A stretch of DNA of 64,000 nucleotides, from the NCBI GenBank assembly GCA_018648805.1, contig JABGQM010000005.1, positions 49,433-113,432 on the forward strand, in the 5' to 3' direction. Position 1 is the first letter of the stretch. Each line of letters begins with the position of its first letter. The notes under the pieces are model-generated. The model had not been told where the DNA came from, made no database searches, and worked only from the letters and a program-made list of their open reading frames with translations. Source of the stretch: Verrucomicrobiota bacterium (GTDB lineage Bacteria; Verrucomicrobiota; Kiritimatiellia; UBA8416; JABMPJ01). Position numbers and translations under genes: made by a program. Below are positions 1-64,000 of this stretch, in pieces.

Positions 1-1
1 T

Positions 2-2947
2 CTTAAGGGAGACTTTGATGGTACGCTGGACGCCGATGATGCTGCTACGCAGTATCCGCAGGGCCATGGTGACGCTTACGGTCACTATCTATCAGCGTTA
101 AAGGGCTACTACGGTTACCTGCACCAGACCAATTTCAGTTGGTATCCGCAGGTCGAGGGCATCGTCGTGGGCGACTCCACCGAAGTAACCATTTCCTTCC
201 TTCACGAGAAGAAGTTTGTGACGGCCGCCGCTGCCCGTGCCCGCGCAGGTTCGGCTGTCATCAATCGAACCTGGCGCGACACCTACGCTGAGGACAATGG
301 ATGGCAGGCGGCGCGGGACAGCAATACGAACCGGGCATGGGGCGTGGGTGAATGGGGCTGCCGCGTGGGCATGGGGGCCTATTTCGATTGGCTGACGGCC
401 AATTCGCTTTTGCCGACCAGCGATCCCGACCCGGCTCACGAAGGCATTCGACTGATTGATCGGGTAAATACCCCGGAGCTGGCGGAGTTGGCCAACCAGG
501 GACATCGTGTTCAGCAACAGGTTGACTTTGCTGATACGTCCATGAATCCATTGGGCATTACATCCGATGCGGTACCTTTTGACATCAGCAGCTACGGCAT
601 TGATGACGGCCAGACTCATTTCGAACAGATGTATGATCGTGCCCTGGCCGCGCTGCATAACGCCCTGGGTATCCACAATCGGATCAAAAGCTGTGCGCAG
701 GCTATTCGTGATCAGAATGAGTCCGCGGATCTTGATGTGAAGATTCTGAGTGATGAGGCCCAGATGAACCGGGAGCTGATTGGGATTTACGGGTATCCGT
801 ATGAAGATGATATTGGCCCCGGAAAGATCTATCCACAGGGCTACAGTGGGCCGGACCTGCTGCACTATCTTTATGTGGATACCTGGCCTCTGGATCCGAG
901 CATCATTACCGATACACGTAACGTGCAGATGGAGCTCACCACGTACGACTACGCCTGGGAAACGGAAGATATTACGTTGGCCGCACCCATCTTCTGGGGA
1001 GGGGATGACCAGGACTATGAGATTACCTCTGTGGATTATCAGAGCACGGCGACACACACGGTTGACCTGAACATTGCGGGCAATGGCATTCCCGTCAAGC
1101 CGTCCAGTTACGGGGGCCAGCGTCGTGCCGAGGGGACGATTCAGGTCGCCTTGAGCGAATACTTGACTGCTATGGCGGATGTTTCCTCGGCGTTTGGCGA
1201 TGCTCAGTGGGCGGCCGACGAAGTACAGCGCGAGGCCGATGTGTGGTTGGCGACATACGAGAACCTCACGAATTCAATCTCGTACCGGATGGATACGGCC
1301 GACGATATCCGTCTGATGCAGGGATTCATCTCAGCCCTCGAGATCGCGCAGCTCTTCGGTAACTGGCTGAAGGATTCCATTAGTAAGGTTGATGCGGCTA
1401 TCATTGAGGGCATTCCGAAGGTGCTGGGGCTTGCGAGTGATGCGCTCGCGCCTACACGCGGTGCGCTCAAGATGTCGGCCAAGGCGATTGAGATTACGCA
1501 TGGGCTGACCACCGTCATCGGAGGGGCAGGCATTATCGGGCTGAAAGCCGGCATTGAGGACGAGAAGGTACGCTTGGAGCGTGACCTCGCCGCCTTGGAT
1601 CTGACCCGTGAGGCCACCGAGGCGGGGTACCGTATTCTCAGCCTGCTGCAGGAGCAGAATAACTGGTTGAGCACGGTGCAGGCGCAACTCCAGAAACTGG
1701 AATCGGCAAGAATGCGACTTAGTGCGGCAATCAATCAGGGCGATCTTCTGCTCATGAAACGTGAAACGGCACGCATGATCTGGGCGAGCGAATTGAACAC
1801 CAGCCGCTATCGCAACATGGCGTACCGCGTCTTCCGCAATGATGAACTGGCTCGCTATGACGAAGCATTCGACATGGCTGCCCGCTACGTTTACCTCGCG
1901 GCCAAAGCCTATGACTATGAGACAGGTTTACTGGAGGGTGGTGCCGAGCAAGAGGCCGGCCGCACGTTCATGCGCCAGATTGTCAAGGCCCGGACCTTGG
2001 GCCGTTTCACGGACTGGACCAACCCGAGTGATGGCGACCCGCTGACCGGTGGCCCGGTCGGTGAGCCCGGACTCGCGGATGCCATGGCACGGATGAAAGC
2101 CAACTGGAGCGTTCTCAAAGGCCGGCTGAACTTCAACAATCCACAGGAGGAAACGGGGCTGTTCTCTCTGCGCAGAGAGCTATTCAGGCTGTCGCCGGAG
2201 GCCTCCAGCGATGAGAGCTGGCAGGCCACATTGGCCGCACACAAGGTGTCCAATATTCGGGATATTCCAGAATTCAGGCGTTATTGTCTTCCGTTCGACC
2301 CTATCAAGGACGTAGAGCCGGGCATTGTTATTCCATTCTCGACAACGATCGATTTTGGAAAGAACTTCTTTGGCCGTCCGCTGGCCGCCGGCGACAATGC
2401 GTACGACTCGACGCATTTTGCCACGAAGATTCGGTCTGTAGGGGTGTGGTTTAGTAACTATACCAACGCCTTTGAGTATGGGTTGGCCAATCAGCCGCGA
2501 ATCTACCTGGTACCCGCCGGTGCCGATTCGATGCGTGTTACGTTCGGCGAATCGAGTCGCATCCGACAGTGGCAGGTCGTCGACCAAGCGCTGCCCCTTC
2601 CGTACCCGATTTCGGATGAGCAGTGGCAGGACCCTAACTGGAGTATGTTGGCCGACACACTTGGCAATGAACTCTACAACACGCGCCGACTGCCCGCGAT
2701 GCGCGCCTATCACGACGGTGGTGATGATCCCCTGGTTGAGGTGATGTGGAATTCCCGCTTGATCGGGCGTTCGGTCTGGAACTCCCGCTGGGTCCTGATC
2801 ATTCCGGGCGGCACGCTGTTGACCGACGCCAATGAAGGCCTGGCGCGGTTTATCTACGGTCGACCGACGCCTGCCGGCACACGCGATGGAGAGGGCGTCA
2901 AAGATATTAAGTTCTATTTCCATACGTACTCATATTCGGGTAACTGA
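2..2947 (+). CDS. Large hypothetical protein, 5'-truncated at the window edge
   Basis: ORF track 167..2947. The same frame read from position 2 (LKGDFDGTLDADDAATQYPQGHGDAYGHY...) has no stop, so the gene continues upstream of the window. No recognisable catalytic motif. GC-rich codon usage is consistent with real coding. Confidence 0.5.
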   Translation, partial: LKGDFDGTLDADDAATQYPQGHGDAYGHYLSALKGYYGYLHQTNFSWYPQVEGIVVGDSTEVTISFLHEKKFVTAAAARARAGSAVINRTWRDTYAEDNGWQAARDSNTNRAWGVGEWGCRVGMGAYFDWLTANSLLPTSDPDPAHEGIRLIDRVNTPELAELANQGHRVQQQVDFADTSMNPLGITSDAVPFDISSYGIDDGQTHFEQMYDRALAALHNALGIHNRIKSCAQAIRDQNESADLDVKILSDEAQMNRELIGIYGYPYEDDIGPGKIYPQGYSGPDLLHYLYVDTWPLDPSIITDTRNVQMELTTYDYAWETEDITLAAPIFWGGDDQDYEITSVDYQSTATHTVDLNIAGNGIPVKPSSYGGQRRAEGTIQVALSEYLTAMADVSSAFGDAQWAADEVQREADVWLATYENLTNSISYRMDTADDIRLMQGFISALEIAQLFGNWLKDSISKVDAAIIEGIPKVLGLASDALAPTRGALKMSAKAIEITHGLTTVIGGAGIIGLKAGIEDEKVRLERDLAALDLTREATEAGYRILSLLQEQNNWLSTVQAQLQKLESARMRLSAAINQGDLLLMKRETARMIWASELNTSRYRNMAYRVFRNDELARYDEAFDMAARYVYLAAKAYDYETGLLEGGAEQEAGRTFMRQIVKARTLGRFTDWTNPSDGDPLTGGPVGEPGLADAMARMKANWSVLKGRLNFNNPQEETGLFSLRRELFRLSPEASSDESWQATLAAHKVSNIRDIPEFRRYCLPFDPIKDVEPGIVIPFSTTIDFGKNFFGRPLAAGDNAYDSTHFATKIRSVGVWFSNYTNAFEYGLANQPRIYLVPAGADSMRVTFGESSRIRQWQVVDQALPLPYPISDEQWQDPNWSMLADTLGNELYNTRRLPAMRAYHDGGDDPLVEVMWNSRLIGRSVWNSRWVLIIPGGTLLTDANEGLARFIYGRPTPAGTRDGEGVKDIKFYFHTYSYSGN

Positions 2948-2987
2948 CCGAAGTCCACGGGAGCAACACAGAGGAGTGTTGAATACA

Positions 2988-3818
2988 ATGAAGCATATCG
3001 TCATCGCTGTCATCGCCACACTGTGTGCCGGTCTGTCTGTACGGGCTGGTACGCCGCAGCCCTGTGCGGTAGTCCATGGACTTCTTAAGGACGCCTATGG
3101 ATTCCCCTATGCTGAAGCCTGTACGTTGTCACTGCGCAAGAGTGGTGCGGAGTGTGATCGCTACGAGATCAGTGGTATTCTGGATGGAGGCGGGAATTAC
3201 AGGGTTGAACTCGACATGGATAGCGGAGGTACGCCGTATGCCCCCTATGCCGTCCACCCGGGGGATAAGATAGAGATTGCCGTCTCGGCGGGCGGTGTCA
3301 GCCAGCCGCTCATGCCCACCAACACGTTGTCCGTCGGTGCGGCCGGGTCGTTAACGCGCATGGATTTGTGTACCGGTACGGACCTGGATCATGACGGCCT
3401 GCCTGACGAGTGGGAGCAGCAGCTCGTGGCGCAGTCGGGTGGGGCACTCGCGGGCATTCAAGATGTCAATCCGGGTGATGACTTTGATGGTGATGGCCTC
3501 ACGAACCTGGAGGAGTTTCACTCCGGAACCTTTGCCTTTCTGTCGACTGACCTCTTCAAGATCGACAGGCTGGAGTCGATCTCGGCTAACCGTATGCGGC
3601 TTCGTTTCCTGACAAGTGAGTCTATTACCTATCGGCTGGTTGCCACGCAGAGCCTGTCACCGACATCGTGGGGACAGATCCCTTTTGCGGTGCAGGAAGA
3701 TGGCGCGCCCGGGTATCGGGAGCTTGTAGGGGATGGTGCCTTTCAAGTTATTTATATTGATCTGTCCGACTCGAATATCTTTATTCGGCTGGCGGTAACG
3801 ACGGATCCTCAGCCATGA
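2988..3818 (+). CDS. Secreted protein with calcium-binding DxDxDG motifs (thrombospondin type-3-like)
   Basis: ATG at 2988 is preceded by GAGGAG. N-terminus MKHIVIAVIATLCAGLSVRAG looks like a signal peptide. Motifs DLDHDGLPDEWEQQ and DFDGDGLTNLEEFHSGT are present. The ORF-track start at 2832 is probably too far upstream. Confidence 0.55.
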   Translation: MKHIVIAVIATLCAGLSVRAGTPQPCAVVHGLLKDAYGFPYAEACTLSLRKSGAECDRYEISGILDGGGNYRVELDMDSGGTPYAPYAVHPGDKIEIAVSAGGVSQPLMPTNTLSVGAAGSLTRMDLCTGTDLDHDGLPDEWEQQLVAQSGGALAGIQDVNPGDDFDGDGLTNLEEFHSGTFAFLSTDLFKIDRLESISANRMRLRFLTSESITYRLVATQSLSPTSWGQIPFAVQEDGAPGYRELVGDGAFQVIYIDLSDSNIFIRLAVTTDPQP

Positions 3819-4354
3819 ATGACCTGCCTGTAAAACGCCTGGCGCGAGCGGGCAGCGCGACTCTGAGCTTCCTGCTTCAGAGGATAAGCGTTCGGAGCTG
3901 GGGGCGCCGCCTTACTCCATCTCGAATTGTGGTGCTACTGCTCGGTCTGGTCTGTTGCCTGCCTATGCCGGTCCGTGGCGATATGTGGACCAATGTTGCC
4001 GGTCACGCCGTTGAGCTTGACCTGATCGATCTACAGGGCAACATGGCCACATTTGAACGGCCGGACGGGCAGCCGTTCCGGTTGCCCCTTGCCAGTCTCT
4101 GTGTCACAGACCGTGCGCGGGCCCGTCTGGAGTGGCATCAAGTGGCTATACCCATAGGCCTGCGCCCGGCGTACAATCAGTGCCGCCGCCAACTCAAGCG
4201 TTTGACTCGTCTGCGCCAAGCCAAGCGACTCGCACAGGATGACTATGTGGTCTATCGGCGCGGTTTTGTGGTGCATTTTAAGGCCGCTTGCATGCGCCTC
4301 AAACTCACAGAAGAGAATCGATCGCGCATCATAATGACACTCAGCGGGTATTAG
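3815..4354 (+). CDS. SHD1 (SLA1-homology) domain-containing secreted protein
   Basis: Hydrophobic leader IVVLLLGLVCCLPMPVRG. The segment MWTNVAGHAVELDLIDLQGNMATFERPDGQPFRLPLASLCVTDRARARLEWHQ fits the W-T-D...G...(V/L)...G..(V/I)P...LS..D pattern of SHD1 domains. The start codon overlaps the upstream stop. Confidence 0.45.
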   Translation: MNDLPVKRLARAGSATLSFLLQRISVRSWGRRLTPSRIVVLLLGLVCCLPMPVRGDMWTNVAGHAVELDLIDLQGNMATFERPDGQPFRLPLASLCVTDRARARLEWHQVAIPIGLRPAYNQCRRQLKRLTRLRQAKRLAQDDYVVYRRGFVVHFKAACMRLKLTEENRSRIIMTLSGY

Positions 4355-4370
4355 GCAGGCAGTGATACGT

Positions 4371-7300
4371 ATGACTAGACACATAGTAGCCGGAACTGGA
4401 CTTTTTCTACTTGCCGCTATACTCGGTACCACCGCTGTCGCAGAGCCGCCCGTGGCCGGAAGCGGCACGTTTGTTACCAATGCACACTCTTTGGTCGTGG
4501 ATTCCGGTGGTGCCCGCCGCTTCCTCAATATTGCGATTGGCGACATCAATGCCAGCGGTGCGCTTGACCTCATGGCGCCAAGTTGGAAGGGCTCAAGTGC
4601 GCTCCTTTTTACAAACGATGGCAGCGGTGTGTTTAGCGCCCAAACCGTGGATGTGCCCCTGGCCTCATTGGTCGACGTCGCGTTGAGCGATTTGAATGGC
4701 GACCTCCAGCCGGATGCCCTGTTTGGTTGCGAGACCCAAAGCGTGGTGACCGCCACCAACGATGGCGGTGGGCTGTTGTCCGGATGGCAGGCTGCCTACG
4801 CGGGAGGCGCGGACGATCCGGTACGCCGCGTTGTGACATGCGACTTGGATGGCGGCGGCAGCCAGGATGTCGTGGCGATTACGGAGCTCTCCGGCGAACT
4901 CGTTACACTGCTTAATGACGGGAGTGGTTCATTCAGTCTGGGCCAAACGATCCATTGCAGCGCGCCGCTGTATGATCTCGATGTGGGAGATCTGGACGGT
5001 AATGGGTCGTGTGATGCGGTGGTTGTTGGACCGGCGGGGTACGTCTCTGTTATGACCAACGACGGGTCCGGCACGCTGACGGCTGCCTATACCTATGACG
5101 TCGGTGCTCAGAGCCTCTTTGGTTGCCGGATTGCGGATATGGACACGGACGGGCTAATGGATATCGTGGTGGTTGGTGAAGAGGGACTCGTGGCTATCGG
5201 GCATGGGGCGGGATCAGGCTTTTCGTTTGCGACGATCGAACAAACCGTGATCGCGTCTACAATCTATGGTCTGGCGTTAGGGGACTGCGATGTCAATACC
5301 TATCCGGATATTGTGATCACGGGCTTCGAAAAAGTTGGCGTCCTGCTGAATGGGGATGGTAGCGAGTTTATCGTGAATAGATCCCCGGTCATTCTGTCAG
5401 GGAGGCATCTGCGCGACGTCGAGGTGGGCGACCTCGATGGGAACGGCAGTCTTGATATTGCGGTATGCGGCCTCTGGTCCGGATCACTTCATCTGCTTTG
5501 GAACACCTCCCCTTCGGCGCCGTCAGTCCTGGGCACGAATGGCACTCAGATCAGCAGTGGCGAGGCGGCGGACCTCGCCAAAGGCACAGACTTTGGCTCG
5601 TCGCCGCTTCTATCTCCTGTTACGAATCAATTCACACTGCTCAACCAGGGCGGAGGCGTGTTGGAGATTGTATCGGCTGAGCTCAGCGGCGTATCGACTT
5701 CCGTCATGTGGCTGGTGGATATGCCTGACCAAGTCCAAGCATCTGCGACCTCCCATTTTGGCGTCGTATTCTCGCCAGAGAGTCTGGGTCCTGTGTCGGC
5801 CGTGCTCAGAATCAACAATAATGGCCCCTTGGCAACGGATCCTTATGCTCTCAACCTGGCAGGCACGGGGGTCAAGAGGCCTGTCAGTGTGCTGGAGCTG
5901 AGTTCCACCAACCATGTCTATGACGGAACGGCGCACGAAGTGATTGTGGCTGTAGCGCCTGCGGTTACGACGGACGTATCCTATGTGGGGTATGCGATGC
6001 CTCCTACCAACGCGGGGCAATACACGGTAACAGTGGACGTGCAGGATCCAGTCTATGTTGGCTCGCTGACCGGACTGATGACTGTTGCGCAGCGTCCGTT
6101 GACCGTTAGCTGCGGCGACTACGCGCGTGGCTATGGTGTGACCAATCCGGTGTTTGCGCTCAGCTATACCAACTTCGCTCAGGCCGAAGGTATCAGCGAT
6201 CTGACCGTGGCGCCTCAGGCAACCACGCTGGCCACGCAGGGCTCAGATGTGGGAAGCTATGGAATTACGTTGTCGGGGGGTGTGGCATCGAACTACAGCT
6301 TCGCCTATCAGGGCGGAACGCTGAGCGTAACACAGCTGGTACTGCAGGTTGCGGCGGAGAATAAGAGTCGCTATTTTGGGGTAACAAATCCGCCGCTGAC
6401 CTTGGCGTGGAGTGGTTTTCACACAGGCGAGGGGCCCGATGTTCTCGACCAACGTCCCTCCGTGGCGACCACGGCCACACAGCTCAGCCTGCCCGGAACA
6501 TATCCTATCACCGTTACGGGTGGGTCTGATACGAACTATAGCCTCGTGCGCAGTAACGGCACGTTCCGGATTCTGGCTGCACCGGCATTCATTAGTCTTG
6601 GCGATCTGAATCAGCCATATACGGGCGGTCCCGCCCCCGTTTCGGTTGCGACGGTTCCCACCGGCCTAAGTCATCGCGTGACGTATGACGGCAGTACGAT
6701 CATCCCAACAGTCGCAGGCTCGTATGCGATCTTTGCCGAGATTACCGAGGCGCTCTACGCGGGCGAGGCGAATGGCACCCTGGTGGTATCCCGGGCGCAG
6801 CAAACCATCACATTTTCTTCGATCGCACAACAGGTCGCCACGAACACGACTGCGCTGGCGGCAACAGCCTCCAGTGGTCTTGATACGACGTTTACGCTTG
6901 TTGACGGTCCCGCCAGCCTTTCTGATGGATCAAACATCACATTCAGTGCGAGCGGTACCGTAGCGGTGGCAGCTCATCAAGTGGGCAATAGCAATTGGTT
7001 GGCCGCGGTGTCGGTAACACAGCAGTTCGATGTGGTGCGCGCACCCGTTGCTATTGCAATCGGCCTGACCAATCAACTCTACGATGCGACGGTCAAAACG
7101 GTAACAGTGAGCACGGTCCCGGGTGACCTGCCGTATAGCGTGACCTATGATGGTGCTGCGTTGACACCGACCAATGCCGGGCTGTATGCCGTAAGCGTCA
7201 GCGTGGACGAGCTCCTGCATGCCGGGACCGGTACGGGCTTGTTGACGGTCGCGCAGCGAGAACTTACGGTGTGGGCCGAAGACCAGTCGCGCGCCTATGG

Positions 7301-10300
7301 CGCAACCAATCCTGTGTGGACATTCAGCTACACCAACTTCGCTAGTGGCGAGGACCCGACGGACTTTAGTGTATGGCCCCAGGCCACGACGCCTGCCGTG
7401 ATCACCTCGACGGTGGGGGCCTACTCGATTGTTCCCAGTAATGCGTTCGCCGCCAATTACAGCTTTGCGTACTCGAATGGTACGTTGTCGGTTACACAGG
7501 CCGTACTGCAGGTGGCCGCGGACAATAAGGCGCGCGTCTATGGTGCAGCCAATCCGCCGCTGACATTGAGCTATCGCGGGTGGCGCAACGGCGACACCAC
7601 CCATGACCTCACCGTGATTCCGATGGGTGTTACGACTGCTTCTACTGCAACGTCGGTGGGGCAGTGCCTCATCAGCGTGACCAATGGTGTCGATGAAAAT
7701 TACGCATTCGACTATACCAATGGGCTCCTGACAATCTATGCAGCGACGGCAGTACTATCGATCGGAGAGACTCAACAAGTCTATAATGGTGCCGCCCGCC
7801 TGGTGTCGGTAACGACACAACCGTCGAATCTGAATGTGCGTGTCACTTATGCTGGCCGTGAGACGGCGCCGACCAATGCCGGTAACTATGCCGTTGAGGC
7901 CATCGTTGCTGAGACCAATTACGTTGGAACCAATACGTCCGTACTGACCGTGTCGCGGGCCCCACAGGCCATCACCGCGTTTCTACCGAGCAGCGGGGAC
8001 TACCCCAGCGAGAAGCTGTTGACGCTTGCGGCGGACGGAGCTGCTTCAGGCTTGCCTATCCAGTTTGAAATTGAATCCGGCCCCGGTGTGATGATGGCAA
8101 GTAATGTGGTGCGCTTTACGGCATGCGGGACCGTTCGGGTAACGGCAACGCAACAGGGCGACTCCAACTGGCTTGTTTCTCCGACCCTAACCAATAGCTA
8201 TGTGGTCATTGATACGAATGCCGTACACTACGTGGCTATGAATGGCCAGACCTCTGTGTGGCCCTATGCAAGCTGGGCGACAGCGGCCAGCAATCTGCAG
8301 GATGCCGTCGATATAGCGGCGGATGGTGATCGGGTGCTTGTGAACGACGGACTGTACGACACCGGTGGACGCGCGTTGCCGGGGCATCTGTTGACGAACC
8401 GACTGTGTGTCACGAACACCATTACCGTGCAGTCCGTGAATGGACCGCGCCACACCTTGATCGCAGGACAGGCAGGCACGGGCTCGGAGGCTCCGTTGGG
8501 GCCAGATGCCATGCGCGGCATTTACCTGGCCGATGGTGCCGTGTTGGCGGGCTTTAGCGTAACGAACGGCTGCACCCACGGGGCAGAAAGTGCGTCGGAA
8601 GTCGATCAGTCGGGCGGTGGTATCCTGATGTCGAGTGGCAGTGTGGTCAGCAACTCTCTGATCACCGGCAATGTGAGCCTATACGGCGGAGGGGCCTATG
8701 GCGGCACGCTATTGCGGTGCGAGGTCCTCGGCAACAGGGCGGTGTTCGATGGCGGTGGTGCGCACGGCAGTGTGGCGGCGAACAGCAGTTTTGTGGGCAA
8801 CACGGCCCGTTTTGGTGGTGGGATGTTCCGCGGGGTGTTGAGCCAAAGCACGGTGGTGCGTAACGAGGCGCTGTATGGGAGTGGCGCCTTTGAGTGCGAT
8901 GTGCGAAATACGATCATCTATCACAACCAGGACGAAGACCTCTTTGGCGGGAATGTCGTGAACTCCTGTGCCGGTGATGGTGTGGTGCAAGGCGTGGACG
9001 GCTGTATCACCAACAGCCCCATGCTTGTGGATGTAGCCGCTGGAGATCTGTACCTGCAGCATGAGTCGCCCTGTATCAATGCGGGATCGAATGGCGACGT
9101 TCCCATGACCGGTGGCGTGCCAGTGGCGGACCTGGCCGGCCGTCCGCGCATCATGCATGCGACGGTGGATATGGGCGCACACGAATATGACGGCACGCCG
9201 GACACGCCGGGTATCCTGGCCGCCACACAGATCGAAGCCCATCGCTTCACGGCCAACTGGACGGCACCGGGTGGTACGGTATTGGTGCGAGCTTACACGG
9301 TAGAGGTCACCAATGCTGTTGCGCAGACGTCCATCCCGGTCCTGGATGGTGCTCAGGAGAGTCTAACGGTTACCGGACTGACCGAATCTGTGTTGTATCA
9401 CTATCGTGTTCGCGCAGAGAACGAATACACCGTCGGGGGGTGGTCAGAGTGGACCAACCTGGTGACGCTGTCAGAAGGAGCAATGGCCCTGCCGAGCCGT
9501 TTGGGCTTTGAGGCGACCTACGGAGGTCCCAATCCGGTTGCCTATGTGTTTGCCTTCACCAACTATGGCGAAACGGCATTCGCTTGGTCCAACACGATCG
9601 CCTACAGCACACCGGCTGAAACATGGTTGACGATGAGCCCCTTGCAGGGCAGCGTGATGGCGATGGGAACGGCTCCCGTGACGGCCAGCGTCGATATGGC
9701 TGGGATGGACGCGGGGATTTACAGAGCCACCAACACCTATGTCTCGGCCACGGCGACCCATAGTCCGCAACTGCAGGCGGTCGAGTTCACGATTAGCCGG
9801 GGCGTGGATACGATCACGTTCACCCAGACCAACCACGTCTACGATGGGTCCTCAAAAGCCGTTGCGGCCAGCTCGGCGAGTGGATCACCGGTGAGTGTAA
9901 CCTATGATGGGGCCACTCAACCGCCCACGAATGCAGGGGCCTATGCTGTCGTCGGCGTGGTCGATACGATCAACTGGACCGGCACCAACACGGCCCTGTT
10001 GACCCTCAGCAGTGCTGAACAGTCGATCACGGCATTTCTGTCCCAACCCGGGACCTATGACAATACGAACGTATTAGCGTTGGCGGCCTCGGGTGGCGGT
10101 AGCGGTCAACCCGTGGTATTCAATGTGCTCTCAGGTCCTGCCGTTCTAGAAGGGATCGACCGGCTGCGCTTCACTGGTATTGGCGATGTTCAGGTTACCG
10201 CATCGCAGGCCGGCGACGCCAACTGGTCGGCCGCCCCGGTCCTGACCAACCTCTACACTGTTGTGCCGGTAAGTAACCTGGTGCATTACGTTGCCCAGAA

Positions 10301-12773
10301 CGGCCAGACATCGGTCTGGCCCTATGCCTCCTGGGATATGGCCGCCGGCACGATTCAGGATGCCGTGGATGCAGCCTATCCGGGCGACCGCATTATCGTA
10401 GGACCCGGCGTCTATGCCGCCGGAGGTGCATCCGCCACGGGGTTGACACTCTCTTCGCGGGTCTATGTCGATAAGGCTGTCACGATTCTGAGCGCCGATG
10501 GTCCGGAGACCACTTGGATTGTCGGGGCCGCCGCCTCAGGCGGCGGAAACGGTCCCGGCGCCGTCCGCTGTGCGAATCTGAGTGGGGGCGCCATACTCGA
10601 AGGCTTCATGCTGACCGGCGGCCATTCGCTGGGTGGCCTGGACCTGCTGGAAGACCGCTCGGGTGGCGGCGTATACCTGACTGATACGGCTGAAGTGCGC
10701 TATTGCGTGCTCCGTGACAACGGGGCACATGAGTATGGCGGGGGCGCCTACCTGGCTGAGGGAGGCCGGCTCATCAACTGTCTGGTCGTCAGCAATGAGA
10801 CTGTCGTGGGCGGTGGGGTCTACCTGTTCCGGGGCGGTGAGGTCTACAACAGTACAGTGGTTGGCAACCATGCCGCCGCCGAAGGGGGCGGGTTGCATCT
10901 TTTCGAAGGCGGCGCGGTGCACAACACGGTGTCATACGACAATACGGCCCTCCTTTCTGGGCACGATGTCTCCGTGCAGGGCGCCGGACCCAGCGTCGGC
11001 TACAGCTGTGCGTCTGATGGTGTTGTACACGGATTGAATGGATGTATCACCAATCCGCCGTCCTTTGTAAACGCAGCCATCGGCGATTACCATCTCCAGG
11101 CTGTATCGCCCTGTCGTGATGCGGGTGACGATACCGCTGTGCGCTCCAGTGTTGATTTGGATGGTGATCCGCGTGTTCTCAACGGCGTTGACATGGGGGC
11201 AGACGAATACATGACGGCACCATCACTAAACGTGCCATCCAACCAGGTGGTGAACGTGGTCTATGGCGACCCGAACCCGGCCGCGCTTGCCGTGCTTCTC
11301 GGCAATACGGGTGGGATGCCTTATGTCTGGTCCCATTCGGTTACCTACAGCGCTGCGGGTACTGGGTGGCTGACGGTCACGCCGGAGACGGGCGTTGTGG
11401 GGGCCCTGTCTGATGTCGAGCTTCTACTGAATGTTGACCTGTCCGGGTTGGGCGTCGGTAATTACGCTGCGACGAATGAGCTATCGGCCGGGGCGGCCAC
11501 CAACACGCCTCAGCAGTTTGTCGTGACGCTGACGATTACTCCTGCCCCCACAACGGGATCCATCGAGGGTACCGTCAGCTATGCCGGTGCCGAGACCGGC
11601 GTGGTCGTGGTGGCGGCGTACACCAACATCGCGATGGACCACGCCCCCGTGGCTTTCGTCGAGCAAACGGTCCCCGGCCCCTATGCCTTCACTGATCTGG
11701 ATCCGGGCACATACTATCTTGTTGCGACGATGCTAGTGGCTCCTCTGCCGGATGCTGATCACATTCGTTACTCTGATCCGTGGAGCATGTATACCTCGAC
11801 CACCAGCGCGGTGCCGGTCGCAGTGAACGCCGGTGACCTGCTTGACCAGCGCGACATGGCGTTGGTGGCAGGGACCATCGATGCGCCAAATCGCTTCGCG
11901 TCGCCCGGTGTGTATGGAGATTTTGATGGCGATTGGAGAGCAGACCCAGCCATCCGACGCGATACGGATGGTAAGATTCGGGTTCGGCTTTCGACGACCG
12001 GCACGGTATGGATGGAGTCGCGCGGCTGGAAGGCATGGATACCAGCGGTGGCTGACTACGATGGTGACGGGATGGCTGATCTGGCCTGGTATGCGCCTGG
12101 CGCAAGCGAGTGGCACATATTTGAAAGCAGCAGGGGCTATGCTGAGCGCCTGCCGCGTGAGCCTCTGGGAGTGACGGGTGACCTGCCTGTGCCGGCCGAT
12201 TACGACGGGGACGGCAGAGCCGACCCGGCCGTGCGGCGAAAGATCGATGGCAAAATTCGGGTTCGGCTTTCGACGACCGGCACGGTCTGGATGGAGTCGC
12301 GCGGCTGGAAGGCATGGATACCAGCGGTGGCTGACTACGATGGTGACGGGATGGCTGATCTGGCATGGTATGCGCCTGGCGCAAGCGAGTGGCACATATT
12401 TGAAAGCAGCAGGGGCTATGCTGAGCGCCTGCCGCGTGAGCCTCTGGGAGTGACGGGTGACCTGCCTGTGCCGGCCGATTACGACGGGGACGGGAAAGCC
12501 GATCCGGCCGTCGCCCGCAACTCCGATGGCAGGATTCGGGTGCGCCTTTCAACAACTGGTAAGATCTGGATGGCGTTCCGTGGCTCGAAGACATGGATAC
12601 CGGCAGTGGCTGACTACGACGGTGACGGGAAGGCTGATCTGGCGTGGTATGTTCCCGAGGTAAGCGCGTGGCGCATCTATGAGAGCAGCAGGGGCTATGC
12701 TGAACGTCTGCCTCGTGAACTCTTGGGTGCCACCATGGATCTTCCCGCTATTGGGCCGTGGTTCGCCTGGTAG
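4371..12773 (+). CDS. Giant multi-domain surface/adhesin-like protein (N-terminal FG-GAP repeats, many MBG repeats, two parallel beta-helix modules, FN3, C-terminal FG-GAP-like tandem repeats)
   Basis: Signal-peptide-like N-terminus MTRHIVAGTGLFLLAAILGTTAVA; a GTG at 4362 is an alternative start. FG-GAP motifs: DLNGDLQPDALFG, DLDGNGSCDAVVVG, DMDTDGLMDIVVVG. Repeated MBG-type units, e.g. YDGTA.EV...YVGY..PPTNAGQYTVTV. Beta-helix repeats: GGAYGGTLLRCEVLGNRAVFDGGGAHGSV... FN3-like: FTANWTAPGG...HYRVRAENEY..GWSEW. A single 8.4 kb uninterrupted ORF. Confidence 0.7.
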   Translation: MTRHIVAGTGLFLLAAILGTTAVAEPPVAGSGTFVTNAHSLVVDSGGARRFLNIAIGDINASGALDLMAPSWKGSSALLFTNDGSGVFSAQTVDVPLASLVDVALSDLNGDLQPDALFGCETQSVVTATNDGGGLLSGWQAAYAGGADDPVRRVVTCDLDGGGSQDVVAITELSGELVTLLNDGSGSFSLGQTIHCSAPLYDLDVGDLDGNGSCDAVVVGPAGYVSVMTNDGSGTLTAAYTYDVGAQSLFGCRIADMDTDGLMDIVVVGEEGLVAIGHGAGSGFSFATIEQTVIASTIYGLALGDCDVNTYPDIVITGFEKVGVLLNGDGSEFIVNRSPVILSGRHLRDVEVGDLDGNGSLDIAVCGLWSGSLHLLWNTSPSAPSVLGTNGTQISSGEAADLAKGTDFGSSPLLSPVTNQFTLLNQGGGVLEIVSAELSGVSTSVMWLVDMPDQVQASATSHFGVVFSPESLGPVSAVLRINNNGPLATDPYALNLAGTGVKRPVSVLELSSTNHVYDGTAHEVIVAVAPAVTTDVSYVGYAMPPTNAGQYTVTVDVQDPVYVGSLTGLMTVAQRPLTVSCGDYARGYGVTNPVFALSYTNFAQAEGISDLTVAPQATTLATQGSDVGSYGITLSGGVASNYSFAYQGGTLSVTQLVLQVAAENKSRYFGVTNPPLTLAWSGFHTGEGPDVLDQRPSVATTATQLSLPGTYPITVTGGSDTNYSLVRSNGTFRILAAPAFISLGDLNQPYTGGPAPVSVATVPTGLSHRVTYDGSTIIPTVAGSYAIFAEITEALYAGEANGTLVVSRAQQTITFSSIAQQVATNTTALAATASSGLDTTFTLVDGPASLSDGSNITFSASGTVAVAAHQVGNSNWLAAVSVTQQFDVVRAPVAIAIGLTNQLYDATVKTVTVSTVPGDLPYSVTYDGAALTPTNAGLYAVSVSVDELLHAGTGTGLLTVAQRELTVWAEDQSRAYGATNPVWTFSYTNFASGEDPTDFSVWPQATTPAVITSTVGAYSIVPSNAFAANYSFAYSNGTLSVTQAVLQVAADNKARVYGAANPPLTLSYRGWRNGDTTHDLTVIPMGVTTASTATSVGQCLISVTNGVDENYAFDYTNGLLTIYAATAVLSIGETQQVYNGAARLVSVTTQPSNLNVRVTYAGRETAPTNAGNYAVEAIVAETNYVGTNTSVLTVSRAPQAITAFLPSSGDYPSEKLLTLAADGAASGLPIQFEIESGPGVMMASNVVRFTACGTVRVTATQQGDSNWLVSPTLTNSYVVIDTNAVHYVAMNGQTSVWPYASWATAASNLQDAVDIAADGDRVLVNDGLYDTGGRALPGHLLTNRLCVTNTITVQSVNGPRHTLIAGQAGTGSEAPLGPDAMRGIYLADGAVLAGFSVTNGCTHGAESASEVDQSGGGILMSSGSVVSNSLITGNVSLYGGGAYGGTLLRCEVLGNRAVFDGGGAHGSVAANSSFVGNTARFGGGMFRGVLSQSTVVRNEALYGSGAFECDVRNTIIYHNQDEDLFGGNVVNSCAGDGVVQGVDGCITNSPMLVDVAAGDLYLQHESPCINAGSNGDVPMTGGVPVADLAGRPRIMHATVDMGAHEYDGTPDTPGILAATQIEAHRFTANWTAPGGTVLVRAYTVEVTNAVAQTSIPVLDGAQESLTVTGLTESVLYHYRVRAENEYTVGGWSEWTNLVTLSEGAMALPSRLGFEATYGGPNPVAYVFAFTNYGETAFAWSNTIAYSTPAETWLTMSPLQGSVMAMGTAPVTASVDMAGMDAGIYRATNTYVSATATHSPQLQAVEFTISRGVDTITFTQTNHVYDGSSKAVAASSASGSPVSVTYDGATQPPTNAGAYAVVGVVDTINWTGTNTALLTLSSAEQSITAFLSQPGTYDNTNVLALAASGGGSGQPVVFNVLSGPAVLEGIDRLRFTGIGDVQVTASQAGDANWSAAPVLTNLYTVVPVSNLVHYVAQNGQTSVWPYASWDMAAGTIQDAVDAAYPGDRIIVGPGVYAAGGASATGLTLSSRVYVDKAVTILSADGPETTWIVGAAASGGGNGPGAVRCANLSGGAILEGFMLTGGHSLGGLDLLEDRSGGGVYLTDTAEVRYCVLRDNGAHEYGGGAYLAEGGRLINCLVVSNETVVGGGVYLFRGGEVYNSTVVGNHAAAEGGGLHLFEGGAVHNTVSYDNTALLSGHDVSVQGAGPSVGYSCASDGVVHGLNGCITNPPSFVNAAIGDYHLQAVSPCRDAGDDTAVRSSVDLDGDPRVLNGVDMGADEYMTAPSLNVPSNQVVNVVYGDPNPAALAVLLGNTGGMPYVWSHSVTYSAAGTGWLTVTPETGVVGALSDVELLLNVDLSGLGVGNYAATNELSAGAATNTPQQFVVTLTITPAPTTGSIEGTVSYAGAETGVVVVAAYTNIAMDHAPVAFVEQTVPGPYAFTDLDPGTYYLVATMLVAPLPDADHIRYSDPWSMYTSTTSAVPVAVNAGDLLDQRDMALVAGTIDAPNRFASPGVYGDFDGDWRADPAIRRDTDGKIRVRLSTTGTVWMESRGWKAWIPAVADYDGDGMADLAWYAPGASEWHIFESSRGYAERLPREPLGVTGDLPVPADYDGDGRADPAVRRKIDGKIRVRLSTTGTVWMESRGWKAWIPAVADYDGDGMADLAWYAPGASEWHIFESSRGYAERLPREPLGVTGDLPVPADYDGDGKADPAVARNSDGRIRVRLSTTGKIWMAFRGSKTWIPAVADYDGDGKADLAWYVPEVSAWRIYESSRGYAERLPRELLGATMDLPAIGPWFAW
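11970..12773 (+). repeat. Tandem 279-bp (93-aa) coding repeat, ~2.9 copies, at the 3' end of the giant gene. Copies 1 and 2 are near-identical at nucleotide level; copy 3 has diverged.
   Basis: Unit starts at ~11970, 12249 and 12528, giving a 279-bp period. Encoded unit: DGKIRVRLSTTGTVWMESRGWKAWIPAVADYDGDGMADLAWYAPGASEWHIFESSRGYAERLPREPLGVTGDLPVPADYDGDG.ADPAV. Confidence 0.85.
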
Positions 12774-12876
12774 GTCTATGGCTCACGGCTCTCTTGAGTG
12801 TGTGCACAGGGGAACCCAATCGGGGTGACGCTTCTCATTTGCAGTTGGAGCCAGCGGATGGTACACACAGGCTATC

Positions 12877-15612
12877 TTGCGACGAACACTTCCATATCTT
12901 GTTCTGCTTCTCATCATAGGGATGGGCCTCTTTTTTCGCGGTGGCGGACTCTACCGCGGCCTCGATGAGCGCAAGTACGTCTACCACCCTGACTCCCCCA
13001 AGCAGATCCAGGCCGTCAGCAATTTCCTGAAAGGGACCTATGTCTGGCGCGGCGGCAGTTGGTTTATCGATGGCTATCCCTATGGGCTCAACCACATTGA
13101 TGCCGTATTTTTACGGCCGACGCTGGCCATCTGGAAGGGCCTAAGGCCCTCGCTGGAGAAATGGCTGGGACGTGAAGAGGGCATCACGCTCAACCTCTAC
13201 CACTGGGTCCGGTCGCTACGGCTCCTCTATGGACTGGTCTCCGTTCTCCTGGTCTGCCTGGCCTGTCGCCTTCTGCGCATGGGGTGGGGGGCCTCGCTCT
13301 TTGCCGCCGCCGTAGTGGCGATCTGTCCACTCACGGTCGCCGTCTCACATTTTGCGACGGGTGATATTGGGACCGACCTTTTCATCTCGTTCATGATGGT
13401 GATGCTGGCCGCTCACCTGCGTCAGCCGCGCCGCTTCATATGGATGGCAACCGCATCGCTCTGTACCGGCATGGCGTTCTCCTGCAAATACCAGGGCATC
13501 ATGGCCGCCTTCTGCATCGCCTTCATCATCCTGGTCGAATCCATCCGCAAACGCCAGTGGCTGGGATTCTTCCTGCGCGGCGGTGGCGCAGCGCTCTGCT
13601 GCGTGGCGGGTATCCTGATCCTGAAGCCGGAACTGATCATCAATACGGCACAGGCCTGGGATGACATGATCGTCAACTTCATTCGCATCCAGAGCTACAA
13701 CGTCCCTGCGGCATTCAAGGCGCTTCCCCTGCACGCGAAGTTGGCACAGAGCTGGTCCAACAGCCTGCCACGCCTCGCCCGCGCCATGTATGCCCCGCTC
13801 ATGATCGCTACGCTGGTGTCATCGGTCCTGTTTGTGTGGCGGGTGGTAGTGCATTGCCGCTCCGGGAAACCAGCCTGTTCGGCGCGCTGGGGGCGTGATG
13901 TAGGTGCGGCCGCGATCAGCCTGCTGGCGCCGGTGGTGCTGGTGCTGGCGGTGTCAGGCAAACCCATGCTGCATCCATTTCACTTTTCCTTCCTGGTGCC
14001 CGTTATGGCCGTGGGCGTAGCGGCGCTCCTGGATGCATCGCGCGGGAGCAGGGCCTGGACACGCTATGCCGCCGGCGTATTGGGTCTGCTGCTGGTGGCG
14101 ATGATGTGGCGCGACGCGGCGCACGAGCATTTCTTCTGGGTACGTGATGATAATCTGCATATCGCCCAGACCTACGCGCGTACCGTGGCGGAGTCGCCCT
14201 ACCGCGGCGAGAAACGCGGCATAAAGTTCCTGGACTTCGAGCCGCGTTCGGCTTCGGTATTCCGTAATCGCCATCCCTGGTCGATCGTACGAATGCGTGC
14301 GCTGAACTACTGGATCGACCATCGTACGTTGCCGCTGCCGACGGTGCCGTATCCGCGTGAGGTGGATTGGATGCTCTGTAACGGTCCGGTCTTTCTTCGC
14401 AACGATCGATGTTTCAATGTGCCAGCCGATGGCCGCGCTGAGCGGGCCTTGGTTTTTCCCGAACGATGCGATCGGATTGAGCTGGGCCTGCGCAGCGGCA
14501 CCCGCCCGACCGCCGTGACGATTCGTCGTCCCACGCGTCGGGTCTGCCACACGCTGCCACCTCACTCGCAAACCACGGTCGCGATGGATACGCGGGGATG
14601 GATCCGCAGCGCGACGCGTGACCGGAGCCAGCCGGTGTGGATCCTACCGCTGGAGGTCACGGCGGAGATGGGGGATGCCTGGGTCACGCTGCTTGCGACA
14701 GCGGAGGATCGCGCTCTATTCGAACTATACGGCGGGACCATGGGAGATCCGCCTGTCGCTCTGCTGGCGCAGCATGGCAAACGCAAGGTGACTATCGCGA
14801 CACAGGGCGCTCGGTTTGTCGACTGGACCCGTTTCACAGGCGGTCTGACCCATGTCCATGAAGCCGTCATGCCGGCGGGCGTCTACCGGTTGCGGTTGAC
14901 CGCAACGTCAGAGGTGGCCGGCAGCATTCGCATCGCTGTGAAGGGCGCCGACACGCAGCTGCTCTGGGAGGGGGTCGAGACGGTCCGCCCCATCCGCCCC
15001 GGCGAGAACGCCGTTGAACTCTCTTTCAGCAAGCCATTCGCCCCGTACGAACTGCGCGTGACGATTGAGCGTGATGACGCCACGATTCGGCCCACCCGCT
15101 GTTCGATCAAGCCGCTGGGAGGGCGCATCTTCAGTGAGTTGAGCGCGTGGTGCGAGGAGGGTGTGCGTCCGGCATGGTTGTCGCCCGCGGCCGCCGCACC
15201 TCGTCCATCCGGCGAAACGCTGAAGGCAGCCCAGACCGCGTTGGGCGACACCATAATGCTGCGCACAGTCACGCTGCCGGCGACGGTGCATCAGGGCGAT
15301 AAGATTGCCGCCTATCTCGACCTGGCCCTAGCGGCTCGTATCCTGCCCGACCTGGCGAACAGCCACCTTTTCATCCATCTTGTGAATGAGGCCGGAGAGC
15401 AGGTCCATGTGGGGGGCTGCCCCCTTGCAGGAGCCCTTGCCGCATCGACCCACGGGCGCCATGTCGAGTTCGACAATCCTGTGGCGGCGCCGGCGGGAGC
15501 GTATCGCTTGCGACTAGGTGTCTGGAACAGCCGCACGGCCGAAGCGTGGTCGGTCGGGGCGGAGGGCGGCGCCACCTATATCGAACTCGGTCCGTTCACG
15601 GTCACTCCGTAG
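12877..15612 (+). CDS. GT-C fold membrane glycosyltransferase-like protein (GT39/ArnT/PMT-like N-terminus) with a large C-terminal extracytoplasmic domain
   Basis: N-terminus MRRTLPYLVLLLIIGMGLFFRGGGLYRGLDERKYVYHPDSPKQ resembles ArnT/PMT family starts. Many predicted TM helices fill the first ~430 aa. A ~450-aa soluble C-terminal domain follows. Assignment is by resemblance only. Confidence 0.5.
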   Translation: MRRTLPYLVLLLIIGMGLFFRGGGLYRGLDERKYVYHPDSPKQIQAVSNFLKGTYVWRGGSWFIDGYPYGLNHIDAVFLRPTLAIWKGLRPSLEKWLGREEGITLNLYHWVRSLRLLYGLVSVLLVCLACRLLRMGWGASLFAAAVVAICPLTVAVSHFATGDIGTDLFISFMMVMLAAHLRQPRRFIWMATASLCTGMAFSCKYQGIMAAFCIAFIILVESIRKRQWLGFFLRGGGAALCCVAGILILKPELIINTAQAWDDMIVNFIRIQSYNVPAAFKALPLHAKLAQSWSNSLPRLARAMYAPLMIATLVSSVLFVWRVVVHCRSGKPACSARWGRDVGAAAISLLAPVVLVLAVSGKPMLHPFHFSFLVPVMAVGVAALLDASRGSRAWTRYAAGVLGLLLVAMMWRDAAHEHFFWVRDDNLHIAQTYARTVAESPYRGEKRGIKFLDFEPRSASVFRNRHPWSIVRMRALNYWIDHRTLPLPTVPYPREVDWMLCNGPVFLRNDRCFNVPADGRAERALVFPERCDRIELGLRSGTRPTAVTIRRPTRRVCHTLPPHSQTTVAMDTRGWIRSATRDRSQPVWILPLEVTAEMGDAWVTLLATAEDRALFELYGGTMGDPPVALLAQHGKRKVTIATQGARFVDWTRFTGGLTHVHEAVMPAGVYRLRLTATSEVAGSIRIAVKGADTQLLWEGVETVRPIRPGENAVELSFSKPFAPYELRVTIERDDATIRPTRCSIKPLGGRIFSELSAWCEEGVRPAWLSPAAAAPRPSGETLKAAQTALGDTIMLRTVTLPATVHQGDKIAAYLDLALAARILPDLANSHLFIHLVNEAGEQVHVGGCPLAGALAASTHGRHVEFDNPVAAPAGAYRLRLGVWNSRTAEAWSVGAEGGATYIELGPFTVTP

Positions 15613-15619
15613 CGGCGGT

Positions 15620-16408
15620 CTAATCCGCTTGCCGGGTCAGCGTGATCGTCATGGAGAACGCCATCAGACCATGCAATGGCTTGAGCAGCACGTCGTCAAC
15701 GACACGCATCGTGGGGTACATCCAGCCCGGCAGCATCTGGCGCGCCGTGAACCCCCCACTGACCAGGTAGCGCAGCGGCGTGTGTAGGCGCAGCGTCTGC
15801 AGCTTCAACTCTGGAAACGCCGCCTCGTAGCGCGCCCGGTCGCGTGCAAACACGATCCAGGGCAAGGCCTGGTTGCTGGCCGAGAGGGGGGTGCCGGGAG
15901 GCAAGGTCCAGTCGGCTGCCGTGTCAAACGGTTCGTGGTGGAAGTGTCTGAAAATGAAACGGCTGAGCAGCGTGTTGGCCGGCTCGATCGCCACCACTGT
16001 GCCGCCCGGTTTGAGGCAGCGCACACACTCGCGGAACATCGCCTCGATATCGGGGATGTGATGCATCGTGTTGATCATGCAGAAGCGATCCACCGAGGCG
16101 TCCTCAAACGGCATGGTTTCGGCGCCGAAGCATTGGTCCACATCAGGCAGCGGCAGTATATCTGAGGTAATGGCGTTAGGAATCACATCTTTGATGAATC
16201 CACCGCCACTACCCAACTCCACGATTGTGGCGGCTTCGGGGAGGTCAAGACCCTCCCGGAAGCTCGTGTAGTACTCCCCGTAGAGACGACGCAAGAAGAC
16301 CTTGTCCCGCAGGATCCTGGCATGCAGCAACGTGGTGCTGGTATCATCCGGACCCAATCCCTCCTGTTTCTCCGGCAGGACCAGAGCGCTGGGAAGCGAT
16401 GGTTTCAT
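15620..16408 (-). CDS. Class I SAM-dependent methyltransferase
   Basis: Motif I VELGSGGGFIKDV and LKPGGTVVAIEP. Start chosen at MKPSLPSAL (ATG 16408..16406, GGGGAG upstream). The longer track ORF (to 16483) overlaps the next gene and carries an odd HEGHEGHEG leader. Confidence 0.6.
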   Translation of the reverse strand: MKPSLPSALVLPEKQEGLGPDDTSTTLLHARILRDKVFLRRLYGEYYTSFREGLDLPEAATIVELGSGGGFIKDVIPNAITSDILPLPDVDQCFGAETMPFEDASVDRFCMINTMHHIPDIEAMFRECVRCLKPGGTVVAIEPANTLLSRFIFRHFHHEPFDTAADWTLPPGTPLSASNQALPWIVFARDRARYEAAFPELKLQTLRLHTPLRYLVSGGFTARQMLPGWMYPTMRVVDDVLLKPLHGLMAFSMTITLTRQAD

Positions 16409-16461
16409 GGACTGCTCCCCTTCATGCCCTTCATGTCCTTCATGGTGAAGAATCGATCCAC

Positions 16462-17793
16462 TCAAATGAACTTGATGCGCCACGCCGCGAAGAGCAGCAT
16501 CCTGAGCAGCAGTACGCCGTGGCTCCAGCGTGAGATGTTGGTGTCGCCATAGGTGCGCTCCCGGTACGTGATCGGCACCTCGACAATCTTAAGCCCCATA
16601 CGGGCACAACCGAAGATCAGGTCGAAGTCGCCAAAGGGGTCGAACTCCCCAAAGTAGTGACGGTGCGCGGCAAGCTTTTCATAGTTCTCGCGTGTCATCA
16701 CCTTGGTGCCGCATAGCGTGTCCCGGAACTGCTGACCCAGCACAAACGAGAACGCCGCCGCAAAGAACTTGTTGCCGATGATGTTGAAGAAGCGCATCGC
16801 CTCCTTCTCCATGGGATATACCAGTCGAGTGCCGTTAATGTACTCACCCTTATCGGTTCGAATGGCCTCGTAGAAGCGAGGCAGGTCTTCCGGAGGAACC
16901 GTCATGTCGGCATCCAGAATCATCAGGATGTCCTTGGTGCAGATGCCGAAACCTTTGCGCACTGCATCGCCCTTGCCTGTACCGTCCTGCTGGATCTTCA
17001 GGATAGGCATCTTATCTTTGTACTTCTCGGCCATCTCGCCGATCTTGTCCCACGTCTTGTCGGTCGAACCACCCTCCACGAAGACCAGCTCGTCGTCGGG
17101 TCCCATTCTCGGCACGCGCTGGATGATCTGCTCGATGTTCCCTTCTTCATTCCGGGCTGCCACAACGATCGACACGCTTGGGGCCGTCTCAGGTTCGGTG
17201 ACCGGCCACAATGGCCTCGCCAGGGCAATGTTGACCAGGCAGAGATGCCGGATGCCGGGCAGGGGCGCTATGAAGCGGTTGACCAGGTAGCTGATGATTG
17301 GGATGTACACCGGCAGCAGGACGCGACTCTCGCACCGCACGAGCTGGTAGTCGGAGATGAGCAGCATGTTTGTGATGTCGTCGTGTGTGATCCAGTTGCT
17401 CTCGGGGGTCTTGCTACGCACGCCGAGAGCCGAGGCCAGCGCGACCAGCGGCCGCCACAGCGAGCTGTAATAGGTGATCACGACACGTGTCGCCGGAGAG
17501 GTGTTCGACCGGATGTCCTGCAACAGCTTCTGGATATCGCGCTCACGGTGCAGCGTGCCGTTAAGCAGCACGAAGTCGGGTGCCTCCTTGCTCAGCTCCT
17601 CGACAGCGGCCAGGCGTTTGACGGCGGCATCTGCGGCCAGCGGCGTTGCGCTTTCGGCACGCTCCAGAACCGCACTCTGCGGGTAGCGACTGATGATGAT
17701 GGCGTTGGGCGGATCCACCTCGACCAGCCGGTCTTCCGGGCGCACGTAGAGTGAGATGTAACGGTATAGTAGTTTGTAGAGGTAGTTTCGCAT
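16462..17793 (-). CDS. GT2 glycosyltransferase, polyprenyl-phosphate sugar synthase-like (DPM1/GtrB/ArnC type), with an N-terminal extra domain and a C-terminal TM region
   Basis: GT2 signature VSIVVAARNEEGNIEQIIQRV...DELVFVEGGSTDKT...ILDADMTVPPEDL (DxD). C-terminal hydrophobic tail GVLLLRMLLFAAWRIKFI is typical of Dpm1/GtrB-like enzymes. Confidence 0.65.
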   Translation of the reverse strand: MRNYLYKLLYRYISLYVRPEDRLVEVDPPNAIIISRYPQSAVLERAESATPLAADAAVKRLAAVEELSKEAPDFVLLNGTLHRERDIQKLLQDIRSNTSPATRVVITYYSSLWRPLVALASALGVRSKTPESNWITHDDITNMLLISDYQLVRCESRVLLPVYIPIISYLVNRFIAPLPGIRHLCLVNIALARPLWPVTEPETAPSVSIVVAARNEEGNIEQIIQRVPRMGPDDELVFVEGGSTDKTWDKIGEMAEKYKDKMPILKIQQDGTGKGDAVRKGFGICTKDILMILDADMTVPPEDLPRFYEAIRTDKGEYINGTRLVYPMEKEAMRFFNIIGNKFFAAAFSFVLGQQFRDTLCGTKVMTRENYEKLAAHRHYFGEFDPFGDFDLIFGCARMGLKIVEVPITYRERTYGDTNISRWSHGVLLLRMLLFAAWRIKFI

Positions 17794-17807
17794 GTTTGTT
17801 CTCCCGG

Positions 17808-18995
17808 TTAGGGTGACTCGTGAATCAGATAACGTGCGGCCAGCGCCTGGTAGCCGGCGCGGGCCTGTTTCTTCAGAGTGGCCACCCGCGTGGTCCAGGC
17901 CGGTCGGAGCTCCCCGTCGTTGGCGCTGAGTCGTTGCACCTGGGCCGCCAGTCCAGCAGCGGAAAAATCCGCCAGCTCGATCAACGACTCGGGGGTGCCC
18001 ATCAGCTCCATGAAATGGCGCACCTTGGGCGCATAGGCCAGGCCGATGCAGGGCACATCCATGGCCGCCGCCAGGATGAGTGAGTGCAGGCGCATGCCCA
18101 CAAAATAGCGCATGCGCCCCATGGTTCCCATCAGCTCCTCAGAGGAGTACCGACCGTTGTCGAGCACAGCCACGCGGTCGCGACGGTTGACGTGTGCGAG
18201 GACCCCCTCGGCGTAGGCAATATCCATGATCTGGGTCACGACCAGCACCACGCGGCAGTCCTGCTCTTCAATCAGCAGGTCGACCGCTCTGGCCAGCTCC
18301 GCAGCAAACTGGGTGCCGTCAATTCCCTCCGACTTCTTGAGCCACTGGTCGACGTAGCTGTTGACGTTGATCCCGATCAGCGGCTGCGCCGTGTCGGCCA
18401 GGCCGTTTTCCTTCAGGATCTCGTCCACCCGTTCCTCACCGGCGGGCGGATCCACAAAGGCGGCATCCGCATAGACCTCAATCCGCTCGGACGGAATGCC
18501 CACCGATTCGAGCAGTGTCTTCGAGTCGTTCTCGCGCACCCAGATCGCGTCACAACGGTCGCACACAAAGCGTGCACATTTCTGGCCCAGCCGACTATCG
18601 AGCGGTCCGATGCCCACCAGGAAACAGATCACCGGTTTGCGGAACAGTCGCGCCAGCGGCACGACGAACACCAGCAGGATCAGGAAGTTGAAAATCGGGT
18701 TGAGCAGCTTGACGTCAAAGATGATACCGTCGGTGATCAATACCGCATCGGATCGTTTGATCGAGCAGGCGGTGGTCCACCCGATGAAGCGCAGGCTCAA
18801 GTTCCACGGCATCATCGGCACGCCGCGCACCACATCCGACGGATAGCGGCGACTGATATCGCGCTTGCGTGGGGCCGGTACCTCGAAGCGCGTCCCGGGC
18901 GCCTGCTCCAGCGTGTTGTGTATAATTGAGGAGAGAATCGCCGCATCGCCGGCATTTCGCCCCGAGTTCGAGCCCAGTACACAGAGTGTTGCCAT
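17808..18995 (-). CDS. Polysaccharide pyruvyl transferase family protein
   Basis: N-terminus LCVLGSNSGRNAGDAAILSSII (G..GN.GD motif). C-terminal YFVGMRLHSLILAA..VPCIGLAYAPKV matches the WcaK/CsaB-type family pattern. Confidence 0.65.
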   Translation of the reverse strand: MATLCVLGSNSGRNAGDAAILSSIIHNTLEQAPGTRFEVPAPRKRDISRRYPSDVVRGVPMMPWNLSLRFIGWTTACSIKRSDAVLITDGIIFDVKLLNPIFNFLILLVFVVPLARLFRKPVICFLVGIGPLDSRLGQKCARFVCDRCDAIWVRENDSKTLLESVGIPSERIEVYADAAFVDPPAGEERVDEILKENGLADTAQPLIGINVNSYVDQWLKKSEGIDGTQFAAELARAVDLLIEEQDCRVVLVVTQIMDIAYAEGVLAHVNRRDRVAVLDNGRYSSEELMGTMGRMRYFVGMRLHSLILAAAMDVPCIGLAYAPKVRHFMELMGTPESLIELADFSAAGLAAQVQRLSANDGELRPAWTTRVATLKKQARAGYQALAARYLIHESP

Positions 18996-19016
18996 TCAAA
19001 GTCCTCTCGCGGCGCC

Positions 19017-20015
19017 CTACAGCAGCCCTTCCGTGCGGTACCATTCGGCCGTGCGGCGAATGCCCTCGGCCAGGCTCACGCCCGGTGTATAGCCGATCGT
19101 CTGACGCGCCTTATCAATCTTGAAAGCACGGCTCTTTGTGAAGAAGTCGACTCGGCGCCGGTAAATCGGCGGCGGAATCCGCAGCGGTACGCAGACCTTC
19201 TCCACCACCGTGCCGAGCAACTGGATCGGCCAGGCCGGGATGTGCAGCTTTGGCGGCGGTACGCCCAAGGCGTCGGCGATGATTCTGAACAGCTCGTTGA
19301 GCGGCACGTACTCCTCGCCGGCCACGATAAAGAGTTCGCCGTCGGCGGTATCCGATTCCATGCCGCGGATGAAGCCCTCCACCAGGTCGTCGATATAGAC
19401 GGTGTGAAATGTGGGTTTGCCGCTGCCGATCACAAAGAAGCGCCGCTTGGCGATCATGCTGAACAATTTGAGCAGCCGCAGGTCGCCGGGTCCGTAAATC
19501 GAAGCGGGCCGAATCACCGTGCCACGCAGGCGGCCCGAGCGGAACGCCTCGAGGGCCAACTTCTCGCCTTCCATCTTGGTGACCTGGTAGATGTCGCCCG
19601 GGTTGTAGGGCGTCTCTTCGTCGGCCGGCGGATTGGCAATATGGCCGCATACCCCGATCGTGCTGCAGTGCACCATCTTCTCAACCCCGGCTTCAACCGC
19701 GGCATCAATCAGCAGCGTGGTCGCATCGCGGTTGATGCGGGTGTACTCCGCGTCGGGCACATTGGCCCGCCGGAACAGCGCCGCAATGTGGAAGAGGTAG
19801 CCGCAACCTTTCACGATGCGGGTACAATCCTCTGCCAGGCCCACATCGGCTTCGACCACTTCGACCCCAGCCTCCATCAGCTCTGCGGTGTCGCTGTTGC
19901 CCCCGGGCCGCACCGTGCCGCGCACCGTGTAACCCTCGTGCGCCAGCCGCAAGGCCAGTGCTTTACCTGTGAACCCGGCCGCGCCGGTCACCAAAATCTT
20001 ACGGTCTTTATCCAT
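19017..20015 (-). CDS. NAD-dependent epimerase/dehydratase (SDR family, sugar-nucleotide modifying)
   Basis: Rossmann motif KILVTGAAGFTGKALALRL. Catalytic YQVTKMEGEK (YxxxK). Length 332 aa. Confidence 0.75.
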   Translation of the reverse strand: MDKDRKILVTGAAGFTGKALALRLAHEGYTVRGTVRPGGNSDTAELMEAGVEVVEADVGLAEDCTRIVKGCGYLFHIAALFRRANVPDAEYTRINRDATTLLIDAAVEAGVEKMVHCSTIGVCGHIANPPADEETPYNPGDIYQVTKMEGEKLALEAFRSGRLRGTVIRPASIYGPGDLRLLKLFSMIAKRRFFVIGSGKPTFHTVYIDDLVEGFIRGMESDTADGELFIVAGEEYVPLNELFRIIADALGVPPPKLHIPAWPIQLLGTVVEKVCVPLRIPPPIYRRRVDFFTKSRAFKIDKARQTIGYTPGVSLAEGIRRTAEWYRTEGLL

Positions 20016-20185
20016 CGTACGGTCCGAACTGCGATCCCTACAGCCTATAGCCTACAGCCTAAACGCCTGGCAGCATCCGGAGGATGCCGCCTCAAATCTA
20101 CCCTTGCGCCGCTGTTGAGCTGATGTCTATGCTCTGCTCCATCTAGGGCGCGCCCGAAAGTGTCGGTCGGATAATAGGGATAGAG

Positions 20186-22816
20186 GTGTTTCCGTTGCAA
20201 GACTATAGCAGAGACGGGGGGCGTCGCCGCAGTGTGATTCTCTATGTTATTGCCGCGATAGCCTTCTTGCTGCTGGCCCTGGTTTGGACCCGGCCGTTGC
20301 ATCGTTACCTATTCAAAGGCATTCCCTATGAGGTCGAGCCGCATGCGGGGATCGAGGTGGTGCATGTCTCCCCGCAGGACTGTTTGCAGCTCTACTACAA
20401 GTACTGGCTCTTCTCGGAGTTCGTGGCCGGACGCATCCCGGTCTTCAGCGACCCCTACGAGTTCGCGCTGCCGGGCGCACGTGGCTTCACCAGTCAGCAA
20501 TTCCCGGTCAGCCTGATTTTCGCTGCCCTGCGGCCGATCAGCCCCATTTTCGCCTACAACGCCATCATCCTGCTCTCCTTCCTGGGGTGCGGTCTCTTCA
20601 TGATGATGCTCGTGCGTTGCACGATGGATGACTGGTGGGCTGCGGCCCTGGCCGGGCTCATCTTCTGCATCATGCCCTTCCGTCTGCCCCAGCTCATGGC
20701 CGGACACCCCAACGGGGTGGTGGTGATGCTCCTGCCGCTGGTGCTCTACTTTGCCCATCGCGGGCTGGAGGGCAAACGCGCGGCGGCCATCGGTGCCGGG
20801 TTGACCGCCACCGCGATTGCCCTCATGGATATGCAGTTGGCCTACTTCAGCGCCATGCTGATCACGGCCTTCGTGCTGTGGCGCACATGCGGCTATATCG
20901 TCGTACACTGGCGTCCGGTGGGCCCGCGTATTGTGGCCAAGCTATTGCTGCCACGACTCCTGTTGATGGGCGTCTCGGCGCTGCCGGGCGTGATCTATCT
21001 GATCTTCGTCAAGCGGGTGGTGCTCAAGGCCTCCGCCATCCATGGCAGCGGCGTGGCGGGCAGCGGCCAGATCGGACCCGCCCTCAAAGATATTTGGGAT
21101 ATTACCGTCTGCGGCGAACGACGCATCTACATGGGTCCCTACGTGTTGGCTTTTGCCGTGGCCGGCTTGATCCTGCCCTACCTCCTGAAGCACAAGCGCG
21201 TCGTACGCTGGCGTGCCGACGCCATCTTCTGGCTCCTCATGGTGGTCGGTGGCATTGTACTCAGCCTCTCGCTCAATCCCCCCTTCAATCGCTGGGTTGA
21301 CGGCATCCCGATCGCCCGCCTCTCGCGCACCCCCGCCCGCGCCGCCGTGATCACGTTTACCGGCCTGGCGCTCCTGGCGGCACAAGCGTTGTCTGTGCTG
21401 CGCGGCTGGTTGCAGCGTTGGCGCAACGGGCGTGCCATCGGCGCCGCTGTGGCGGTGGCCTGCATGGCGCTTGTTGTAGCGGACTACTGGCTTGAGGGCC
21501 CACGCGGCATCAACGTGCTGGCGGTACCGTCGCCGGTCTACCAGAACATCACGGCGTCTACCGATGACCCACGCGTTCTGGCGGTGCCTATCTGGCCGGG
21601 CGACAGCTCGATGAGCTCCAGCCTCTTTCATCACATTGCCCGCAGCCGCGTCCACCTGATCAATGGCTACAGTCCCGTGGCTTCGGCGGATTACCGCGCC
21701 AAGGTGTTCGAGCCGTTTAGCCTGGCCAATGTGGGCCAGTTCGGGAGCAACGAATGGGCCTTGGCGCAAGCGATGGGCGTCACGCACGTAACCTTTCATC
21801 CGGAGAGCTTTCCGGCACCGGGTCACGTCAGTGTATTTCCCGCCGATCTCACCCTCGACCGTCTCAAACAGACCCCCGGCCTCACCTGGCTTGAGCATCA
21901 CGATCCGGTGGACGGATTTCGCCTGCAGGATGCACCGGAGTGGTCGACGGCTCCGCCGCGTGCCATTTCACCTGTCTCCTACAATGTCTCCGGTTATCAC
22001 TGCGGCATGCCCGGCGAGACCGCGCTCGAGAGTCCGCCCAGCATTGCGGGCCACATCCAGACCGGCTCGGGCGGAACCACCAACGCGGTTTTCCAGTGGC
22101 GTGGCCGCGTCTTACCGAGCGGGGCGTACACGGTCGGCTTGCGCATGCGCGTCATGCCGATGGGGGACAGCATGCCCACCCCCGTGCGCTGGAACGTGGA
22201 GGCGGTAGACAGCCTGACCAGCAACGTGCTCACAACAGCAGCCTTCCCGGACGGCGTCGCCGAGGCCGGCGAGTTCGAATGGTTCTCGTTGCCGCTATCT
22301 CTCGACACGGCGCGACGCGTCGGGCTGCGCCTGACCTCACCCGACCGCGTGCGCTTCGAACTCGATCTCTGGACTATTGGGTTTAGCGCTGCCCGTAATC
22401 AGATGGCGTGGGAAGCCGAAGACTTTTACCACGCCGGCCGCACGCTGGCCGTGGAGGGGGCCGGCGGCCGCGGTGTGGTCAATCTGGGCGCGAACGATCC
22501 CACCGAAGGCGTGATTCGTGGGCCCTTTAAATACATTCCCGCCGGCGACTACGCTCTGACCGTCCGTTATCGAGGACGGAGCGATGACGCCGGACCGGTC
22601 GCGCGTATTTTGCTGGCCAGCCATCTCTCGCCGGCCCATCGCCACAAGGTCGATCTTGGCGCGCTGGATCTGTCGGTCGGCGGCGACGCCCAGCAGTGGC
22701 GCGAGGCGACACTGCCCTTTACGGTACCGTCGAGTGGGGTCATATTTGAATGCTGCATTGACCGCCTGCCTGGCGGTCTAATCGAGGTGGATCATTTCCG
22801 GCTGGCCTCCAAGTGA
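20186..22816 (+). CDS. Large polytopic membrane protein (putative GT-C-like glycosyltransferase) with a C-terminal carbohydrate-binding-like beta-sandwich region
   Basis: GTG start. The N-terminal ~480 aa are very hydrophobic with many TM helices (VILYVIAAIAFLLLALVW...). C-terminal soluble region ...AWEAEDFYHAGRTLAVEGAGGRGVVNLG...YALTVRYRG. No confident family assignment. Confidence 0.45.
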   Translation: MFPLQDYSRDGGRRRSVILYVIAAIAFLLLALVWTRPLHRYLFKGIPYEVEPHAGIEVVHVSPQDCLQLYYKYWLFSEFVAGRIPVFSDPYEFALPGARGFTSQQFPVSLIFAALRPISPIFAYNAIILLSFLGCGLFMMMLVRCTMDDWWAAALAGLIFCIMPFRLPQLMAGHPNGVVVMLLPLVLYFAHRGLEGKRAAAIGAGLTATAIALMDMQLAYFSAMLITAFVLWRTCGYIVVHWRPVGPRIVAKLLLPRLLLMGVSALPGVIYLIFVKRVVLKASAIHGSGVAGSGQIGPALKDIWDITVCGERRIYMGPYVLAFAVAGLILPYLLKHKRVVRWRADAIFWLLMVVGGIVLSLSLNPPFNRWVDGIPIARLSRTPARAAVITFTGLALLAAQALSVLRGWLQRWRNGRAIGAAVAVACMALVVADYWLEGPRGINVLAVPSPVYQNITASTDDPRVLAVPIWPGDSSMSSSLFHHIARSRVHLINGYSPVASADYRAKVFEPFSLANVGQFGSNEWALAQAMGVTHVTFHPESFPAPGHVSVFPADLTLDRLKQTPGLTWLEHHDPVDGFRLQDAPEWSTAPPRAISPVSYNVSGYHCGMPGETALESPPSIAGHIQTGSGGTTNAVFQWRGRVLPSGAYTVGLRMRVMPMGDSMPTPVRWNVEAVDSLTSNVLTTAAFPDGVAEAGEFEWFSLPLSLDTARRVGLRLTSPDRVRFELDLWTIGFSAARNQMAWEAEDFYHAGRTLAVEGAGGRGVVNLGANDPTEGVIRGPFKYIPAGDYALTVRYRGRSDDAGPVARILLASHLSPAHRHKVDLGALDLSVGGDAQQWREATLPFTVPSSGVIFECCIDRLPGGLIEVDHFRLASK

Positions 22817-24972
22817 GTCGCCACCACCCAAAGCGGAATCACCCAGCGCGCAGGACGCCGGTTGCGCAGACCGTGCTGCTGGTGGCGCTGGGTCTACTGC
22901 TCGTCTTCGGCACGTACCTGAGTGGTGCCTGGCTGAATGTGGGATGGATGCTCCGTGCGCTCTGGGTGCTTCCACTCTGGCTGGTTGGCGGCTTTGTTGC
23001 CTGGCGACAAGCGTCACAGGCCCCGCGGCGCTGGCCACTCATCGTTCTGCTTGGCCTGCTGGGCCTCTACCTCTTCTCACGCGCGGCCGCGGCGCCGGAC
23101 TTCTTCTTCCTGAATTGGGCGCCGGTGGTACCGTGGAAGCCCTGGCGGGGCTGGATCGAGCGCGCCCTCGCGCTGGGCGCCATCTTCCTGCTCGCGCGCG
23201 CTCTGGGCCGGCGTGCCCTGACCGCTGTGATGGCGCTCGCACTGGTGGGCTGCATTGGGGCGGCCGTTGTTGCGCTTATGCACGCCACGGGCGGCGATCC
23301 GCTCTACCGCATCGATCACCCCTCCTTCTTCTACCGCCTCTGGTCGTACGGCCAGTCGATGCCGCGTTTTATCTATTACGACCCGCATTGGAACGGCGGC
23401 ACAGTGATGCCCTACCTCGTGGCCTCAGGCGTGATGGGACCCGGACTCTTCCTCTGGCCGATCTGGAAATGGTGCGCCACGGCCACGGTCTATACCCCTG
23501 CCTTTGCCCTGCTCTTCCTCGTTGTGGTGCCGCTCTTGGCGGCGGCGGCCTGTCGTGCCCTCACGCGCGACCGCCTGGCATGGATCGCGGCGGCGTTCCT
23601 CGGACTCGGCACCTCGCATTTCTACTACGTTCACCTGGTCCACTACGGCACCTTTGGATCGATCTTTGCCGCCGCTTTCCTGATGCCCCTGACGGCCTGC
23701 CTCTACCGTATCGTCATGCTGGGGCGTACCGACCGCTGGACCTGGATCGGTGTTGTGCTCTGCGGGGCCGCGGCCCTGAGCTGGCCGCCCGCGGCCCTCA
23801 TGGCCCTGCCGCTGGGTGTGGCCCTGCTCTTCAACTGGCGCCGCCTGCGCTGGCCGGTCATGGCCGGCCTGCTGGCCTGCGCACTCGCCCTGGTGCTTAT
23901 TTTTGCGCTGCCGGCACTCAGCCTTATGACTCACTCCCGGGTGGGGAAGATTGCGGCCACCTATGCATCGCCCTTCACGCTCGACTTCGTGCGCGCCGGT
24001 TTTGTGCAGCTCGGCGAGCTGCTGCGTCAGAGCCATCCGGTCATCCTCTTCGCCGGCCTGCTCGGCCCGTTGGCACTGCCCTGTCGCCGCCTGCGCCGCT
24101 GGTTTGTGCCGCTGCTCGTTAGCAGCCTGCTGATTGCCGCCTGGGGCAAGGGCTGGAAGCGCGACCTGCAAATCGACCGGGTCTGGCTGAACGCCCTCTT
24201 CATCGGCATTCTCCCGGCCGCCATCGTGCTGGCCCGCCTGGCGCGACAGCGCGCCTGTCTCGCCCGCGTCACGGCGGCCCTACTGTGTGGCCTGCTTGTT
24301 ATGGGCGGCTACACCGCCATCAAATACATGGGCAACCAGGGCCGCGCCGGCTTCACCACCATGACGCCCGAGTTGCGCGAGATCGTGGAGTGGATCCGCG
24401 GGAATGTACCCGAAGAGGGGCGCGTTATGTTTGCCGGCGCGGCTGTGCACGGCTACAGCGGTGGCAAGGTCGCCGCCCTGCCGGTCTATACCGGGCGTGA
24501 GATGATGGCCTGCGACTACTACGGGTTCTCACCCAAGCTGGTCGAATACAACTACCCGACCCGCGAATTTCGCAAACACGGTCCGCAGAAGCTGTTCGAC
24601 TTCATGAATCTTTACAATATCACCCACATCATCACCTACCACGACGACTGGAAGGCCGCCTTCCGGCGCCTCGACACGCAGTACGCCGAGGCGGCCAGCT
24701 TCGGCAAGAAGACCCTCTTCCGCGTCTTGCGCGATTCGAGCATGATCGCCGATGGGGCAGGGGAGGTCGACGCGGGCATCAATCGCATCGTCGTGACCCC
24801 GGCCGACCCGAATACGCCCGTCGTCGTGAAGTACAACTGGGTAGACGGCATCAGTTGCACGCCGGCCCAGGCCTCGATTGAGCCATGGGATACGGGCACC
24901 AGCGTCAAACTGATCCAGGTGAATCCGGGCGGAGCCGAGACCGTGACGATCGGCTACAAGAGGTGGTACTGA
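22813..24972 (+). CDS. Polytopic membrane protein (putative GT-C-like glycosyltransferase or polymerase)
   Basis: GTG start overlaps the upstream stop (translational coupling). More than 12 predicted TM segments across ~520 aa, then a soluble C-terminal region. Rich in R/W-flanked helices. Confidence 0.45.
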   Translation: MSRHHPKRNHPARRTPVAQTVLLVALGLLLVFGTYLSGAWLNVGWMLRALWVLPLWLVGGFVAWRQASQAPRRWPLIVLLGLLGLYLFSRAAAAPDFFFLNWAPVVPWKPWRGWIERALALGAIFLLARALGRRALTAVMALALVGCIGAAVVALMHATGGDPLYRIDHPSFFYRLWSYGQSMPRFIYYDPHWNGGTVMPYLVASGVMGPGLFLWPIWKWCATATVYTPAFALLFLVVVPLLAAAACRALTRDRLAWIAAAFLGLGTSHFYYVHLVHYGTFGSIFAAAFLMPLTACLYRIVMLGRTDRWTWIGVVLCGAAALSWPPAALMALPLGVALLFNWRRLRWPVMAGLLACALALVLIFALPALSLMTHSRVGKIAATYASPFTLDFVRAGFVQLGELLRQSHPVILFAGLLGPLALPCRRLRRWFVPLLVSSLLIAAWGKGWKRDLQIDRVWLNALFIGILPAAIVLARLARQRACLARVTAALLCGLLVMGGYTAIKYMGNQGRAGFTTMTPELREIVEWIRGNVPEEGRVMFAGAAVHGYSGGKVAALPVYTGREMMACDYYGFSPKLVEYNYPTREFRKHGPQKLFDFMNLYNITHIITYHDDWKAAFRRLDTQYAEAASFGKKTLFRVLRDSSMIADGAGEVDAGINRIVVTPADPNTPVVVKYNWVDGISCTPAQASIEPWDTGTSVKLIQVNPGGAETVTIGYKRWY

Positions 24973-27296
24973 TGGCCGACGGGGCGGCTCAGAGTCAATA
25001 CGCGTGGCGCTGGCGAGTGGGGCTCCTTTTGGTCCTGCTGGCCGGATTCGGCCTGCGCATGGCGCTGGCCGTCACGGCCTTTGCCTCGACCCGTGACACC
25101 TCGACGGTGGGCATCATGGCCGGCCAAATCCTCAATGGCAGCCGGCCGCTCTTCTACGCCGGACAGGAATACATGGGCGCCCTCGAAGCCTATCTGGTCG
25201 CCATCGTGTTCCGTTGCTGTGGCGTCTCGCCCGTGACATTGGCGCTCATCCCGTCGCTCATGGCCCTGCTATGGGCCGGCGCCCTGTTCGCACTCTTCCG
25301 CCGGCTCTTCGCCTCACCGGCGGCCGGCCTCGCCGCGGCCGCCTGCGCCTCTTTCGGCGGACACTACACGATGTGGTACACCATGGGTGCCTACGGCGGC
25401 TATCCCGAGATGTATCTGTTCGGGACCCTCGCCCTCCTCCTGGCCATGATGGTCAGTCGCAGCGATGCACCCGAGGCCCGGTGGCGCCACTGGCTGCTGC
25501 TGGGTGGCGTGCTCGCCCTGGGGGTCTGGACCAATATGCAGGTGATTCCGTTCTTCCTGACCGCGGGCCTCTGGATAGCGGTCGACTGGTTGCGCCACCG
25601 CCGCCGCTCGTGGCGTCGCCCGGCGGCCATGCTGACCGCCCTCTCCATCGGACTGCTCGGTCTGCTGCCCTCCCGCTTCGTACCGCATAGCGAGAACAAC
25701 GAACTGGTGGGCATGGTGCTGCCGCGCCTCTCCCTCCTGGCCCGCCATGGATCCACTTTTGCGCGCCACAACCTCCCACGCGCACTGTGGTGGCCCGATA
25801 CCCATCTGGTCTGGATCTGGTGCCTCGGTCTGCTGCTCCTGCTGCCAGTGACGTGCTACCTGGCGGGACTCTTCACACGTCGCGGCGAAGCCCGACGTCG
25901 CGTGCCGCTGATCTTCGTGGCGCTCTTCCTGCTGCTCTATCTCTCGCATCCGCTCGCCGCCCTCTCGGCGCCGCGTTACCTTATCTCATTCGTTACCCTC
26001 TCACTGGCCGCCGGGTTCGCCGCCATGCTGGTGGCCCGTCCGCGTCTGCTACGCCTCGCCGGACTCCTCTTGCTGTTGCTGTGGTGTGGCTACAACGTCA
26101 GTGGCACGCTCAACAAGTGCCTGACCTCGCGTGCCGCCAAAGCACAGGAACTCATGATTCGGCATCGCCTGATCGACAAAGCCGAACAGGCCGGTCTGCA
26201 AAACGTGAAGATTATCGGGGGTATCGCCGACTGCCTGCGCGGTCTCAAGCTCTCCTTCTCAGCGGGCGGCCGTGTCGCCTTTCTCGGCTTTCGGGACGAC
26301 CGCATCCTGGCCCATCACACCGCCTGGGCGGCTGATGACCGGGCCGGCTACGCTTTCTCGCCGCGCCTGCGCTTCTATTTCGAAGGCGCCATGACCGCCC
26401 TCGCGGCCGAGAGCTACACCTTCGTGGATGATCCCAACCTGATGATGCTGGCCGATATAGTGCCGTCCCATGCGCGCCGCCGTGCGGTGGACGTGGCTTC
26501 TGTTATCACCGAGGGCGTATCCGGTCGTGGCATCGATCTCTTTGATCGTGTGCGCAGCACCGCCCTCGCCCCCACCGGCGCCGTGCAGCAGATCACCTTC
26601 GCACTGGAGGGCGTCACCACCCTCAGCGGGATGCGCTTCATGCCGGCCGGGGAGGATCTGCCGCGCGGGCCCTACGATCTCGCGGTCTCAACCGATGGCG
26701 CGCACTTCACGCCTATCCTGACCAATATTACGCGTGTGGGGGAGTCGTATGTGAACGGCAACCGGATCTATCTTAAGGATGTCGAGCCGGCTCAGGACCA
26801 CTGCTGGTCACCGGTTGAGGCCTCGCATGTTCGCTTCACCTGCCGCAGCAGCGGAAAAGCCGCCGGCTGGGCCATCGCCGAGGCCTACCTCTTCGAGCAC
26901 GTCGGTGAGCTGGGTCCGGTGGGGGAGGCGGAAGTGGAGGCGATCAGCCGCCACTGCACCTCACGTGCTATCGATTTCGCCTGGTGCGACCGCTGGCTCA
27001 GTCGCAAGCTGGTGGGGGTTGCCACGCCGCCCGCCCCCAACAGTCGCTACGCGCAGACACTCATCCCGCGTCGGGTCGACTTCCGTTCCGGCCTGGCCGT
27101 GATCGTCGACCGCGCCATTGCGGCCGACACCGAGCGCACGCTCACCCGTGCTCTCCCGACCGGTCGGCGCGTCATGCGCGAAGACTTCGATCACTACAGC
27201 GTGTTCCACACCGAAGGGACGTCCACGGCCACACCGGCGGGTGATCCGGACCTGGTCTGGAACGGCCACACCGTCCTGCTGACCCCGTCGCCCTAA
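24972..27296 (+). CDS. GT39/ArnT-like membrane glycosyltransferase with a C-terminal discoidin (F5/8 type C)-like domain
   Basis: ATG at 24972 overlaps the upstream TGA. N-terminus MADGAAQSQYAWRWRVGLLLVLLAGFGLRMALAV is ArnT/PMT-like. The C-terminal segment PRGPYDLAVSTDGAHFTPILTNITRVGESYVNGNRIYLKDVEPAQDHCWSPVEASHVRFTCRS...WAIAEAYLFEH resembles a discoidin domain. Confidence 0.5.
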   Translation: MADGAAQSQYAWRWRVGLLLVLLAGFGLRMALAVTAFASTRDTSTVGIMAGQILNGSRPLFYAGQEYMGALEAYLVAIVFRCCGVSPVTLALIPSLMALLWAGALFALFRRLFASPAAGLAAAACASFGGHYTMWYTMGAYGGYPEMYLFGTLALLLAMMVSRSDAPEARWRHWLLLGGVLALGVWTNMQVIPFFLTAGLWIAVDWLRHRRRSWRRPAAMLTALSIGLLGLLPSRFVPHSENNELVGMVLPRLSLLARHGSTFARHNLPRALWWPDTHLVWIWCLGLLLLLPVTCYLAGLFTRRGEARRRVPLIFVALFLLLYLSHPLAALSAPRYLISFVTLSLAAGFAAMLVARPRLLRLAGLLLLLLWCGYNVSGTLNKCLTSRAAKAQELMIRHRLIDKAEQAGLQNVKIIGGIADCLRGLKLSFSAGGRVAFLGFRDDRILAHHTAWAADDRAGYAFSPRLRFYFEGAMTALAAESYTFVDDPNLMMLADIVPSHARRRAVDVASVITEGVSGRGIDLFDRVRSTALAPTGAVQQITFALEGVTTLSGMRFMPAGEDLPRGPYDLAVSTDGAHFTPILTNITRVGESYVNGNRIYLKDVEPAQDHCWSPVEASHVRFTCRSSGKAAGWAIAEAYLFEHVGELGPVGEAEVEAISRHCTSRAIDFAWCDRWLSRKLVGVATPPAPNSRYAQTLIPRRVDFRSGLAVIVDRAIAADTERTLTRALPTGRRVMREDFDHYSVFHTEGTSTATPAGDPDLVWNGHTVLLTPSP

Positions 27297-27997
27297 AACT
27301 GGTAATCAAACCTCTCTATATCATCCCTATACAGCTTAGCGACTTGGTCAATTGTTGACGGACTGTTGTAGTAGTCATGGTAGTGGTTTCGATTCGTCGT
27401 GTTCCGCTTTTCCAATTCCAATGGCTCTCTCCCCATTGCCCTCAAGAGCCTGTTCATATCTCTATCGAAGTGTTCCACTTTTCCTGTAAAATCCAATTTG
27501 TCAGGGGTGAACAGGACTTGCGGCTGCCAATGATGATTGCCCTTGCTGACTGCAAACTCAACGAAGTGGTCAAATTCTGTTAGATCTTCGTTTGTCATCG
27601 TCCTCAACTGTGCAATGCGACGTGGCTGCGTCGTGAACATTTTCCAATTGGACACCATTCGATCCCAAGGATTACGAACAAAAGTAAACTTAAGATAACT
27701 GGCCAACTCCTTCTTGGGATTTCGCAATGAAGCCGATGATTTATTCTGAAACAATGCCCTTCGAATGGTAGTAGATGCTGCCTTTGGCACATCAAAATAC
27801 ATCAATTTACTCAACTCATCTATATAAACAAAGCTATAGCGATGAGCCGACACCGCTGGGCACTTGCACTTGGGGCATTCACAAGGAATATTCTCTCGTG
27901 CATACCGGTAATAGTACGGTGCACTCTTCTCCAATAGAAAATTGTTGTGCCATTTCTTCCCTAACTTCCAGCACGTTGATCGAATAGTCTCTTTCAT
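27293..27997 (-). CDS. Sulfotransferase family protein (Sulfotransfer_2-like), encoded in a low-GC island
   Basis: 5'-PSB-like motif YFDVPKAASTTIRRAL. 3'-PB-like FVRNPWDRMVSNW. Local GC is ~43-45% against >60% in the flanks. Confidence 0.55.
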   Translation of the reverse strand: MKETIRSTCWKLGKKWHNNFLLEKSAPYYYRYARENIPCECPKCKCPAVSAHRYSFVYIDELSKLMYFDVPKAASTTIRRALFQNKSSASLRNPKKELASYLKFTFVRNPWDRMVSNWKMFTTQPRRIAQLRTMTNEDLTEFDHFVEFAVSKGNHHWQPQVLFTPDKLDFTGKVEHFDRDMNRLLRAMGREPLELEKRNTTNRNHYHDYYNSPSTIDQVAKLYRDDIERFDYQF

Positions 27998-28091
27998 TTA
28001 CTTCTTACACTGATAGGAATTCACTTTCCTGCTGGTCATTCACACGACCCGCAAGTGGCCGCTAAACGCGCCTGGTGCATGCAGACTATGT

Positions 28092-29480
28092 CTATCGCTT
28101 AAGCTTCTGGTATTTCCGCTTCTTGAGCACCAACCGCAGCTTGATCAGTGGAATGGCCGCGCTGGAGGTCAGGAACTTGATCACGAGGAAGCGCAGTCGC
28201 GGGAAGCGGCTGAGTCCAATCAAGCCCGAGATCACACGCTCCTTAATGACATCCTTCTTCGTGTGATCAGGCGTATCACGGTCGTAGGTCGGTACGGCCC
28301 TTCCTGCCTTCTTGAGGCGCGCCACGCGTAGTGGGGCGTTGACCCCTTTGCGCCGGGTCTGGATGCGATGCGTGCGGTAACTTGGATCGTCCGAGACGCA
28401 GATCGTGGTGATCGCACCGGCCTCAACCGCATCGTCCAGCGCCTTGGCCCCGCGCTCGGTTCGTACCAGGATGCGCGAGTGGCCTTTGAACTTGTAGTTG
28501 CCCTCGCGGTCGCGTGTCCAGGCATCGCTGACCGATAGATCTGAAAACTCGCCGGAGCCATCCAGACAGGTCTGGCAGCGCGGCGGCATGTAGAGCGAGA
28601 TCAGGTAGTTGTAGGCACCATCCTTGTAGTTGGAGTAGTGCATGTCGCGGATGGTGTCGTTCTTGAGCAGGGCACGCATCTTGCCCGGCCATTCGCCACC
28701 GCGAAACTCGAAGCCGTTGATGTCATCCCGCCCCAGGTGCTTGGTCTTCAGCAGGTCGGTGACCACCTCCGGTTCGAGTGAGCCACCGCAGAAGAGACCG
28801 ATGGCCAGATGAATCTTGCCCGCCAGTTCAGGGCAGGCTTCCTGCATCAGGCGGTAGCCATGCATCTGGCAGGGCAGGGCGGCCAGAGCAAAGCGGCCCT
28901 GCTCGCGTCGCAGCAGGGCGAAGACCTCGTTGACCGGAATGATCATGTAGCGTGAGCCCTGGCTCTGCAGCAGCTCGGTGCGCGTGCGGGCAATAAAGGC
29001 TTCGCCGCGCCATGGCTGGTCCGGCTTCATACGCGTCACGATGCAGCCATCCACGACCTTGTGCTCCAGCAGATCGGCCAGCAGTCCCGTGATAATGCCG
29101 CCGCCCGCGCCGCGTGCCTGAATCTCCGGGTCGGTCGACTTGCCGACAAATGTCTCACGCACATGTCCGTCGAACGAATCGGTGTCGTGGTCATGTCCAA
29201 ACGTGATCTGGGTGAGGTGTTTGTATTCCACCGTGCCGCCCGGACAGGTCTTGGTGCACAGCCCGCAGTCGATGCACGCGTCCTCATCAATCACCGGGTA
29301 GAGATCGTCACCCATCGTGATGGCGCCCGTCGGGCAGACCCCCGCACAGGTCCCGCAGCGGGTGCAGAGGGTCTTGTCCGTGAACGCGATACTGAGATGG
29401 TCCGGGGAAATTGCCATGCGCGCAAGCAAACCCGATGCACCATACGCAGTCAAGGGGAAAGGCTCCTGTGCGTTTGCCAT
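28092..29480 (-). CDS. Coenzyme F420 hydrogenase/dehydrogenase beta-subunit (FrhB)-like protein with two N-terminal 4Fe-4S ferredoxin motifs
   Basis: CTRCGTCAGVCP and CIDCGLCTKTCP clusters precede an FrhB-like body. Start chosen at MANAQEP (ATG 29480..29478). The track's longer N-terminus is read through the upstream inverted repeat. Confidence 0.6.
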   Translation of the reverse strand: MANAQEPFPLTAYGASGLLARMAISPDHLSIAFTDKTLCTRCGTCAGVCPTGAITMGDDLYPVIDEDACIDCGLCTKTCPGGTVEYKHLTQITFGHDHDTDSFDGHVRETFVGKSTDPEIQARGAGGGIITGLLADLLEHKVVDGCIVTRMKPDQPWRGEAFIARTRTELLQSQGSRYMIIPVNEVFALLRREQGRFALAALPCQMHGYRLMQEACPELAGKIHLAIGLFCGGSLEPEVVTDLLKTKHLGRDDINGFEFRGGEWPGKMRALLKNDTIRDMHYSNYKDGAYNYLISLYMPPRCQTCLDGSGEFSDLSVSDAWTRDREGNYKFKGHSRILVRTERGAKALDDAVEAGAITTICVSDDPSYRTHRIQTRRKGVNAPLRVARLKKAGRAVPTYDRDTPDHTKKDVIKERVISGLIGLSRFPRLRFLVIKFLTSSAAIPLIKLRLVLKKRKYQKLKR

Positions 29481-29504
29481 GCTCTTTCCGACCAGGGGGA
29501 GATT

Positions 29505-29610
29505 CAACGCCCAACAACCAACGCCCAACAACCAACTTCCAAGGGAAGACGAACGTTCTGTGCCTCCCTACTTGGATGTTGGGCGTTGGATGTTGGATGT
29601 TGGAGGTTCA
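29505..29610. repeat. Long imperfect inverted repeat (predicted stem-loop) with nested small palindromes, in the divergent intergenic region
   Basis: Left arm caacgcccaacaaccaacgcccaacaaccaac contains a 15-nt direct repeat. Right arm ggatgttgggcgttggatgttggatgttgg pairs with it at ~21/23 positions. The loop contains cttcc-aag-ggaag and the perfect palindrome gaacgttc. Confidence 0.5.
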
Positions 29611-29716
29611 GTTTTCCTTACTGTTCTTCCCGCACCACGTGTGGTCTATTCCTTTTGCACACGGCGAAAATTTCTCGCAAAGCCCTCTGCTTTGCGACAG
29701 GGTAACTATCTTCAGC

Positions 29717-32254
29717 ATGAAATCTACGCCTGACAGCCTGCACTCTGACGCGACGCGCCCTGCCTCTGTGGGGTATCGGCTCAGCATGGTGCCGGGACTC
29801 CTCGGTAGCGCTTGGCTGATCGCGTGGACCTGGGCCTGGAACCAGCGTTACGAGCTGCGCACCGGATACGACAAGACCAGCGACCTGCTGGTCGCTGTGC
29901 CCACGCCGCGACTCTGGATCATCGTCATGGCGGCCCTCGGGCTGGCCGGTCTGTTGTGGCTCGTGGCGCGGCACTGGCCCATCGATACGCGTGCGCGCAC
30001 GCTGCGCCGCTGTCGCGTGGTCTTGACCGTCTTTGCGCTGCTCTCGCTTCCGTTTGGTCTGCTTTCCCGCACCCTCGCCCCCGACGGGCTCGGGCTCGGC
30101 ATGCTCTGGCATATCGGACTGCCCGTGGTGGCCCTGGCGGCACTGGTGGCGCTGGTCGCCCTGCTCCTGCCGCTGCTGGAAGGGCGGAGGGGGACGGTCC
30201 CATCCGGGCGCCACCGCTATCGTCTATGGATCTTCTTCTTTATTGCCGTGCACCTGCCCTCGCTCTGGTTTGCACGCCCCTGGGAGAGTGACCGTTTCTA
30301 TCGCCACCGCCACCTCGGTGGCGATGAGCCGCGCTACCTTCTCATGACGCATAGCCTGGCCCAGGACCGTGATTTCAATCTCCTGAACAACTACGTGGAG
30401 AATCACCGCGACCGCTACATCTGCTGGACCAATCCGTACAACGACCCCGGTGATGCCGCTTACGCTAGCCGTGCCGTGAAGTGGGGCGCCGATGCACCGC
30501 ATTCCACCCCGGAGTACTGGCAGGGGCGGCGCTACGGAATCGAGCGATTGGGGATGCCGCTGCTGATCGCCCCCGCCTACAAGATCGGACTCAAGTGTGG
30601 TCAGCGGCAGCGCTATGGCGTGGTCCTCATGTTGAACCTGGTGCTGGTCTTCAGCATGGCCAACATCTACCTCTTTGCCGCGCAACTTGGCGTCGCGCAC
30701 GGGGCCGCCCTGCTCGCCGCGCTCGGCGCCGGTCTGAGTGCCCCGCTGTGTCTCTATGGCGTGTCGGCCTACACCGAGCCGGTCAGTGCCGCCCTGATCA
30801 TCTTCTGTCTGCGCATGATCCACGCCTTCCGCGCCCGACGCCTCGAGGGGGGGATGCCGGCGCTGCTCCCGCTCCTCAGTTTTGCCGTCGGCCTGGCCTA
30901 TCTGCCCTGGGTGCATGAGAAGATGATTCCCTTGGCCCTGTTCCTCGGGCTCTGTTTCATCCTGGCCGCCCGTCCGCGCTGGCGCACCCTACTGCCCATC
31001 GCGCTCGCACTCGCGCTCAGTTTCGCGCTGCAGGGCCGCTATTACTGGCTGCTCTACGGCCAGGTCACCCCGGCGCACGTCCACGGCCACTCGTTCAGTG
31101 CCGCCGCCCTGTTCAGAGAGGGGCTCTGGGGACTGCTGCTCGACCAGAAGCGGGGCGTCATGCCGGCGGCCCCCTGGGTACTTGCCGGAGGGGTCGGTCT
31201 GGGGATCTGGTTCCGCCGTCAGTGGCGCTTTGCTGTGGCACCGGCCGTCATGGTCGTGGCCTTTCTGCTCATGACCGGGGCCTTTGGCGGCTGGTATGGC
31301 GGCGGATCGGCCCAGCCACGCTACCTGCTCAATATCTTGCCGATCCTGGCGGTTGGTGTGGCCGTGGCGTGGGCGCACGGCCGCCGCCCGTTGCGCGGGC
31401 TGATCCTGGTGACGGTTCTACTCGGCATGGCCCAGGGCATCAACGCCGTGCTGACCCCTGACTTCCTTGTCTGGCACCGCGCGCCCTTCCTGCGCGATCT
31501 CTATCCTTGTGTGTTCAAGCTCGATCCGGTGGAGTGGATGACGATCACCGCCTGGATGGTCGCCCTGCTCTGGCTGGGTGTGGGACTGCCGCAGTGGCCC
31601 CGGCGCAAGAGCCTGGCGGTGATCCCCGCCTGCTGCTGCCTCCTGATCATGGGCGGCTCTGTGTGGCGCTTCCACAAGAGTACGCGCCCCACGATTGCCG
31701 TCCAGAACCCCGCCCTTCTCTCGAGCTTCTACCGTGACGACCTCCGCTTTGCGACCTTCAACAAGCGCATCATGATGCGCCGCTGGGAACGGGCCTATTC
31801 GGCGCAGCAGACCCCCGACACGGTTATGGGGGCCCGCACCCAGTATGAGAACAAGGTGTCAGGCCACTGCAGCGTGGTTCAGGACCCCACGGCCGAGGGA
31901 GGTGCTGCAGCGCGCTGGGAGGGTGAGGCCCACAGTGACTGGCTGCCGCTTACCGTGGGTCCCATCCTCTCGCTCTATGAAGGCGACTACCGTGCCACGT
32001 TCCATCTGCAGGTGCGTGGCCGTGCGGTCGAGGAGACGCAGCCCCTCACCGTGCGGCTGGTGGTCAGTGCGGGTGGCGTCATTTTCAATAGCACCGTTCT
32101 TGAACCGAAGTCATTGACCGGCGACTGGGCCGACTATCAGCTCCCCTTTACGCTCGCCACCCCCGTGCGTGGCGTGGACATGTCGGTCCAGGTGGTGGGC
32201 GGCGGCACGTTGCAGATGGACCGTGTTCAGCTGGATTATCTTGTGCTGCCCTGA
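29717..32254 (+). CDS. Large polytopic membrane protein (putative GT-C-like) with a C-terminal beta-sandwich domain
   Basis: ATG at 29717. The track's 29411 start runs through the inverted repeat. Many TM helices across ~560 aa. C-terminal domain ...YEGDYRATFHLQVRGRAVEETQPLTVRLVVSAGG...MDRVQLDYLVLP. Confidence 0.45.
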   Translation: MKSTPDSLHSDATRPASVGYRLSMVPGLLGSAWLIAWTWAWNQRYELRTGYDKTSDLLVAVPTPRLWIIVMAALGLAGLLWLVARHWPIDTRARTLRRCRVVLTVFALLSLPFGLLSRTLAPDGLGLGMLWHIGLPVVALAALVALVALLLPLLEGRRGTVPSGRHRYRLWIFFFIAVHLPSLWFARPWESDRFYRHRHLGGDEPRYLLMTHSLAQDRDFNLLNNYVENHRDRYICWTNPYNDPGDAAYASRAVKWGADAPHSTPEYWQGRRYGIERLGMPLLIAPAYKIGLKCGQRQRYGVVLMLNLVLVFSMANIYLFAAQLGVAHGAALLAALGAGLSAPLCLYGVSAYTEPVSAALIIFCLRMIHAFRARRLEGGMPALLPLLSFAVGLAYLPWVHEKMIPLALFLGLCFILAARPRWRTLLPIALALALSFALQGRYYWLLYGQVTPAHVHGHSFSAAALFREGLWGLLLDQKRGVMPAAPWVLAGGVGLGIWFRRQWRFAVAPAVMVVAFLLMTGAFGGWYGGGSAQPRYLLNILPILAVGVAVAWAHGRRPLRGLILVTVLLGMAQGINAVLTPDFLVWHRAPFLRDLYPCVFKLDPVEWMTITAWMVALLWLGVGLPQWPRRKSLAVIPACCCLLIMGGSVWRFHKSTRPTIAVQNPALLSSFYRDDLRFATFNKRIMMRRWERAYSAQQTPDTVMGARTQYENKVSGHCSVVQDPTAEGGAAARWEGEAHSDWLPLTVGPILSLYEGDYRATFHLQVRGRAVEETQPLTVRLVVSAGGVIFNSTVLEPKSLTGDWADYQLPFTLATPVRGVDMSVQVVGGGTLQMDRVQLDYLVLP

Positions 32255-32290
32255 GTTCCGGACCTTGACTTGGCCTTGGGCTGTGACATT

Positions 32291-33187
32291 ATGGGGGTCA
32301 TGCAGACGAGGACCCACAACACGATTGACCGTGATGCGCCGCAGGAAGAGCTGCCCGTGGTAGTCTATACGCGTGACCGGTTTCAACGGCTCGGATGGCG
32401 TGTATGGAGGTTGATGTTTCATGACCTCGTGCGGTCACGCGGCCTTATCTGGCGTCTTTTTGTTCGCAGTTGGTCGGCCCAGTACCGCCAGTCCTGGATG
32501 GGGTATGTATGGGCCATCGTGCCGCCCGTAGTGGCTGCTGTGGCCTTCTCGTTTGCCGTCCGCCACAGGGTTCTACGCGTGGGACCCACGCCCATTCCCT
32601 ACGTCTGCTACGCCCTGTGGGGCATGACCGTCTGGCAGTTGTTCACCGGGATCTACAACTCATCCTCGGGTGTTCTCAAGGGTGCCAGCCAGATGATCTC
32701 ACGCATCAACTTTCCCAAGGATGCTCTCGTGTTTGCCTCTATCGGGCAGCCGCTTTTCACCTTTCTTATTCGGCTGGTTGTTGTGTTTCTGGTTTTCGGC
32801 TTTAAGGGCGTCATGCCCGGTTGGACCGCTTTGCTTGCCCCCTTTGCGTTGATTCCCCTTGTACTGATCGCTCTGGGTATGGGCATGATCATGGCCGTGG
32901 TCTCAGTGGCAGGCTCGGATATACGCCGGGCCTTCGGGGCGTTTCTTAACTTCGGTATGCTGCTGACCCCCGTGATCTATCCGCCGCCGGTCTCGTGGCC
33001 ATCCGCTGCCGTGAACGTTGTTAACCCGCTCAGTCCGGTGTTGTCGGTGTCACACAGTCTGCTGCAGGGCGCCCCCATCACAACCCCCGTACTTTACCTG
33101 GCGGCGTGGATCTTCGGGTTGCTGATGTTTGGGTGTGGCTGGCGGATCTTTCGAATGGCGCTGCCACGCATTGCGGAGAGATTCTGA
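32291..33187 (+). CDS. wzm: ABC-2 type polysaccharide exporter permease (Wzm/TagG/KpsM-like)
   Basis: VRSRGLIWRLFVRSWSAQYRQSWMGYVWAIVPPVVAAVAFSF matches the ABC-2 permease N-terminal signature. Six predicted TM helices. Sits immediately upstream of the ATPase. Confidence 0.75.
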   Translation: MGVMQTRTHNTIDRDAPQEELPVVVYTRDRFQRLGWRVWRLMFHDLVRSRGLIWRLFVRSWSAQYRQSWMGYVWAIVPPVVAAVAFSFAVRHRVLRVGPTPIPYVCYALWGMTVWQLFTGIYNSSSGVLKGASQMISRINFPKDALVFASIGQPLFTFLIRLVVVFLVFGFKGVMPGWTALLAPFALIPLVLIALGMGMIMAVVSVAGSDIRRAFGAFLNFGMLLTPVIYPPPVSWPSAAVNVVNPLSPVLSVSHSLLQGAPITTPVLYLAAWIFGLLMFGCGWRIFRMALPRIAERF

Positions 33188-33188
33188 T

Positions 33189-34388
33189 ATGCGCAACGAC
33201 GTGTTAGTTGAGGTGAACGGCATCGGCAAGAAGTTTTGTCGATCCCTCAAGCGCGCCATGTTCTATACCGGCGTTGACGTCATGTGCGGCGTGGTTAACC
33301 GCGTCCCGCGCGGCGATCGTCTGCGCAAAGAGGAGTTCTGGGCGCTCGACGATATATCCTTCGCGCTACGCCGTGGCGAATGTCTCGGGTTGGTTGGGCC
33401 CAACGGCTCGGGCAAGACCACGCTCTTGCGTATCCTGAACGGCATTATCAATCCGGACACAGGGTCGGCCACGGTGCGTGGCAGCACCGGTGCCCTGATC
33501 CATCTGGGTGCGGGATTTCACCCCACGCTCACAGGCCGTGAGAACGTCTATATCAGCGGTGCCATTCGCGGTATGTCACATCGTGAGGTAGACGCCCGGT
33601 TCGATGAGATCGTCGAGTTTGCCGGCGTCGGTGAGTTTATTGATATGCCCATACAGCACTACAGTGCCGGGATGTTCGTGCGGCTGGGATACTCCGTGGC
33701 GGCTCACATTGATCCCGATGTGTTGCTGATGGATGAAGTACTCGCCGTGGGTGATGCCGAATTCAAGTCGAAGTGCCTTGATCATCTGGCCCGTAAGATC
33801 GAGGGTGGATGCACGCCTGTTTTTGTTAGTCATTCCATGGCCAGCGTGGCTGAGATCTGTACGCGGGTGATCGTGCTCGCCAAGGGGGGCATTGTATTCG
33901 ACGGCGATGTGGATGCGGGGATTGCGGCGTACCAGGAGGAACTGTCGCGACATCGTTGGTCCGATATGGAGCATGCAGGGGGGAGCGGCCCGATTCGCGT
34001 AGAGGAGCTCCGGCTCCTGTCGCCCACGGCCACCACGGGCGTACCGATGGCGCTGGGGCTCGAGCTCTCCTCGGCTTCACCGGCCGGTCGACTACGTGTT
34101 GAGTTGGCCCTGCAGTCGGCCCGCTACGGTCCCGTGGCGGTCATGCGCTCTCACCCCGTAGATGCACCGTCACTCGGGCAGGTGCTTCCGATGCAGGTGC
34201 GCGTGGCTGAGAATCCACTCTTGCCTGGCTATTACCTGATTGTAGCACACGTGGTGGATGATGCCACCGGACGCGTTGTATCGCGGCATGCCGCCCAGCT
34301 TCCCTTCCGCGTCGCTCCGGGCGGCGACGGCTACGGTGCCTCCAAAGGGCTGTTGGATTTGGGTGAAACGTGGAGTGCGGCGGTATAG
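33189..34388 (+). CDS. wzt: ABC transporter ATP-binding protein (Wzt/TagH-like) with a C-terminal ~150-aa beta-sandwich carbohydrate-binding domain
   Basis: ATG at 33189 lies 2 nt after the wzm stop. Walker A GPNGSGKTT, signature YSAGMFVRLG, Walker B LLMDEVLAVGD. A C-terminal extension (GGSGPIRVEELRLL...FRVAPGG) has the layout of Wzt C-terminal glycan-binding domains. Confidence 0.75.
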   Translation: MRNDVLVEVNGIGKKFCRSLKRAMFYTGVDVMCGVVNRVPRGDRLRKEEFWALDDISFALRRGECLGLVGPNGSGKTTLLRILNGIINPDTGSATVRGSTGALIHLGAGFHPTLTGRENVYISGAIRGMSHREVDARFDEIVEFAGVGEFIDMPIQHYSAGMFVRLGYSVAAHIDPDVLLMDEVLAVGDAEFKSKCLDHLARKIEGGCTPVFVSHSMASVAEICTRVIVLAKGGIVFDGDVDAGIAAYQEELSRHRWSDMEHAGGSGPIRVEELRLLSPTATTGVPMALGLELSSASPAGRLRVELALQSARYGPVAVMRSHPVDAPSLGQVLPMQVRVAENPLLPGYYLIVAHVVDDATGRVVSRHAAQLPFRVAPGGDGYGASKGLLDLGETWSAAV

Positions 34389-34406
34389 TTCAAGGCGGAT
34401 GCACGA

Positions 34407-35138
34407 ATGATTCTTTCAGACCGGTTTGTCTTTATCCACTATCCAAAGACGGGTGGGTCTTTTGTGCGTTCCGTACTCAAGCGTGTGCTGGATGCGGCGA
34501 AGATAGCCTACACGGAAGGCGGGATGCATGATACCTGCGCGGATATTCCCGTGGCGTATCACGGCGTCCCCGTTGTGACATGCGTACGCAACCCGTATGA
34601 CATTCGTGTGTCAGAGTACAAGTATCGGTGGTGGGCAACGGATGCCTCCCCAGCGCTGCAAGAGCAGTTTCTCTCCTATTATGCGCACTACCCGGAGCTG
34701 TCATTTGAGGAGTATGTCCGAGCATGGCACCACTGTACGGAGATATCGGTGATCTCTGAAGGGATCAACCCCTACATGGCCAGCATGGGACAGTACAGCA
34801 AGCGCTTCATCAAGACGTTCGCCCGGGACCCTTCAGCGGTGTTCCTGGCCATGAGCAACGCGTTCATGCAGAGCGACGCGTTTCACGCGGCCTTGCATGA
34901 TGTGACCTATCTGCACACGGACTCCCTGAATGCTGATCTGTATGCGTTTCTGTGCAAGCAGGAATTCTCACGGAGGCATATCCGGTTTGTGAGAAGCGCC
35001 GCGAAGATCTTGCCGCCGGGAGGTCATCAGAGGGACGGCCAAGACCATTGGCTGAGTTACTATACGCCCGAGTTGAAGGCTGAGGTCCGGGCGCAGGAAC
35101 GACTGCTCTTTCGTATGTTTCCGCGCTATGATGTATAG
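34407..35138 (+). CDS. Sulfotransferase family protein (carbohydrate sulfotransferase-like)
   Basis: FVFIHYPKTGGSFVRSVL is a PAPS 5'-phosphosulfate-binding loop of PKTGGT type. VRNPYDIRVSEYKY is 3'-PB-like. Confidence 0.55.
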   Translation: MILSDRFVFIHYPKTGGSFVRSVLKRVLDAAKIAYTEGGMHDTCADIPVAYHGVPVVTCVRNPYDIRVSEYKYRWWATDASPALQEQFLSYYAHYPELSFEEYVRAWHHCTEISVISEGINPYMASMGQYSKRFIKTFARDPSAVFLAMSNAFMQSDAFHAALHDVTYLHTDSLNADLYAFLCKQEFSRRHIRFVRSAAKILPPGGHQRDGQDHWLSYYTPELKAEVRAQERLLFRMFPRYDV

Positions 35139-35156
35139 GTGTATCATGGGAGATGG

Positions 35157-35972
35157 ATGATGATATGTACGGATGATTTTGTGTTTGTTCACTTTCCCAA
35201 GACGGGAGGAACCTTTGTGGCCGATGTGCTGCAGCGTGTTCTGTCGCAGACGGGGCGGCGCTACGAGGAGGAGGAGATGCACGCCCGTGCTACCGGTATC
35301 CCTTCCGTGCACCAGGGCAAACCCATTCTGGCCTGTGTGCGCAGCCCTTATGACCTGAAAGTCTCTCAATACCAGTATCGCTGGTGGAAGAGTCGCGAAT
35401 CCAAACCGATCCTGAAAGAGCTTCACAAGCGCTGTCCGGGTTACCGGAACTGGACATTCGAGGAGTACGTCGTGGGGTGGGACCAGTTTGTACCGTTGGC
35501 GTTGAGCAACGCCGCGCGCAATCCGTTTACGCGGACGGTGGGTCAGTACTCTCAGAAGTTCATCGATTTTTTCTTCCGTGCGCCAGATGCATTCTTTGCT
35601 GACCTCACGGAGGAGATGCTCCTGGGGGATCTGGAGCAGGCGATGTTTCCCGTCACCTTCCTTACCACGGAGACGTTGAACGATGGTCTGTGCGATTTTC
35701 TGCTCCGCCATGGGTTCAAGGAGGAAGAGGTGGCATTCATTCGAGACGAGAAGCGGATTCTGCCGCCTGGGGCGGTACGCAGCCGGAACGATCGATGGCA
35801 ACAGCACTACACGCCCGGCCTCAAGGCATACGTCCGCCAGCAGGAGCGGTTGATGTTTAAGCTCTTCCCTGAGTTCGAAGAGCGCACCCCGTCCACGGGA
35901 TCGTCCGGTGTGTCGGATGCCCCCGAACCAACGGATGCCATGCACGGGAACCCGTCGACGGTGGCTTCGTGA
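35157..35972 (+). CDS. Sulfotransferase family protein, tandem paralog of 34407..35138
   Basis: FVFVHFPKTGGTFVADVL and VRSPYDLKVSQYQY. ATG at 35157 is preceded by GGGAGA. The track's GTG at 35139 is an alternative start. Confidence 0.55.
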   Translation: MMICTDDFVFVHFPKTGGTFVADVLQRVLSQTGRRYEEEEMHARATGIPSVHQGKPILACVRSPYDLKVSQYQYRWWKSRESKPILKELHKRCPGYRNWTFEEYVVGWDQFVPLALSNAARNPFTRTVGQYSQKFIDFFFRAPDAFFADLTEEMLLGDLEQAMFPVTFLTTETLNDGLCDFLLRHGFKEEEVAFIRDEKRILPPGAVRSRNDRWQQHYTPGLKAYVRQQERLMFKLFPEFEERTPSTGSSGVSDAPEPTDAMHGNPSTVAS

Positions 35973-37492
35973 TATGGCGCTGCATGCATCCACGGCTCGC
36001 TACCGTTCTGCTGTGCATGCTGGTTGCGGCTCTGTATGGGGCTAGCCGAGCAGGTAATCTTGACCGCCCCCTCGTGTACGAGGGGTACTCCTATCTGCAG
36101 CCGGGACTCTCCCTTTTCAATACCGGGCACTATGCCCTGGATGCCGGGGTCCTTGATCCGGATGCCAACACGTTTCACAAGCCGCCCTTAACATTTCTCC
36201 TGCTGGGAGCAAGTGCCCGGTGCCATGCCGATCCGGTCAGAGGCGCCCGGCTGGTTCCCATGCTCGTGGGGTTGTGGGTGGTCCTGGTGCCCTTGCTCGC
36301 CACCGGATCTGTCGTGCCGTCCCTGGTCATTCTCATGTCGCCATTTTTCTACGCGGCAGCAGGCCATATCCAAACCGACCCCATTGTCGGTCTTCTCGGG
36401 TGCAGCCTCGTGACATGGGGGATGTTGCGTCTGTGGGAGCGGCGTGAGGTACTGCGGCTGGATACGGCGGCCCAGTGGTTGATTGCCGTGGGTCTGTCGA
36501 CTCTCTGGCTGGGCAAGCTGGAAACAGCGGTACTGGCGTCTGCCGGGGTGGGGCTGCTCAGCCTGGCGCTCCCACGTGGCATGCGCCGCCAAAGCATTGT
36601 CCGGCTCCTCCAGGTATCACTCTGCGGCATGCTTCTCTTTATCCTGGTGACCTTTCTGTTGGGCCTGACCAACGCTAAGTTGTTTGATGAATCGGTTGGT
36701 CGTGTGGTGCGGACCCTCTATACGCAGACCGACGCGATTAGCCGTAGTAATGAGGCCGCGGGTGGTACGGTCGTGGCCCGGCATAGTATTTTCAAGATGT
36801 TCGTACGCTATCGGTTGCCGTTGCTGTTTGCTCTGGCCCTGCTGCCGGCTCTCATAAGCCTGCCGCGTCATAGGGCGCGGGTGCCGCTGACACTTTTGCT
36901 GGTGGGCGCGGCGGTCGTTCTGGCCGTACCGTATATGGTGCTGGGAATACGGGGAGAGGGGTATCCCCGCTACTTTCTGACGGCCTTCATTCCGTTGCTT
37001 CTTCTGCAAGGGAAGAGTCTGAGCGTGATGTCACGCAAGGTGCGATGGAGCATATCAGCCGTCATCCTTGTGGTGGCAGCGGTGGGCTTGCTTCCTCGCA
37101 CCTGCGCACTTATGGCCTCGCCGGGCAGTCCCACGGCCTGGTATGGAACCGTGGGCACCCGCCAGGCCGTCAACCGGCTCCAGGAGGTCACGCGCGAAGG
37201 CGACCTGGTCATGGGGCCCGGTGCGGCATTGTTTTACCTCCACAACAGGCAGAAGCTCACGCTCGAATCGTTCATCCACTCACAAGCGCGTACCTCTCAG
37301 GCAGTCGCGCTGGGGAGCCAGGTGCAGGCGGCCGTAGTCTTTCCTCGCATGGGGATTCACCATTCCCGCACACCTGTGGGGTGCGCCCTCGCATCGCTGC
37401 TGGCCCGGGATCCGGTCATCGAGAAGGTGGGGAGCTGGCGCCTGATTTATGCTCCCCGGCAGCGTATCGCCACGGGCTCAACGCTTGACTAG
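35969..37492 (+). CDS. Polytopic membrane protein, GT39/ArnT-like (putative GT-C glycosyltransferase)
   Basis: GTG at 35969 overlaps the upstream stop; ATG at 35984 (MHPRLATVLLCMLVAALYG) is an alternative start. More than 10 TM helices, with a short C-terminal soluble part. Confidence 0.45.
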   Translation: MIWRCMHPRLATVLLCMLVAALYGASRAGNLDRPLVYEGYSYLQPGLSLFNTGHYALDAGVLDPDANTFHKPPLTFLLLGASARCHADPVRGARLVPMLVGLWVVLVPLLATGSVVPSLVILMSPFFYAAAGHIQTDPIVGLLGCSLVTWGMLRLWERREVLRLDTAAQWLIAVGLSTLWLGKLETAVLASAGVGLLSLALPRGMRRQSIVRLLQVSLCGMLLFILVTFLLGLTNAKLFDESVGRVVRTLYTQTDAISRSNEAAGGTVVARHSIFKMFVRYRLPLLFALALLPALISLPRHRARVPLTLLLVGAAVVLAVPYMVLGIRGEGYPRYFLTAFIPLLLLQGKSLSVMSRKVRWSISAVILVVAAVGLLPRTCALMASPGSPTAWYGTVGTRQAVNRLQEVTREGDLVMGPGAALFYLHNRQKLTLESFIHSQARTSQAVALGSQVQAAVVFPRMGIHHSRTPVGCALASLLARDPVIEKVGSWRLIYAPRQRIATGSTLD

Positions 37493-37507
37493 TGTGCGCC
37501 CTCTGAG

Positions 37508-38302
37508 ATGATGGCGGTCAGGAATAGAACAATGCGCAACTGTATGATACTTGGAGCGGGACGCAGCGGTACCAGCTTGGCGGCGGGATGTCTCGCGTCG
37601 GCCGGTTATCACATGGGTGACGACCTGATTGAACCGTGTGAGACGAATCCGCAAGGGTTCTTTGAATGCCGGCGTATCAATGCTTTGAATGAGGATATCC
37701 TGCGTGCCGTGGATGCACGCGGCGCGCCCCGCTACCTGGGGCTATTCGGCCGTCAGCGGTTGCGGCACGACCAGTACTGGTTGGCCTGTCTCTCGCCGCG
37801 GACCACGTTTCGGCCTGACCCGGCCATCCGGGAGCGTATTCGAGACTGCTTGTCACGACGGCCTTACTGCTTCAAGGATCCCCGTTTCTGCTATACACTA
37901 CCCGTCTGGCAGCCCGAGCTAGGGCGTGCCGCCTTCCTGTGTGTCTTTCGCCATCCGGGCGCCACAGTGCGGAGTACGCTGCGGGAGTGCGAGCGGATGG
38001 ATTACCTGGGTGACGTGCACATGACCGAACGATGGGCCTGGCAGCTCTGGACCTGTATGTACCGTGCGGTCCTGGCCATGCCGGACCGCGACCGCACATG
38101 GCTGTTTGTGCACTACAACCAGATACTGGAGGGGGATGCCTTCTCGCGCGTGGCCGAGCACCTCGATGTGACGATTCAATCGGACTTCGTTAATCCCGCG
38201 TTGAGTCGCACCCCTACGATGCCCATCACCTCTTCCTCCGTGGCGCGGCTCTACGATGCACTGTGTGAACGGGCGGGCTATGACAGGAGTAGAGACAGAT
38301 GA
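37508..38302 (+). CDS. Sulfotransferase family protein (Sulfotransfer_3/Stf0-like), a third sequence family
   Basis: ILGAGRSGTSLAAGCL is a P-loop-like 5'-PSB motif. Size 264 aa. No similarity to the other sulfotransferase families at the motif level. Confidence 0.55.
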   Translation: MMAVRNRTMRNCMILGAGRSGTSLAAGCLASAGYHMGDDLIEPCETNPQGFFECRRINALNEDILRAVDARGAPRYLGLFGRQRLRHDQYWLACLSPRTTFRPDPAIRERIRDCLSRRPYCFKDPRFCYTLPVWQPELGRAAFLCVFRHPGATVRSTLRECERMDYLGDVHMTERWAWQLWTCMYRAVLAMPDRDRTWLFVHYNQILEGDAFSRVAEHLDVTIQSDFVNPALSRTPTMPITSSSVARLYDALCERAGYDRSRDR

Positions 38303-40770
38303 GTGAGACGGATCGAGTTGGGCCTGACCATGAGATGCCGGTCGTCTCTGTGGTGATTCCGTGTTTCAACGCGGCCGCAACCATCTTGGAAACGCTGGAA
38401 AGTGTGACGGCTCAAACGTATGCGTCGTGGGAGGCGGTCATCATCAATGACGGATCGACGGATGATACCACGGCTCTGGTTGAGGGGGTTCAGGCCGGTG
38501 ATGATCGCATTCACCTGATCAACGTGCCTCTGAATGAGGGGTTGTCCTCCGCCCGCAACAGGGCGATTCGTGCGGCGCGAGGGGCGTTCATCAAGTTCCT
38601 GGATGCCGATGACCGGTTGACCCCCGATGCGCTGGGCCTGATGGTCGACCGGGCTCGTGAGCGTCCGGAATGTGCGGGTGTCTATGCGTCCTGGATACAC
38701 TGCTATCCGGACGGACGGCAACGCGCGTGGCCCGTGGCACAGGAGCACGCACTCTCCTTTGAGACGCTGGTGAGTGGCAATCGACTCCATATTCAGGCCG
38801 TCATGCTCCGCAAGACGGTGATTGAGGAGGCCGGCCTGTTCTTTGATGAGGGCTTTGTGGACTATGCACAGGGCGCGGAAGACTGGGATGTGTGGATTCG
38901 TCTCTACCGCTGTGGCTATCGGTTGGCTCGTCTGAATACACCCGTGGCACTCTACCGTGAACGGGCAGACAGCATGAGTCACGATCATCTGTCGCAGTGG
39001 CGCTCGGGGTGTCACACCCTTGATCTTGCCTTTGTGCCTGATGCACGTTGTCCGAAGGCACTGCCCGAGTTCGCGGAGGGGCCTCCGTCGGTGACGAAGA
39101 CGCAGTCGCAGCTGGCATGGAACACTGAACATCTCAAGGGCTGCATCCTCGAGGGGGACGTTGGCGCTGTCGAGGGGCTGATTGAGGCTATCCGTGTGAA
39201 GGCGTTGCCCTTCCCCAGTTCGGTTGAATTGGCGCATGCCATGGTGTTTGCGCTGAAAAGTGAGCCCGAGGGTTTCGCTCGGCTGACAGCAGACTGGCCC
39301 AACCGTTATCGGTGCCTGCTCTGCGCCTTGCGCGCCATCCGCCGCGCCACGATGTCGCCCTTCTATGTGGCCGAGTTCATGGCGGCATGGTTGGCCTGTG
39401 TGCCGCACGACATTGATCCGCGGCCGATGCTCGCCGCCGCCCTCCGCCATGGGGGAGTGTCCTGGCTGCAATACCTTAGGCGCCGAAGCCACTGGCGTGA
39501 GCTGGAACGTAACCTGTGCCGTGAACGTCCGTCCGAACGCCGTGTGGCCATCGTGTGCGACTGGGTACCCTACCCGGTGCGGTCGGGGGATAACAAGCGT
39601 ACCGCCGAGATGATCGACGTGCTGCGGCAGAAGGGGTGGTGTGTCCATCTCGTGCTGACCCGCCCCCTGACCCGCAAGAGCCAGAAACGGCTCTGCCTGA
39701 CACATGCCGATGCCTTGCATGTCTTCTTTGGCGGCAACCTGCTCGGTCACGCCTTTCGGTTTGCCGTACGCAAGGTCGATGGCCTGCTCTTTCATCTCAA
39801 ATTGCCGCCGCTGCGCGACACGGTCAGCCGGTTGCTTGGTCGCCAACGCCACCTCGCGGTCGCCCTGTTCAGCCAGATGCCGACCTACCAGTCCGGGTTC
39901 AAGGAATACCTGGCCAAACTGGCGATCCGTCACGAATGGAATGCGGTCGTCATCAACTACCAGTGGCTCTACCCCTCAATCGAAGCGCTGCCCCCATCCG
40001 TTGTAACCCTCCTCGATACGATCGACCTCCAGCATAAGCGTGTCGAACAGTTCGAATCGCGCGACCTGAACGGCGTGCACGCCATCACACGCGCGGAAGA
40101 AGCGGAAACCATGCGTGGGTTCGATGCCATCCTTGCCATCCAGGAAGAGGAGGCCGGCGAAATACGTCAGATGTGTCCCGGACACGCCGTGATCACCGTC
40201 GGAACCAGCTCCCCGCCGCCGCCGCCACGGGATGTGCCCCTGCGCCCCTATTCACTGTTTTACGTGGGCGGTGCCAATGCGGCCAATATCGATGGCCTGC
40301 GGCACTTCCTGGATCGTTGCTGGCCCCGCATCTGTGCGGCCCGGCCGGATGCCGAGCTGCGCGTCTGTGGGCATGTCTACCAGGCGTTTCTTGGAGAATC
40401 ACGCGATAGGGTCACGTTCCTGGGCCATGTCGATGATGTCGAGCTGGAGTACGCACAGGCGGCTGTGGTGATCAATCCGATCTGGGTCGGCACCGGCCTG
40501 AAGATCAAGACCGTCGAAGCCCTGGCGCGCGCCAAACCGCTGGTCACGACCCAAAAGGGGATTGAGGGGATGTCCGGCAATCCCGACGCGGCATGCCGGG
40601 TTGTCGATGGGGATGAGGCCTTTGTTGATGCCGTCGTGCAACTTGTCGCGACCCCGTCAGCGTGTCGTGACCTGGCCCGGGAAGCGGCGACCTACCGTGA
40701 TCAGTTCTTGTCACCCGATGTGGTATACCGCGAGCTATTCGCCTTTCTTGATGAAAATTCTAGTCGATAA
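38299..40770 (+). CDS. Bifunctional glycosyltransferase: N-terminal GT2 domain plus C-terminal GT4 (group 1) domain (WbdA-like multidomain polymerising GT)
   Basis: GT2 segment VVSVVIPCFNAAATILETLESVTAQTY...IINDGSTDDT...FLDADD. C-terminal GT4-like segment SLFYVGGANAANIDGL...VINPIWVGTGLKIKTVEALARAKPLVTT. Confidence 0.65.
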   Translation: MSETDRVGPDHEMPVVSVVIPCFNAAATILETLESVTAQTYASWEAVIINDGSTDDTTALVEGVQAGDDRIHLINVPLNEGLSSARNRAIRAARGAFIKFLDADDRLTPDALGLMVDRARERPECAGVYASWIHCYPDGRQRAWPVAQEHALSFETLVSGNRLHIQAVMLRKTVIEEAGLFFDEGFVDYAQGAEDWDVWIRLYRCGYRLARLNTPVALYRERADSMSHDHLSQWRSGCHTLDLAFVPDARCPKALPEFAEGPPSVTKTQSQLAWNTEHLKGCILEGDVGAVEGLIEAIRVKALPFPSSVELAHAMVFALKSEPEGFARLTADWPNRYRCLLCALRAIRRATMSPFYVAEFMAAWLACVPHDIDPRPMLAAALRHGGVSWLQYLRRRSHWRELERNLCRERPSERRVAIVCDWVPYPVRSGDNKRTAEMIDVLRQKGWCVHLVLTRPLTRKSQKRLCLTHADALHVFFGGNLLGHAFRFAVRKVDGLLFHLKLPPLRDTVSRLLGRQRHLAVALFSQMPTYQSGFKEYLAKLAIRHEWNAVVINYQWLYPSIEALPPSVVTLLDTIDLQHKRVEQFESRDLNGVHAITRAEEAETMRGFDAILAIQEEEAGEIRQMCPGHAVITVGTSSPPPPPRDVPLRPYSLFYVGGANAANIDGLRHFLDRCWPRICAARPDAELRVCGHVYQAFLGESRDRVTFLGHVDDVELEYAQAAVVINPIWVGTGLKIKTVEALARAKPLVTTQKGIEGMSGNPDAACRVVDGDEAFVDAVVQLVATPSACRDLAREAATYRDQFLSPDVVYRELFAFLDENSSR

Positions 40771-41953
40771 TGGAAACTATCAGCTCGTGAATCTTGGCGA
40801 TATCGCCATGATGGATGTGTTTGTGCAGCGGATCATGGCGATGTTCGGCAATCCCGAGATCATGCTGGTCACGCGCAACCCGGATGCGGCAGCACGTCAG
40901 TTTCCAGGTATAACGCCGGTCGATCCCCATCTCCTGGTGCCTTCTGCCCGGCCCCTGAACCGGTTGGCTCGGTGGCGCCGGAAGGCGGGAGTACGGGTAG
41001 GGGTACCGCGGCCAGCGCCAACGGAAATCCCACTCATTGATGGCGTGGATGCTGTGCTGTTTTCCGGGTGTGGGTTTCTCAATGATCATTTTTCTTTCGG
41101 GGCGGCCATGCGCCTGCGTCGTTTGTTGTACGCCGCGAAGCGGGGCAAGGTTGTGGCCCTGTTTGGACAGGGGGTAGGGCCGGTCAGTGCACCGGCCCTC
41201 AGGCAGGCCATGGCTGCAACATTGCCGCTGGCTGATCTCATCGGCGTCAGGGAGCGGGTGGAAGCGCCGCGTATTCTGCGTGAGGTAGGTGTCGCGCAAG
41301 AGAGGATTGCCGTGGTCGGAGATGATGCCACGGAGCTTGCCTTCAGGCGATGTCGCGAGCACCCGGCAGCGCTCCGTATCGGCGTCGGTGTACGGGCGGC
41401 ACCCTACGCTGGAATCGGTAAGGCCGAAGCGCATCTGCTTGCGGACTCACTCGCGCGGGTGCTGGGCGAGCATGGCGCGCAAGCGGTGCCTATTCCGATC
41501 ACCTTCCAATCAGAATTCTCGGATCGCACGACGCTGCAGCGCCTGCTGGCATGCAGCGTCCCTGGCATGGGGGACATGACCGTGGATCGGATCATTGACG
41601 ACGTCGGTAGCTGTGGTGTTGTGGTCTCCGGCACGTACCATGCTGCCGTTTTTGCCCTGGCCCAGGGCATACCGGTGGTCGGAATCTATGCCAACGACTA
41701 TTACCGGACCAAGTTGCACGGCCTGTTCGATATGTATGGGTGGTCGGAGGAAAACCTGCTGCACGTTCAGCAGGCCGACTTCTCCGGCTTGCTGGCCACG
41801 CGTGTTCGCGATCTGCTGATCCACAAAGACCGCTTCACGACGCCCCTGCGCGATGCCGCCCGGCACCAGATCCACGCCTCGCGGGATAGCTACAGTCGCT
41901 TGGCCGTCTTGTTGGGGGGCGCGCCTCTGCCTCCGTTCCGCAAGGCCGTGTAA
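40751..41953 (+). CDS. Polysaccharide pyruvyl transferase family protein (second copy)
   Basis: ATG at 40751, in frame with the track ORF 40562 and overlapping the upstream gene by 20 nt. N-terminus MKILVDNGNYQLVNLGDIAMM is a typical family start. Confidence 0.6.
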   Translation: MKILVDNGNYQLVNLGDIAMMDVFVQRIMAMFGNPEIMLVTRNPDAAARQFPGITPVDPHLLVPSARPLNRLARWRRKAGVRVGVPRPAPTEIPLIDGVDAVLFSGCGFLNDHFSFGAAMRLRRLLYAAKRGKVVALFGQGVGPVSAPALRQAMAATLPLADLIGVRERVEAPRILREVGVAQERIAVVGDDATELAFRRCREHPAALRIGVGVRAAPYAGIGKAEAHLLADSLARVLGEHGAQAVPIPITFQSEFSDRTTLQRLLACSVPGMGDMTVDRIIDDVGSCGVVVSGTYHAAVFALAQGIPVVGIYANDYYRTKLHGLFDMYGWSEENLLHVQQADFSGLLATRVRDLLIHKDRFTTPLRDAARHQIHASRDSYSRLAVLLGGAPLPPFRKAV

Positions 41954-41957
41954 TGGT

Positions 41958-42932
41958 TTACGGTTTGCCGGGCCTACCCGCGGCGGCTATGCGGCCGAGC
42001 ATGGCACGCAGTCGTTGCGGGAAGCCGCGGCCGGGGGGCGACGGGTGCCTGGGCTGTGATGTGCCATCGTCCAGACTCTCCTCGGCCATGCCGACCAGGA
42101 CCGCCATGGCATCCTGGGTCTCGCGGCTGACCTCCTTGCCTCGCAGCCACGCCATGTAGTCGTCGTGTTGCGTGAAGAGCAGGCGCGTGGCCATATCGAT
42201 CACCGCGCGGTTGCGGCGCAGGACCTCCTTCGATATTGTTTGTCCCCAAAATGCGACGCGTGGGCGGGACCCGGCACCATGATGATAGACCAGGTCACCA
42301 TAGATCCCTCCGAGCAGGGGGTGGTAATTGCGTTGGTTGCTGCGCCTGAGCTTGAAGATTGTCTCGCCGTGCTCCTGTGCGGTTCTCGTAAAGAGGGAAA
42401 GCGTGTCAGAGCGCTGCCCATCCTTCATTCCGGGGATGACATCGAGCCGGAGGTTGTAGCCTTCGATGAAATCTGCACGAGCAGCCAGGCAGCTGGCGTG
42501 GAGATAGGGGGCGATGGCCGGCGCCAACTCGTCACGCCACACACCGGCCAGCGCGGCGCCATCATCCAGGGCCGCTGTGAGACGGGGCAGCCAGTCGTGA
42601 TGCACCGGATGCGCGTCGCTGTCCATCACCACAATGGACTGAATGCCATCCGCGCGCGCCATTTCGTAGAGCGTGTGAAGTGGCGTGGCGTGACAGTGCG
42701 CCAGCTCAGCGTTGGCGGGACACTGTGTCAGCGTCACAGTGTCGAGGGGAGCCAGCAGTGCCTTAACCGTGTGGTCGCGCGTGCTGTTGTTCCAGACGTA
42801 GAGATGGTAGCTCCCCGCCACGGTGTGACGGATAATGTTGTTGATGCAAAGCGGAAGCCAGCGTCCCTGCTGTGGATCACGCCCGCCATTGACAATCAGT
42901 ATTCCGGTTGTTTGGGATATCTGACGATTCAT
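41958..42932 (-). CDS. Hypothetical protein, possible nucleotide-sugar-dependent glycosyltransferase
   Basis: ILIVNGGRD...VVMDSDAHP contains a DxD-like motif. The minus-strand ORF is more protein-like than the overlapping plus-strand ORF 42165..42935. Confidence 0.35.
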   Translation of the reverse strand: MNRQISQTTGILIVNGGRDPQQGRWLPLCINNIIRHTVAGSYHLYVWNNSTRDHTVKALLAPLDTVTLTQCPANAELAHCHATPLHTLYEMARADGIQSIVVMDSDAHPVHHDWLPRLTAALDDGAALAGVWRDELAPAIAPYLHASCLAARADFIEGYNLRLDVIPGMKDGQRSDTLSLFTRTAQEHGETIFKLRRSNQRNYHPLLGGIYGDLVYHHGAGSRPRVAFWGQTISKEVLRRNRAVIDMATRLLFTQHDDYMAWLRGKEVSRETQDAMAVLVGMAEESLDDGTSQPRHPSPPGRGFPQRLRAMLGRIAAAGRPGKP

Positions 42933-43690
42933 TAAAGCTTCGCTCCACTATTCGTGCCTTCGACGGGCGGATCCACCACGCTCTCTTCGACTGTGGGGCC
43001 GTCGCCCATCGTCTCCTCAATCTGCTTGCCCTTGGGCGGCAGCACTCCCTCTGAGACCAGTTGGTCATCCATGGCCGGTGTCAGGGGGATCGGAAGGGGA
43101 GCCTCCCCGCGGCGCAGCCGTTCCATCTGTGTTTCGCGCCGCTTGTCCTCGCTACTCTTGGCCGCTTCCTGTCTGGCTTCCATGGCGTCGCGCTTACGCT
43201 GTACCGCCTCGCGCCGCTGGCGCAGCCGCTGGGCAAACGAAAGGGCCAGGGGGGACTTATCCTTGTCGGGGGCCATCGGGTCCAGAACCGAATCTTCGGG
43301 GCCCATCGACAGCCACTGTGTGTGGACGCCCTTGCGTATCAAGGCGCGGGCCTGCGCATAGTCGGCCTCCAGCAACTCGATGCCGTTTTCGCTTTCTCCC
43401 AAGCCGATGAGATACGATGTCGGGGGTTTGGTCTGGTTATCTACCAGGCCGACACAGAGCTTCTCCCCATCCGACGTGATGGCACACATACGATAGTGCT
43501 TGAAGGCCTCGCGTGCCGCAACGTCCTCGTCCGCTGGTTGGGGCGCCACCTCCCTGACGACGGCAGCGAAGGGCCGCCGCTGCAGAATGACGTCATAGCG
43601 TTCGAACGGGAGAGGCCGTCGCGAGTTGTTGCCCGCCGCGGTGGCGGCAAGAACCAGCCACAAAATACACGATGTACTTCTCGTTCTCAT
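42932..43690 (-). CDS. Secreted hypothetical protein with a charged, coiled-coil-like C-terminal half
   Basis: Start chosen at MRTRSTSCILWLVLAATAAG (signal peptide). C-terminal region is rich in R/E/Q (RQRREAVQRKRDAMEARQEAAK). Confidence 0.4.
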   Translation of the reverse strand: MRTRSTSCILWLVLAATAAGNNSRRPLPFERYDVILQRRPFAAVVREVAPQPADEDVAAREAFKHYRMCAITSDGEKLCVGLVDNQTKPPTSYLIGLGESENGIELLEADYAQARALIRKGVHTQWLSMGPEDSVLDPMAPDKDKSPLALSFAQRLRQRREAVQRKRDAMEARQEAAKSSEDKRRETQMERLRRGEAPLPIPLTPAMDDQLVSEGVLPPKGKQIEETMGDGPTVEESVVDPPVEGTNSGAKL

Positions 43691-43845
43691 CTCTTGCATT
43701 ATGGGCCAATCCGGCAGCCCCATCAAGGTGTCGTTGTGCCCGTTGTATATCTTGGGCTGGCAATCCCTCGCCTCTCGGGTGATACTTCGCCCGTATTGAA
43801 GTGGGAGTCTGTTGTTGAATCCGTGTGCAGAGCGTATATGAGTAG

Positions 43846-45294
43846 GTGTGTCTCTTGGTCTTCAGTTCACTAGTCTTTCTTCTTCTGTTCCTCCCCGCCT
43901 TCCTTTTGCTGTACTATGCCTGTCCCTCCCGCTGGCGCAATATGGTGGCCCTTGCCGGAAGCATGGTGTTCTATGCTTGGGGCGCCCCTCGCTTCATTCT
44001 TGTGCTGTTGGGGTCCTGTCTACTGGACTATCTCTGTGCACGGAAAATAGAGAGTGCGCCCCACCGCACACGCCGCCTGATTATCCTGGCGGTGGTGTTC
44101 AACGTTCTGGTCCTGGTATTCTTTAAATATGCCAACTTCTTTGTGGCTCAGCTCGACTCCCTGCTTGGCGCCGCGGCGCATGGCGGGGCGATTCCCTGGA
44201 AGCCGATCGCGCTGCCCATCGGAATCTCGTTTTTCACGTTTCAGAAGATTAGTTATCTGATTGACGTCTACAGAGGGCGCGTCGAACCGGCCCGGTCCTA
44301 CCGTGACTACGTGCTGTATGTGAGCCTCTTCCCGCAACTCATTGCCGGTCCCATCGTGCGCTATCACGACGTGGCGGATCAGATCCGGTCGCGGATCTGT
44401 TCATCCGCCATGATTTCGGACGGGTTTCGTCGCTTTACTATCGGGCTGGCTAAGAAGGTCCTGATCGCCAACCATGTCGGCGAAGTGGCCGATACCATGT
44501 TTAACGGGCCTCCTCTCCAGATGTCATGTGTGCAGGCCTGGGTGGGGCTGCTCTGCTACAGCTTTCAGATATACTTCGATTTCTCGGGATATTCGGATAT
44601 GGCTATCGGCTTGGGGCGCTTGCTGGGCTTCAAGTTTCTCGAGAATTTCAACCGTCCCTATATGGCCGCGAGTTTCACTGACTTCTGGCGCCGCTGGCAC
44701 ATCTCGTTGTCAAACTGGATGCGGGAGTATCTTTATATCCCGCTTGGGGGCAATCGCGTGTCGCACCTGCTCCAAGTCAGGAACCTTTGGATCGTGTTTC
44801 TGGTCTCAGGATTCTGGCATGGCGCCAGTTGGAACTTTATTGCATGGGGGGCGTATCACGGGTTCTTCCTCTCACTCGAGCGGATAACGTTTGTGCGTCG
44901 AGTCCATGACGCCCTGCCGCGCTTGGTACGCACGTTGGGCACTTTTGTCCTGGTCTCGATCGGCTGGTGTTTCTTCCGTGCCGAGGACCTCTCCGGGGCG
45001 TGGGCCTTCCTCATGCGGCTTTTTGCTTGCGGCAATACGGGGCAGGGCTTGTATCCCACTCGTCTGCTCTACTATATTGTCTCGCCACGTATTGCGGTGG
45101 CATTCGTGGCCGCCTGCCTGCTCAGTTTCTGGCCCGCTCGCGCGACAAAGCTTGACCTGGAGTGCTCCGGGGGTGCCCAGTGGGGCCTCGCTAGGCTTGT
45201 CGGCGCCAACCTGTTTACGATCGTGCTTCTGGCTTTCTCGCTAGGGGCTTTGGCTACCCAGGCGTTTAACCCGTTTATATACTTCAGGTTTTAG
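43846..45294 (+). CDS. MBOAT family membrane-bound O-acyltransferase (AlgI/DltB-like), copy 1
   Basis: FFTFQKISYLIDVYRG, YFDFSGYSDMAIGLGRLLGF, and FWRRWHISLSNWMREYLYIPLGGNR with the conserved His. The start may be the TTG/GTG a few codons in (MVFSSLVFLL). Confidence 0.75.
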   Translation: MCLLVFSSLVFLLLFLPAFLLLYYACPSRWRNMVALAGSMVFYAWGAPRFILVLLGSCLLDYLCARKIESAPHRTRRLIILAVVFNVLVLVFFKYANFFVAQLDSLLGAAAHGGAIPWKPIALPIGISFFTFQKISYLIDVYRGRVEPARSYRDYVLYVSLFPQLIAGPIVRYHDVADQIRSRICSSAMISDGFRRFTIGLAKKVLIANHVGEVADTMFNGPPLQMSCVQAWVGLLCYSFQIYFDFSGYSDMAIGLGRLLGFKFLENFNRPYMAASFTDFWRRWHISLSNWMREYLYIPLGGNRVSHLLQVRNLWIVFLVSGFWHGASWNFIAWGAYHGFFLSLERITFVRRVHDALPRLVRTLGTFVLVSIGWCFFRAEDLSGAWAFLMRLFACGNTGQGLYPTRLLYYIVSPRIAVAFVAACLLSFWPARATKLDLECSGGAQWGLARLVGANLFTIVLLAFSLGALATQAFNPFIYFRF

Positions 45295-45414
45295 ATGAGA
45301 CGCATGCTGCAACTTCTACCCCTGATGCTCTACATGGCTGTTGCCGGAACGATCGCGTTGCAGGGAAATCATGCGTTCGTGGCCCGACAACGTCTGTATG
45401 GAGAGCCTAATTAG
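45295..45414 (+). pseudogene. 5' fragment (39 codons) of an AlgJ/AlgX/DltD-like partner gene, cut by an IS insertion
   Basis: Starts directly after the MBOAT stop, the same arrangement as copy 2 at 50775. MRRMLQLLPLMLYMAVAGTIALQGNHAFVARQRLYGEP is homologous to the copy-2 N-terminus MRRFLQLGPIMVYAAVVASVAIQQYTRRVELHPLDGEP. The frame then runs into the IS and stops. Confidence 0.7.
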
Positions 45415-47299
45415 AGCCCATCTGAAAAGGGTTTCGGACCGGGGTTCTGAGTTCAAAGTTCACGGTTCAAGGTTGCCTCCGGGCGTGACAAGCACCCCCC
45501 TTGAGCATTTTTCGGATGCCGTGCCTCAATGACGCGTGATTTCACCATTTTTTGAGACAGCTCGTCCATGCTGTTCCCTCCACTCCGTACGAATCGGCCA
45601 TTCAGGCCGCTTTATCCAAAGCCTCCCGTCGTCGCTTCCTCATCAGGATGATGCGGCAGCAGTTGTAGGCCAGCACCTTTTCCATCAACTCCGACCGAAC
45701 CGCCTCTATACCCCGGCGACCCAATTCGCCGAATTCAAAGCCGTCCTTTATCGTGAACATCAGAGACTCGACCGCCGAGCGGTCCCGCCGAGCTCCGCGA
45801 TATGTCTCGCTTTCCCACTCATTGAGGCCGGTCAACTTCTTGCCTTTGGCCCCGCTGATGCTGATATCCTCTACGCCCATGTCCAGCACTTCATCGCGCC
45901 CCTTTGCTGAAGCATATCCATCGTCAGTACTGACCAGTGCGGCCGTCACTCCCGTGCGCTTGATGGACTCACGGATTGCCGGCACCAGTTCAATAGAGTC
46001 AGCCGCGTTCCCCTCCGGAACGATCAGGCTGGTGACAAAACCGTTTGCGCTACGAACCAGTTGTGGCCTATATCCGATAACCGGCAAGCGGCTGCCCTTC
46101 TTGATATAGGCAGCCGATCCGTCCGACAGGCTCAGGACCTTCTCCGTCGAGGGAAGCTTCTTGTCGTGAAACACTCGGTCATTGGCGTAGTCGATAACTC
46201 TGTTTCCATCGGCGAGGTCAGCTTTGACCTGATCCAACACTCGCTGTAGAAGCACGCGGCGACTGGGCGGGAGCGTCTCTATCAACAGTTCCTGCTCAAG
46301 GCGGTTGAGTTCCGTTGTCAACGCGTTCGCCGCCTTGCGTCCAAGTCTGAGCAATCCCCGATAACGTTTCTTCAATTTGACGATGGAATTCGCCTTGCCC
46401 GCTACCAGGCAAATCTGAAACACCAGCTTGTCCATCTCTTCGAGCCAGCGAGCAACCCAGCCTTGCCGAAAATTCTCGAACCCGAATACATTCAGTTTCT
46501 GCCCCAGACGATTCGCCCGCATCAGCAGCCCCGTAAGGATCTTCGCATCGGTGGGCCAACTGCTGTTGGCCTTCACCGAGGTACTGTCGATCGTCAGTTT
46601 CAAGAAGTCATCCAGATCTTCTTTGAGAACAAACTTGATCTGTTCATCGAATATCACGTTCAACGTCTTGGCGCTCACCAGATTTATGTTTTCCAGAATC
46701 GTGGTTACGCCCGGCATCGTCAGATCACGGTTATCAAGATAAGCGTATAAGCTCATCGACTCGCGCAGAAAGCGCCTCGATGTCTTTGACGCCAACGAGC
46801 CACCCAGAAATCCGCGGATCATCACAAACAGATAAACCAGCTCCGCCGACATACGTGGCCGCCCCGTGCCTAGCTCCAATTGATCAGCCAGGAGCTCCGC
46901 GTCCGCCACATGAAGGTCGGGTAGATCCAATGTCGTGATCTCAAAGAACTTCCGATCCTCGATTCGAAGCTTCTTCTTGGCGCGTGCATTGGCATCCAGG
47001 TCTTTCTCGATTTCCTCAATGATTTTCGGTGCGAATCGGGACAACGCGTCCACTTCGTCGAGATAATCACGAAAGTCGGTGTCTGGAACCGGCAAAATCA
47101 GGTTGTAGATAGGGGCGGCTTCTGCTAGCTTCTGCTGTGTCGCACATGTTGGCATGCTCAACTCCTTGAGTAGTGTTAAGTTGTTGAACACTAGCATGTT
47201 GCGACACATTCTTGCAAGCCTGAAATCGGATATTGTCAACTTTTTCTTTGCGGTCCTTGCGTTCTTTCGCGGTGAATAAAGACCTTCTCAGATAACGTC
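45414..47299 (-). mobile_element. Insertion sequence (~1.89 kb, IS5/IS1182-superfamily-like) with a TAATTA target-site duplication and imperfect terminal inverted repeats
   Basis: Direct repeat ctaatta/taatta at 45407-45413 and 47299-47305. Left end gagcccatctgaaaagg versus right-end reverse complement gacgttatctgagaagg match at 12/17 positions. Interior GC is lower than the flanks. Removing the element plus one TSD copy restores the interrupted reading frame. Confidence 0.65.
45602..47239 (-). CDS. DDE transposase (IS1182/IS5-like)
   Basis: 545-aa ORF fills the IS. C-terminal RRDRSAVESLMFTIKDGFEFGELGRRGIEAVRSELMEKVLAYNCCRI resembles the conserved C-terminal block of IS5/IS1182-type DDE transposases. 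Confidence 0.6.
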   Translation of the reverse strand: MTISDFRLARMCRNMLVFNNLTLLKELSMPTCATQQKLAEAAPIYNLILPVPDTDFRDYLDEVDALSRFAPKIIEEIEKDLDANARAKKKLRIEDRKFFEITTLDLPDLHVADAELLADQLELGTGRPRMSAELVYLFVMIRGFLGGSLASKTSRRFLRESMSLYAYLDNRDLTMPGVTTILENINLVSAKTLNVIFDEQIKFVLKEDLDDFLKLTIDSTSVKANSSWPTDAKILTGLLMRANRLGQKLNVFGFENFRQGWVARWLEEMDKLVFQICLVAGKANSIVKLKKRYRGLLRLGRKAANALTTELNRLEQELLIETLPPSRRVLLQRVLDQVKADLADGNRVIDYANDRVFHDKKLPSTEKVLSLSDGSAAYIKKGSRLPVIGYRPQLVRSANGFVTSLIVPEGNAADSIELVPAIRESIKRTGVTAALVSTDDGYASAKGRDEVLDMGVEDISISGAKGKKLTGLNEWESETYRGARRDRSAVESLMFTIKDGFEFGELGRRGIEAVRSELMEKVLAYNCCRIILMRKRRREALDKAA

Positions 47300-47348
47300 T
47301 AATTATGCCAAGATCCCTCGCCCCACCGGCAGTGTCACACGGTGGTGG

Positions 47349-48392
47349 ATGGGCACATTCCAGGCCGATTTCGGCCAGTGGTATGCACGGGCATTCGGGT
47401 TTCGTCCGCGGTTGATACGCTGCTACAACGAGGTGATGTACAGGGCGCTTCGCGAATCCGCAGAAACGAAGCGGCAGAAACGGTTCGTGGGTCGTGACGG
47501 GTGGCTCTATTCGTGGGACTATATTGAGCATCTCTGCTTCCCGCGGGCCCTTGAGCAGGGGCTGTTGTCGCATCGTGTCGCTACGCTGGCGAAGGCCCGG
47601 GATATTCTTGCCCAAGAGGGCGTTGCACTCGTTGTGGCTGTGGCTCCCAGCAAAGCCAACGTGCATGCCGATATGCTACCTGCACGTTTCCGTCGCCTTG
47701 CACCGCCCCCCTCCGAATGCTACCAGAGCATGATTAACATGTTTGAAGAGAGCGAAATCCCCTATGTTGATTTCGACGCCCAGTTCATTCGTCATCGGAA
47801 GGAAGACCGTGATTTCATGCCATTTCCGTCGACCGGCATTCACTGGAACTATGTTGTCGCGGGAGATGCGCTGGAGCAGATTATGGGTATGGCCGAGCAG
47901 CAACTCGGTTTTCCTATAAAGCGTAGTGTGCCGAGAGGGGTGATCCAGCGAGAGAGCATTGCCTCCGACCGCGACTTGCTGGATATGCTCAATATCGCCA
48001 CAACTGAGCGCTTCGTCCTGCCGTCACCCTACCCCCGCTACGAGAAATGCGCACCTGAAGGGGCACAAGAGGTGAAGATGTTCTTCGTTGGCGACAGTTT
48101 TGCGAGCCAGTTGATCCGAATTATTGCCGATCAGAGAATGTGTCCGCAACCTACCTTTTGGAGTTACTTCTGCGACGAGAAGGAGGTCGGCTCAACGTAT
48201 AGACGTGCCTTCCGCACATCCCGCATTGATAAGCCCGCAATTGACTGGGATGAGGTCATCGCGGAGCATGATATCATCGTTATTGAGTTCAACGTGGTTT
48301 TCTGCTGGAATCAGCAGGAACACGGGTTCGGGTGGGGGTTTGCTGATAGGCTTGTTGCCGCTATGGAGAGATCCTGCGAGGAGGAACACTGA
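47349..48392 (+). CDS. AlgJ/AlgX/DltD-like (SGNH-like) O-acyltransferase partner, copy 1, 3' portion: N-terminally truncated by the IS insertion and probably inactive
   Basis: Homologous throughout to 50775..52019 (GIHWNYV vs GVHWNHV; KMFFVGDSFASQLIRIIADQ vs RVLLVGDSFAGQIVRIMADQ). Homology extends upstream of the ATG to the IS right end. The signal-anchor segment is left on the other side of the IS. Confidence 0.6.
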   Translation: MGTFQADFGQWYARAFGFRPRLIRCYNEVMYRALRESAETKRQKRFVGRDGWLYSWDYIEHLCFPRALEQGLLSHRVATLAKARDILAQEGVALVVAVAPSKANVHADMLPARFRRLAPPPSECYQSMINMFEESEIPYVDFDAQFIRHRKEDRDFMPFPSTGIHWNYVVAGDALEQIMGMAEQQLGFPIKRSVPRGVIQRESIASDRDLLDMLNIATTERFVLPSPYPRYEKCAPEGAQEVKMFFVGDSFASQLIRIIADQRMCPQPTFWSYFCDEKEVGSTYRRAFRTSRIDKPAIDWDEVIAEHDIIVIEFNVVFCWNQQEHGFGWGFADRLVAAMERSCEEEH

Positions 48393-48396
48393 ACGC

Positions 48397-49170
48397 ATGA
48401 AACTGTTTGTCCAGGAACTGCTGCTCAAGACCTATGCCCTGATCGTACGCACTGGCGTGCTCGAGACTCGGGCTGGCCGCCGGCTCTTCGCGGGGGCTTA
48501 TAACCTCTACAAACTCCTGCTTGAGGCGTGTGAGATACGGTTCTTGCGTGCCTACGTGAAGCCCGGTGAGGTCGTTGTGGATGTTGGCGCCAACGTCGGG
48601 TTCTTCACGCGGCGTTTTGCCCAGTGGGTCAGTGATGGCGGGTTCGTCATTGCGATTGAGCCCGAGGAAACCAACTTCCGGAATCTGCTGCGCAATCTGG
48701 ATCGGTATCATCTTGCGGCCGCCGTCAGGCCGTTCCAGGGCGTTGCGGCTGAAGCGCCCGGCACGCTCAAGCTCGAGATCAATCCGATCCACCCGGCCGA
48801 CCACAAGATCGGTGCCGAAGGCGTCGATGTGACCGCCTACACGGTTGACGGCCTGGTTCGGCAGGAGGGTGTCAGCCGCGTCAGCCTGATGAAAATCGAT
48901 GTGCAAGGCGCCGAAGAACGTGTCCTGCGCGGCGCCGGCGAGATGATCGCGCGTGATCACCCCGTCATCTTCATCGAGATGGATGACACCGGGCTGCGCA
49001 AGATGGACTCCAGCGCCCAACGCGTGATCGATCTGCTCACAGAAGCCAACTACGAGATCCGCCACTTCAGCAAGGCCGGTAAACCCGAGCTGATCTCAAT
49101 CGAGACGGCACTCGGCCTCTGCGCCGATGGCCGCTATACCGACCTGCTGTTTGTGCCTGTTGTTGCGTAG
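48397..49170 (+). CDS. FkbM family methyltransferase
   Basis: ATG at 48397 with GAGGAG upstream. VVDVGANVGFFTRRFA (SAM motif I) and GFVIAIEPEETNFRNL are typical FkbM-family features. Confidence 0.65.
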   Translation: MKLFVQELLLKTYALIVRTGVLETRAGRRLFAGAYNLYKLLLEACEIRFLRAYVKPGEVVVDVGANVGFFTRRFAQWVSDGGFVIAIEPEETNFRNLLRNLDRYHLAAAVRPFQGVAAEAPGTLKLEINPIHPADHKIGAEGVDVTAYTVDGLVRQEGVSRVSLMKIDVQGAEERVLRGAGEMIARDHPVIFIEMDDTGLRKMDSSAQRVIDLLTEANYEIRHFSKAGKPELISIETALGLCADGRYTDLLFVPVVA

Positions 49171-49337
49171 CCCTCTGGGGCGAATAGGCGCGCCAGGAGC
49201 GTGCAGGAGTAGGGCTGCTGGAGTAGAGGCCTATAGCGTAATGTGGCTCTCGCATCCAGGTTTGCTTCCCGTGATCTTATCATTTACTGTCAGTTGGTTC
49301 ATTCATTTCAACGGCGTCTCTTCTGGGTGGGATTCGA

Positions 49338-50774
49338 TTGGTCTTTAGTTCTCTACTCTTTCTGTTGGTGTTCCTTCCCGTCTTTCTTGGGATTTACTAC
49401 GCCAGCCCCAGGTCCTGGCGCAATGCCGTAGCGGTAGCAGGCAGTCTGCTCTTCTACGCGTGGGGTGCTCCGCGATTCATAGTGGCCCTGCTGGGCTCCT
49501 GCCTGGTTGACTATGTCTGTACACGCAAGATGGGATCCGACCCCCAACGCACGCGTGCTCGTATTGTTCTTGCGATTGCCTTCAATGTGAGCGTTCTCGT
49601 CTTCTTTAAATACTCGAACTTCATGGTGCAGCAGTGCAATGGGCTCCTTGGCTCGATATCATCTGGTGGTGTGATTCCCTGGAAGACCATCGCGCTGCCC
49701 ATCGGGATCTCTTTCTTCACATTCCAGAAGATCAGCTATCTGGTGGATGTGCGGCGAGAGCGCATGGAGCCGGCCCGCACCTTTCTGGATTACCTGCTCT
49801 ATGTCTGTCTGTTTCCTCAACTGATAGCAGGACCCATCGTGCGGTACCACGATGTGGCCCGTCAGATCACGAGTCGTGTTCACTCCACACTGCTGGTCTC
49901 TGATGGGTTCCGCCGGTTCGTGATCGGGCTGGCCAAGAAAGTGCTGATTGCCAACCATGTGGGGCTGATTGCTGACGCGACGTTCAACGGATCGCCCAGT
50001 CATCTGTCCTGTGGCCAGGCGTGGATCGGGGTCATCGCCTATAGCTTTCAGATCTACTTTGACTTCTCTGGTTACTCCGACATGGCTATCGGTTTGGGTC
50101 GGCTGATGGGGTTTCGGTTTCTCGAGAACTTCAATAGGCCTTACCTCGCGATCGGTTTTACCGATTTCTGGCGTCGATGGCATATCTCGCTTTCCAACTG
50201 GATGCGGGAGTATCTGTATCTACCCCTCGGGGGAAATCGCGTATCACACTTTGTGCAGATTCGGAATCTCTGGATTGTGTTTCTGGTGTCTGGACTCTGG
50301 CATGGCGCCAGTTGGAATTTTGTGGCGTGGGGTGCCTATCATGGTCTCTTCCTCTCCTTGGAAAAGGGGCGTAGGGTACAATCGCTTCTCACGGTTCTGC
50401 CCGCCTGGGTTCGCAGGTCTGTGACGTTCCTGCTGATATCCATTGGATGGTGTTTCTTTCGTGCCGGTACGTTCGAGGGGGCTCTGGCAATGATCTCACG
50501 GTTGTTCACCTTAGGTCCGGCTACAGCGGCGATCGTTCCCATACGAAGCTTGGCGTATTTGCTGAGCCCTAGAATCGCAGTGGCCCTGCTGGTCGCCGCC
50601 ATACTCAGTTTTTGGCCGGAATCCGGGCGTAGCCATCGGAAGGTGGTGCCGGGTTCTGGGGTGTGGACAGTGGACCATCTGTTCTCTGCCGCCGGGACGA
50701 TCGTGCTGTTGCTGGCCTGTGTCGGGGCTCTGACGGTCCAAGATTTTAACCCCTTCATCTACTTCAGGTTCTAG
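49338..50774 (+). CDS. MBOAT family membrane-bound O-acyltransferase (AlgI/DltB-like), copy 2
   Basis: Paralog of 43846..45294 with the same motifs: FFTFQKISYLVDVRRE, YFDFSGYSDMAIGLGRLMGF, WRRWHISLSNWMREYLYLPLGGNR. N-terminus MVFSSLLFLLVFLPVFLGIYY. Confidence 0.75.
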   Translation: MVFSSLLFLLVFLPVFLGIYYASPRSWRNAVAVAGSLLFYAWGAPRFIVALLGSCLVDYVCTRKMGSDPQRTRARIVLAIAFNVSVLVFFKYSNFMVQQCNGLLGSISSGGVIPWKTIALPIGISFFTFQKISYLVDVRRERMEPARTFLDYLLYVCLFPQLIAGPIVRYHDVARQITSRVHSTLLVSDGFRRFVIGLAKKVLIANHVGLIADATFNGSPSHLSCGQAWIGVIAYSFQIYFDFSGYSDMAIGLGRLMGFRFLENFNRPYLAIGFTDFWRRWHISLSNWMREYLYLPLGGNRVSHFVQIRNLWIVFLVSGLWHGASWNFVAWGAYHGLFLSLEKGRRVQSLLTVLPAWVRRSVTFLLISIGWCFFRAGTFEGALAMISRLFTLGPATAAIVPIRSLAYLLSPRIAVALLVAAILSFWPESGRSHRKVVPGSGVWTVDHLFSAAGTIVLLLACVGALTVQDFNPFIYFRF

Positions 50775-52019
50775 ATGCGTCGCTTCCTACAACTGGGCCC
50801 GATCATGGTTTACGCGGCAGTGGTGGCCTCTGTGGCCATTCAGCAGTACACTCGTCGTGTGGAGCTCCATCCGCTCGATGGGGAACCGTTGCCCGAAAAT
50901 ATCCCGGCGCCCGTCTGTGACCTGCGGCATTGGTTTGATGGAACGCTGCAGGCAGAGCTGTCATCCTGGTACCCTAAGATTCTCGGGTTCAGGCCGTTGA
51001 TCATTCGCCTCTACAATGAGGTCTTGTATTCTGCGTTGCATGATGCGAACAGCGGGTCCCGCTCGAAGGTGGTTGTGGGAAGGGATGAAGAACTCTTCAC
51101 ATGGTATTTCGTCTCCCGTAGCATCTACCATGCAACGCTGAACGAGGCGCTCCTCGAAGCGCGCGTGGAGAAGCTGAAGCGAGTACAGAGCATTCTGCAT
51201 GATCGGGGCATTGCCCTTGTGGTGGTGATCACGCCGAGCAAGGCGAGTGTTTACCATGATAAACTCCCGTATCGTTTCTCTCGCGGGTGGACGTCGCAAC
51301 CGCCTCCCCTCTATGCGCGAATGCGCTCGTTACTTGAGGACGCCGGGGTCCGGTACTTGGATTTCGATAGAGAGTTTCTACGCAAACGCACAATGGATGA
51401 CCAGTTTGGGCCTTTCCCGAAGACCGGCGTTCACTGGAACCATGTGTCCGCCGGATATGCGTTGGAGCGTATCTTCAAAGAGGGGGAAGCACAGCTTGGG
51501 GTGGACATTGAGCGCCGTGTTCCCGTGGGAGTGGCCTCGCGCCGCACCATTGATACGGACCGCGACGCTCTGAGTATGCTCAATCTGCTATCAGATTCGC
51601 GGCGGGCCCTGCCGTCTCCGTATCCGCTGTATCGCCCCCATGGAGTTGATGGTGCTTTACGGGCCCGCGTGCTTCTCGTAGGCGATAGTTTTGCGGGGCA
51701 GATTGTCAGGATCATGGCCGATCAGGATATGTGTGACTATGTGACGTACTGGTGGTACTTCCGGTCAGAAGCCACAGTGGGATCCACGGTTACCCCCGCG
51801 TTTGCCCGAAAGCCGATTGCCAAGGATTCCATTGACTGGAACCAGCTGCTGGACGACCACAACCTGGTCGTCATCGAGTTCAACAAGGCCTTTTGCAAGT
51901 CCCAGCAGGTTCAGGGGTTCGGCTGGGGGTTTGCGGATGCGCTTGCCGATGCCTTCCCCGCTCCGTCCGAGACATCGCCCGACGGTATACGGTCTCAAGT
52001 CGATCCCTCACAACCGTAG
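50775..52019 (+). CDS. AlgJ/AlgX/DltD-like (SGNH-like) O-acyltransferase partner, copy 2 (intact, with N-terminal signal anchor)
   Basis: ATG follows immediately after the MBOAT stop. N-terminal hydrophobic segment MVYAAVVASVAIQQY. Motifs GVHWNHVSAGY and LLVGDSFAGQIV. Confidence 0.55.
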   Translation: MRRFLQLGPIMVYAAVVASVAIQQYTRRVELHPLDGEPLPENIPAPVCDLRHWFDGTLQAELSSWYPKILGFRPLIIRLYNEVLYSALHDANSGSRSKVVVGRDEELFTWYFVSRSIYHATLNEALLEARVEKLKRVQSILHDRGIALVVVITPSKASVYHDKLPYRFSRGWTSQPPPLYARMRSLLEDAGVRYLDFDREFLRKRTMDDQFGPFPKTGVHWNHVSAGYALERIFKEGEAQLGVDIERRVPVGVASRRTIDTDRDALSMLNLLSDSRRALPSPYPLYRPHGVDGALRARVLLVGDSFAGQIVRIMADQDMCDYVTYWWYFRSEATVGSTVTPAFARKPIAKDSIDWNQLLDDHNLVVIEFNKAFCKSQQVQGFGWGFADALADAFPAPSETSPDGIRSQVDPSQP

Positions 52020-53058
52020 GGCCGAACTGCTCATGCATGTTTCGGCTTGCCGTGTGTCCGAGCCGCTGCTTCAGGTCTGCGTCATCCAAGAGCCGCGTGA
52101 CGGCCTCAGCCAGAGCGGAGGTGTCCCCCGGAGGCACTAGAAGACCTGTCTGCTCGTGCTGCACGACTTCGGGAATGGCGCCAATGCGCGAGGCGATGAT
52201 GGGCTTGCTGAACGAGGCGGCTACGAATGGGATGCTGCTCTGGCTGGCTTCAAGATAGGGCGCCAGGGCAATCGAACATCGCTCAAACAGCGCCGCGCTC
52301 TCGGCATCCGAGACAAACCGGTTGATCACCTCGATGCGGTCACCCAGTTGCGCTATCGGGGCGGCGTAGGGGGTCAGGTCGCCTTGTCCGGCCAGGATAA
52401 GCTTGGCATCGGGCTGGTGTTCGAGAATATCGGGCATGGCTTCCAGAATCGTGCGGATGCCCTTGTACTCCCGCAGGCGGCCGTACAGGAGAAGGGTGTT
52501 GGGCTCCTCGGCAATGCCCGTACGCCACGGCTCGAAGACATCATGAAAGGCCATGGGTGTCACGCACACGCGCGCCGGTGCCAAGTGCCACTTGGCGAGT
52601 GCCAATTCGCGTAGTTTTTCGCTGTGCACGGTAATGATGCGGCTGTGTTTGAGCAGTGGGGCCAGCTTCATGCGGTCGAACGGACGCGGCTCACCCAGGT
52701 GCGGGTCGATGTCATGAATGGTCGATACCATGGGGTAACGGCGTGCCAGGGCACCCAGGAAAAGCCCATAGAGAATGTGGCCGCTGTTGACGTGAATGAT
52801 ATCGGGCTGCCAGTGGTGAATGTCGCGTACGATACGGTGTACCAGCATGGGTGCCGCCAGGTAGCGCAGCAGTTCACCGAGTGTGGCCCACTGCGGCACA
52901 CCGTAAGTGAAGGATCGACTGGCGCTGGACAAATGCTCGTCTGAAACGCCTCTTGGAAGGAAACATGCGACCTCATGGCGCGGTCGCAAGGCGTGCGCCA
53001 GGCTGCTGGCATAGTGCGCCATTGCACCCACATGTAGACTGAGAATAGCTACCCGCAT
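51880..53058 (-). CDS. Glycosyltransferase family 4 (group 1)
   Basis: MRVAILSLHVGAMAHYASSLAHALRPRHEV and a typical GT4 C-terminal half (...LLYGRLREYKGIRTILEAM...EVINRFVSDAE...). The 3' end overlaps the convergent gene by ~140 nt. Confidence 0.65.
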   Translation of the reverse strand: MRVAILSLHVGAMAHYASSLAHALRPRHEVACFLPRGVSDEHLSSASRSFTYGVPQWATLGELLRYLAAPMLVHRIVRDIHHWQPDIIHVNSGHILYGLFLGALARRYPMVSTIHDIDPHLGEPRPFDRMKLAPLLKHSRIITVHSEKLRELALAKWHLAPARVCVTPMAFHDVFEPWRTGIAEEPNTLLLYGRLREYKGIRTILEAMPDILEHQPDAKLILAGQGDLTPYAAPIAQLGDRIEVINRFVSDAESAALFERCSIALAPYLEASQSSIPFVAASFSKPIIASRIGAIPEVVQHEQTGLLVPPGDTSALAEAVTRLLDDADLKQRLGHTASRNMHEQFGPTVVRDRLETVYRRAMSRTERGRHRQAHPQTPSRTPEPAGTCKRPC

Positions 53059-54288
53059 TCAGTTCTCCCGTATAGCACTCACGTGGGCCGCGTAACGCGA
53101 CCAGATGGAGGCCCAGTCATAGGCCTCGGCCGCAACACGGCAGGCGGCGCCCAGGGCCCGCCGCCGCTCTGGTGCATCGATCAGTGCTTCGAGGGCTGCG
53201 CGCAGGGCCTCCGGTTGGGCCGGCGGCACCAGCATTTCGGCCAGCTCGCCCTGTAGCACCTGCGGAATATCACCCACGGGGGTGGTCAGGCAGGGCAGAC
53301 CCGAGGCCATTGCCTCCATCAAGGCCAGTGGCAACCCCTCCTGCTGCGTTGGCAACACAAAGATGTCGGCTGCGCGCAGTTCGGGGGCCAGCACCTCCTC
53401 GTCGGCCAGCCCTTTGAGTGTCATGGTGCCCTGCAGCCCGGCCTTATCAATCTGCTCGCGTAAGACCGATTCGTACGGCCCGGATCCGTAGACATCTGCC
53501 TGCAGGCGTGCCCGCGTCCCGGCCGGCATACCCGCAATGGCTTCAATCAAGTGCTGAATGCCCTTGCGCTCGATCAATTGGGCCACCGTGATCAGCCGGA
53601 TGGTGCTGTCATCGCGGGCGTCGCCCTCTGTGGCGGGGTGAAATACGCGCGTATCGACCCCGTTCGGAATCACGCCGAACTCGCGTGAGGGTAGCGTCTG
53701 TTTCGCCAGATCGGCCAGCGGGGAGCTTACGGCGCTGACGTGGGCCGCGCGGCGCCAGACATAGCGTGCCACCGCCCGCATGATCGGATGCAGCAGAGCG
53801 AAACGGCCCGGCTGGTAGCCCGGCACATCCGAGCCCTGTAGCACGGTGATGAAGGGGGTGCCGTAGCGCCGCGACCAAGCCGCCCCCAGCAAGCCGGCCG
53901 GCATGGTGAAGACCGCTATGATGGCTTGCGGGTTCAGCTTGTCTTCCAGCGCGGCCATGTGGCGGCGTCCGGACCGGTAAAACGCGAGAAGCTCCAACAC
54001 CGAGTGGCGCGTCCAGTTCTTTTTGGGGCAAGGGATGCGGTGGACATCGACCCCGTTGCGCTGCTCCTCGGCCGGCAGGCGCCCCCCGATGTCGGAAGTC
54101 AGCACGCTGACAGCGTACTCGCCCGAGGCTGCGGCCTGCTCGGCAATGGCTGCCGCCGCACGCTCAGCTCCACCGTAGTAGGGGGGGTAGCCCTGGCAGA
54201 TTACGAGCAGGCGCGTCTGTGCCTCGCGCGGCTGTGTTGACGCCGCCGGCTCAGGCGTCGTCGGTTGCATCTTCTTCTCGGCGCTCAT
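53059..54288 (-). CDS. Glycosyltransferase family 4 (group 1)
   Basis: LLVICQGYPPYYGGAERAAAAIAE (GT4 N-terminal motif) and a C-terminal EGLPLALMEAMASGLPCLTTPVGDIPQVL (E-x7-E-like region). Confidence 0.7.
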   Translation of the reverse strand: MSAEKKMQPTTPEPAASTQPREAQTRLLVICQGYPPYYGGAERAAAAIAEQAAASGEYAVSVLTSDIGGRLPAEEQRNGVDVHRIPCPKKNWTRHSVLELLAFYRSGRRHMAALEDKLNPQAIIAVFTMPAGLLGAAWSRRYGTPFITVLQGSDVPGYQPGRFALLHPIMRAVARYVWRRAAHVSAVSSPLADLAKQTLPSREFGVIPNGVDTRVFHPATEGDARDDSTIRLITVAQLIERKGIQHLIEAIAGMPAGTRARLQADVYGSGPYESVLREQIDKAGLQGTMTLKGLADEEVLAPELRAADIFVLPTQQEGLPLALMEAMASGLPCLTTPVGDIPQVLQGELAEMLVPPAQPEALRAALEALIDAPERRRALGAACRVAAEAYDWASIWSRYAAHVSAIREN

Positions 54289-55195
54289 GATCCTCCCAGA
54301 ACAGGCTGGTCTGGGAACTCATTTCCTTGCGGAGCGAAGCAATCTGGTCCCCGAGCAAACCAAAGTGAAAGATGATGATACCGGCCAGGAGCGATAGGAT
54401 CGCGCCACCTTCGATATGCATGCCCCATTTCGCAAAGATGTAGGCCTGGTAGAGCACGCCGATAGCCATCAGGCCTATGGCCGGATACCCGAAGGCGCGC
54501 ATCGGGTCGAACAGCATCATCAGGCGCAAAGAAAGTAAGAGTGTCTTCATGCCGTCATACACGATGCGCACCGTGCTTGACCCCTTACGCGGGTGCACGA
54601 TCACTGGTACGAAGATTGTGGAGAAACGGCTGCGCATACCGAACATAAGCGAGGTGGTTGAGAACGAAAAGCCATCCGGCAACAGATCCAGCATCTGCAT
54701 ATAGATGCGTCGCCGCCCACCGCGCAGGCCGCAGTTGATATCCGGAATCTTGCGCGCGGCCAGGAAGTTGCAGACCCAATGTAGAATCCATTTTCCCGGT
54801 CGCCGCACCATCGGTACCCCGGCATGCTTGGCGCGCTCGCCGAAGACCATCTCGTGGTCTTTGAGCGCGTCGATCAAGGCCGGCAGGTTGCAGGGATCAT
54901 GCTGGCCGTCGCTGTCGAGAAAGATAACGTTCAGCGCCCGCGTGGCGCGGATGCCAGTCTTGAGCGATGCCCCGTAGCCGTGGTTGGAGGGATGCCGGAT
55001 CACGCGGATGCGGTCACCGAACCCCTGCAGCACTTCGCTGGACCCATCCTCCGAGGCATCATCCACCGCGATCACATCACAGGGCTGACCCGCCACGGCA
55101 TCCAGTACCCCCTGAATCACATCCCCGACGGCCTCGGCTTCATTGTAGACCGGGATAATAATGGCAAACTGGTTTGAATCCTTGGGTGTGGTCAA
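54251..55195 (-). CDS. GT2 polyprenyl-phosphate glycosyltransferase (GtrB/ArnC/DPM1-like) with two C-terminal TM helices
   Basis: FAIIIPVYNEAEAVGDVIQGV...VIAVDDASEDGS...IFLDSDGQHDP. C-terminal TM region LLLSLRLMMLF...ILSLLAGIIIFHFGLLGDQI. Confidence 0.7.
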   Translation of the reverse strand: MTTPKDSNQFAIIIPVYNEAEAVGDVIQGVLDAVAGQPCDVIAVDDASEDGSSEVLQGFGDRIRVIRHPSNHGYGASLKTGIRATRALNVIFLDSDGQHDPCNLPALIDALKDHEMVFGERAKHAGVPMVRRPGKWILHWVCNFLAARKIPDINCGLRGGRRRIYMQMLDLLPDGFSFSTTSLMFGMRSRFSTIFVPVIVHPRKGSSTVRIVYDGMKTLLLSLRLMMLFDPMRAFGYPAIGLMAIGVLYQAYIFAKWGMHIEGGAILSLLAGIIIFHFGLLGDQIASLRKEMSSQTSLFWEDHERREEDATDDA

Positions 55196-55289
55196 CGGCG
55201 GTTCCTCTCGTTCGGTTACTCAATCACGGCATGCTATAGGAAGCGGTGTGCGGTGTCGAGGCGGGACATCCCGCGCCGTGTTAGCCGTG

Positions 55290-57926
55290 TTAGCCTGCCG
55301 GTGCTCTTTCAAGTTCTTTCCGCAGGGCGGCGGCCACCGTCGCAACATACGCGTCATGCAGGATGGTCGTGTGTTCACCGGGGATGTCGACATAATCGAT
55401 CCCTGCGCAGAGCCGGCGCCATTCGTGCTTCCACGCCTCCCGCATCCCCTCGCCGGATGATCTGAAGTAGGTGACCCGGCCGGGATAACGGCGGGCAATA
55501 TAGCGCCAACGCGCCTGCATATGTGCCGTGCGAATGCGTTCGTGTGGGTCAATGGCCATCAGTGGGTGGGGGGCGTTGCACGGACCTGTTGCCAGTGGCT
55601 CCCGATTCTCGCCCCGGGTCTTGCGAAACAGGTGCCTGTATGCGTGGGCGGCGACCCGTAAGGTGCCGTAGTAGCACTGTTTCATGTTGCGTATGGGGTC
55701 TGCCTGGGGTCGCTTGTTGCGCCCCTTGAGTGTATATCCGGGCGGCATGCGGGAGTCCAGCACCGCCAGCAGGTGTATCGGCATCTCCGCGGCATGAAGC
55801 TGTTGCGCCATTTCGAAGGCCACGACACCTCCCAGGCAGCGTCCTCCAATATAGTAGGGCCCGTGCGGCTGAACGTCGCGCATGGCCCGGACGTAGTGGG
55901 CCGCCATGTCTTCGATCCGATTCTGCGGCGGTAACCGTCCGTCGATACCTGCAGGTTCAAATCCGTAGACAGGGCGGTCGCACCCCAGGTGCAGGGCCAA
56001 TGATCTGAACCCCAGTGTGCTGCTGGCGGCAGGCGGAACCAGGAAGAGGGGCGGCAACGATCCCTGTGGCTGAAGGACCACCAGGCCATCGGATGCCGCC
56101 GGTGCCTCCTTCGATCGAATGATGTCTGCCTGGGCCGCGACGGTAGGTGCATGAATCAACGTGGTCATGGGCAGTTGCATGCCGAATACGTGCTCGATGG
56201 CGGCAAGGATCTGTACGGCATGCAGCGAGTCGCCGCCGAGATCGAAGAAATGGTCATCTGGACCGACGTATGGAATGCCCAACGTCTGCTTCCACATCTC
56301 GGAGAGGTCGTGTTCCACACTGCCTTTGCCGATGACCGTGGACCTGGTTGTGGCTGGCGGTTCGGGAAGATCCGGAAGCGCATTTCGATCAATCTTGCCC
56401 GTCGACGTCAGCGGCAGCGCCGCGACCGCGATGAAGCGGGAGGGCACCATGTATTCCGGGAACCGCTCGTGCAGCAGGTGCCGCAGATCGGTTGTTAGCA
56501 GGTGTTCTGGTTCATTCTCAACCAGGTAGGCGACCAGGCAGAGGTCGCCATTCTGGTCCTTGCGGGGCACGACCGCCACATGGTCGATCGATGCTGTATT
56601 TCTGATGGCTGTTTCGACCGCGCCTGTTTCAACGCGGAACCCGCGAATCTTGACCTGGTCATCCTGTCGTCCCGTGTATACCAGGCAGCCATCTTTACGT
56701 TGTCGTCCCCTGTCGCCTGTGAAATAGGTTCGCGCATTAGCCCCCGTGGCGGCGGGGCGGAATTTGGCGCGCGTCAGTTCTGGCCGGTTCCAGTAGCCCG
56801 GCGAAAGAAAACGGCTTTCCACGACGAACTCGCCGACGGTGCCCGGCGGCACGATCGCCCCATTGCTGTCCCGGACGGTGACGACCTTGCCTCGATGTGC
56901 ATACCCCACCGGGAGGTCGCTGCCCTTCAGCACGTCCTGGCCATGCAGAGCATACTGCGCATAGCTCAGTGTCTCGGTGGCGCCAATGTTGTTGATGAAG
57001 GTCGATGTTACAGGGAAGTGCTGTCGCCACACCTCTATGTCGCGCGTGGTGACCCTTTCGCCTCCCAGCCAGCACAAGCGCACGTCCGGGAACTGCTTGC
57101 CACGGGGGAGCGTGGCCGCCAGGAGGCGGAATAGGGTGGGTATACATCGCAGAAAGGTAATGCGCGCTTCAAGTAGCCATGCCGCCAGGTGGGCCAGTCC
57201 ATCCTGTGCCACATCGTAGGGATGTATCGATGCCCCGCACAGCAGGGCGCACAAGATCGTCCCCTGTGCGGAGATCGAGCCTGGTGTATGTAGCATCGAG
57301 AGGCGGTCATCGGCAGAGAGGGCCAGCCGGTCCTGCAAACAACGAACCGATTGCAGATAGGTGCGGTGACTATGAATCACGCCCTTGGGGGTGCCCGATG
57401 AACCCGATGTATAGATGATGATGGCCGGGTCGTCGGGGGCAATGGAGCGGTCCGGGTCTGGGAGGGCATCGGTCTTTGCGATGTCATCAATATTGATAAC
57501 CCGTGTCTGTGGGGATGTCACTCGCGCGGCGGTCATCATCGTTCTTGAGTTGCAGAGCAGGACTCGCGCACTGACATCGTTCAGAATCCGCATCAGGGCG
57601 GTGTCGGGGTCTGTCGGGGTGACGGGCACGGAAATCTTGCCGGCCTTCCATATTCCCCATGCGGCACAAACATAATCACAGCCAAGAGGCAGCAGTGCGA
57701 CGACCGGGTGGCGACCGGCATCGGTCTCGGCAAGAAGGGCGCCGGCAATCCTGTTGGCCTCTCCGTTGAGCTCGGCGTAGCTCAGTGTGCGTTCGCCGTC
57801 CCGAACGGCCAGCCGGTGCGGATGCCGCCGTACCTGCTCCTCAAACGGCTGCACGAACGAGGATCCTGTTTCGCGGTCCTCGACGGTCTCGATCTGGTGG
57901 GGCCAATCTGATCTGGCAGCAGTCAT
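55290..57926 (-). CDS. Stand-alone NRPS-like tridomain protein: adenylation (AMP-binding) domain, carrier (PCP/T) domain, and a thioesterase/alpha-beta hydrolase domain with Cys in the nucleophile position
   Basis: A-domain core motifs LSYAELNGEANRIA, IIYTSGSSGTPKGV, YTGDRGRQRKDGCLVYTGRQDDQVKIRGFRVE. Carrier motif FFDLGGDSLHAVQI. TE-like PLFLVPPAASSTLGFRSLALHL...YYIGGRCLGGVVAFEMA, where Cys replaces the usual Ser in the G-x-S-x-G position. Confidence 0.75.
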   Translation of the reverse strand: MTAARSDWPHQIETVEDRETGSSFVQPFEEQVRRHPHRLAVRDGERTLSYAELNGEANRIAGALLAETDAGRHPVVALLPLGCDYVCAAWGIWKAGKISVPVTPTDPDTALMRILNDVSARVLLCNSRTMMTAARVTSPQTRVINIDDIAKTDALPDPDRSIAPDDPAIIIYTSGSSGTPKGVIHSHRTYLQSVRCLQDRLALSADDRLSMLHTPGSISAQGTILCALLCGASIHPYDVAQDGLAHLAAWLLEARITFLRCIPTLFRLLAATLPRGKQFPDVRLCWLGGERVTTRDIEVWRQHFPVTSTFINNIGATETLSYAQYALHGQDVLKGSDLPVGYAHRGKVVTVRDSNGAIVPPGTVGEFVVESRFLSPGYWNRPELTRAKFRPAATGANARTYFTGDRGRQRKDGCLVYTGRQDDQVKIRGFRVETGAVETAIRNTASIDHVAVVPRKDQNGDLCLVAYLVENEPEHLLTTDLRHLLHERFPEYMVPSRFIAVAALPLTSTGKIDRNALPDLPEPPATTRSTVIGKGSVEHDLSEMWKQTLGIPYVGPDDHFFDLGGDSLHAVQILAAIEHVFGMQLPMTTLIHAPTVAAQADIIRSKEAPAASDGLVVLQPQGSLPPLFLVPPAASSTLGFRSLALHLGCDRPVYGFEPAGIDGRLPPQNRIEDMAAHYVRAMRDVQPHGPYYIGGRCLGGVVAFEMAQQLHAAEMPIHLLAVLDSRMPPGYTLKGRNKRPQADPIRNMKQCYYGTLRVAAHAYRHLFRKTRGENREPLATGPCNAPHPLMAIDPHERIRTAHMQARWRYIARRYPGRVTYFRSSGEGMREAWKHEWRRLCAGIDYVDIPGEHTTILHDAYVATVAAALRKELERAPAG

Positions 57927-58030
57927 GCGGCGTATCGTAAGGTCCGGCGCCCTAAATGCCAGCGTTGTTTTGTGCGCCTCCCTCGATTCGTCTTAACCGC
58001 GTGGCGGGGATGTGATACATAGTCGACATC

Positions 58031-60682
58031 ATGGTTGTGATTGGACTCATCGCGGCATTGTGGGCCGTTATTCTGGCAGCGGTCGCACGCATTGTGGCCG
58101 GCAACTTTGATGCCGCTGTGATGCGCAAGGGCTATGCAGGCGTCGTGTTGTTGCTTCTGGCGCTGGCATCCATCGCCTATTTTCGGCCGCATGAAGACGT
58201 CTTTGGCGGACAGGACCAGGGCGCTTACATCAATGCCGCCGTGACCTTCGCCCGTACCAAAACGTTGAAGCACGTCGATCCGCTCTTGGACGTAGTGCCC
58301 GAAGCACAACGTACCGGTTTCCACTACCGCAGTTCCCTCAGCGGGTTACCCACTTTGGCACATGTTTTGCGCCTTGAAGCCGTTGACTCCGCTAGACAGG
58401 TGCCGTGGTTTCAGCCCTCCTTTTCCTTGATATTGGCCCTGCCCGCCCTGTGCGGCTGGAGCGATGGGGTACTCTATGTCTCGCCACTATTAACACTCTT
58501 GATTGCCCTGGCCCTGTGGGGGCTGGCCCATCAACTTTGGGCGGGCCGTAGTGCGGGACTCATTGCGGCGGCCACGTTTCTTGCGTCGCCACTGCTTCTC
58601 TGGCATGGCCGTAATGCGCGCGCTGAACTGCCCGCTCTGCTGTTTTTGGTCTGTGGCGCTTCGTTGCTGCTACAGGCCATCCGGCCGAGGCCAGGGCGTC
58701 GGTCGTGGGACTGGGCACTTGCCGGGCTCTGTTTTGGCCTGGCCCCACTGTCGCATATTACCGCGGCCCCCATGTCGCTCTTGGCGGGACTGGTCCTGCT
58801 CGTGTTGATTCGCCGGGGACACAGGCATGGCTGGTTGGCTCTCGCGTTCCTGGTTGCGATGGCGCTGCTCTTTGTGGGGCAAACCCTCTGGATCACCGAC
58901 CCCTACGGCTTGGCCGGGGCCTTGCGTGTGTGTGGGCAGCATAGTGGACTATGGATAGTGTTGTTGGGCGCCATTACGGTCGGGGCTGCTATGCTTGCAT
59001 TGCCTCTACCCCTTGCAGTGGCCGTTGCGCGGCGGACGTGGCTTGTTCCGGCCTTACAGTGGGGGCTGGCCATTGTCGGGGTGGGGTGGTTGTTCGCGGT
59101 CGCTCGGATCGGCCCCAATCGTCTGTTCGGTGCCGGGAGCGCCTTGCGCATTGTCGGATTGGCAGACCTGGCTGGGTTTGTCGAAATCGCCGGTCCTGCA
59201 GCAGCGATCTGCATGTTGCTTGGGTGGTTGGTCTTGGTGTTGGGGTCGGGGGCCGGGTGGGCTCGGCGTGTAGCTGTTGCCGTCATTCTACTGCCCTGTG
59301 CCACGCTCGGTGGCGTAATATCCTCCGGCCTGCTCTACGGATCACGCTACATGCTGATTGCCATCGCGCCACTCGCCGCGCTCAGCTTGGTAGGGCTTTT
59401 CATGTGGCTGCAGTCGTGGTCGTGCCGCTGTCGCTGGTGTCGCTGGTGTTTAACCGGTTTCGTCGCACTGGCCTGTCTGTGGGGGGTGTATGCCCAGCGC
59501 CCCCTGCTATTCGAACGCGACTATCCCGGACTCAACGCCTTCATCCGGCGTGTTGCCGCGCCCATGCGAGGGGGTCTGGTTTTGTGCGAGTACTCACGCG
59601 TGGCGGCCCCGCTGAAATACTTGGCCGGCCTCGATCTGTTGGGCATCGACAGCGAGACTCAGCGTGACTACACAGCCATTGAGATTGGGTGGGCCGGTAT
59701 TATGGTCGCCCATCCGGGTCGCGCGGCCTACTTTGTAACCCCCTATGCCACCCCGCCGCTCAGCGAGCGGTTCACGTTCGAGCCCAAGGGCATCTTTACC
59801 TATAGCGGAGCACGCCTCCGCTCGGGTGCGAGCGAGGTCGATGCTGCGAGTTCTCCGCTGACCAAACAGCTCCACGTCTACCGTATGCACCCACCCACGC
59901 CGCCGGCCAATCCGACGCAACCCTTTACGCGCGCTATCCCGCCCATCAGCAGCATGGGGCTGCGCCGCTTCCATGATAACCGCATGGTCGGCCCCAATCA
60001 GCGCGGCATTGTCGTGCCCGTCAGGCCTGCCCCCCCGCTGCGCATCGGGGCGCTCAGCTCTCCCTCGGCCCCGGTCCGGATTGGGCTCGTACTCGTTAGC
60101 GATACCGCACCGTGTCTTACCGATGCGACGGCAGCCCCCATTCAGGTCCTTCCGCTGCAGCCCCCCTGGTGGCTGGCCGTGGCAGATCAGACCACCTTGG
60201 CGGAGGGGCTGAGCTCTGCCCCGGCCGGTCCGGCCGTGCGGCTGGTAGATGTCTGGAAACTGGGTGCCACACCGCAGCCGCTGACCAACTGGGCGGATGG
60301 ACTCGAACTTCAGGCGGTCGATCTGCCCTCCACCCCAGGCCGTTGGATGGCACAGGGAGCCGAGATTCTTCTCCCGGAACGGGCGTCTGGCACCCTTTTT
60401 GCTTTGTTAATCAAAGTGCGTTCCGCTGATGATGCCGTGGATCCACGTTTGCGGCTGACGGTTGCAGGAGGGGGCTCCCGTGTTTTTGCACTGGATCCCG
60501 CTAGCGGAGCGATGAGGTGGTATTTTGTCAACAGTGAGAATGGAAAGGAATCCGACCTGGATTACAGATGGGTGCGTATGGCCATGCGTCCGCCTTACCG
60601 GGTGCGGATCGGACGCTCCATGGGCGCACGCGTCGGTGTGCTGGCGGCGGCCTGCTCACTGCCCTTGACAACAGAGCCATGA
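58031..60682 (+). CDS. Large polytopic membrane protein (putative GT-C-like) with a C-terminal soluble domain
   Basis: N-terminus MVVIGLIAALWAVILAAVARIV. More than 12 TM helices across ~500 aa, then a ~350-aa soluble region. Contains an unusual CRCRWCRWC run. Confidence 0.45.
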   Translation: MVVIGLIAALWAVILAAVARIVAGNFDAAVMRKGYAGVVLLLLALASIAYFRPHEDVFGGQDQGAYINAAVTFARTKTLKHVDPLLDVVPEAQRTGFHYRSSLSGLPTLAHVLRLEAVDSARQVPWFQPSFSLILALPALCGWSDGVLYVSPLLTLLIALALWGLAHQLWAGRSAGLIAAATFLASPLLLWHGRNARAELPALLFLVCGASLLLQAIRPRPGRRSWDWALAGLCFGLAPLSHITAAPMSLLAGLVLLVLIRRGHRHGWLALAFLVAMALLFVGQTLWITDPYGLAGALRVCGQHSGLWIVLLGAITVGAAMLALPLPLAVAVARRTWLVPALQWGLAIVGVGWLFAVARIGPNRLFGAGSALRIVGLADLAGFVEIAGPAAAICMLLGWLVLVLGSGAGWARRVAVAVILLPCATLGGVISSGLLYGSRYMLIAIAPLAALSLVGLFMWLQSWSCRCRWCRWCLTGFVALACLWGVYAQRPLLFERDYPGLNAFIRRVAAPMRGGLVLCEYSRVAAPLKYLAGLDLLGIDSETQRDYTAIEIGWAGIMVAHPGRAAYFVTPYATPPLSERFTFEPKGIFTYSGARLRSGASEVDAASSPLTKQLHVYRMHPPTPPANPTQPFTRAIPPISSMGLRRFHDNRMVGPNQRGIVVPVRPAPPLRIGALSSPSAPVRIGLVLVSDTAPCLTDATAAPIQVLPLQPPWWLAVADQTTLAEGLSSAPAGPAVRLVDVWKLGATPQPLTNWADGLELQAVDLPSTPGRWMAQGAEILLPERASGTLFALLIKVRSADDAVDPRLRLTVAGGGSRVFALDPASGAMRWYFVNSENGKESDLDYRWVRMAMRPPYRVRIGRSMGARVGVLAAACSLPLTTEP

Positions 60683-60788
60683 ATTGGTATAGTGGATCCC
60701 CAAATAGCAGGTAGGTAGCCTGATACCCCGTGGTCATCCCGACGACGGGGAACTTGAACCAGTAAACACTAATATGGAGAATCATAAC

Positions 60789-62543
60789 ATGACGCTATAC
60801 AAGTATATCGCGGCAACGGCCGGCATGGCGCTGCTGATGGGTGCCTCGGCAAGCGCCACGCCGAGCACTGTCACGTTTGAAGGCGTGAGTCGGGCCGATG
60901 GGTCAACACTGATGCGCGCCGACGGCATTACATTTGATGTCACGGCGGGCGGAGTTCTGGAGCGGCTGGATATCACGGTCGCGGCGGACACCAATACACC
61001 GTGGCTGACTCACTCCCTCTCGAGCGATTCCACAGCACTGGCGACGTACTCCGCCACGAATGGCAACCCCAAGAGCGAAGGCATCCTCTCCATGGATGTC
61101 GAGCTTTCTTCGCCGACCCAGCTGCAGTGGAGCATCGAATTCAATACCGCGCATCCCGCCTGGCAGCGCCAGTTGATGGATGCCCCTTCCGTCGACATGA
61201 CCCTTACCGCAACGGCATGGGACGGTTCGGGCGGATCCGCCACGACCAGCCTCACCTATCGCGTCATGAATGCCGCCAAGGCGGACTACGACGGCGACGG
61301 GATCTCGGACAAATGCGTCTACCGGAAAGATGGCAAAATGGAGTGGATAAGCTCCAAGAGCGGGGACACCAACGTGACGACCCACGCACTGGAGGACGTC
61401 TATCCCGTGGCCGGAGACTTCAATGGCGACGGCTTGTGTGACTTCGTCTGGTTCACTAAAGCGAATGTCGGGCAGTGGGACATCATCTTTGCAGGGGACA
61501 CTACACTGCATGAGTATGTGTTTGGGCCCAAGAACTCGGTGCCGGCCGTTGGTGACTACGACGGTGACGGAGTTGACGACCTTGGCGTTATCCTGACCGA
61601 CGGACGTCTGCGCTGGTGGAAATCGACATCGCCGAGTAACTGGTTCGAATCGGTAGGTGGCTCGAAGATCATTAAGACGACCGGCTTCGGAGGCCCCGGC
61701 CTCAAGGCCGCCCAGGGCGACTACGATGGCGATGGTTTCTGCGACCGCGCCTGGTATGAGCCGAGCAAGGCGAAGTTCACTATTGTCAGCACCCTGAACG
61801 GCGGGAAAGTATGGCGTCGCTATCTCGGTGGCAGCGCGGCTATTCCCGTTCCGGGCGACTATGACGGCGATGGCCGGGCTGATGTGGCCGTCATGCATGG
61901 TGACCGCCGCGTTTCCTGGTTACGCTCAGACTCCGGCAATAAGATCAGACGCAAGACCATGGCCACGAGGGCCTGGCTGAGAAAGTACAAAGACGCCACC
62001 TTTGCTGGCGGCGACTACAATGGCGACGGTATTTCCGATCTGGTCTGGTTCCTCAATACGGGCGCTGCAGCTGGTAACACGTGGCATATGCGCCGGTCAG
62101 TGCGCACCCTTACCAGTGTGGCTTTTCCTGCGATGAATGTTTATTTCGGTGCGGAGGATTCTTACCCGGTGACGGGCTCTGTCGATGGGATCATGGGACC
62201 TCACCTTCCGATTATCTACCCCGCCAACTTCAACGGAACGCTCTGGAAGACGCCCAACCACTCGCACGACGGTACAGTCGTTCTCGTGGCCAGCTCGTTC
62301 ATGGCTGATTATCAAGCCGGCTTGTGGGAGAAGGCTGTGGTCTCGACTGACCCTTCGGGCGAGAACGTTCTGTTGCCGTGGGGGGTGGGTCGCATCGTAG
62401 CTCCGTATCATGAGCGTCCGGCCATCCGGTTCGACGTGCTGGGTTCGTGGTTCGGGCCCGGCCCGGTGTACATGGTGATTATCTATAAGGATGGTCGCCG
62501 TCAGCCCTGGTATCTCCCGAATCCGGGCTTACGCACCGAGTAG
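60789..62543 (+). CDS. Secreted FG-GAP-like repeat (beta-propeller) protein
   Basis: ATG at 60789 with GGAGAA 7 nt upstream; ATG at 60774 is an alternative start. Signal peptide MTLYKYIAATAGMALLMGASASA. Repeated DYDGDGxxD...W units: DYDGDGISDKCVY, GDFNGDGLCDFVWF, DYDGDGVDDLGVI, DYDGDGFCDRAWY, DYDGDGRADVAVM, DYNGDGISDLVWF. Confidence 0.55.
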   Translation: MTLYKYIAATAGMALLMGASASATPSTVTFEGVSRADGSTLMRADGITFDVTAGGVLERLDITVAADTNTPWLTHSLSSDSTALATYSATNGNPKSEGILSMDVELSSPTQLQWSIEFNTAHPAWQRQLMDAPSVDMTLTATAWDGSGGSATTSLTYRVMNAAKADYDGDGISDKCVYRKDGKMEWISSKSGDTNVTTHALEDVYPVAGDFNGDGLCDFVWFTKANVGQWDIIFAGDTTLHEYVFGPKNSVPAVGDYDGDGVDDLGVILTDGRLRWWKSTSPSNWFESVGGSKIIKTTGFGGPGLKAAQGDYDGDGFCDRAWYEPSKAKFTIVSTLNGGKVWRRYLGGSAAIPVPGDYDGDGRADVAVMHGDRRVSWLRSDSGNKIRRKTMATRAWLRKYKDATFAGGDYNGDGISDLVWFLNTGAAAGNTWHMRRSVRTLTSVAFPAMNVYFGAEDSYPVTGSVDGIMGPHLPIIYPANFNGTLWKTPNHSHDGTVVLVASSFMADYQAGLWEKAVVSTDPSGENVLLPWGVGRIVAPYHERPAIRFDVLGSWFGPGPVYMVIIYKDGRRQPWYLPNPGLRTE

Positions 62544-62645
62544 TTCTGCCGGTCTTTTGAAATCTGGAATGAGGTGTTGCACCAGGTGTAATACCTCATT
62601 CCGCTATATGCGAATATCTATCCAGACCCAACGGAGGACAGAGAG

Positions 62646-64000
62646 ATGAAGCCACTGAAGACCCTGACCATCATGGCCGCCTTGGCCTGTGTGGTGCCCT
62701 GTGCCGTCGCTTCGCCGGCTGGGCCTCGCATTGTGAGCGTGTCACCCCCGGGCGGATCCACCCTCACAAGAGGCAGTGGTGTGACCTTCGATGTGACCTC
62801 GGATGGAATCCTGGAAAAGCTGGACGTCACGATTGCCGTGGGTGCGGACGCGCCCTGGTTGAGCCACAGCTTGTCCAGCGACTCCACGGTGTTAGCCGCC
62901 TATTTCGCTCGAACGGGAAACCCCAAAGCAGAAGGCGTAGTGGCGATGGGCGTGGACTTCTCTTCGCCAACCCGCGCGCAGTGGAACATGGAGTTCAATA
63001 CCGCACACAGCGCGTGGCAGGCGCAGCTCAATGGCAAGCGCACGGTTGACATCACCCTGACGGCGACCGTATACAACGAGAACACGTCAACCCATTCCGT
63101 CAGTGTGACCTATCGTGTGATGAACGCCGTTCCGGCGGACTATGATGGCGATGGCCTTACTGACCGAAGCGTGTACCGGGAGAATGGCAAGCTTCAGTGG
63201 GTTAGGAGTCAGTCTGGTGACACCGTCGGCACCACCCATCATGCGGTCGAGAACGCCTATCCTGTCGTTGGCGATTTCGACGGCGATGGACTATGTGATC
63301 GCGGCTGGTTCAGAAAGGGTAATGTTGGGCGCTGGACTATCGTGATGACCACACGGGGCGTACTGAGCGAATTCTCATTCGGTGCGAAAAACTCATTGCC
63401 TGCGGTGGGCGACTACGATGGGGATGGTATAGATGACCTGGCGGTCATCTTGGCTGATGGCCGTTTGCGCTGGTGGGAATCTTCGTCACCGAACAACTGG
63501 TTGGCCACTACGGGCTCAACCAAGATCATCAAGACGACTGCTTTTGGGTTGCAGCGCATGAGGGCGGCTCCGGGCGATTACGATGGAGATGGCCTGTGCG
63601 ACCGCGCCTGGTTTGATCCGGCCAAGGCTGAGTTTACAATCGTTAAGACGTCAAGTGGCGGTAAGGTACTGACCCATAAGCTTGGGGGGAGCGGGGCCTT
63701 TCCTGTGCCCGGCGACTACGATGGCGATGGCCTCACGGATCTTGCCGTCATGGACAGCGACCGCCGCGTCTCCTGGCTCTGCTCAAGCAGTGGCGACACT
63801 GTGCGTCGCAAGACATCGGCCACGGCGGCCTGGTTGAATAAGTACAAACGCGCCGTTTTTGCCCCTGGCGACTACAATGGCGATGGCATCTCGGACCTGG
63901 TTTGGTACCTCGATACCGGTGTCACCGGTGGAGGGACCTGGCACATGCGTCGCTCGAAGCGCACGCCCACGAGCGTAACGTTCTCTGCCTTTAACACGTT
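62646..64000 (+). CDS. Secreted FG-GAP-like repeat protein, paralog of 60789..62543, 3'-truncated at the window end
   Basis: ATG at 62646 with GGAGGA upstream. MKPLKTLTIMAALACVVPCAVASPA is a signal peptide. Collinear with the upstream paralog (GVTFDVTSDGILEKLDVTIAVGADAPWLSHSLSSDST...DYDGDGLTDRSVY...). No stop before position 64000. Absent from the ORF track because it is open-ended. Confidence 0.55.
   Translation, partial: MKPLKTLTIMAALACVVPCAVASPAGPRIVSVSPPGGSTLTRGSGVTFDVTSDGILEKLDVTIAVGADAPWLSHSLSSDSTVLAAYFARTGNPKAEGVVAMGVDFSSPTRAQWNMEFNTAHSAWQAQLNGKRTVDITLTATVYNENTSTHSVSVTYRVMNAVPADYDGDGLTDRSVYRENGKLQWVRSQSGDTVGTTHHAVENAYPVVGDFDGDGLCDRGWFRKGNVGRWTIVMTTRGVLSEFSFGAKNSLPAVGDYDGDGIDDLAVILADGRLRWWESSSPNNWLATTGSTKIIKTTAFGLQRMRAAPGDYDGDGLCDRAWFDPAKAEFTIVKTSSGGKVLTHKLGGSGAFPVPGDYDGDGLTDLAVMDSDRRVSWLCSSSGDTVRRKTSATAAWLNKYKRAVFAPGDYNGDGISDLVWYLDTGVTGGGTWHMRRSKRTPTSVTFSAFNT

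Follow-up and report, generated by a model that had tools for sequence, protein, structure and literature searches.

Among the described systems that resemble this locus, Dlt joins in one operon an adenylating enzyme (DltA), a phosphopantetheine carrier (DltC), an MBOAT (DltB) with DltX, and an SGNH-type partner (DltD). DltB lacks the FxYxxF motif, which is supplied in trans by DltX, whereas the same motif fused to the MBOAT is the mark of the PatA/AlgI/WssH class, which works without a carrier protein and from an acyl-CoA donor (PMC12148441). Other precedents come from enzymes with a thioesterase (TE) domain. AB3403 of Acinetobacter baumannii (4zxh), a solved single-module NRPS of unknown product, has a Cys TE nucleophile with the Asp placed after beta-6, while in ObiF1 and SulM the Cys goes with an Asp moved to 'position II' and SulM also has a Gln-Cys-Asn motif (PMC11298585). 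Fungal quinone and furanone synthetases have the domain order adenylation-carrier-thioesterase (A-T-TE) and a substrate pocket without Asp235 (PMC9047271). The type I TE of Pks13 provides a precedent for transfer from a thioesterase to a sugar, delivering mycolate to a hydroxyl of trehalose in the cytoplasm before export (PMC11649247). In Vibrio cholerae O1, dedicated genes (wbeK-O, VC0248-VC0252), including that for WbeL with its putative ATP-binding domain, supply tetronate, the unusual acid that N-acylates perosamine in a glycan exported by a Wzm/Wzt ABC transporter (PMC3441752).

Features of several of these systems occur in the 64-kb stretch of DNA analysed here (the window). The gene under study (55290-57926, minus strand) stands first in a minus-strand glycosyltransferase (GT) operon and encodes an 878-aa protein, which we call A-PCP-TE. 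The initial annotation had described a fusion of adenylation, carrier and thioesterase functions, and Pfam confirms all of the domains: AMP-binding at residues 28-379 (2e-61) with AMP-binding_C at 437-511, PP-binding at 541-602 (4e-15), and Thioesterase at 626-857 (8e-22). On the minus strand, the NRPS-type adenylation (A) domain (residues 28-517, delimited by Pfam, NCBIfam and motifs) occupies 56376-57845, the carrier (PCP) domain 56121-56306 (Pfam and motif), and the type I TE domain 55356-56051 (Pfam, alignment and structure model). The protein has no hydrophobic segments and is hence predicted to be soluble. Every domain and core motif is intact within the full-length ORF, and an identical protein was found again in independent metagenome assemblies. 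The carrier retains the DSL serine context, whose presence had been left to be checked, within FFDLGGDSL, and Ser567 (codon 56226-56228) is the predicted phosphopantetheine site. In NCBIfam it matches PCPs of NRPS type and generic ACPs. No PPTase was recognised within the window.

Both alignment and modelling support the earlier proposal that the TE domain carries Cys, in a Cys-His-Asp triad, at the site of the usual Ser nucleophile. Cys697, in GGRCLGG (codon 55836-55838), occupies the alignment column of the catalytic Ser in 7crn and of the Cys in AB3403 (GGWCFGG); Asp724 lies at +27, and His852, in PGEH, aligns with the PGDH motif of AB3403. The predicted structure (pLDDT 85, core >90) has a type I thioesterase fold in which all three residues would take canonical positions: Cys697 at the nucleophile elbow between strand and helix, Asp724 following beta-6, and His852 beyond the last strand. 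The best structural matches of the model are type I NRPS/PKS/FAS thioesterases, including those of AB3403 and Pks13 (TM 0.67-0.71, E 1e-14 to 1e-16). Pks13 scores highest by TM in the fold search, and in NCBIfam too the TE region matches it best, but its identity to that region is only ~20% and it is a polyketide synthase with a Ser nucleophile that handles very long lipids. Asp724 lies in position I, as in AB3403, and the nucleophile motif is Arg-Cys-Leu; an ObiF1/SulM-type beta-lactone or beta-lactam Cys thioesterase was rejected on these grounds. AB3403 differs in having a condensation domain and a canonical amino-acid code and in lacking a GT-operon setting.

The A domain contains motifs A3 (YTSGSSGTPKG, residue 172), A5 (the variant NNIGATE), A7 (YFTGD), A8 (GRQDDQVKIRGFRVE) and A10, in which Lys511 is the equivalent of the catalytic Lys517. 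It scores 287 bits against TIGR01733, slightly below the cut-off of 317, and ~195 bits or less against fatty-acid ligase models. These scores led us to reject a fatty-acyl-AMP ligase, the identity that the initial annotation had regarded as most damaging to its case, in favour of an NRPS-type domain. The Stachelhaus positions read I/S-S/A-G-R-W-G-N-S-Y-K, with Arg at 278 and Lys511 in the place of Lys517, a code for which no match is known. In NRPS A domains the alpha-amino group is bound by Asp235 (GrsA numbering). Here the A4 region, HTPGSISAQG, which is kept in both close relatives of the protein, has Ser or Ile rather than Asp at position 235 in HMMER and MAFFT alignments. The numbering follows a GrsA reference fragment and agrees with the published code DAWTIAAICK. 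Since Asp235 is lacking, the substrate is probably something other than a standard alpha-amino acid, as far as the sequence can indicate. The earlier suggestion that an amino acid or another carboxylic acid is transferred to a glycan is therefore narrowed: a carboxylic acid placed on a glycan survives as the best guess, and a standard alpha-amino acid becomes improbable. A-T-TE 'NRPS-like' enzymes, of which RalA is a bacterial example, share the domain order and the pocket without Asp235, but they condense two aryl alpha-keto acids and belong to metabolite clusters, whereas the present gene belongs to a glycosyltransferase operon.

Downstream of A-PCP-TE on the same strand, across a 94-nt gap in which that strand shows no terminator-like site, lies GT2 (54251-55195), a polyprenyl-phosphate sugar transferase resembling ArnC, GtrB and DPM synthase (Pfam, similarity over residues 9-296). 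GT4b (53059-54288, minus strand, Pfam) overlaps the end of GT2, and GT4a (51880-53058, minus strand, Pfam) is the last gene of the operon. The spacing of the four genes suggests that they are co-transcribed. A divergent gene (58031-60682, plus strand) encodes a membrane protein of 883 aa. It has 11 hydrophobic segments, matches PMT (GT-C-like) weakly and is possibly a periplasmic glycosyltransferase that uses a polyprenyl-phosphate-linked sugar.

A-PCP-TE has just two close relatives, P0002 (57% identity) and P0003 (60%). Both are directly followed by a GT2 (78% and 85% identical, respectively, to that of the window) in a synteny sample made up of these two related contigs of ~4 kb each; at locus L085 the start of a GT4 that is 69% identical to GT4b is also kept downstream of GT2. 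P0002 retains all motifs, including GRCLG. In P0003 an in-frame deletion removes the TE nucleophile region and leaves A-PCP, which means either that the TE is dispensable or that this copy is decaying. GT operons whose GT2 is 67-68% identical to that of the window do not contain an A-PCP-TE gene, which is therefore an accessory gene added in front of a conserved glycan operon. More distant, stand-alone A-T-TE relatives (30-39% identity) occur in varied and mostly non-glycan contexts, so the architecture alone does not imply glycan chemistry.

The wider surroundings conform to the glycan island, with Wzm/Wzt exporter, sulfotransferases and pyruvyl transferases, that had been described for this region, although the matches for Wzm and for one sulfotransferase are weak. 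Profile matches identify a Wzt/TagH-type ATPase (33129-34388) next to a multi-TM protein with weak Wzm/KpsM matches (32270-33187), a sulfotransferase (27293-27997) and a second, weakly matching one (37508-38302), and two pyruvyl transferases (17808-18995 and 40562-41953). No gene for amino-sugar synthesis was recognised in the window, and an N-acylation target is therefore unsupported. The V. cholerae O1 tetronate system, which has separate ligase and carrier proteins, resembles the island in that dedicated genes supply an acid to a glycan exported by Wzm/Wzt; its target, in contrast, is an amino sugar and a fused thioesterase is absent, the comparison being one of described features.

The reading that we favour, tentatively and at a little less than an even chance, is that A-PCP-TE works on its own in the cytoplasm as an NRPS-like enzyme, loading an acid and passing it, by means of its Cys-thioesterase, to a glycan intermediate. 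The A domain would adenylate a carboxylic acid, probably not a standard alpha-amino acid, which would then be bound in thioester linkage to the phosphopantetheine arm on Ser567, move to Cys697 of the protein's own TE domain and be released from there to a nucleophile, by transfer rather than hydrolysis. Because the operon headed by A-PCP-TE also encodes a polyprenyl-phosphate GT2 and a pair of GT4s, the acyl group would most likely be accepted by a sugar intermediate that these glycosyltransferases build, on one of its hydroxyls (or amines), at the cytoplasmic face and before export, much as the Pks13 TE places mycolate on trehalose.

The island also contains two MBOAT genes with SGNH-type partners, on the plus strand and 3-11 kb away from A-PCP-TE. 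Both pairs noted by the initial annotation are present, but the first is no longer whole. MBOAT1 (43846-45294, 482 aa, Pfam MBOAT 2e-33) is followed directly after its stop by a 39-codon 5' fragment of an ALGX gene that encodes a signal-anchor helix (45295-45414, plus strand); an insertion sequence with an ISNCY-family transposase (45602-47239, minus strand, profile match) separates this from the 3' remainder (47310-48392, plus strand; the ALGX-like partner at 47349-48392 gives Pfam ALGX 7e-16), an AlgJ/AlgX-like SGNH region without the membrane anchor. An FkbM-family methyltransferase gene (48397-49170, plus strand, profile match) lies between this pair and the second, in which MBOAT2 (49338-50774, 478 aa, Pfam MBOAT 4e-31) adjoins an intact AlgJ/AlgX-like partner, ALGX2 (50775-52019, 414 aa, Pfam ALGX 3e-16), that begins one base past the MBOAT2 stop and has an N-terminal anchor helix at residues 4-22. 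Identity is 67% between the two MBOATs and 47% between the two ALGX partners. The partners form a rare and divergent branch, with just three relatives found (24-48% identity); His220-Trp221 and Asp304-Ser305 of ALGX2 are invariant across its relatives.

In both MBOATs the WHGASW motif, with the catalytic His, aligns with FWHGITW of DltB, and the C-terminus has two extra TM helices (residues 404-422 and 444-462 of MBOAT2) leading to a final NPFIYFRF. Among the nearest 150 representatives of these MBOATs, 143 carry an FxYxxF-type motif. At L178, the locus of the closest MBOAT relative for which long flanks are available, MBOAT and ALGX form a stand-alone cassette of two genes, and neither an AMP-binding nor a PP-binding gene lies within 10 kb; other close relatives likewise have no adenylation or carrier genes beside them as far as their shorter contigs reach. 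The ~480-aa MBOAT, catalytic His, two C-terminal helices, FIYFRF, adjoining anchored ALGX partner and autonomous two-gene cassettes of close relatives are all features shared with AlgI/AlgJ(/AlgX/AlgF), PatA/PatB and WssH/WssI; the rarity and divergence of the ALGX partners and the duplication of the cassette, with one copy interrupted, are not, and no AlgF-like protein was recognised. The earlier statement that this is not the AlgI/AlgJ layout is thus wrong for the pairs themselves, which by these signatures look like ordinary, self-sufficient and independent cassettes of the AlgI/AlgJ or PatA/PatB type. Each would take an acyl group, probably acetyl, from acyl-CoA and hand it to the SGNH partner in the periplasm through the Tyr of the C-terminal FIYFRF.

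The central proposal of the initial annotation was a four-component Dlt-like relay, in which acyl- or aminoacyl-PCP would dock on MBOAT1 or MBOAT2 at the cytoplasmic face and the acyl group would cross the membrane to the ALGX partner, to be esterified to the exported glycan. As in Dlt, an adenylating enzyme, a phosphopantetheine carrier, an MBOAT and an SGNH-type partner share an envelope-glycan island, here within 14 kb, and DltB is the sole NCBIfam model that the MBOATs match. However, that match (TIGR04091) reaches only 162 and 157 bits, short of the cut-off of 375, leading us to reject a DltB identity; DltB (6bug) aligns to MBOAT residues 122-341 only, the fused two-helix and FIYFRF architecture is that of the acyl-CoA class and not of DltB/DltX (PMC12148441), and no DltX-like small ORF is present. 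The other components fare no better. DltA was rejected for the A domain, which scores 198.5 bits against TIGR01734 (cut-off 559.85) as opposed to 287-300 bits against NRPS adenylation models and lacks Asp235. The PCP, an internal domain of the 878-aa protein, has no NCBIfam match to DltC at E <= 0.01, and no stand-alone carrier motif was found between 43.0 and 52.1 kb. The SGNH partners, which had been called AlgJ/AlgX/DltD-like, match only ALGX (PF16822) in Pfam and no NCBIfam model, so that the ALGX part of that label stands and DltD was rejected. Instead of sharing one operon, the modules are convergent on opposite strands, A-PCP-TE with three GTs on the minus and MBOAT/ALGX on the plus strand, and it is to GT2 that A-PCP-TE shows conserved linkage. 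None of the 165 examined loci encoding A-T-TE relatives contains an MBOAT or ALGX gene. One MBOAT/ALGX pair is broken by the insertion sequence, and the GC content of the MBOAT/ALGX genes (55-58%) is below that of the A-PCP-TE gene (62%). A-PCP-TE also has a complete off-loading domain of its own, which a DltC-like shuttle would not need. In P0003 the loss of the TE nucleophile with retention of A-PCP would fit off-loading by a partner acting in trans, and because the phosphopantetheine arm is chemically alike on CoA and carrier a PatA-type MBOAT tunnel could in principle accept a loaded carrier. The relay nevertheless failed every test that we ran, be it of architecture, relatives, partners, strand, TE or Asp235; coupling of A-PCP-TE to the MBOATs is unlikely, and we regard both the relay and the feeding of AlgI/PatA-type MBOATs by this carrier as improbable.

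A stronger competitor, although still a good deal less probable than our preferred reading, is a free-standing small-molecule synthetase, whose TE would dimerise, cyclise or hydrolyse a non-amino acid (alpha-keto or aryl, for example) to give a diffusible metabolite. Such enzymes are characterised by the A-T-TE architecture together with a code that has no Asp235 (PMC9047271 for the fungal class), the stand-alone relatives nearest after P0002 and P0003 lie in unrelated non-glycan contexts, and absence from otherwise similar GT operons is as expected for a mobile accessory gene. Against this, the tight same-strand position at the head of the operon is kept in three lineages at 57-60% protein identity, and no tailoring, transport or regulatory genes of a metabolite cluster are found nearby, where all recognisable neighbours are glycan-related. 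The same conserved glycosyltransferase neighbours make it doubtful, to about the same degree as the relay, that the acceptor is an envelope component other than a glycan (membrane lipid, polyprenyl carrier or protein) or that the TE hydrolyses an acid modified while tethered; nor were oxygenase, halogenase or lipid-synthesis genes recognised beside A-PCP-TE. In favour of such roles, SyrB1 and CmaA are examples of A-T proteins on which a tethered substrate is offered to tailoring enzymes, and a Cys nucleophile occurs also in AB3403 with its unknown product (PMC11298585). Least probable of all, and very improbable, is a decaying or non-functional insertion: the gene is lineage-specific and P0003 has its in-frame TE deletion, but the window copy is full-length with all catalytic motifs intact, the identical protein recurs in independent assemblies, and retention of every motif in P0002 at 57% identity argues for purifying selection.

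If the carrier did feed the MBOATs, this would be the first case beyond the Dlt family of an MBOAT relay that depends on a carrier protein, and an acyl group that is neither acetyl nor amino would be placed on a sulfated, pyruvylated polysaccharide exported by a Verrucomicrobia-like bacterium. If, as we favour, A-PCP-TE with its Cys-thioesterase acts directly as a glycan acyltransferase, this would also be new, though less radical than a carrier that supplies MBOATs.

The open reading frame at 55290-57926 (minus strand) encodes an 878-residue protein in which Pfam recognises AMP-binding (residues 28-379), AMP-binding_C (437-511), PP-binding (541-602) and Thioesterase (626-857) domains, in the order adenylation, carrier, thioesterase (A-PCP-TE; relatives with the same domain order are called A-T-TE proteins here). 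Motif inspection found every catalytic motif to be intact. The adenylation domain contains core motifs A3 (YTSGSSGTPKG), A5 (NNIGATE), A7 (YFTGD) and A8 (GRQDDQVKIRGFRVE) together with the A10 lysine, Lys511; the carrier serine is Ser567, within FFDLGGDSL; and the thioesterase triad residues are Cys697 (GGRCLGG), Asp724 (27 residues further on) and His852 (PGEH). The sequence lacks hydrophobic segments, so the protein is soluble. Comparison with NCBIfam models assigns the A domain to the NRPS type of adenylation domain (287 bits for TIGR01733, up to 300 bits for whole-NRPS models), with DltA models scoring 198-205 bits and fatty-acid ligase models 195 bits or less; no NCBIfam equivalog cut-off is reached by the protein. 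A fatty-acyl-AMP ligase identity is not favoured, since the NRPS models score above the fatty-acid ligase models. The exosortase-A-associated ligase/ACP/hydrolase set was considered because TIGR03098 gives 194 bits, and was rejected: the cut-off of that model is far higher (592), and the TE region matches no exosortase-associated hydrolase model.

The substrate pocket of the A domain is atypical. The Asp at Stachelhaus position 235 (GrsA numbering), which binds the alpha-amino group of amino-acid substrates, was not found in either a HMMER alignment to LgrA or a MAFFT alignment to a reference fragment that we take to represent GrsA, and whose numbering fits the published code. In the A4 region the sequence is HTPGSISAQGTILCALL, and the extracted specificity code is I/S-S/A-G-R-W-G-N-S-Y-K. 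Canonical C-A-T-TE relatives in the same alignment yield codes of the textbook type, such as DILQLGLIWK, DFWNIGMVHK and DAFWLGGTFK. Stand-alone A-T-TE relatives mostly lack Asp235 and have His, Arg or Lys at pocket position 239, 278 or 299. From the pocket sequence we infer that the substrate would be a carboxylic acid outside the standard alpha-amino acids, possibly an anionic or polar one. A broad set of stand-alone A-T-TE proteins without Asp235 (loci L001-L165; P0004-P0049) occurs in Cyanobacteria, Acidobacteriota, Chloroflexota and Verrucomicrobiota, about a third of them with Cys as the TE nucleophile and two copies in tandem at one locus (L088), and we know of no characterised member.

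An AlphaFold model of residues 610-878 has a mean pLDDT of 85 and a core above 90, its weak part being only the lid (about model residues 121-180). The best PDB matches of the model are type I NRPS/PKS/FAS thioesterases (7crn, AB3403, Vlm2, FAS-TE, NocB and Pks13-TE; TM 0.61-0.71). The predicted structure places Cys697 between a strand and a helix, at the nucleophile elbow, with Asp724 after strand beta-6 and His852 after the last strand. Sequence alignment to solved structures matches Cys697 with the catalytic Ser of 7crn and with the Cys of AB3403 (4zxh, GGWCFGG), and His852 with the PGDH motif of AB3403. The only Cys-nucleophile thioesterases with a solved structure are SulM, ObiF1 and AB3403; the Asp is relocated in the lactam- and lactone-forming enzymes and kept after beta-6 in AB3403 (PMC11298585). 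As modelled, the TE domain belongs to the AB3403 kind, and a beta-lactone- or lactam-forming Cys-TE is ruled out by the Asp position and the motif (PMC11298585). A Cys nucleophile is not rare among relatives; GxCxG is present in about a third of the TE-bearing ones examined.

The A-PCP-TE gene stands at the head of a glycosyltransferase (GT) operon. A GT2 gene (54251-55195) follows 94 nt downstream on the same minus strand, with no terminator-like site on that strand between the two genes; it is overlapped by a first GT4 gene (53059-54288, minus strand), which in turn is abutted by a second (51880-53058, minus strand). Residues 9-296 of the GT2 align with ArnC, the cyanobacterial GtrB-like sll0501 and DPM synthase, and the protein is therefore probably a polyprenyl-phosphate sugar transferase. 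The divergent neighbour of the A-PCP-TE gene (58031-60682) encodes an 883-residue protein that matches PMT weakly and contains 11 hydrophobic segments. Large proteins of this sort (800-910 residues, with weak PMT, PMT_2 or PTPS_related matches) are encoded at four places in the window, 12877-15612, 20186-22816, 24885-27296 and 58031-60682, of which the last is the one whose transmembrane segments were counted. Judged by sequence, the four look like paralogous periplasmic glycosyltransferases of the GT-C type, which would suit an ArnC/GtrB-like GT2.

Several other genes of the window deserve mention. A 2803-residue protein with MBG, FG-GAP and fibronectin type III repeats (4362-12773) is presumably a giant surface protein, and a second FG-GAP protein is encoded at 60774-62543. 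An iron-sulfur protein resembling FrhB/FdhB (F420 hydrogenase beta-type; 28092-29531) lies amid sulfotransferase and glycan genes; this family often accompanies polysaccharide pyruvyl transferases. Several further reading frames of the island, in the range 240-720 residues (at 22813-24972, 34407-37492 and 41958-43726), have no Pfam or NCBIfam match at E <= 0.001.

Among 5.8 billion proteins the A-PCP-TE protein has only two close relatives, P0002 (57% identity) and P0003 (60%, from a Verrucomicrobia MAG), both on contigs of about 4 kb and both identical to it in the A4 and A5 sequences. Scans of genome and metagenome collections with the protein returned relatives at 30-39% only. A GT2 gene directly follows the A-PCP-TE gene in both close-relative loci (78% and 85% identity, respectively), and the P0003 locus, L085, continues into the start of a 69%-identical GT4; the upstream flanks of both loci bear no resemblance to the window. 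The P0003 protein itself (L085 659-3028) is missing about 88 residues, in frame, of its TE domain; the nucleophile elbow and the Asp are gone, and the conserved C-terminal part with the His is kept. Gene decay, an error of assembly or a variant that works independently of the TE could each account for this. The GT2 family is abundant across Verrucomicrobia and Kiritimatiellae. Loci with a 67-68%-identical GT2 retain the GT2-GT4 core (with the second GT4 also in L166 and L167) and each divergently encode a large membrane protein, and none has an A-PCP-TE or MBOAT gene within 10 kb. As these GT operons lack it, the A-PCP-TE gene is a lineage-specific accessory placed in front of a conserved glycan operon.

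The two membrane acyltransferases of the window, MBOAT1 (43846-45294) and MBOAT2 (49338-50774), are both on the plus strand and 67% identical, their ALGX partners sharing 47% identity. Both have the catalytic His in WHGASW and a DltB-alignable region (residues 122-341), followed by two further hydrophobic helices and a terminal NPFIYFRF. In PatA, the Tyr of a C-terminal FxYxxF hexapeptide is auto-acetylated from acetyl-CoA before the SGNH partner receives the group; other MBOATs, AlgI and WssH among them, have the motif fused on two additional helices and use no carrier protein, whereas DltB lacks it and depends on DltX for the motif in trans and on DltC for D-Ala (PMC12148441). With their C-terminal helices and fused FxYxxF motif, as in the PatA, AlgI and WssH class (PMC12148441), the window MBOATs are built like acyl-CoA-type enzymes. 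The interval 43.0-52.1 kb contains no small ORF resembling DltX or a carrier. An FxYxxF end is found in 143 of the 150 representatives (of 50% clusters) that are nearest to MBOAT2, and is exactly FIYFRF in 88 of those 143.

Related loci contain MBOAT-ALGX cassettes of two genes, one on a 2.4-Mb contig (L178) with no AMP-binding or PP-binding genes within 10 kb and one on a short contig of 3.7 kb (L179). In another (L177, 3.8 kb) housekeeping genes precede the MBOAT and the contig ends just past it. The locus of a 24%-identical relative of ALGX2, the partner of MBOAT2 (50775-52019), encodes a 409-residue MBOAT and an ALGX protein and no adenylation or carrier gene (L175); three ALGX2 homologues were found, too few for a profile. 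The 3' ends of ALGX2 and the last GT4 converge with a 140-nt overlap (51880-52019), both tails lying outside the conserved protein parts. ALGX is the only Pfam match of the partners. An insertion sequence of the ISNCY type (transposase 45602-47239, minus strand) interrupts the first ALGX gene: a 39-codon 5' end encoding the anchor helix directly follows the MBOAT1 stop (45295-45414), and the gene continues near 47310. In further metagenome assemblies of this organism the insertion is present or the contigs break there, and neither clear terminal inverted repeats nor a target duplication was found at its boundaries. The MBOAT/ALGX genes have a GC content of 55-58% and the transposase one of 54%, lower than the A-PCP-TE gene (62%) and most neighbouring genes (61-67%), a weak hint that the acylation cassette may have been acquired separately. 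By these sequence features the neighbouring pairs look like ordinary AlgI/AlgJ-type acylation cassettes, one of them broken.

The initial annotation noted an A-PCP-TE protein near MBOAT pairs in a glycan island, an observation that is correct in all essentials, with domains and motifs intact. Its reading of the genes as a Dlt-like relay, with the PCP feeding the MBOATs, is unsupported, because the MBOATs have the acyl-CoA-type architecture, their partners belong to the ALGX family, related MBOAT-ALGX cassettes are autonomous, Dlt equivalog thresholds are not reached, the genes lie in separate operons, the off-loading domain is complete in cis and Asp235 is missing. We consider it very unlikely that such a relay operates by the PCP docking on a PatA-type MBOAT. 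A tblastn search detected no MBOAT or ALGX gene in any of 169 loci, 165 of which encode an A-T-TE relative.

We tentatively favour, as a plausible if somewhat doubtful reading, that the A-PCP-TE protein is a self-contained cytoplasmic enzyme whose Cys-TE would hand its loaded acid to a sugar intermediate of the pathway formed by the presumably co-transcribed GT genes. The acid would be loaded on the carrier, pass to the Cys-thioesterase and from there to the sugar, all in the cytoplasm. Precedents exist for thioesterase transfer to a sugar, in the Pks13 TE that loads mycolate onto trehalose (PMC11649247), and for an ABC-transporter-exported glycan bearing an unusual acid, in the V. cholerae O1 antigen that is N-acylated with tetronate from dedicated locus genes (PMC3441752). 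The main rival, which we regard as rather unlikely, is an unrelated small-molecule A-T-TE synthetase present in the island by chance. Against this rival stands the GT2 retained in both close-relative loci; in its favour are the heterogeneous genomic contexts of the 30-39% A-T-TE relatives. Neighbour clustering across about 165 distant-relative loci, a Nostoc-dominated set mixing canonical C-A-T-TE NRPSs with stand-alone proteins, yielded no conserved informative neighbour. Pfam identifies GT4, polysaccharide deacetylase, a GDPD/HAD pair, a tandem A-T-TE and housekeeping genes beside the best stand-alone relatives, too heterogeneous to support a general A-T-TE/glycan link.

The arrangement is real and slightly unusual: a gene for an NRPS-like A-PCP-(Cys)TE enzyme keeps its place as the first gene of a GT operon. 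We regard the locus as a variation on known kinds, not as a new system. For annotation, the C-terminal FxYxxF is a quick discriminator between acyl-CoA-type and DltB-type MBOATs, and checking for it helps to avoid a 'Dlt-like' label based merely on a nearby adenylating enzyme. Should the enzyme indeed acylate a glycan intermediate, this would be an NRPS-type way of adding an unusual acid to a bacterial polysaccharide, in which activation, carriage and transfer are carried out by one enzyme independently of acyl-CoA pools, a logic different from that of the known MBOAT-SGNH and AT3-SGNH membrane relays. In that case it would also offer a first starting point for functional work on the widespread, uncharacterised stand-alone A-T-TE proteins without Asp235.
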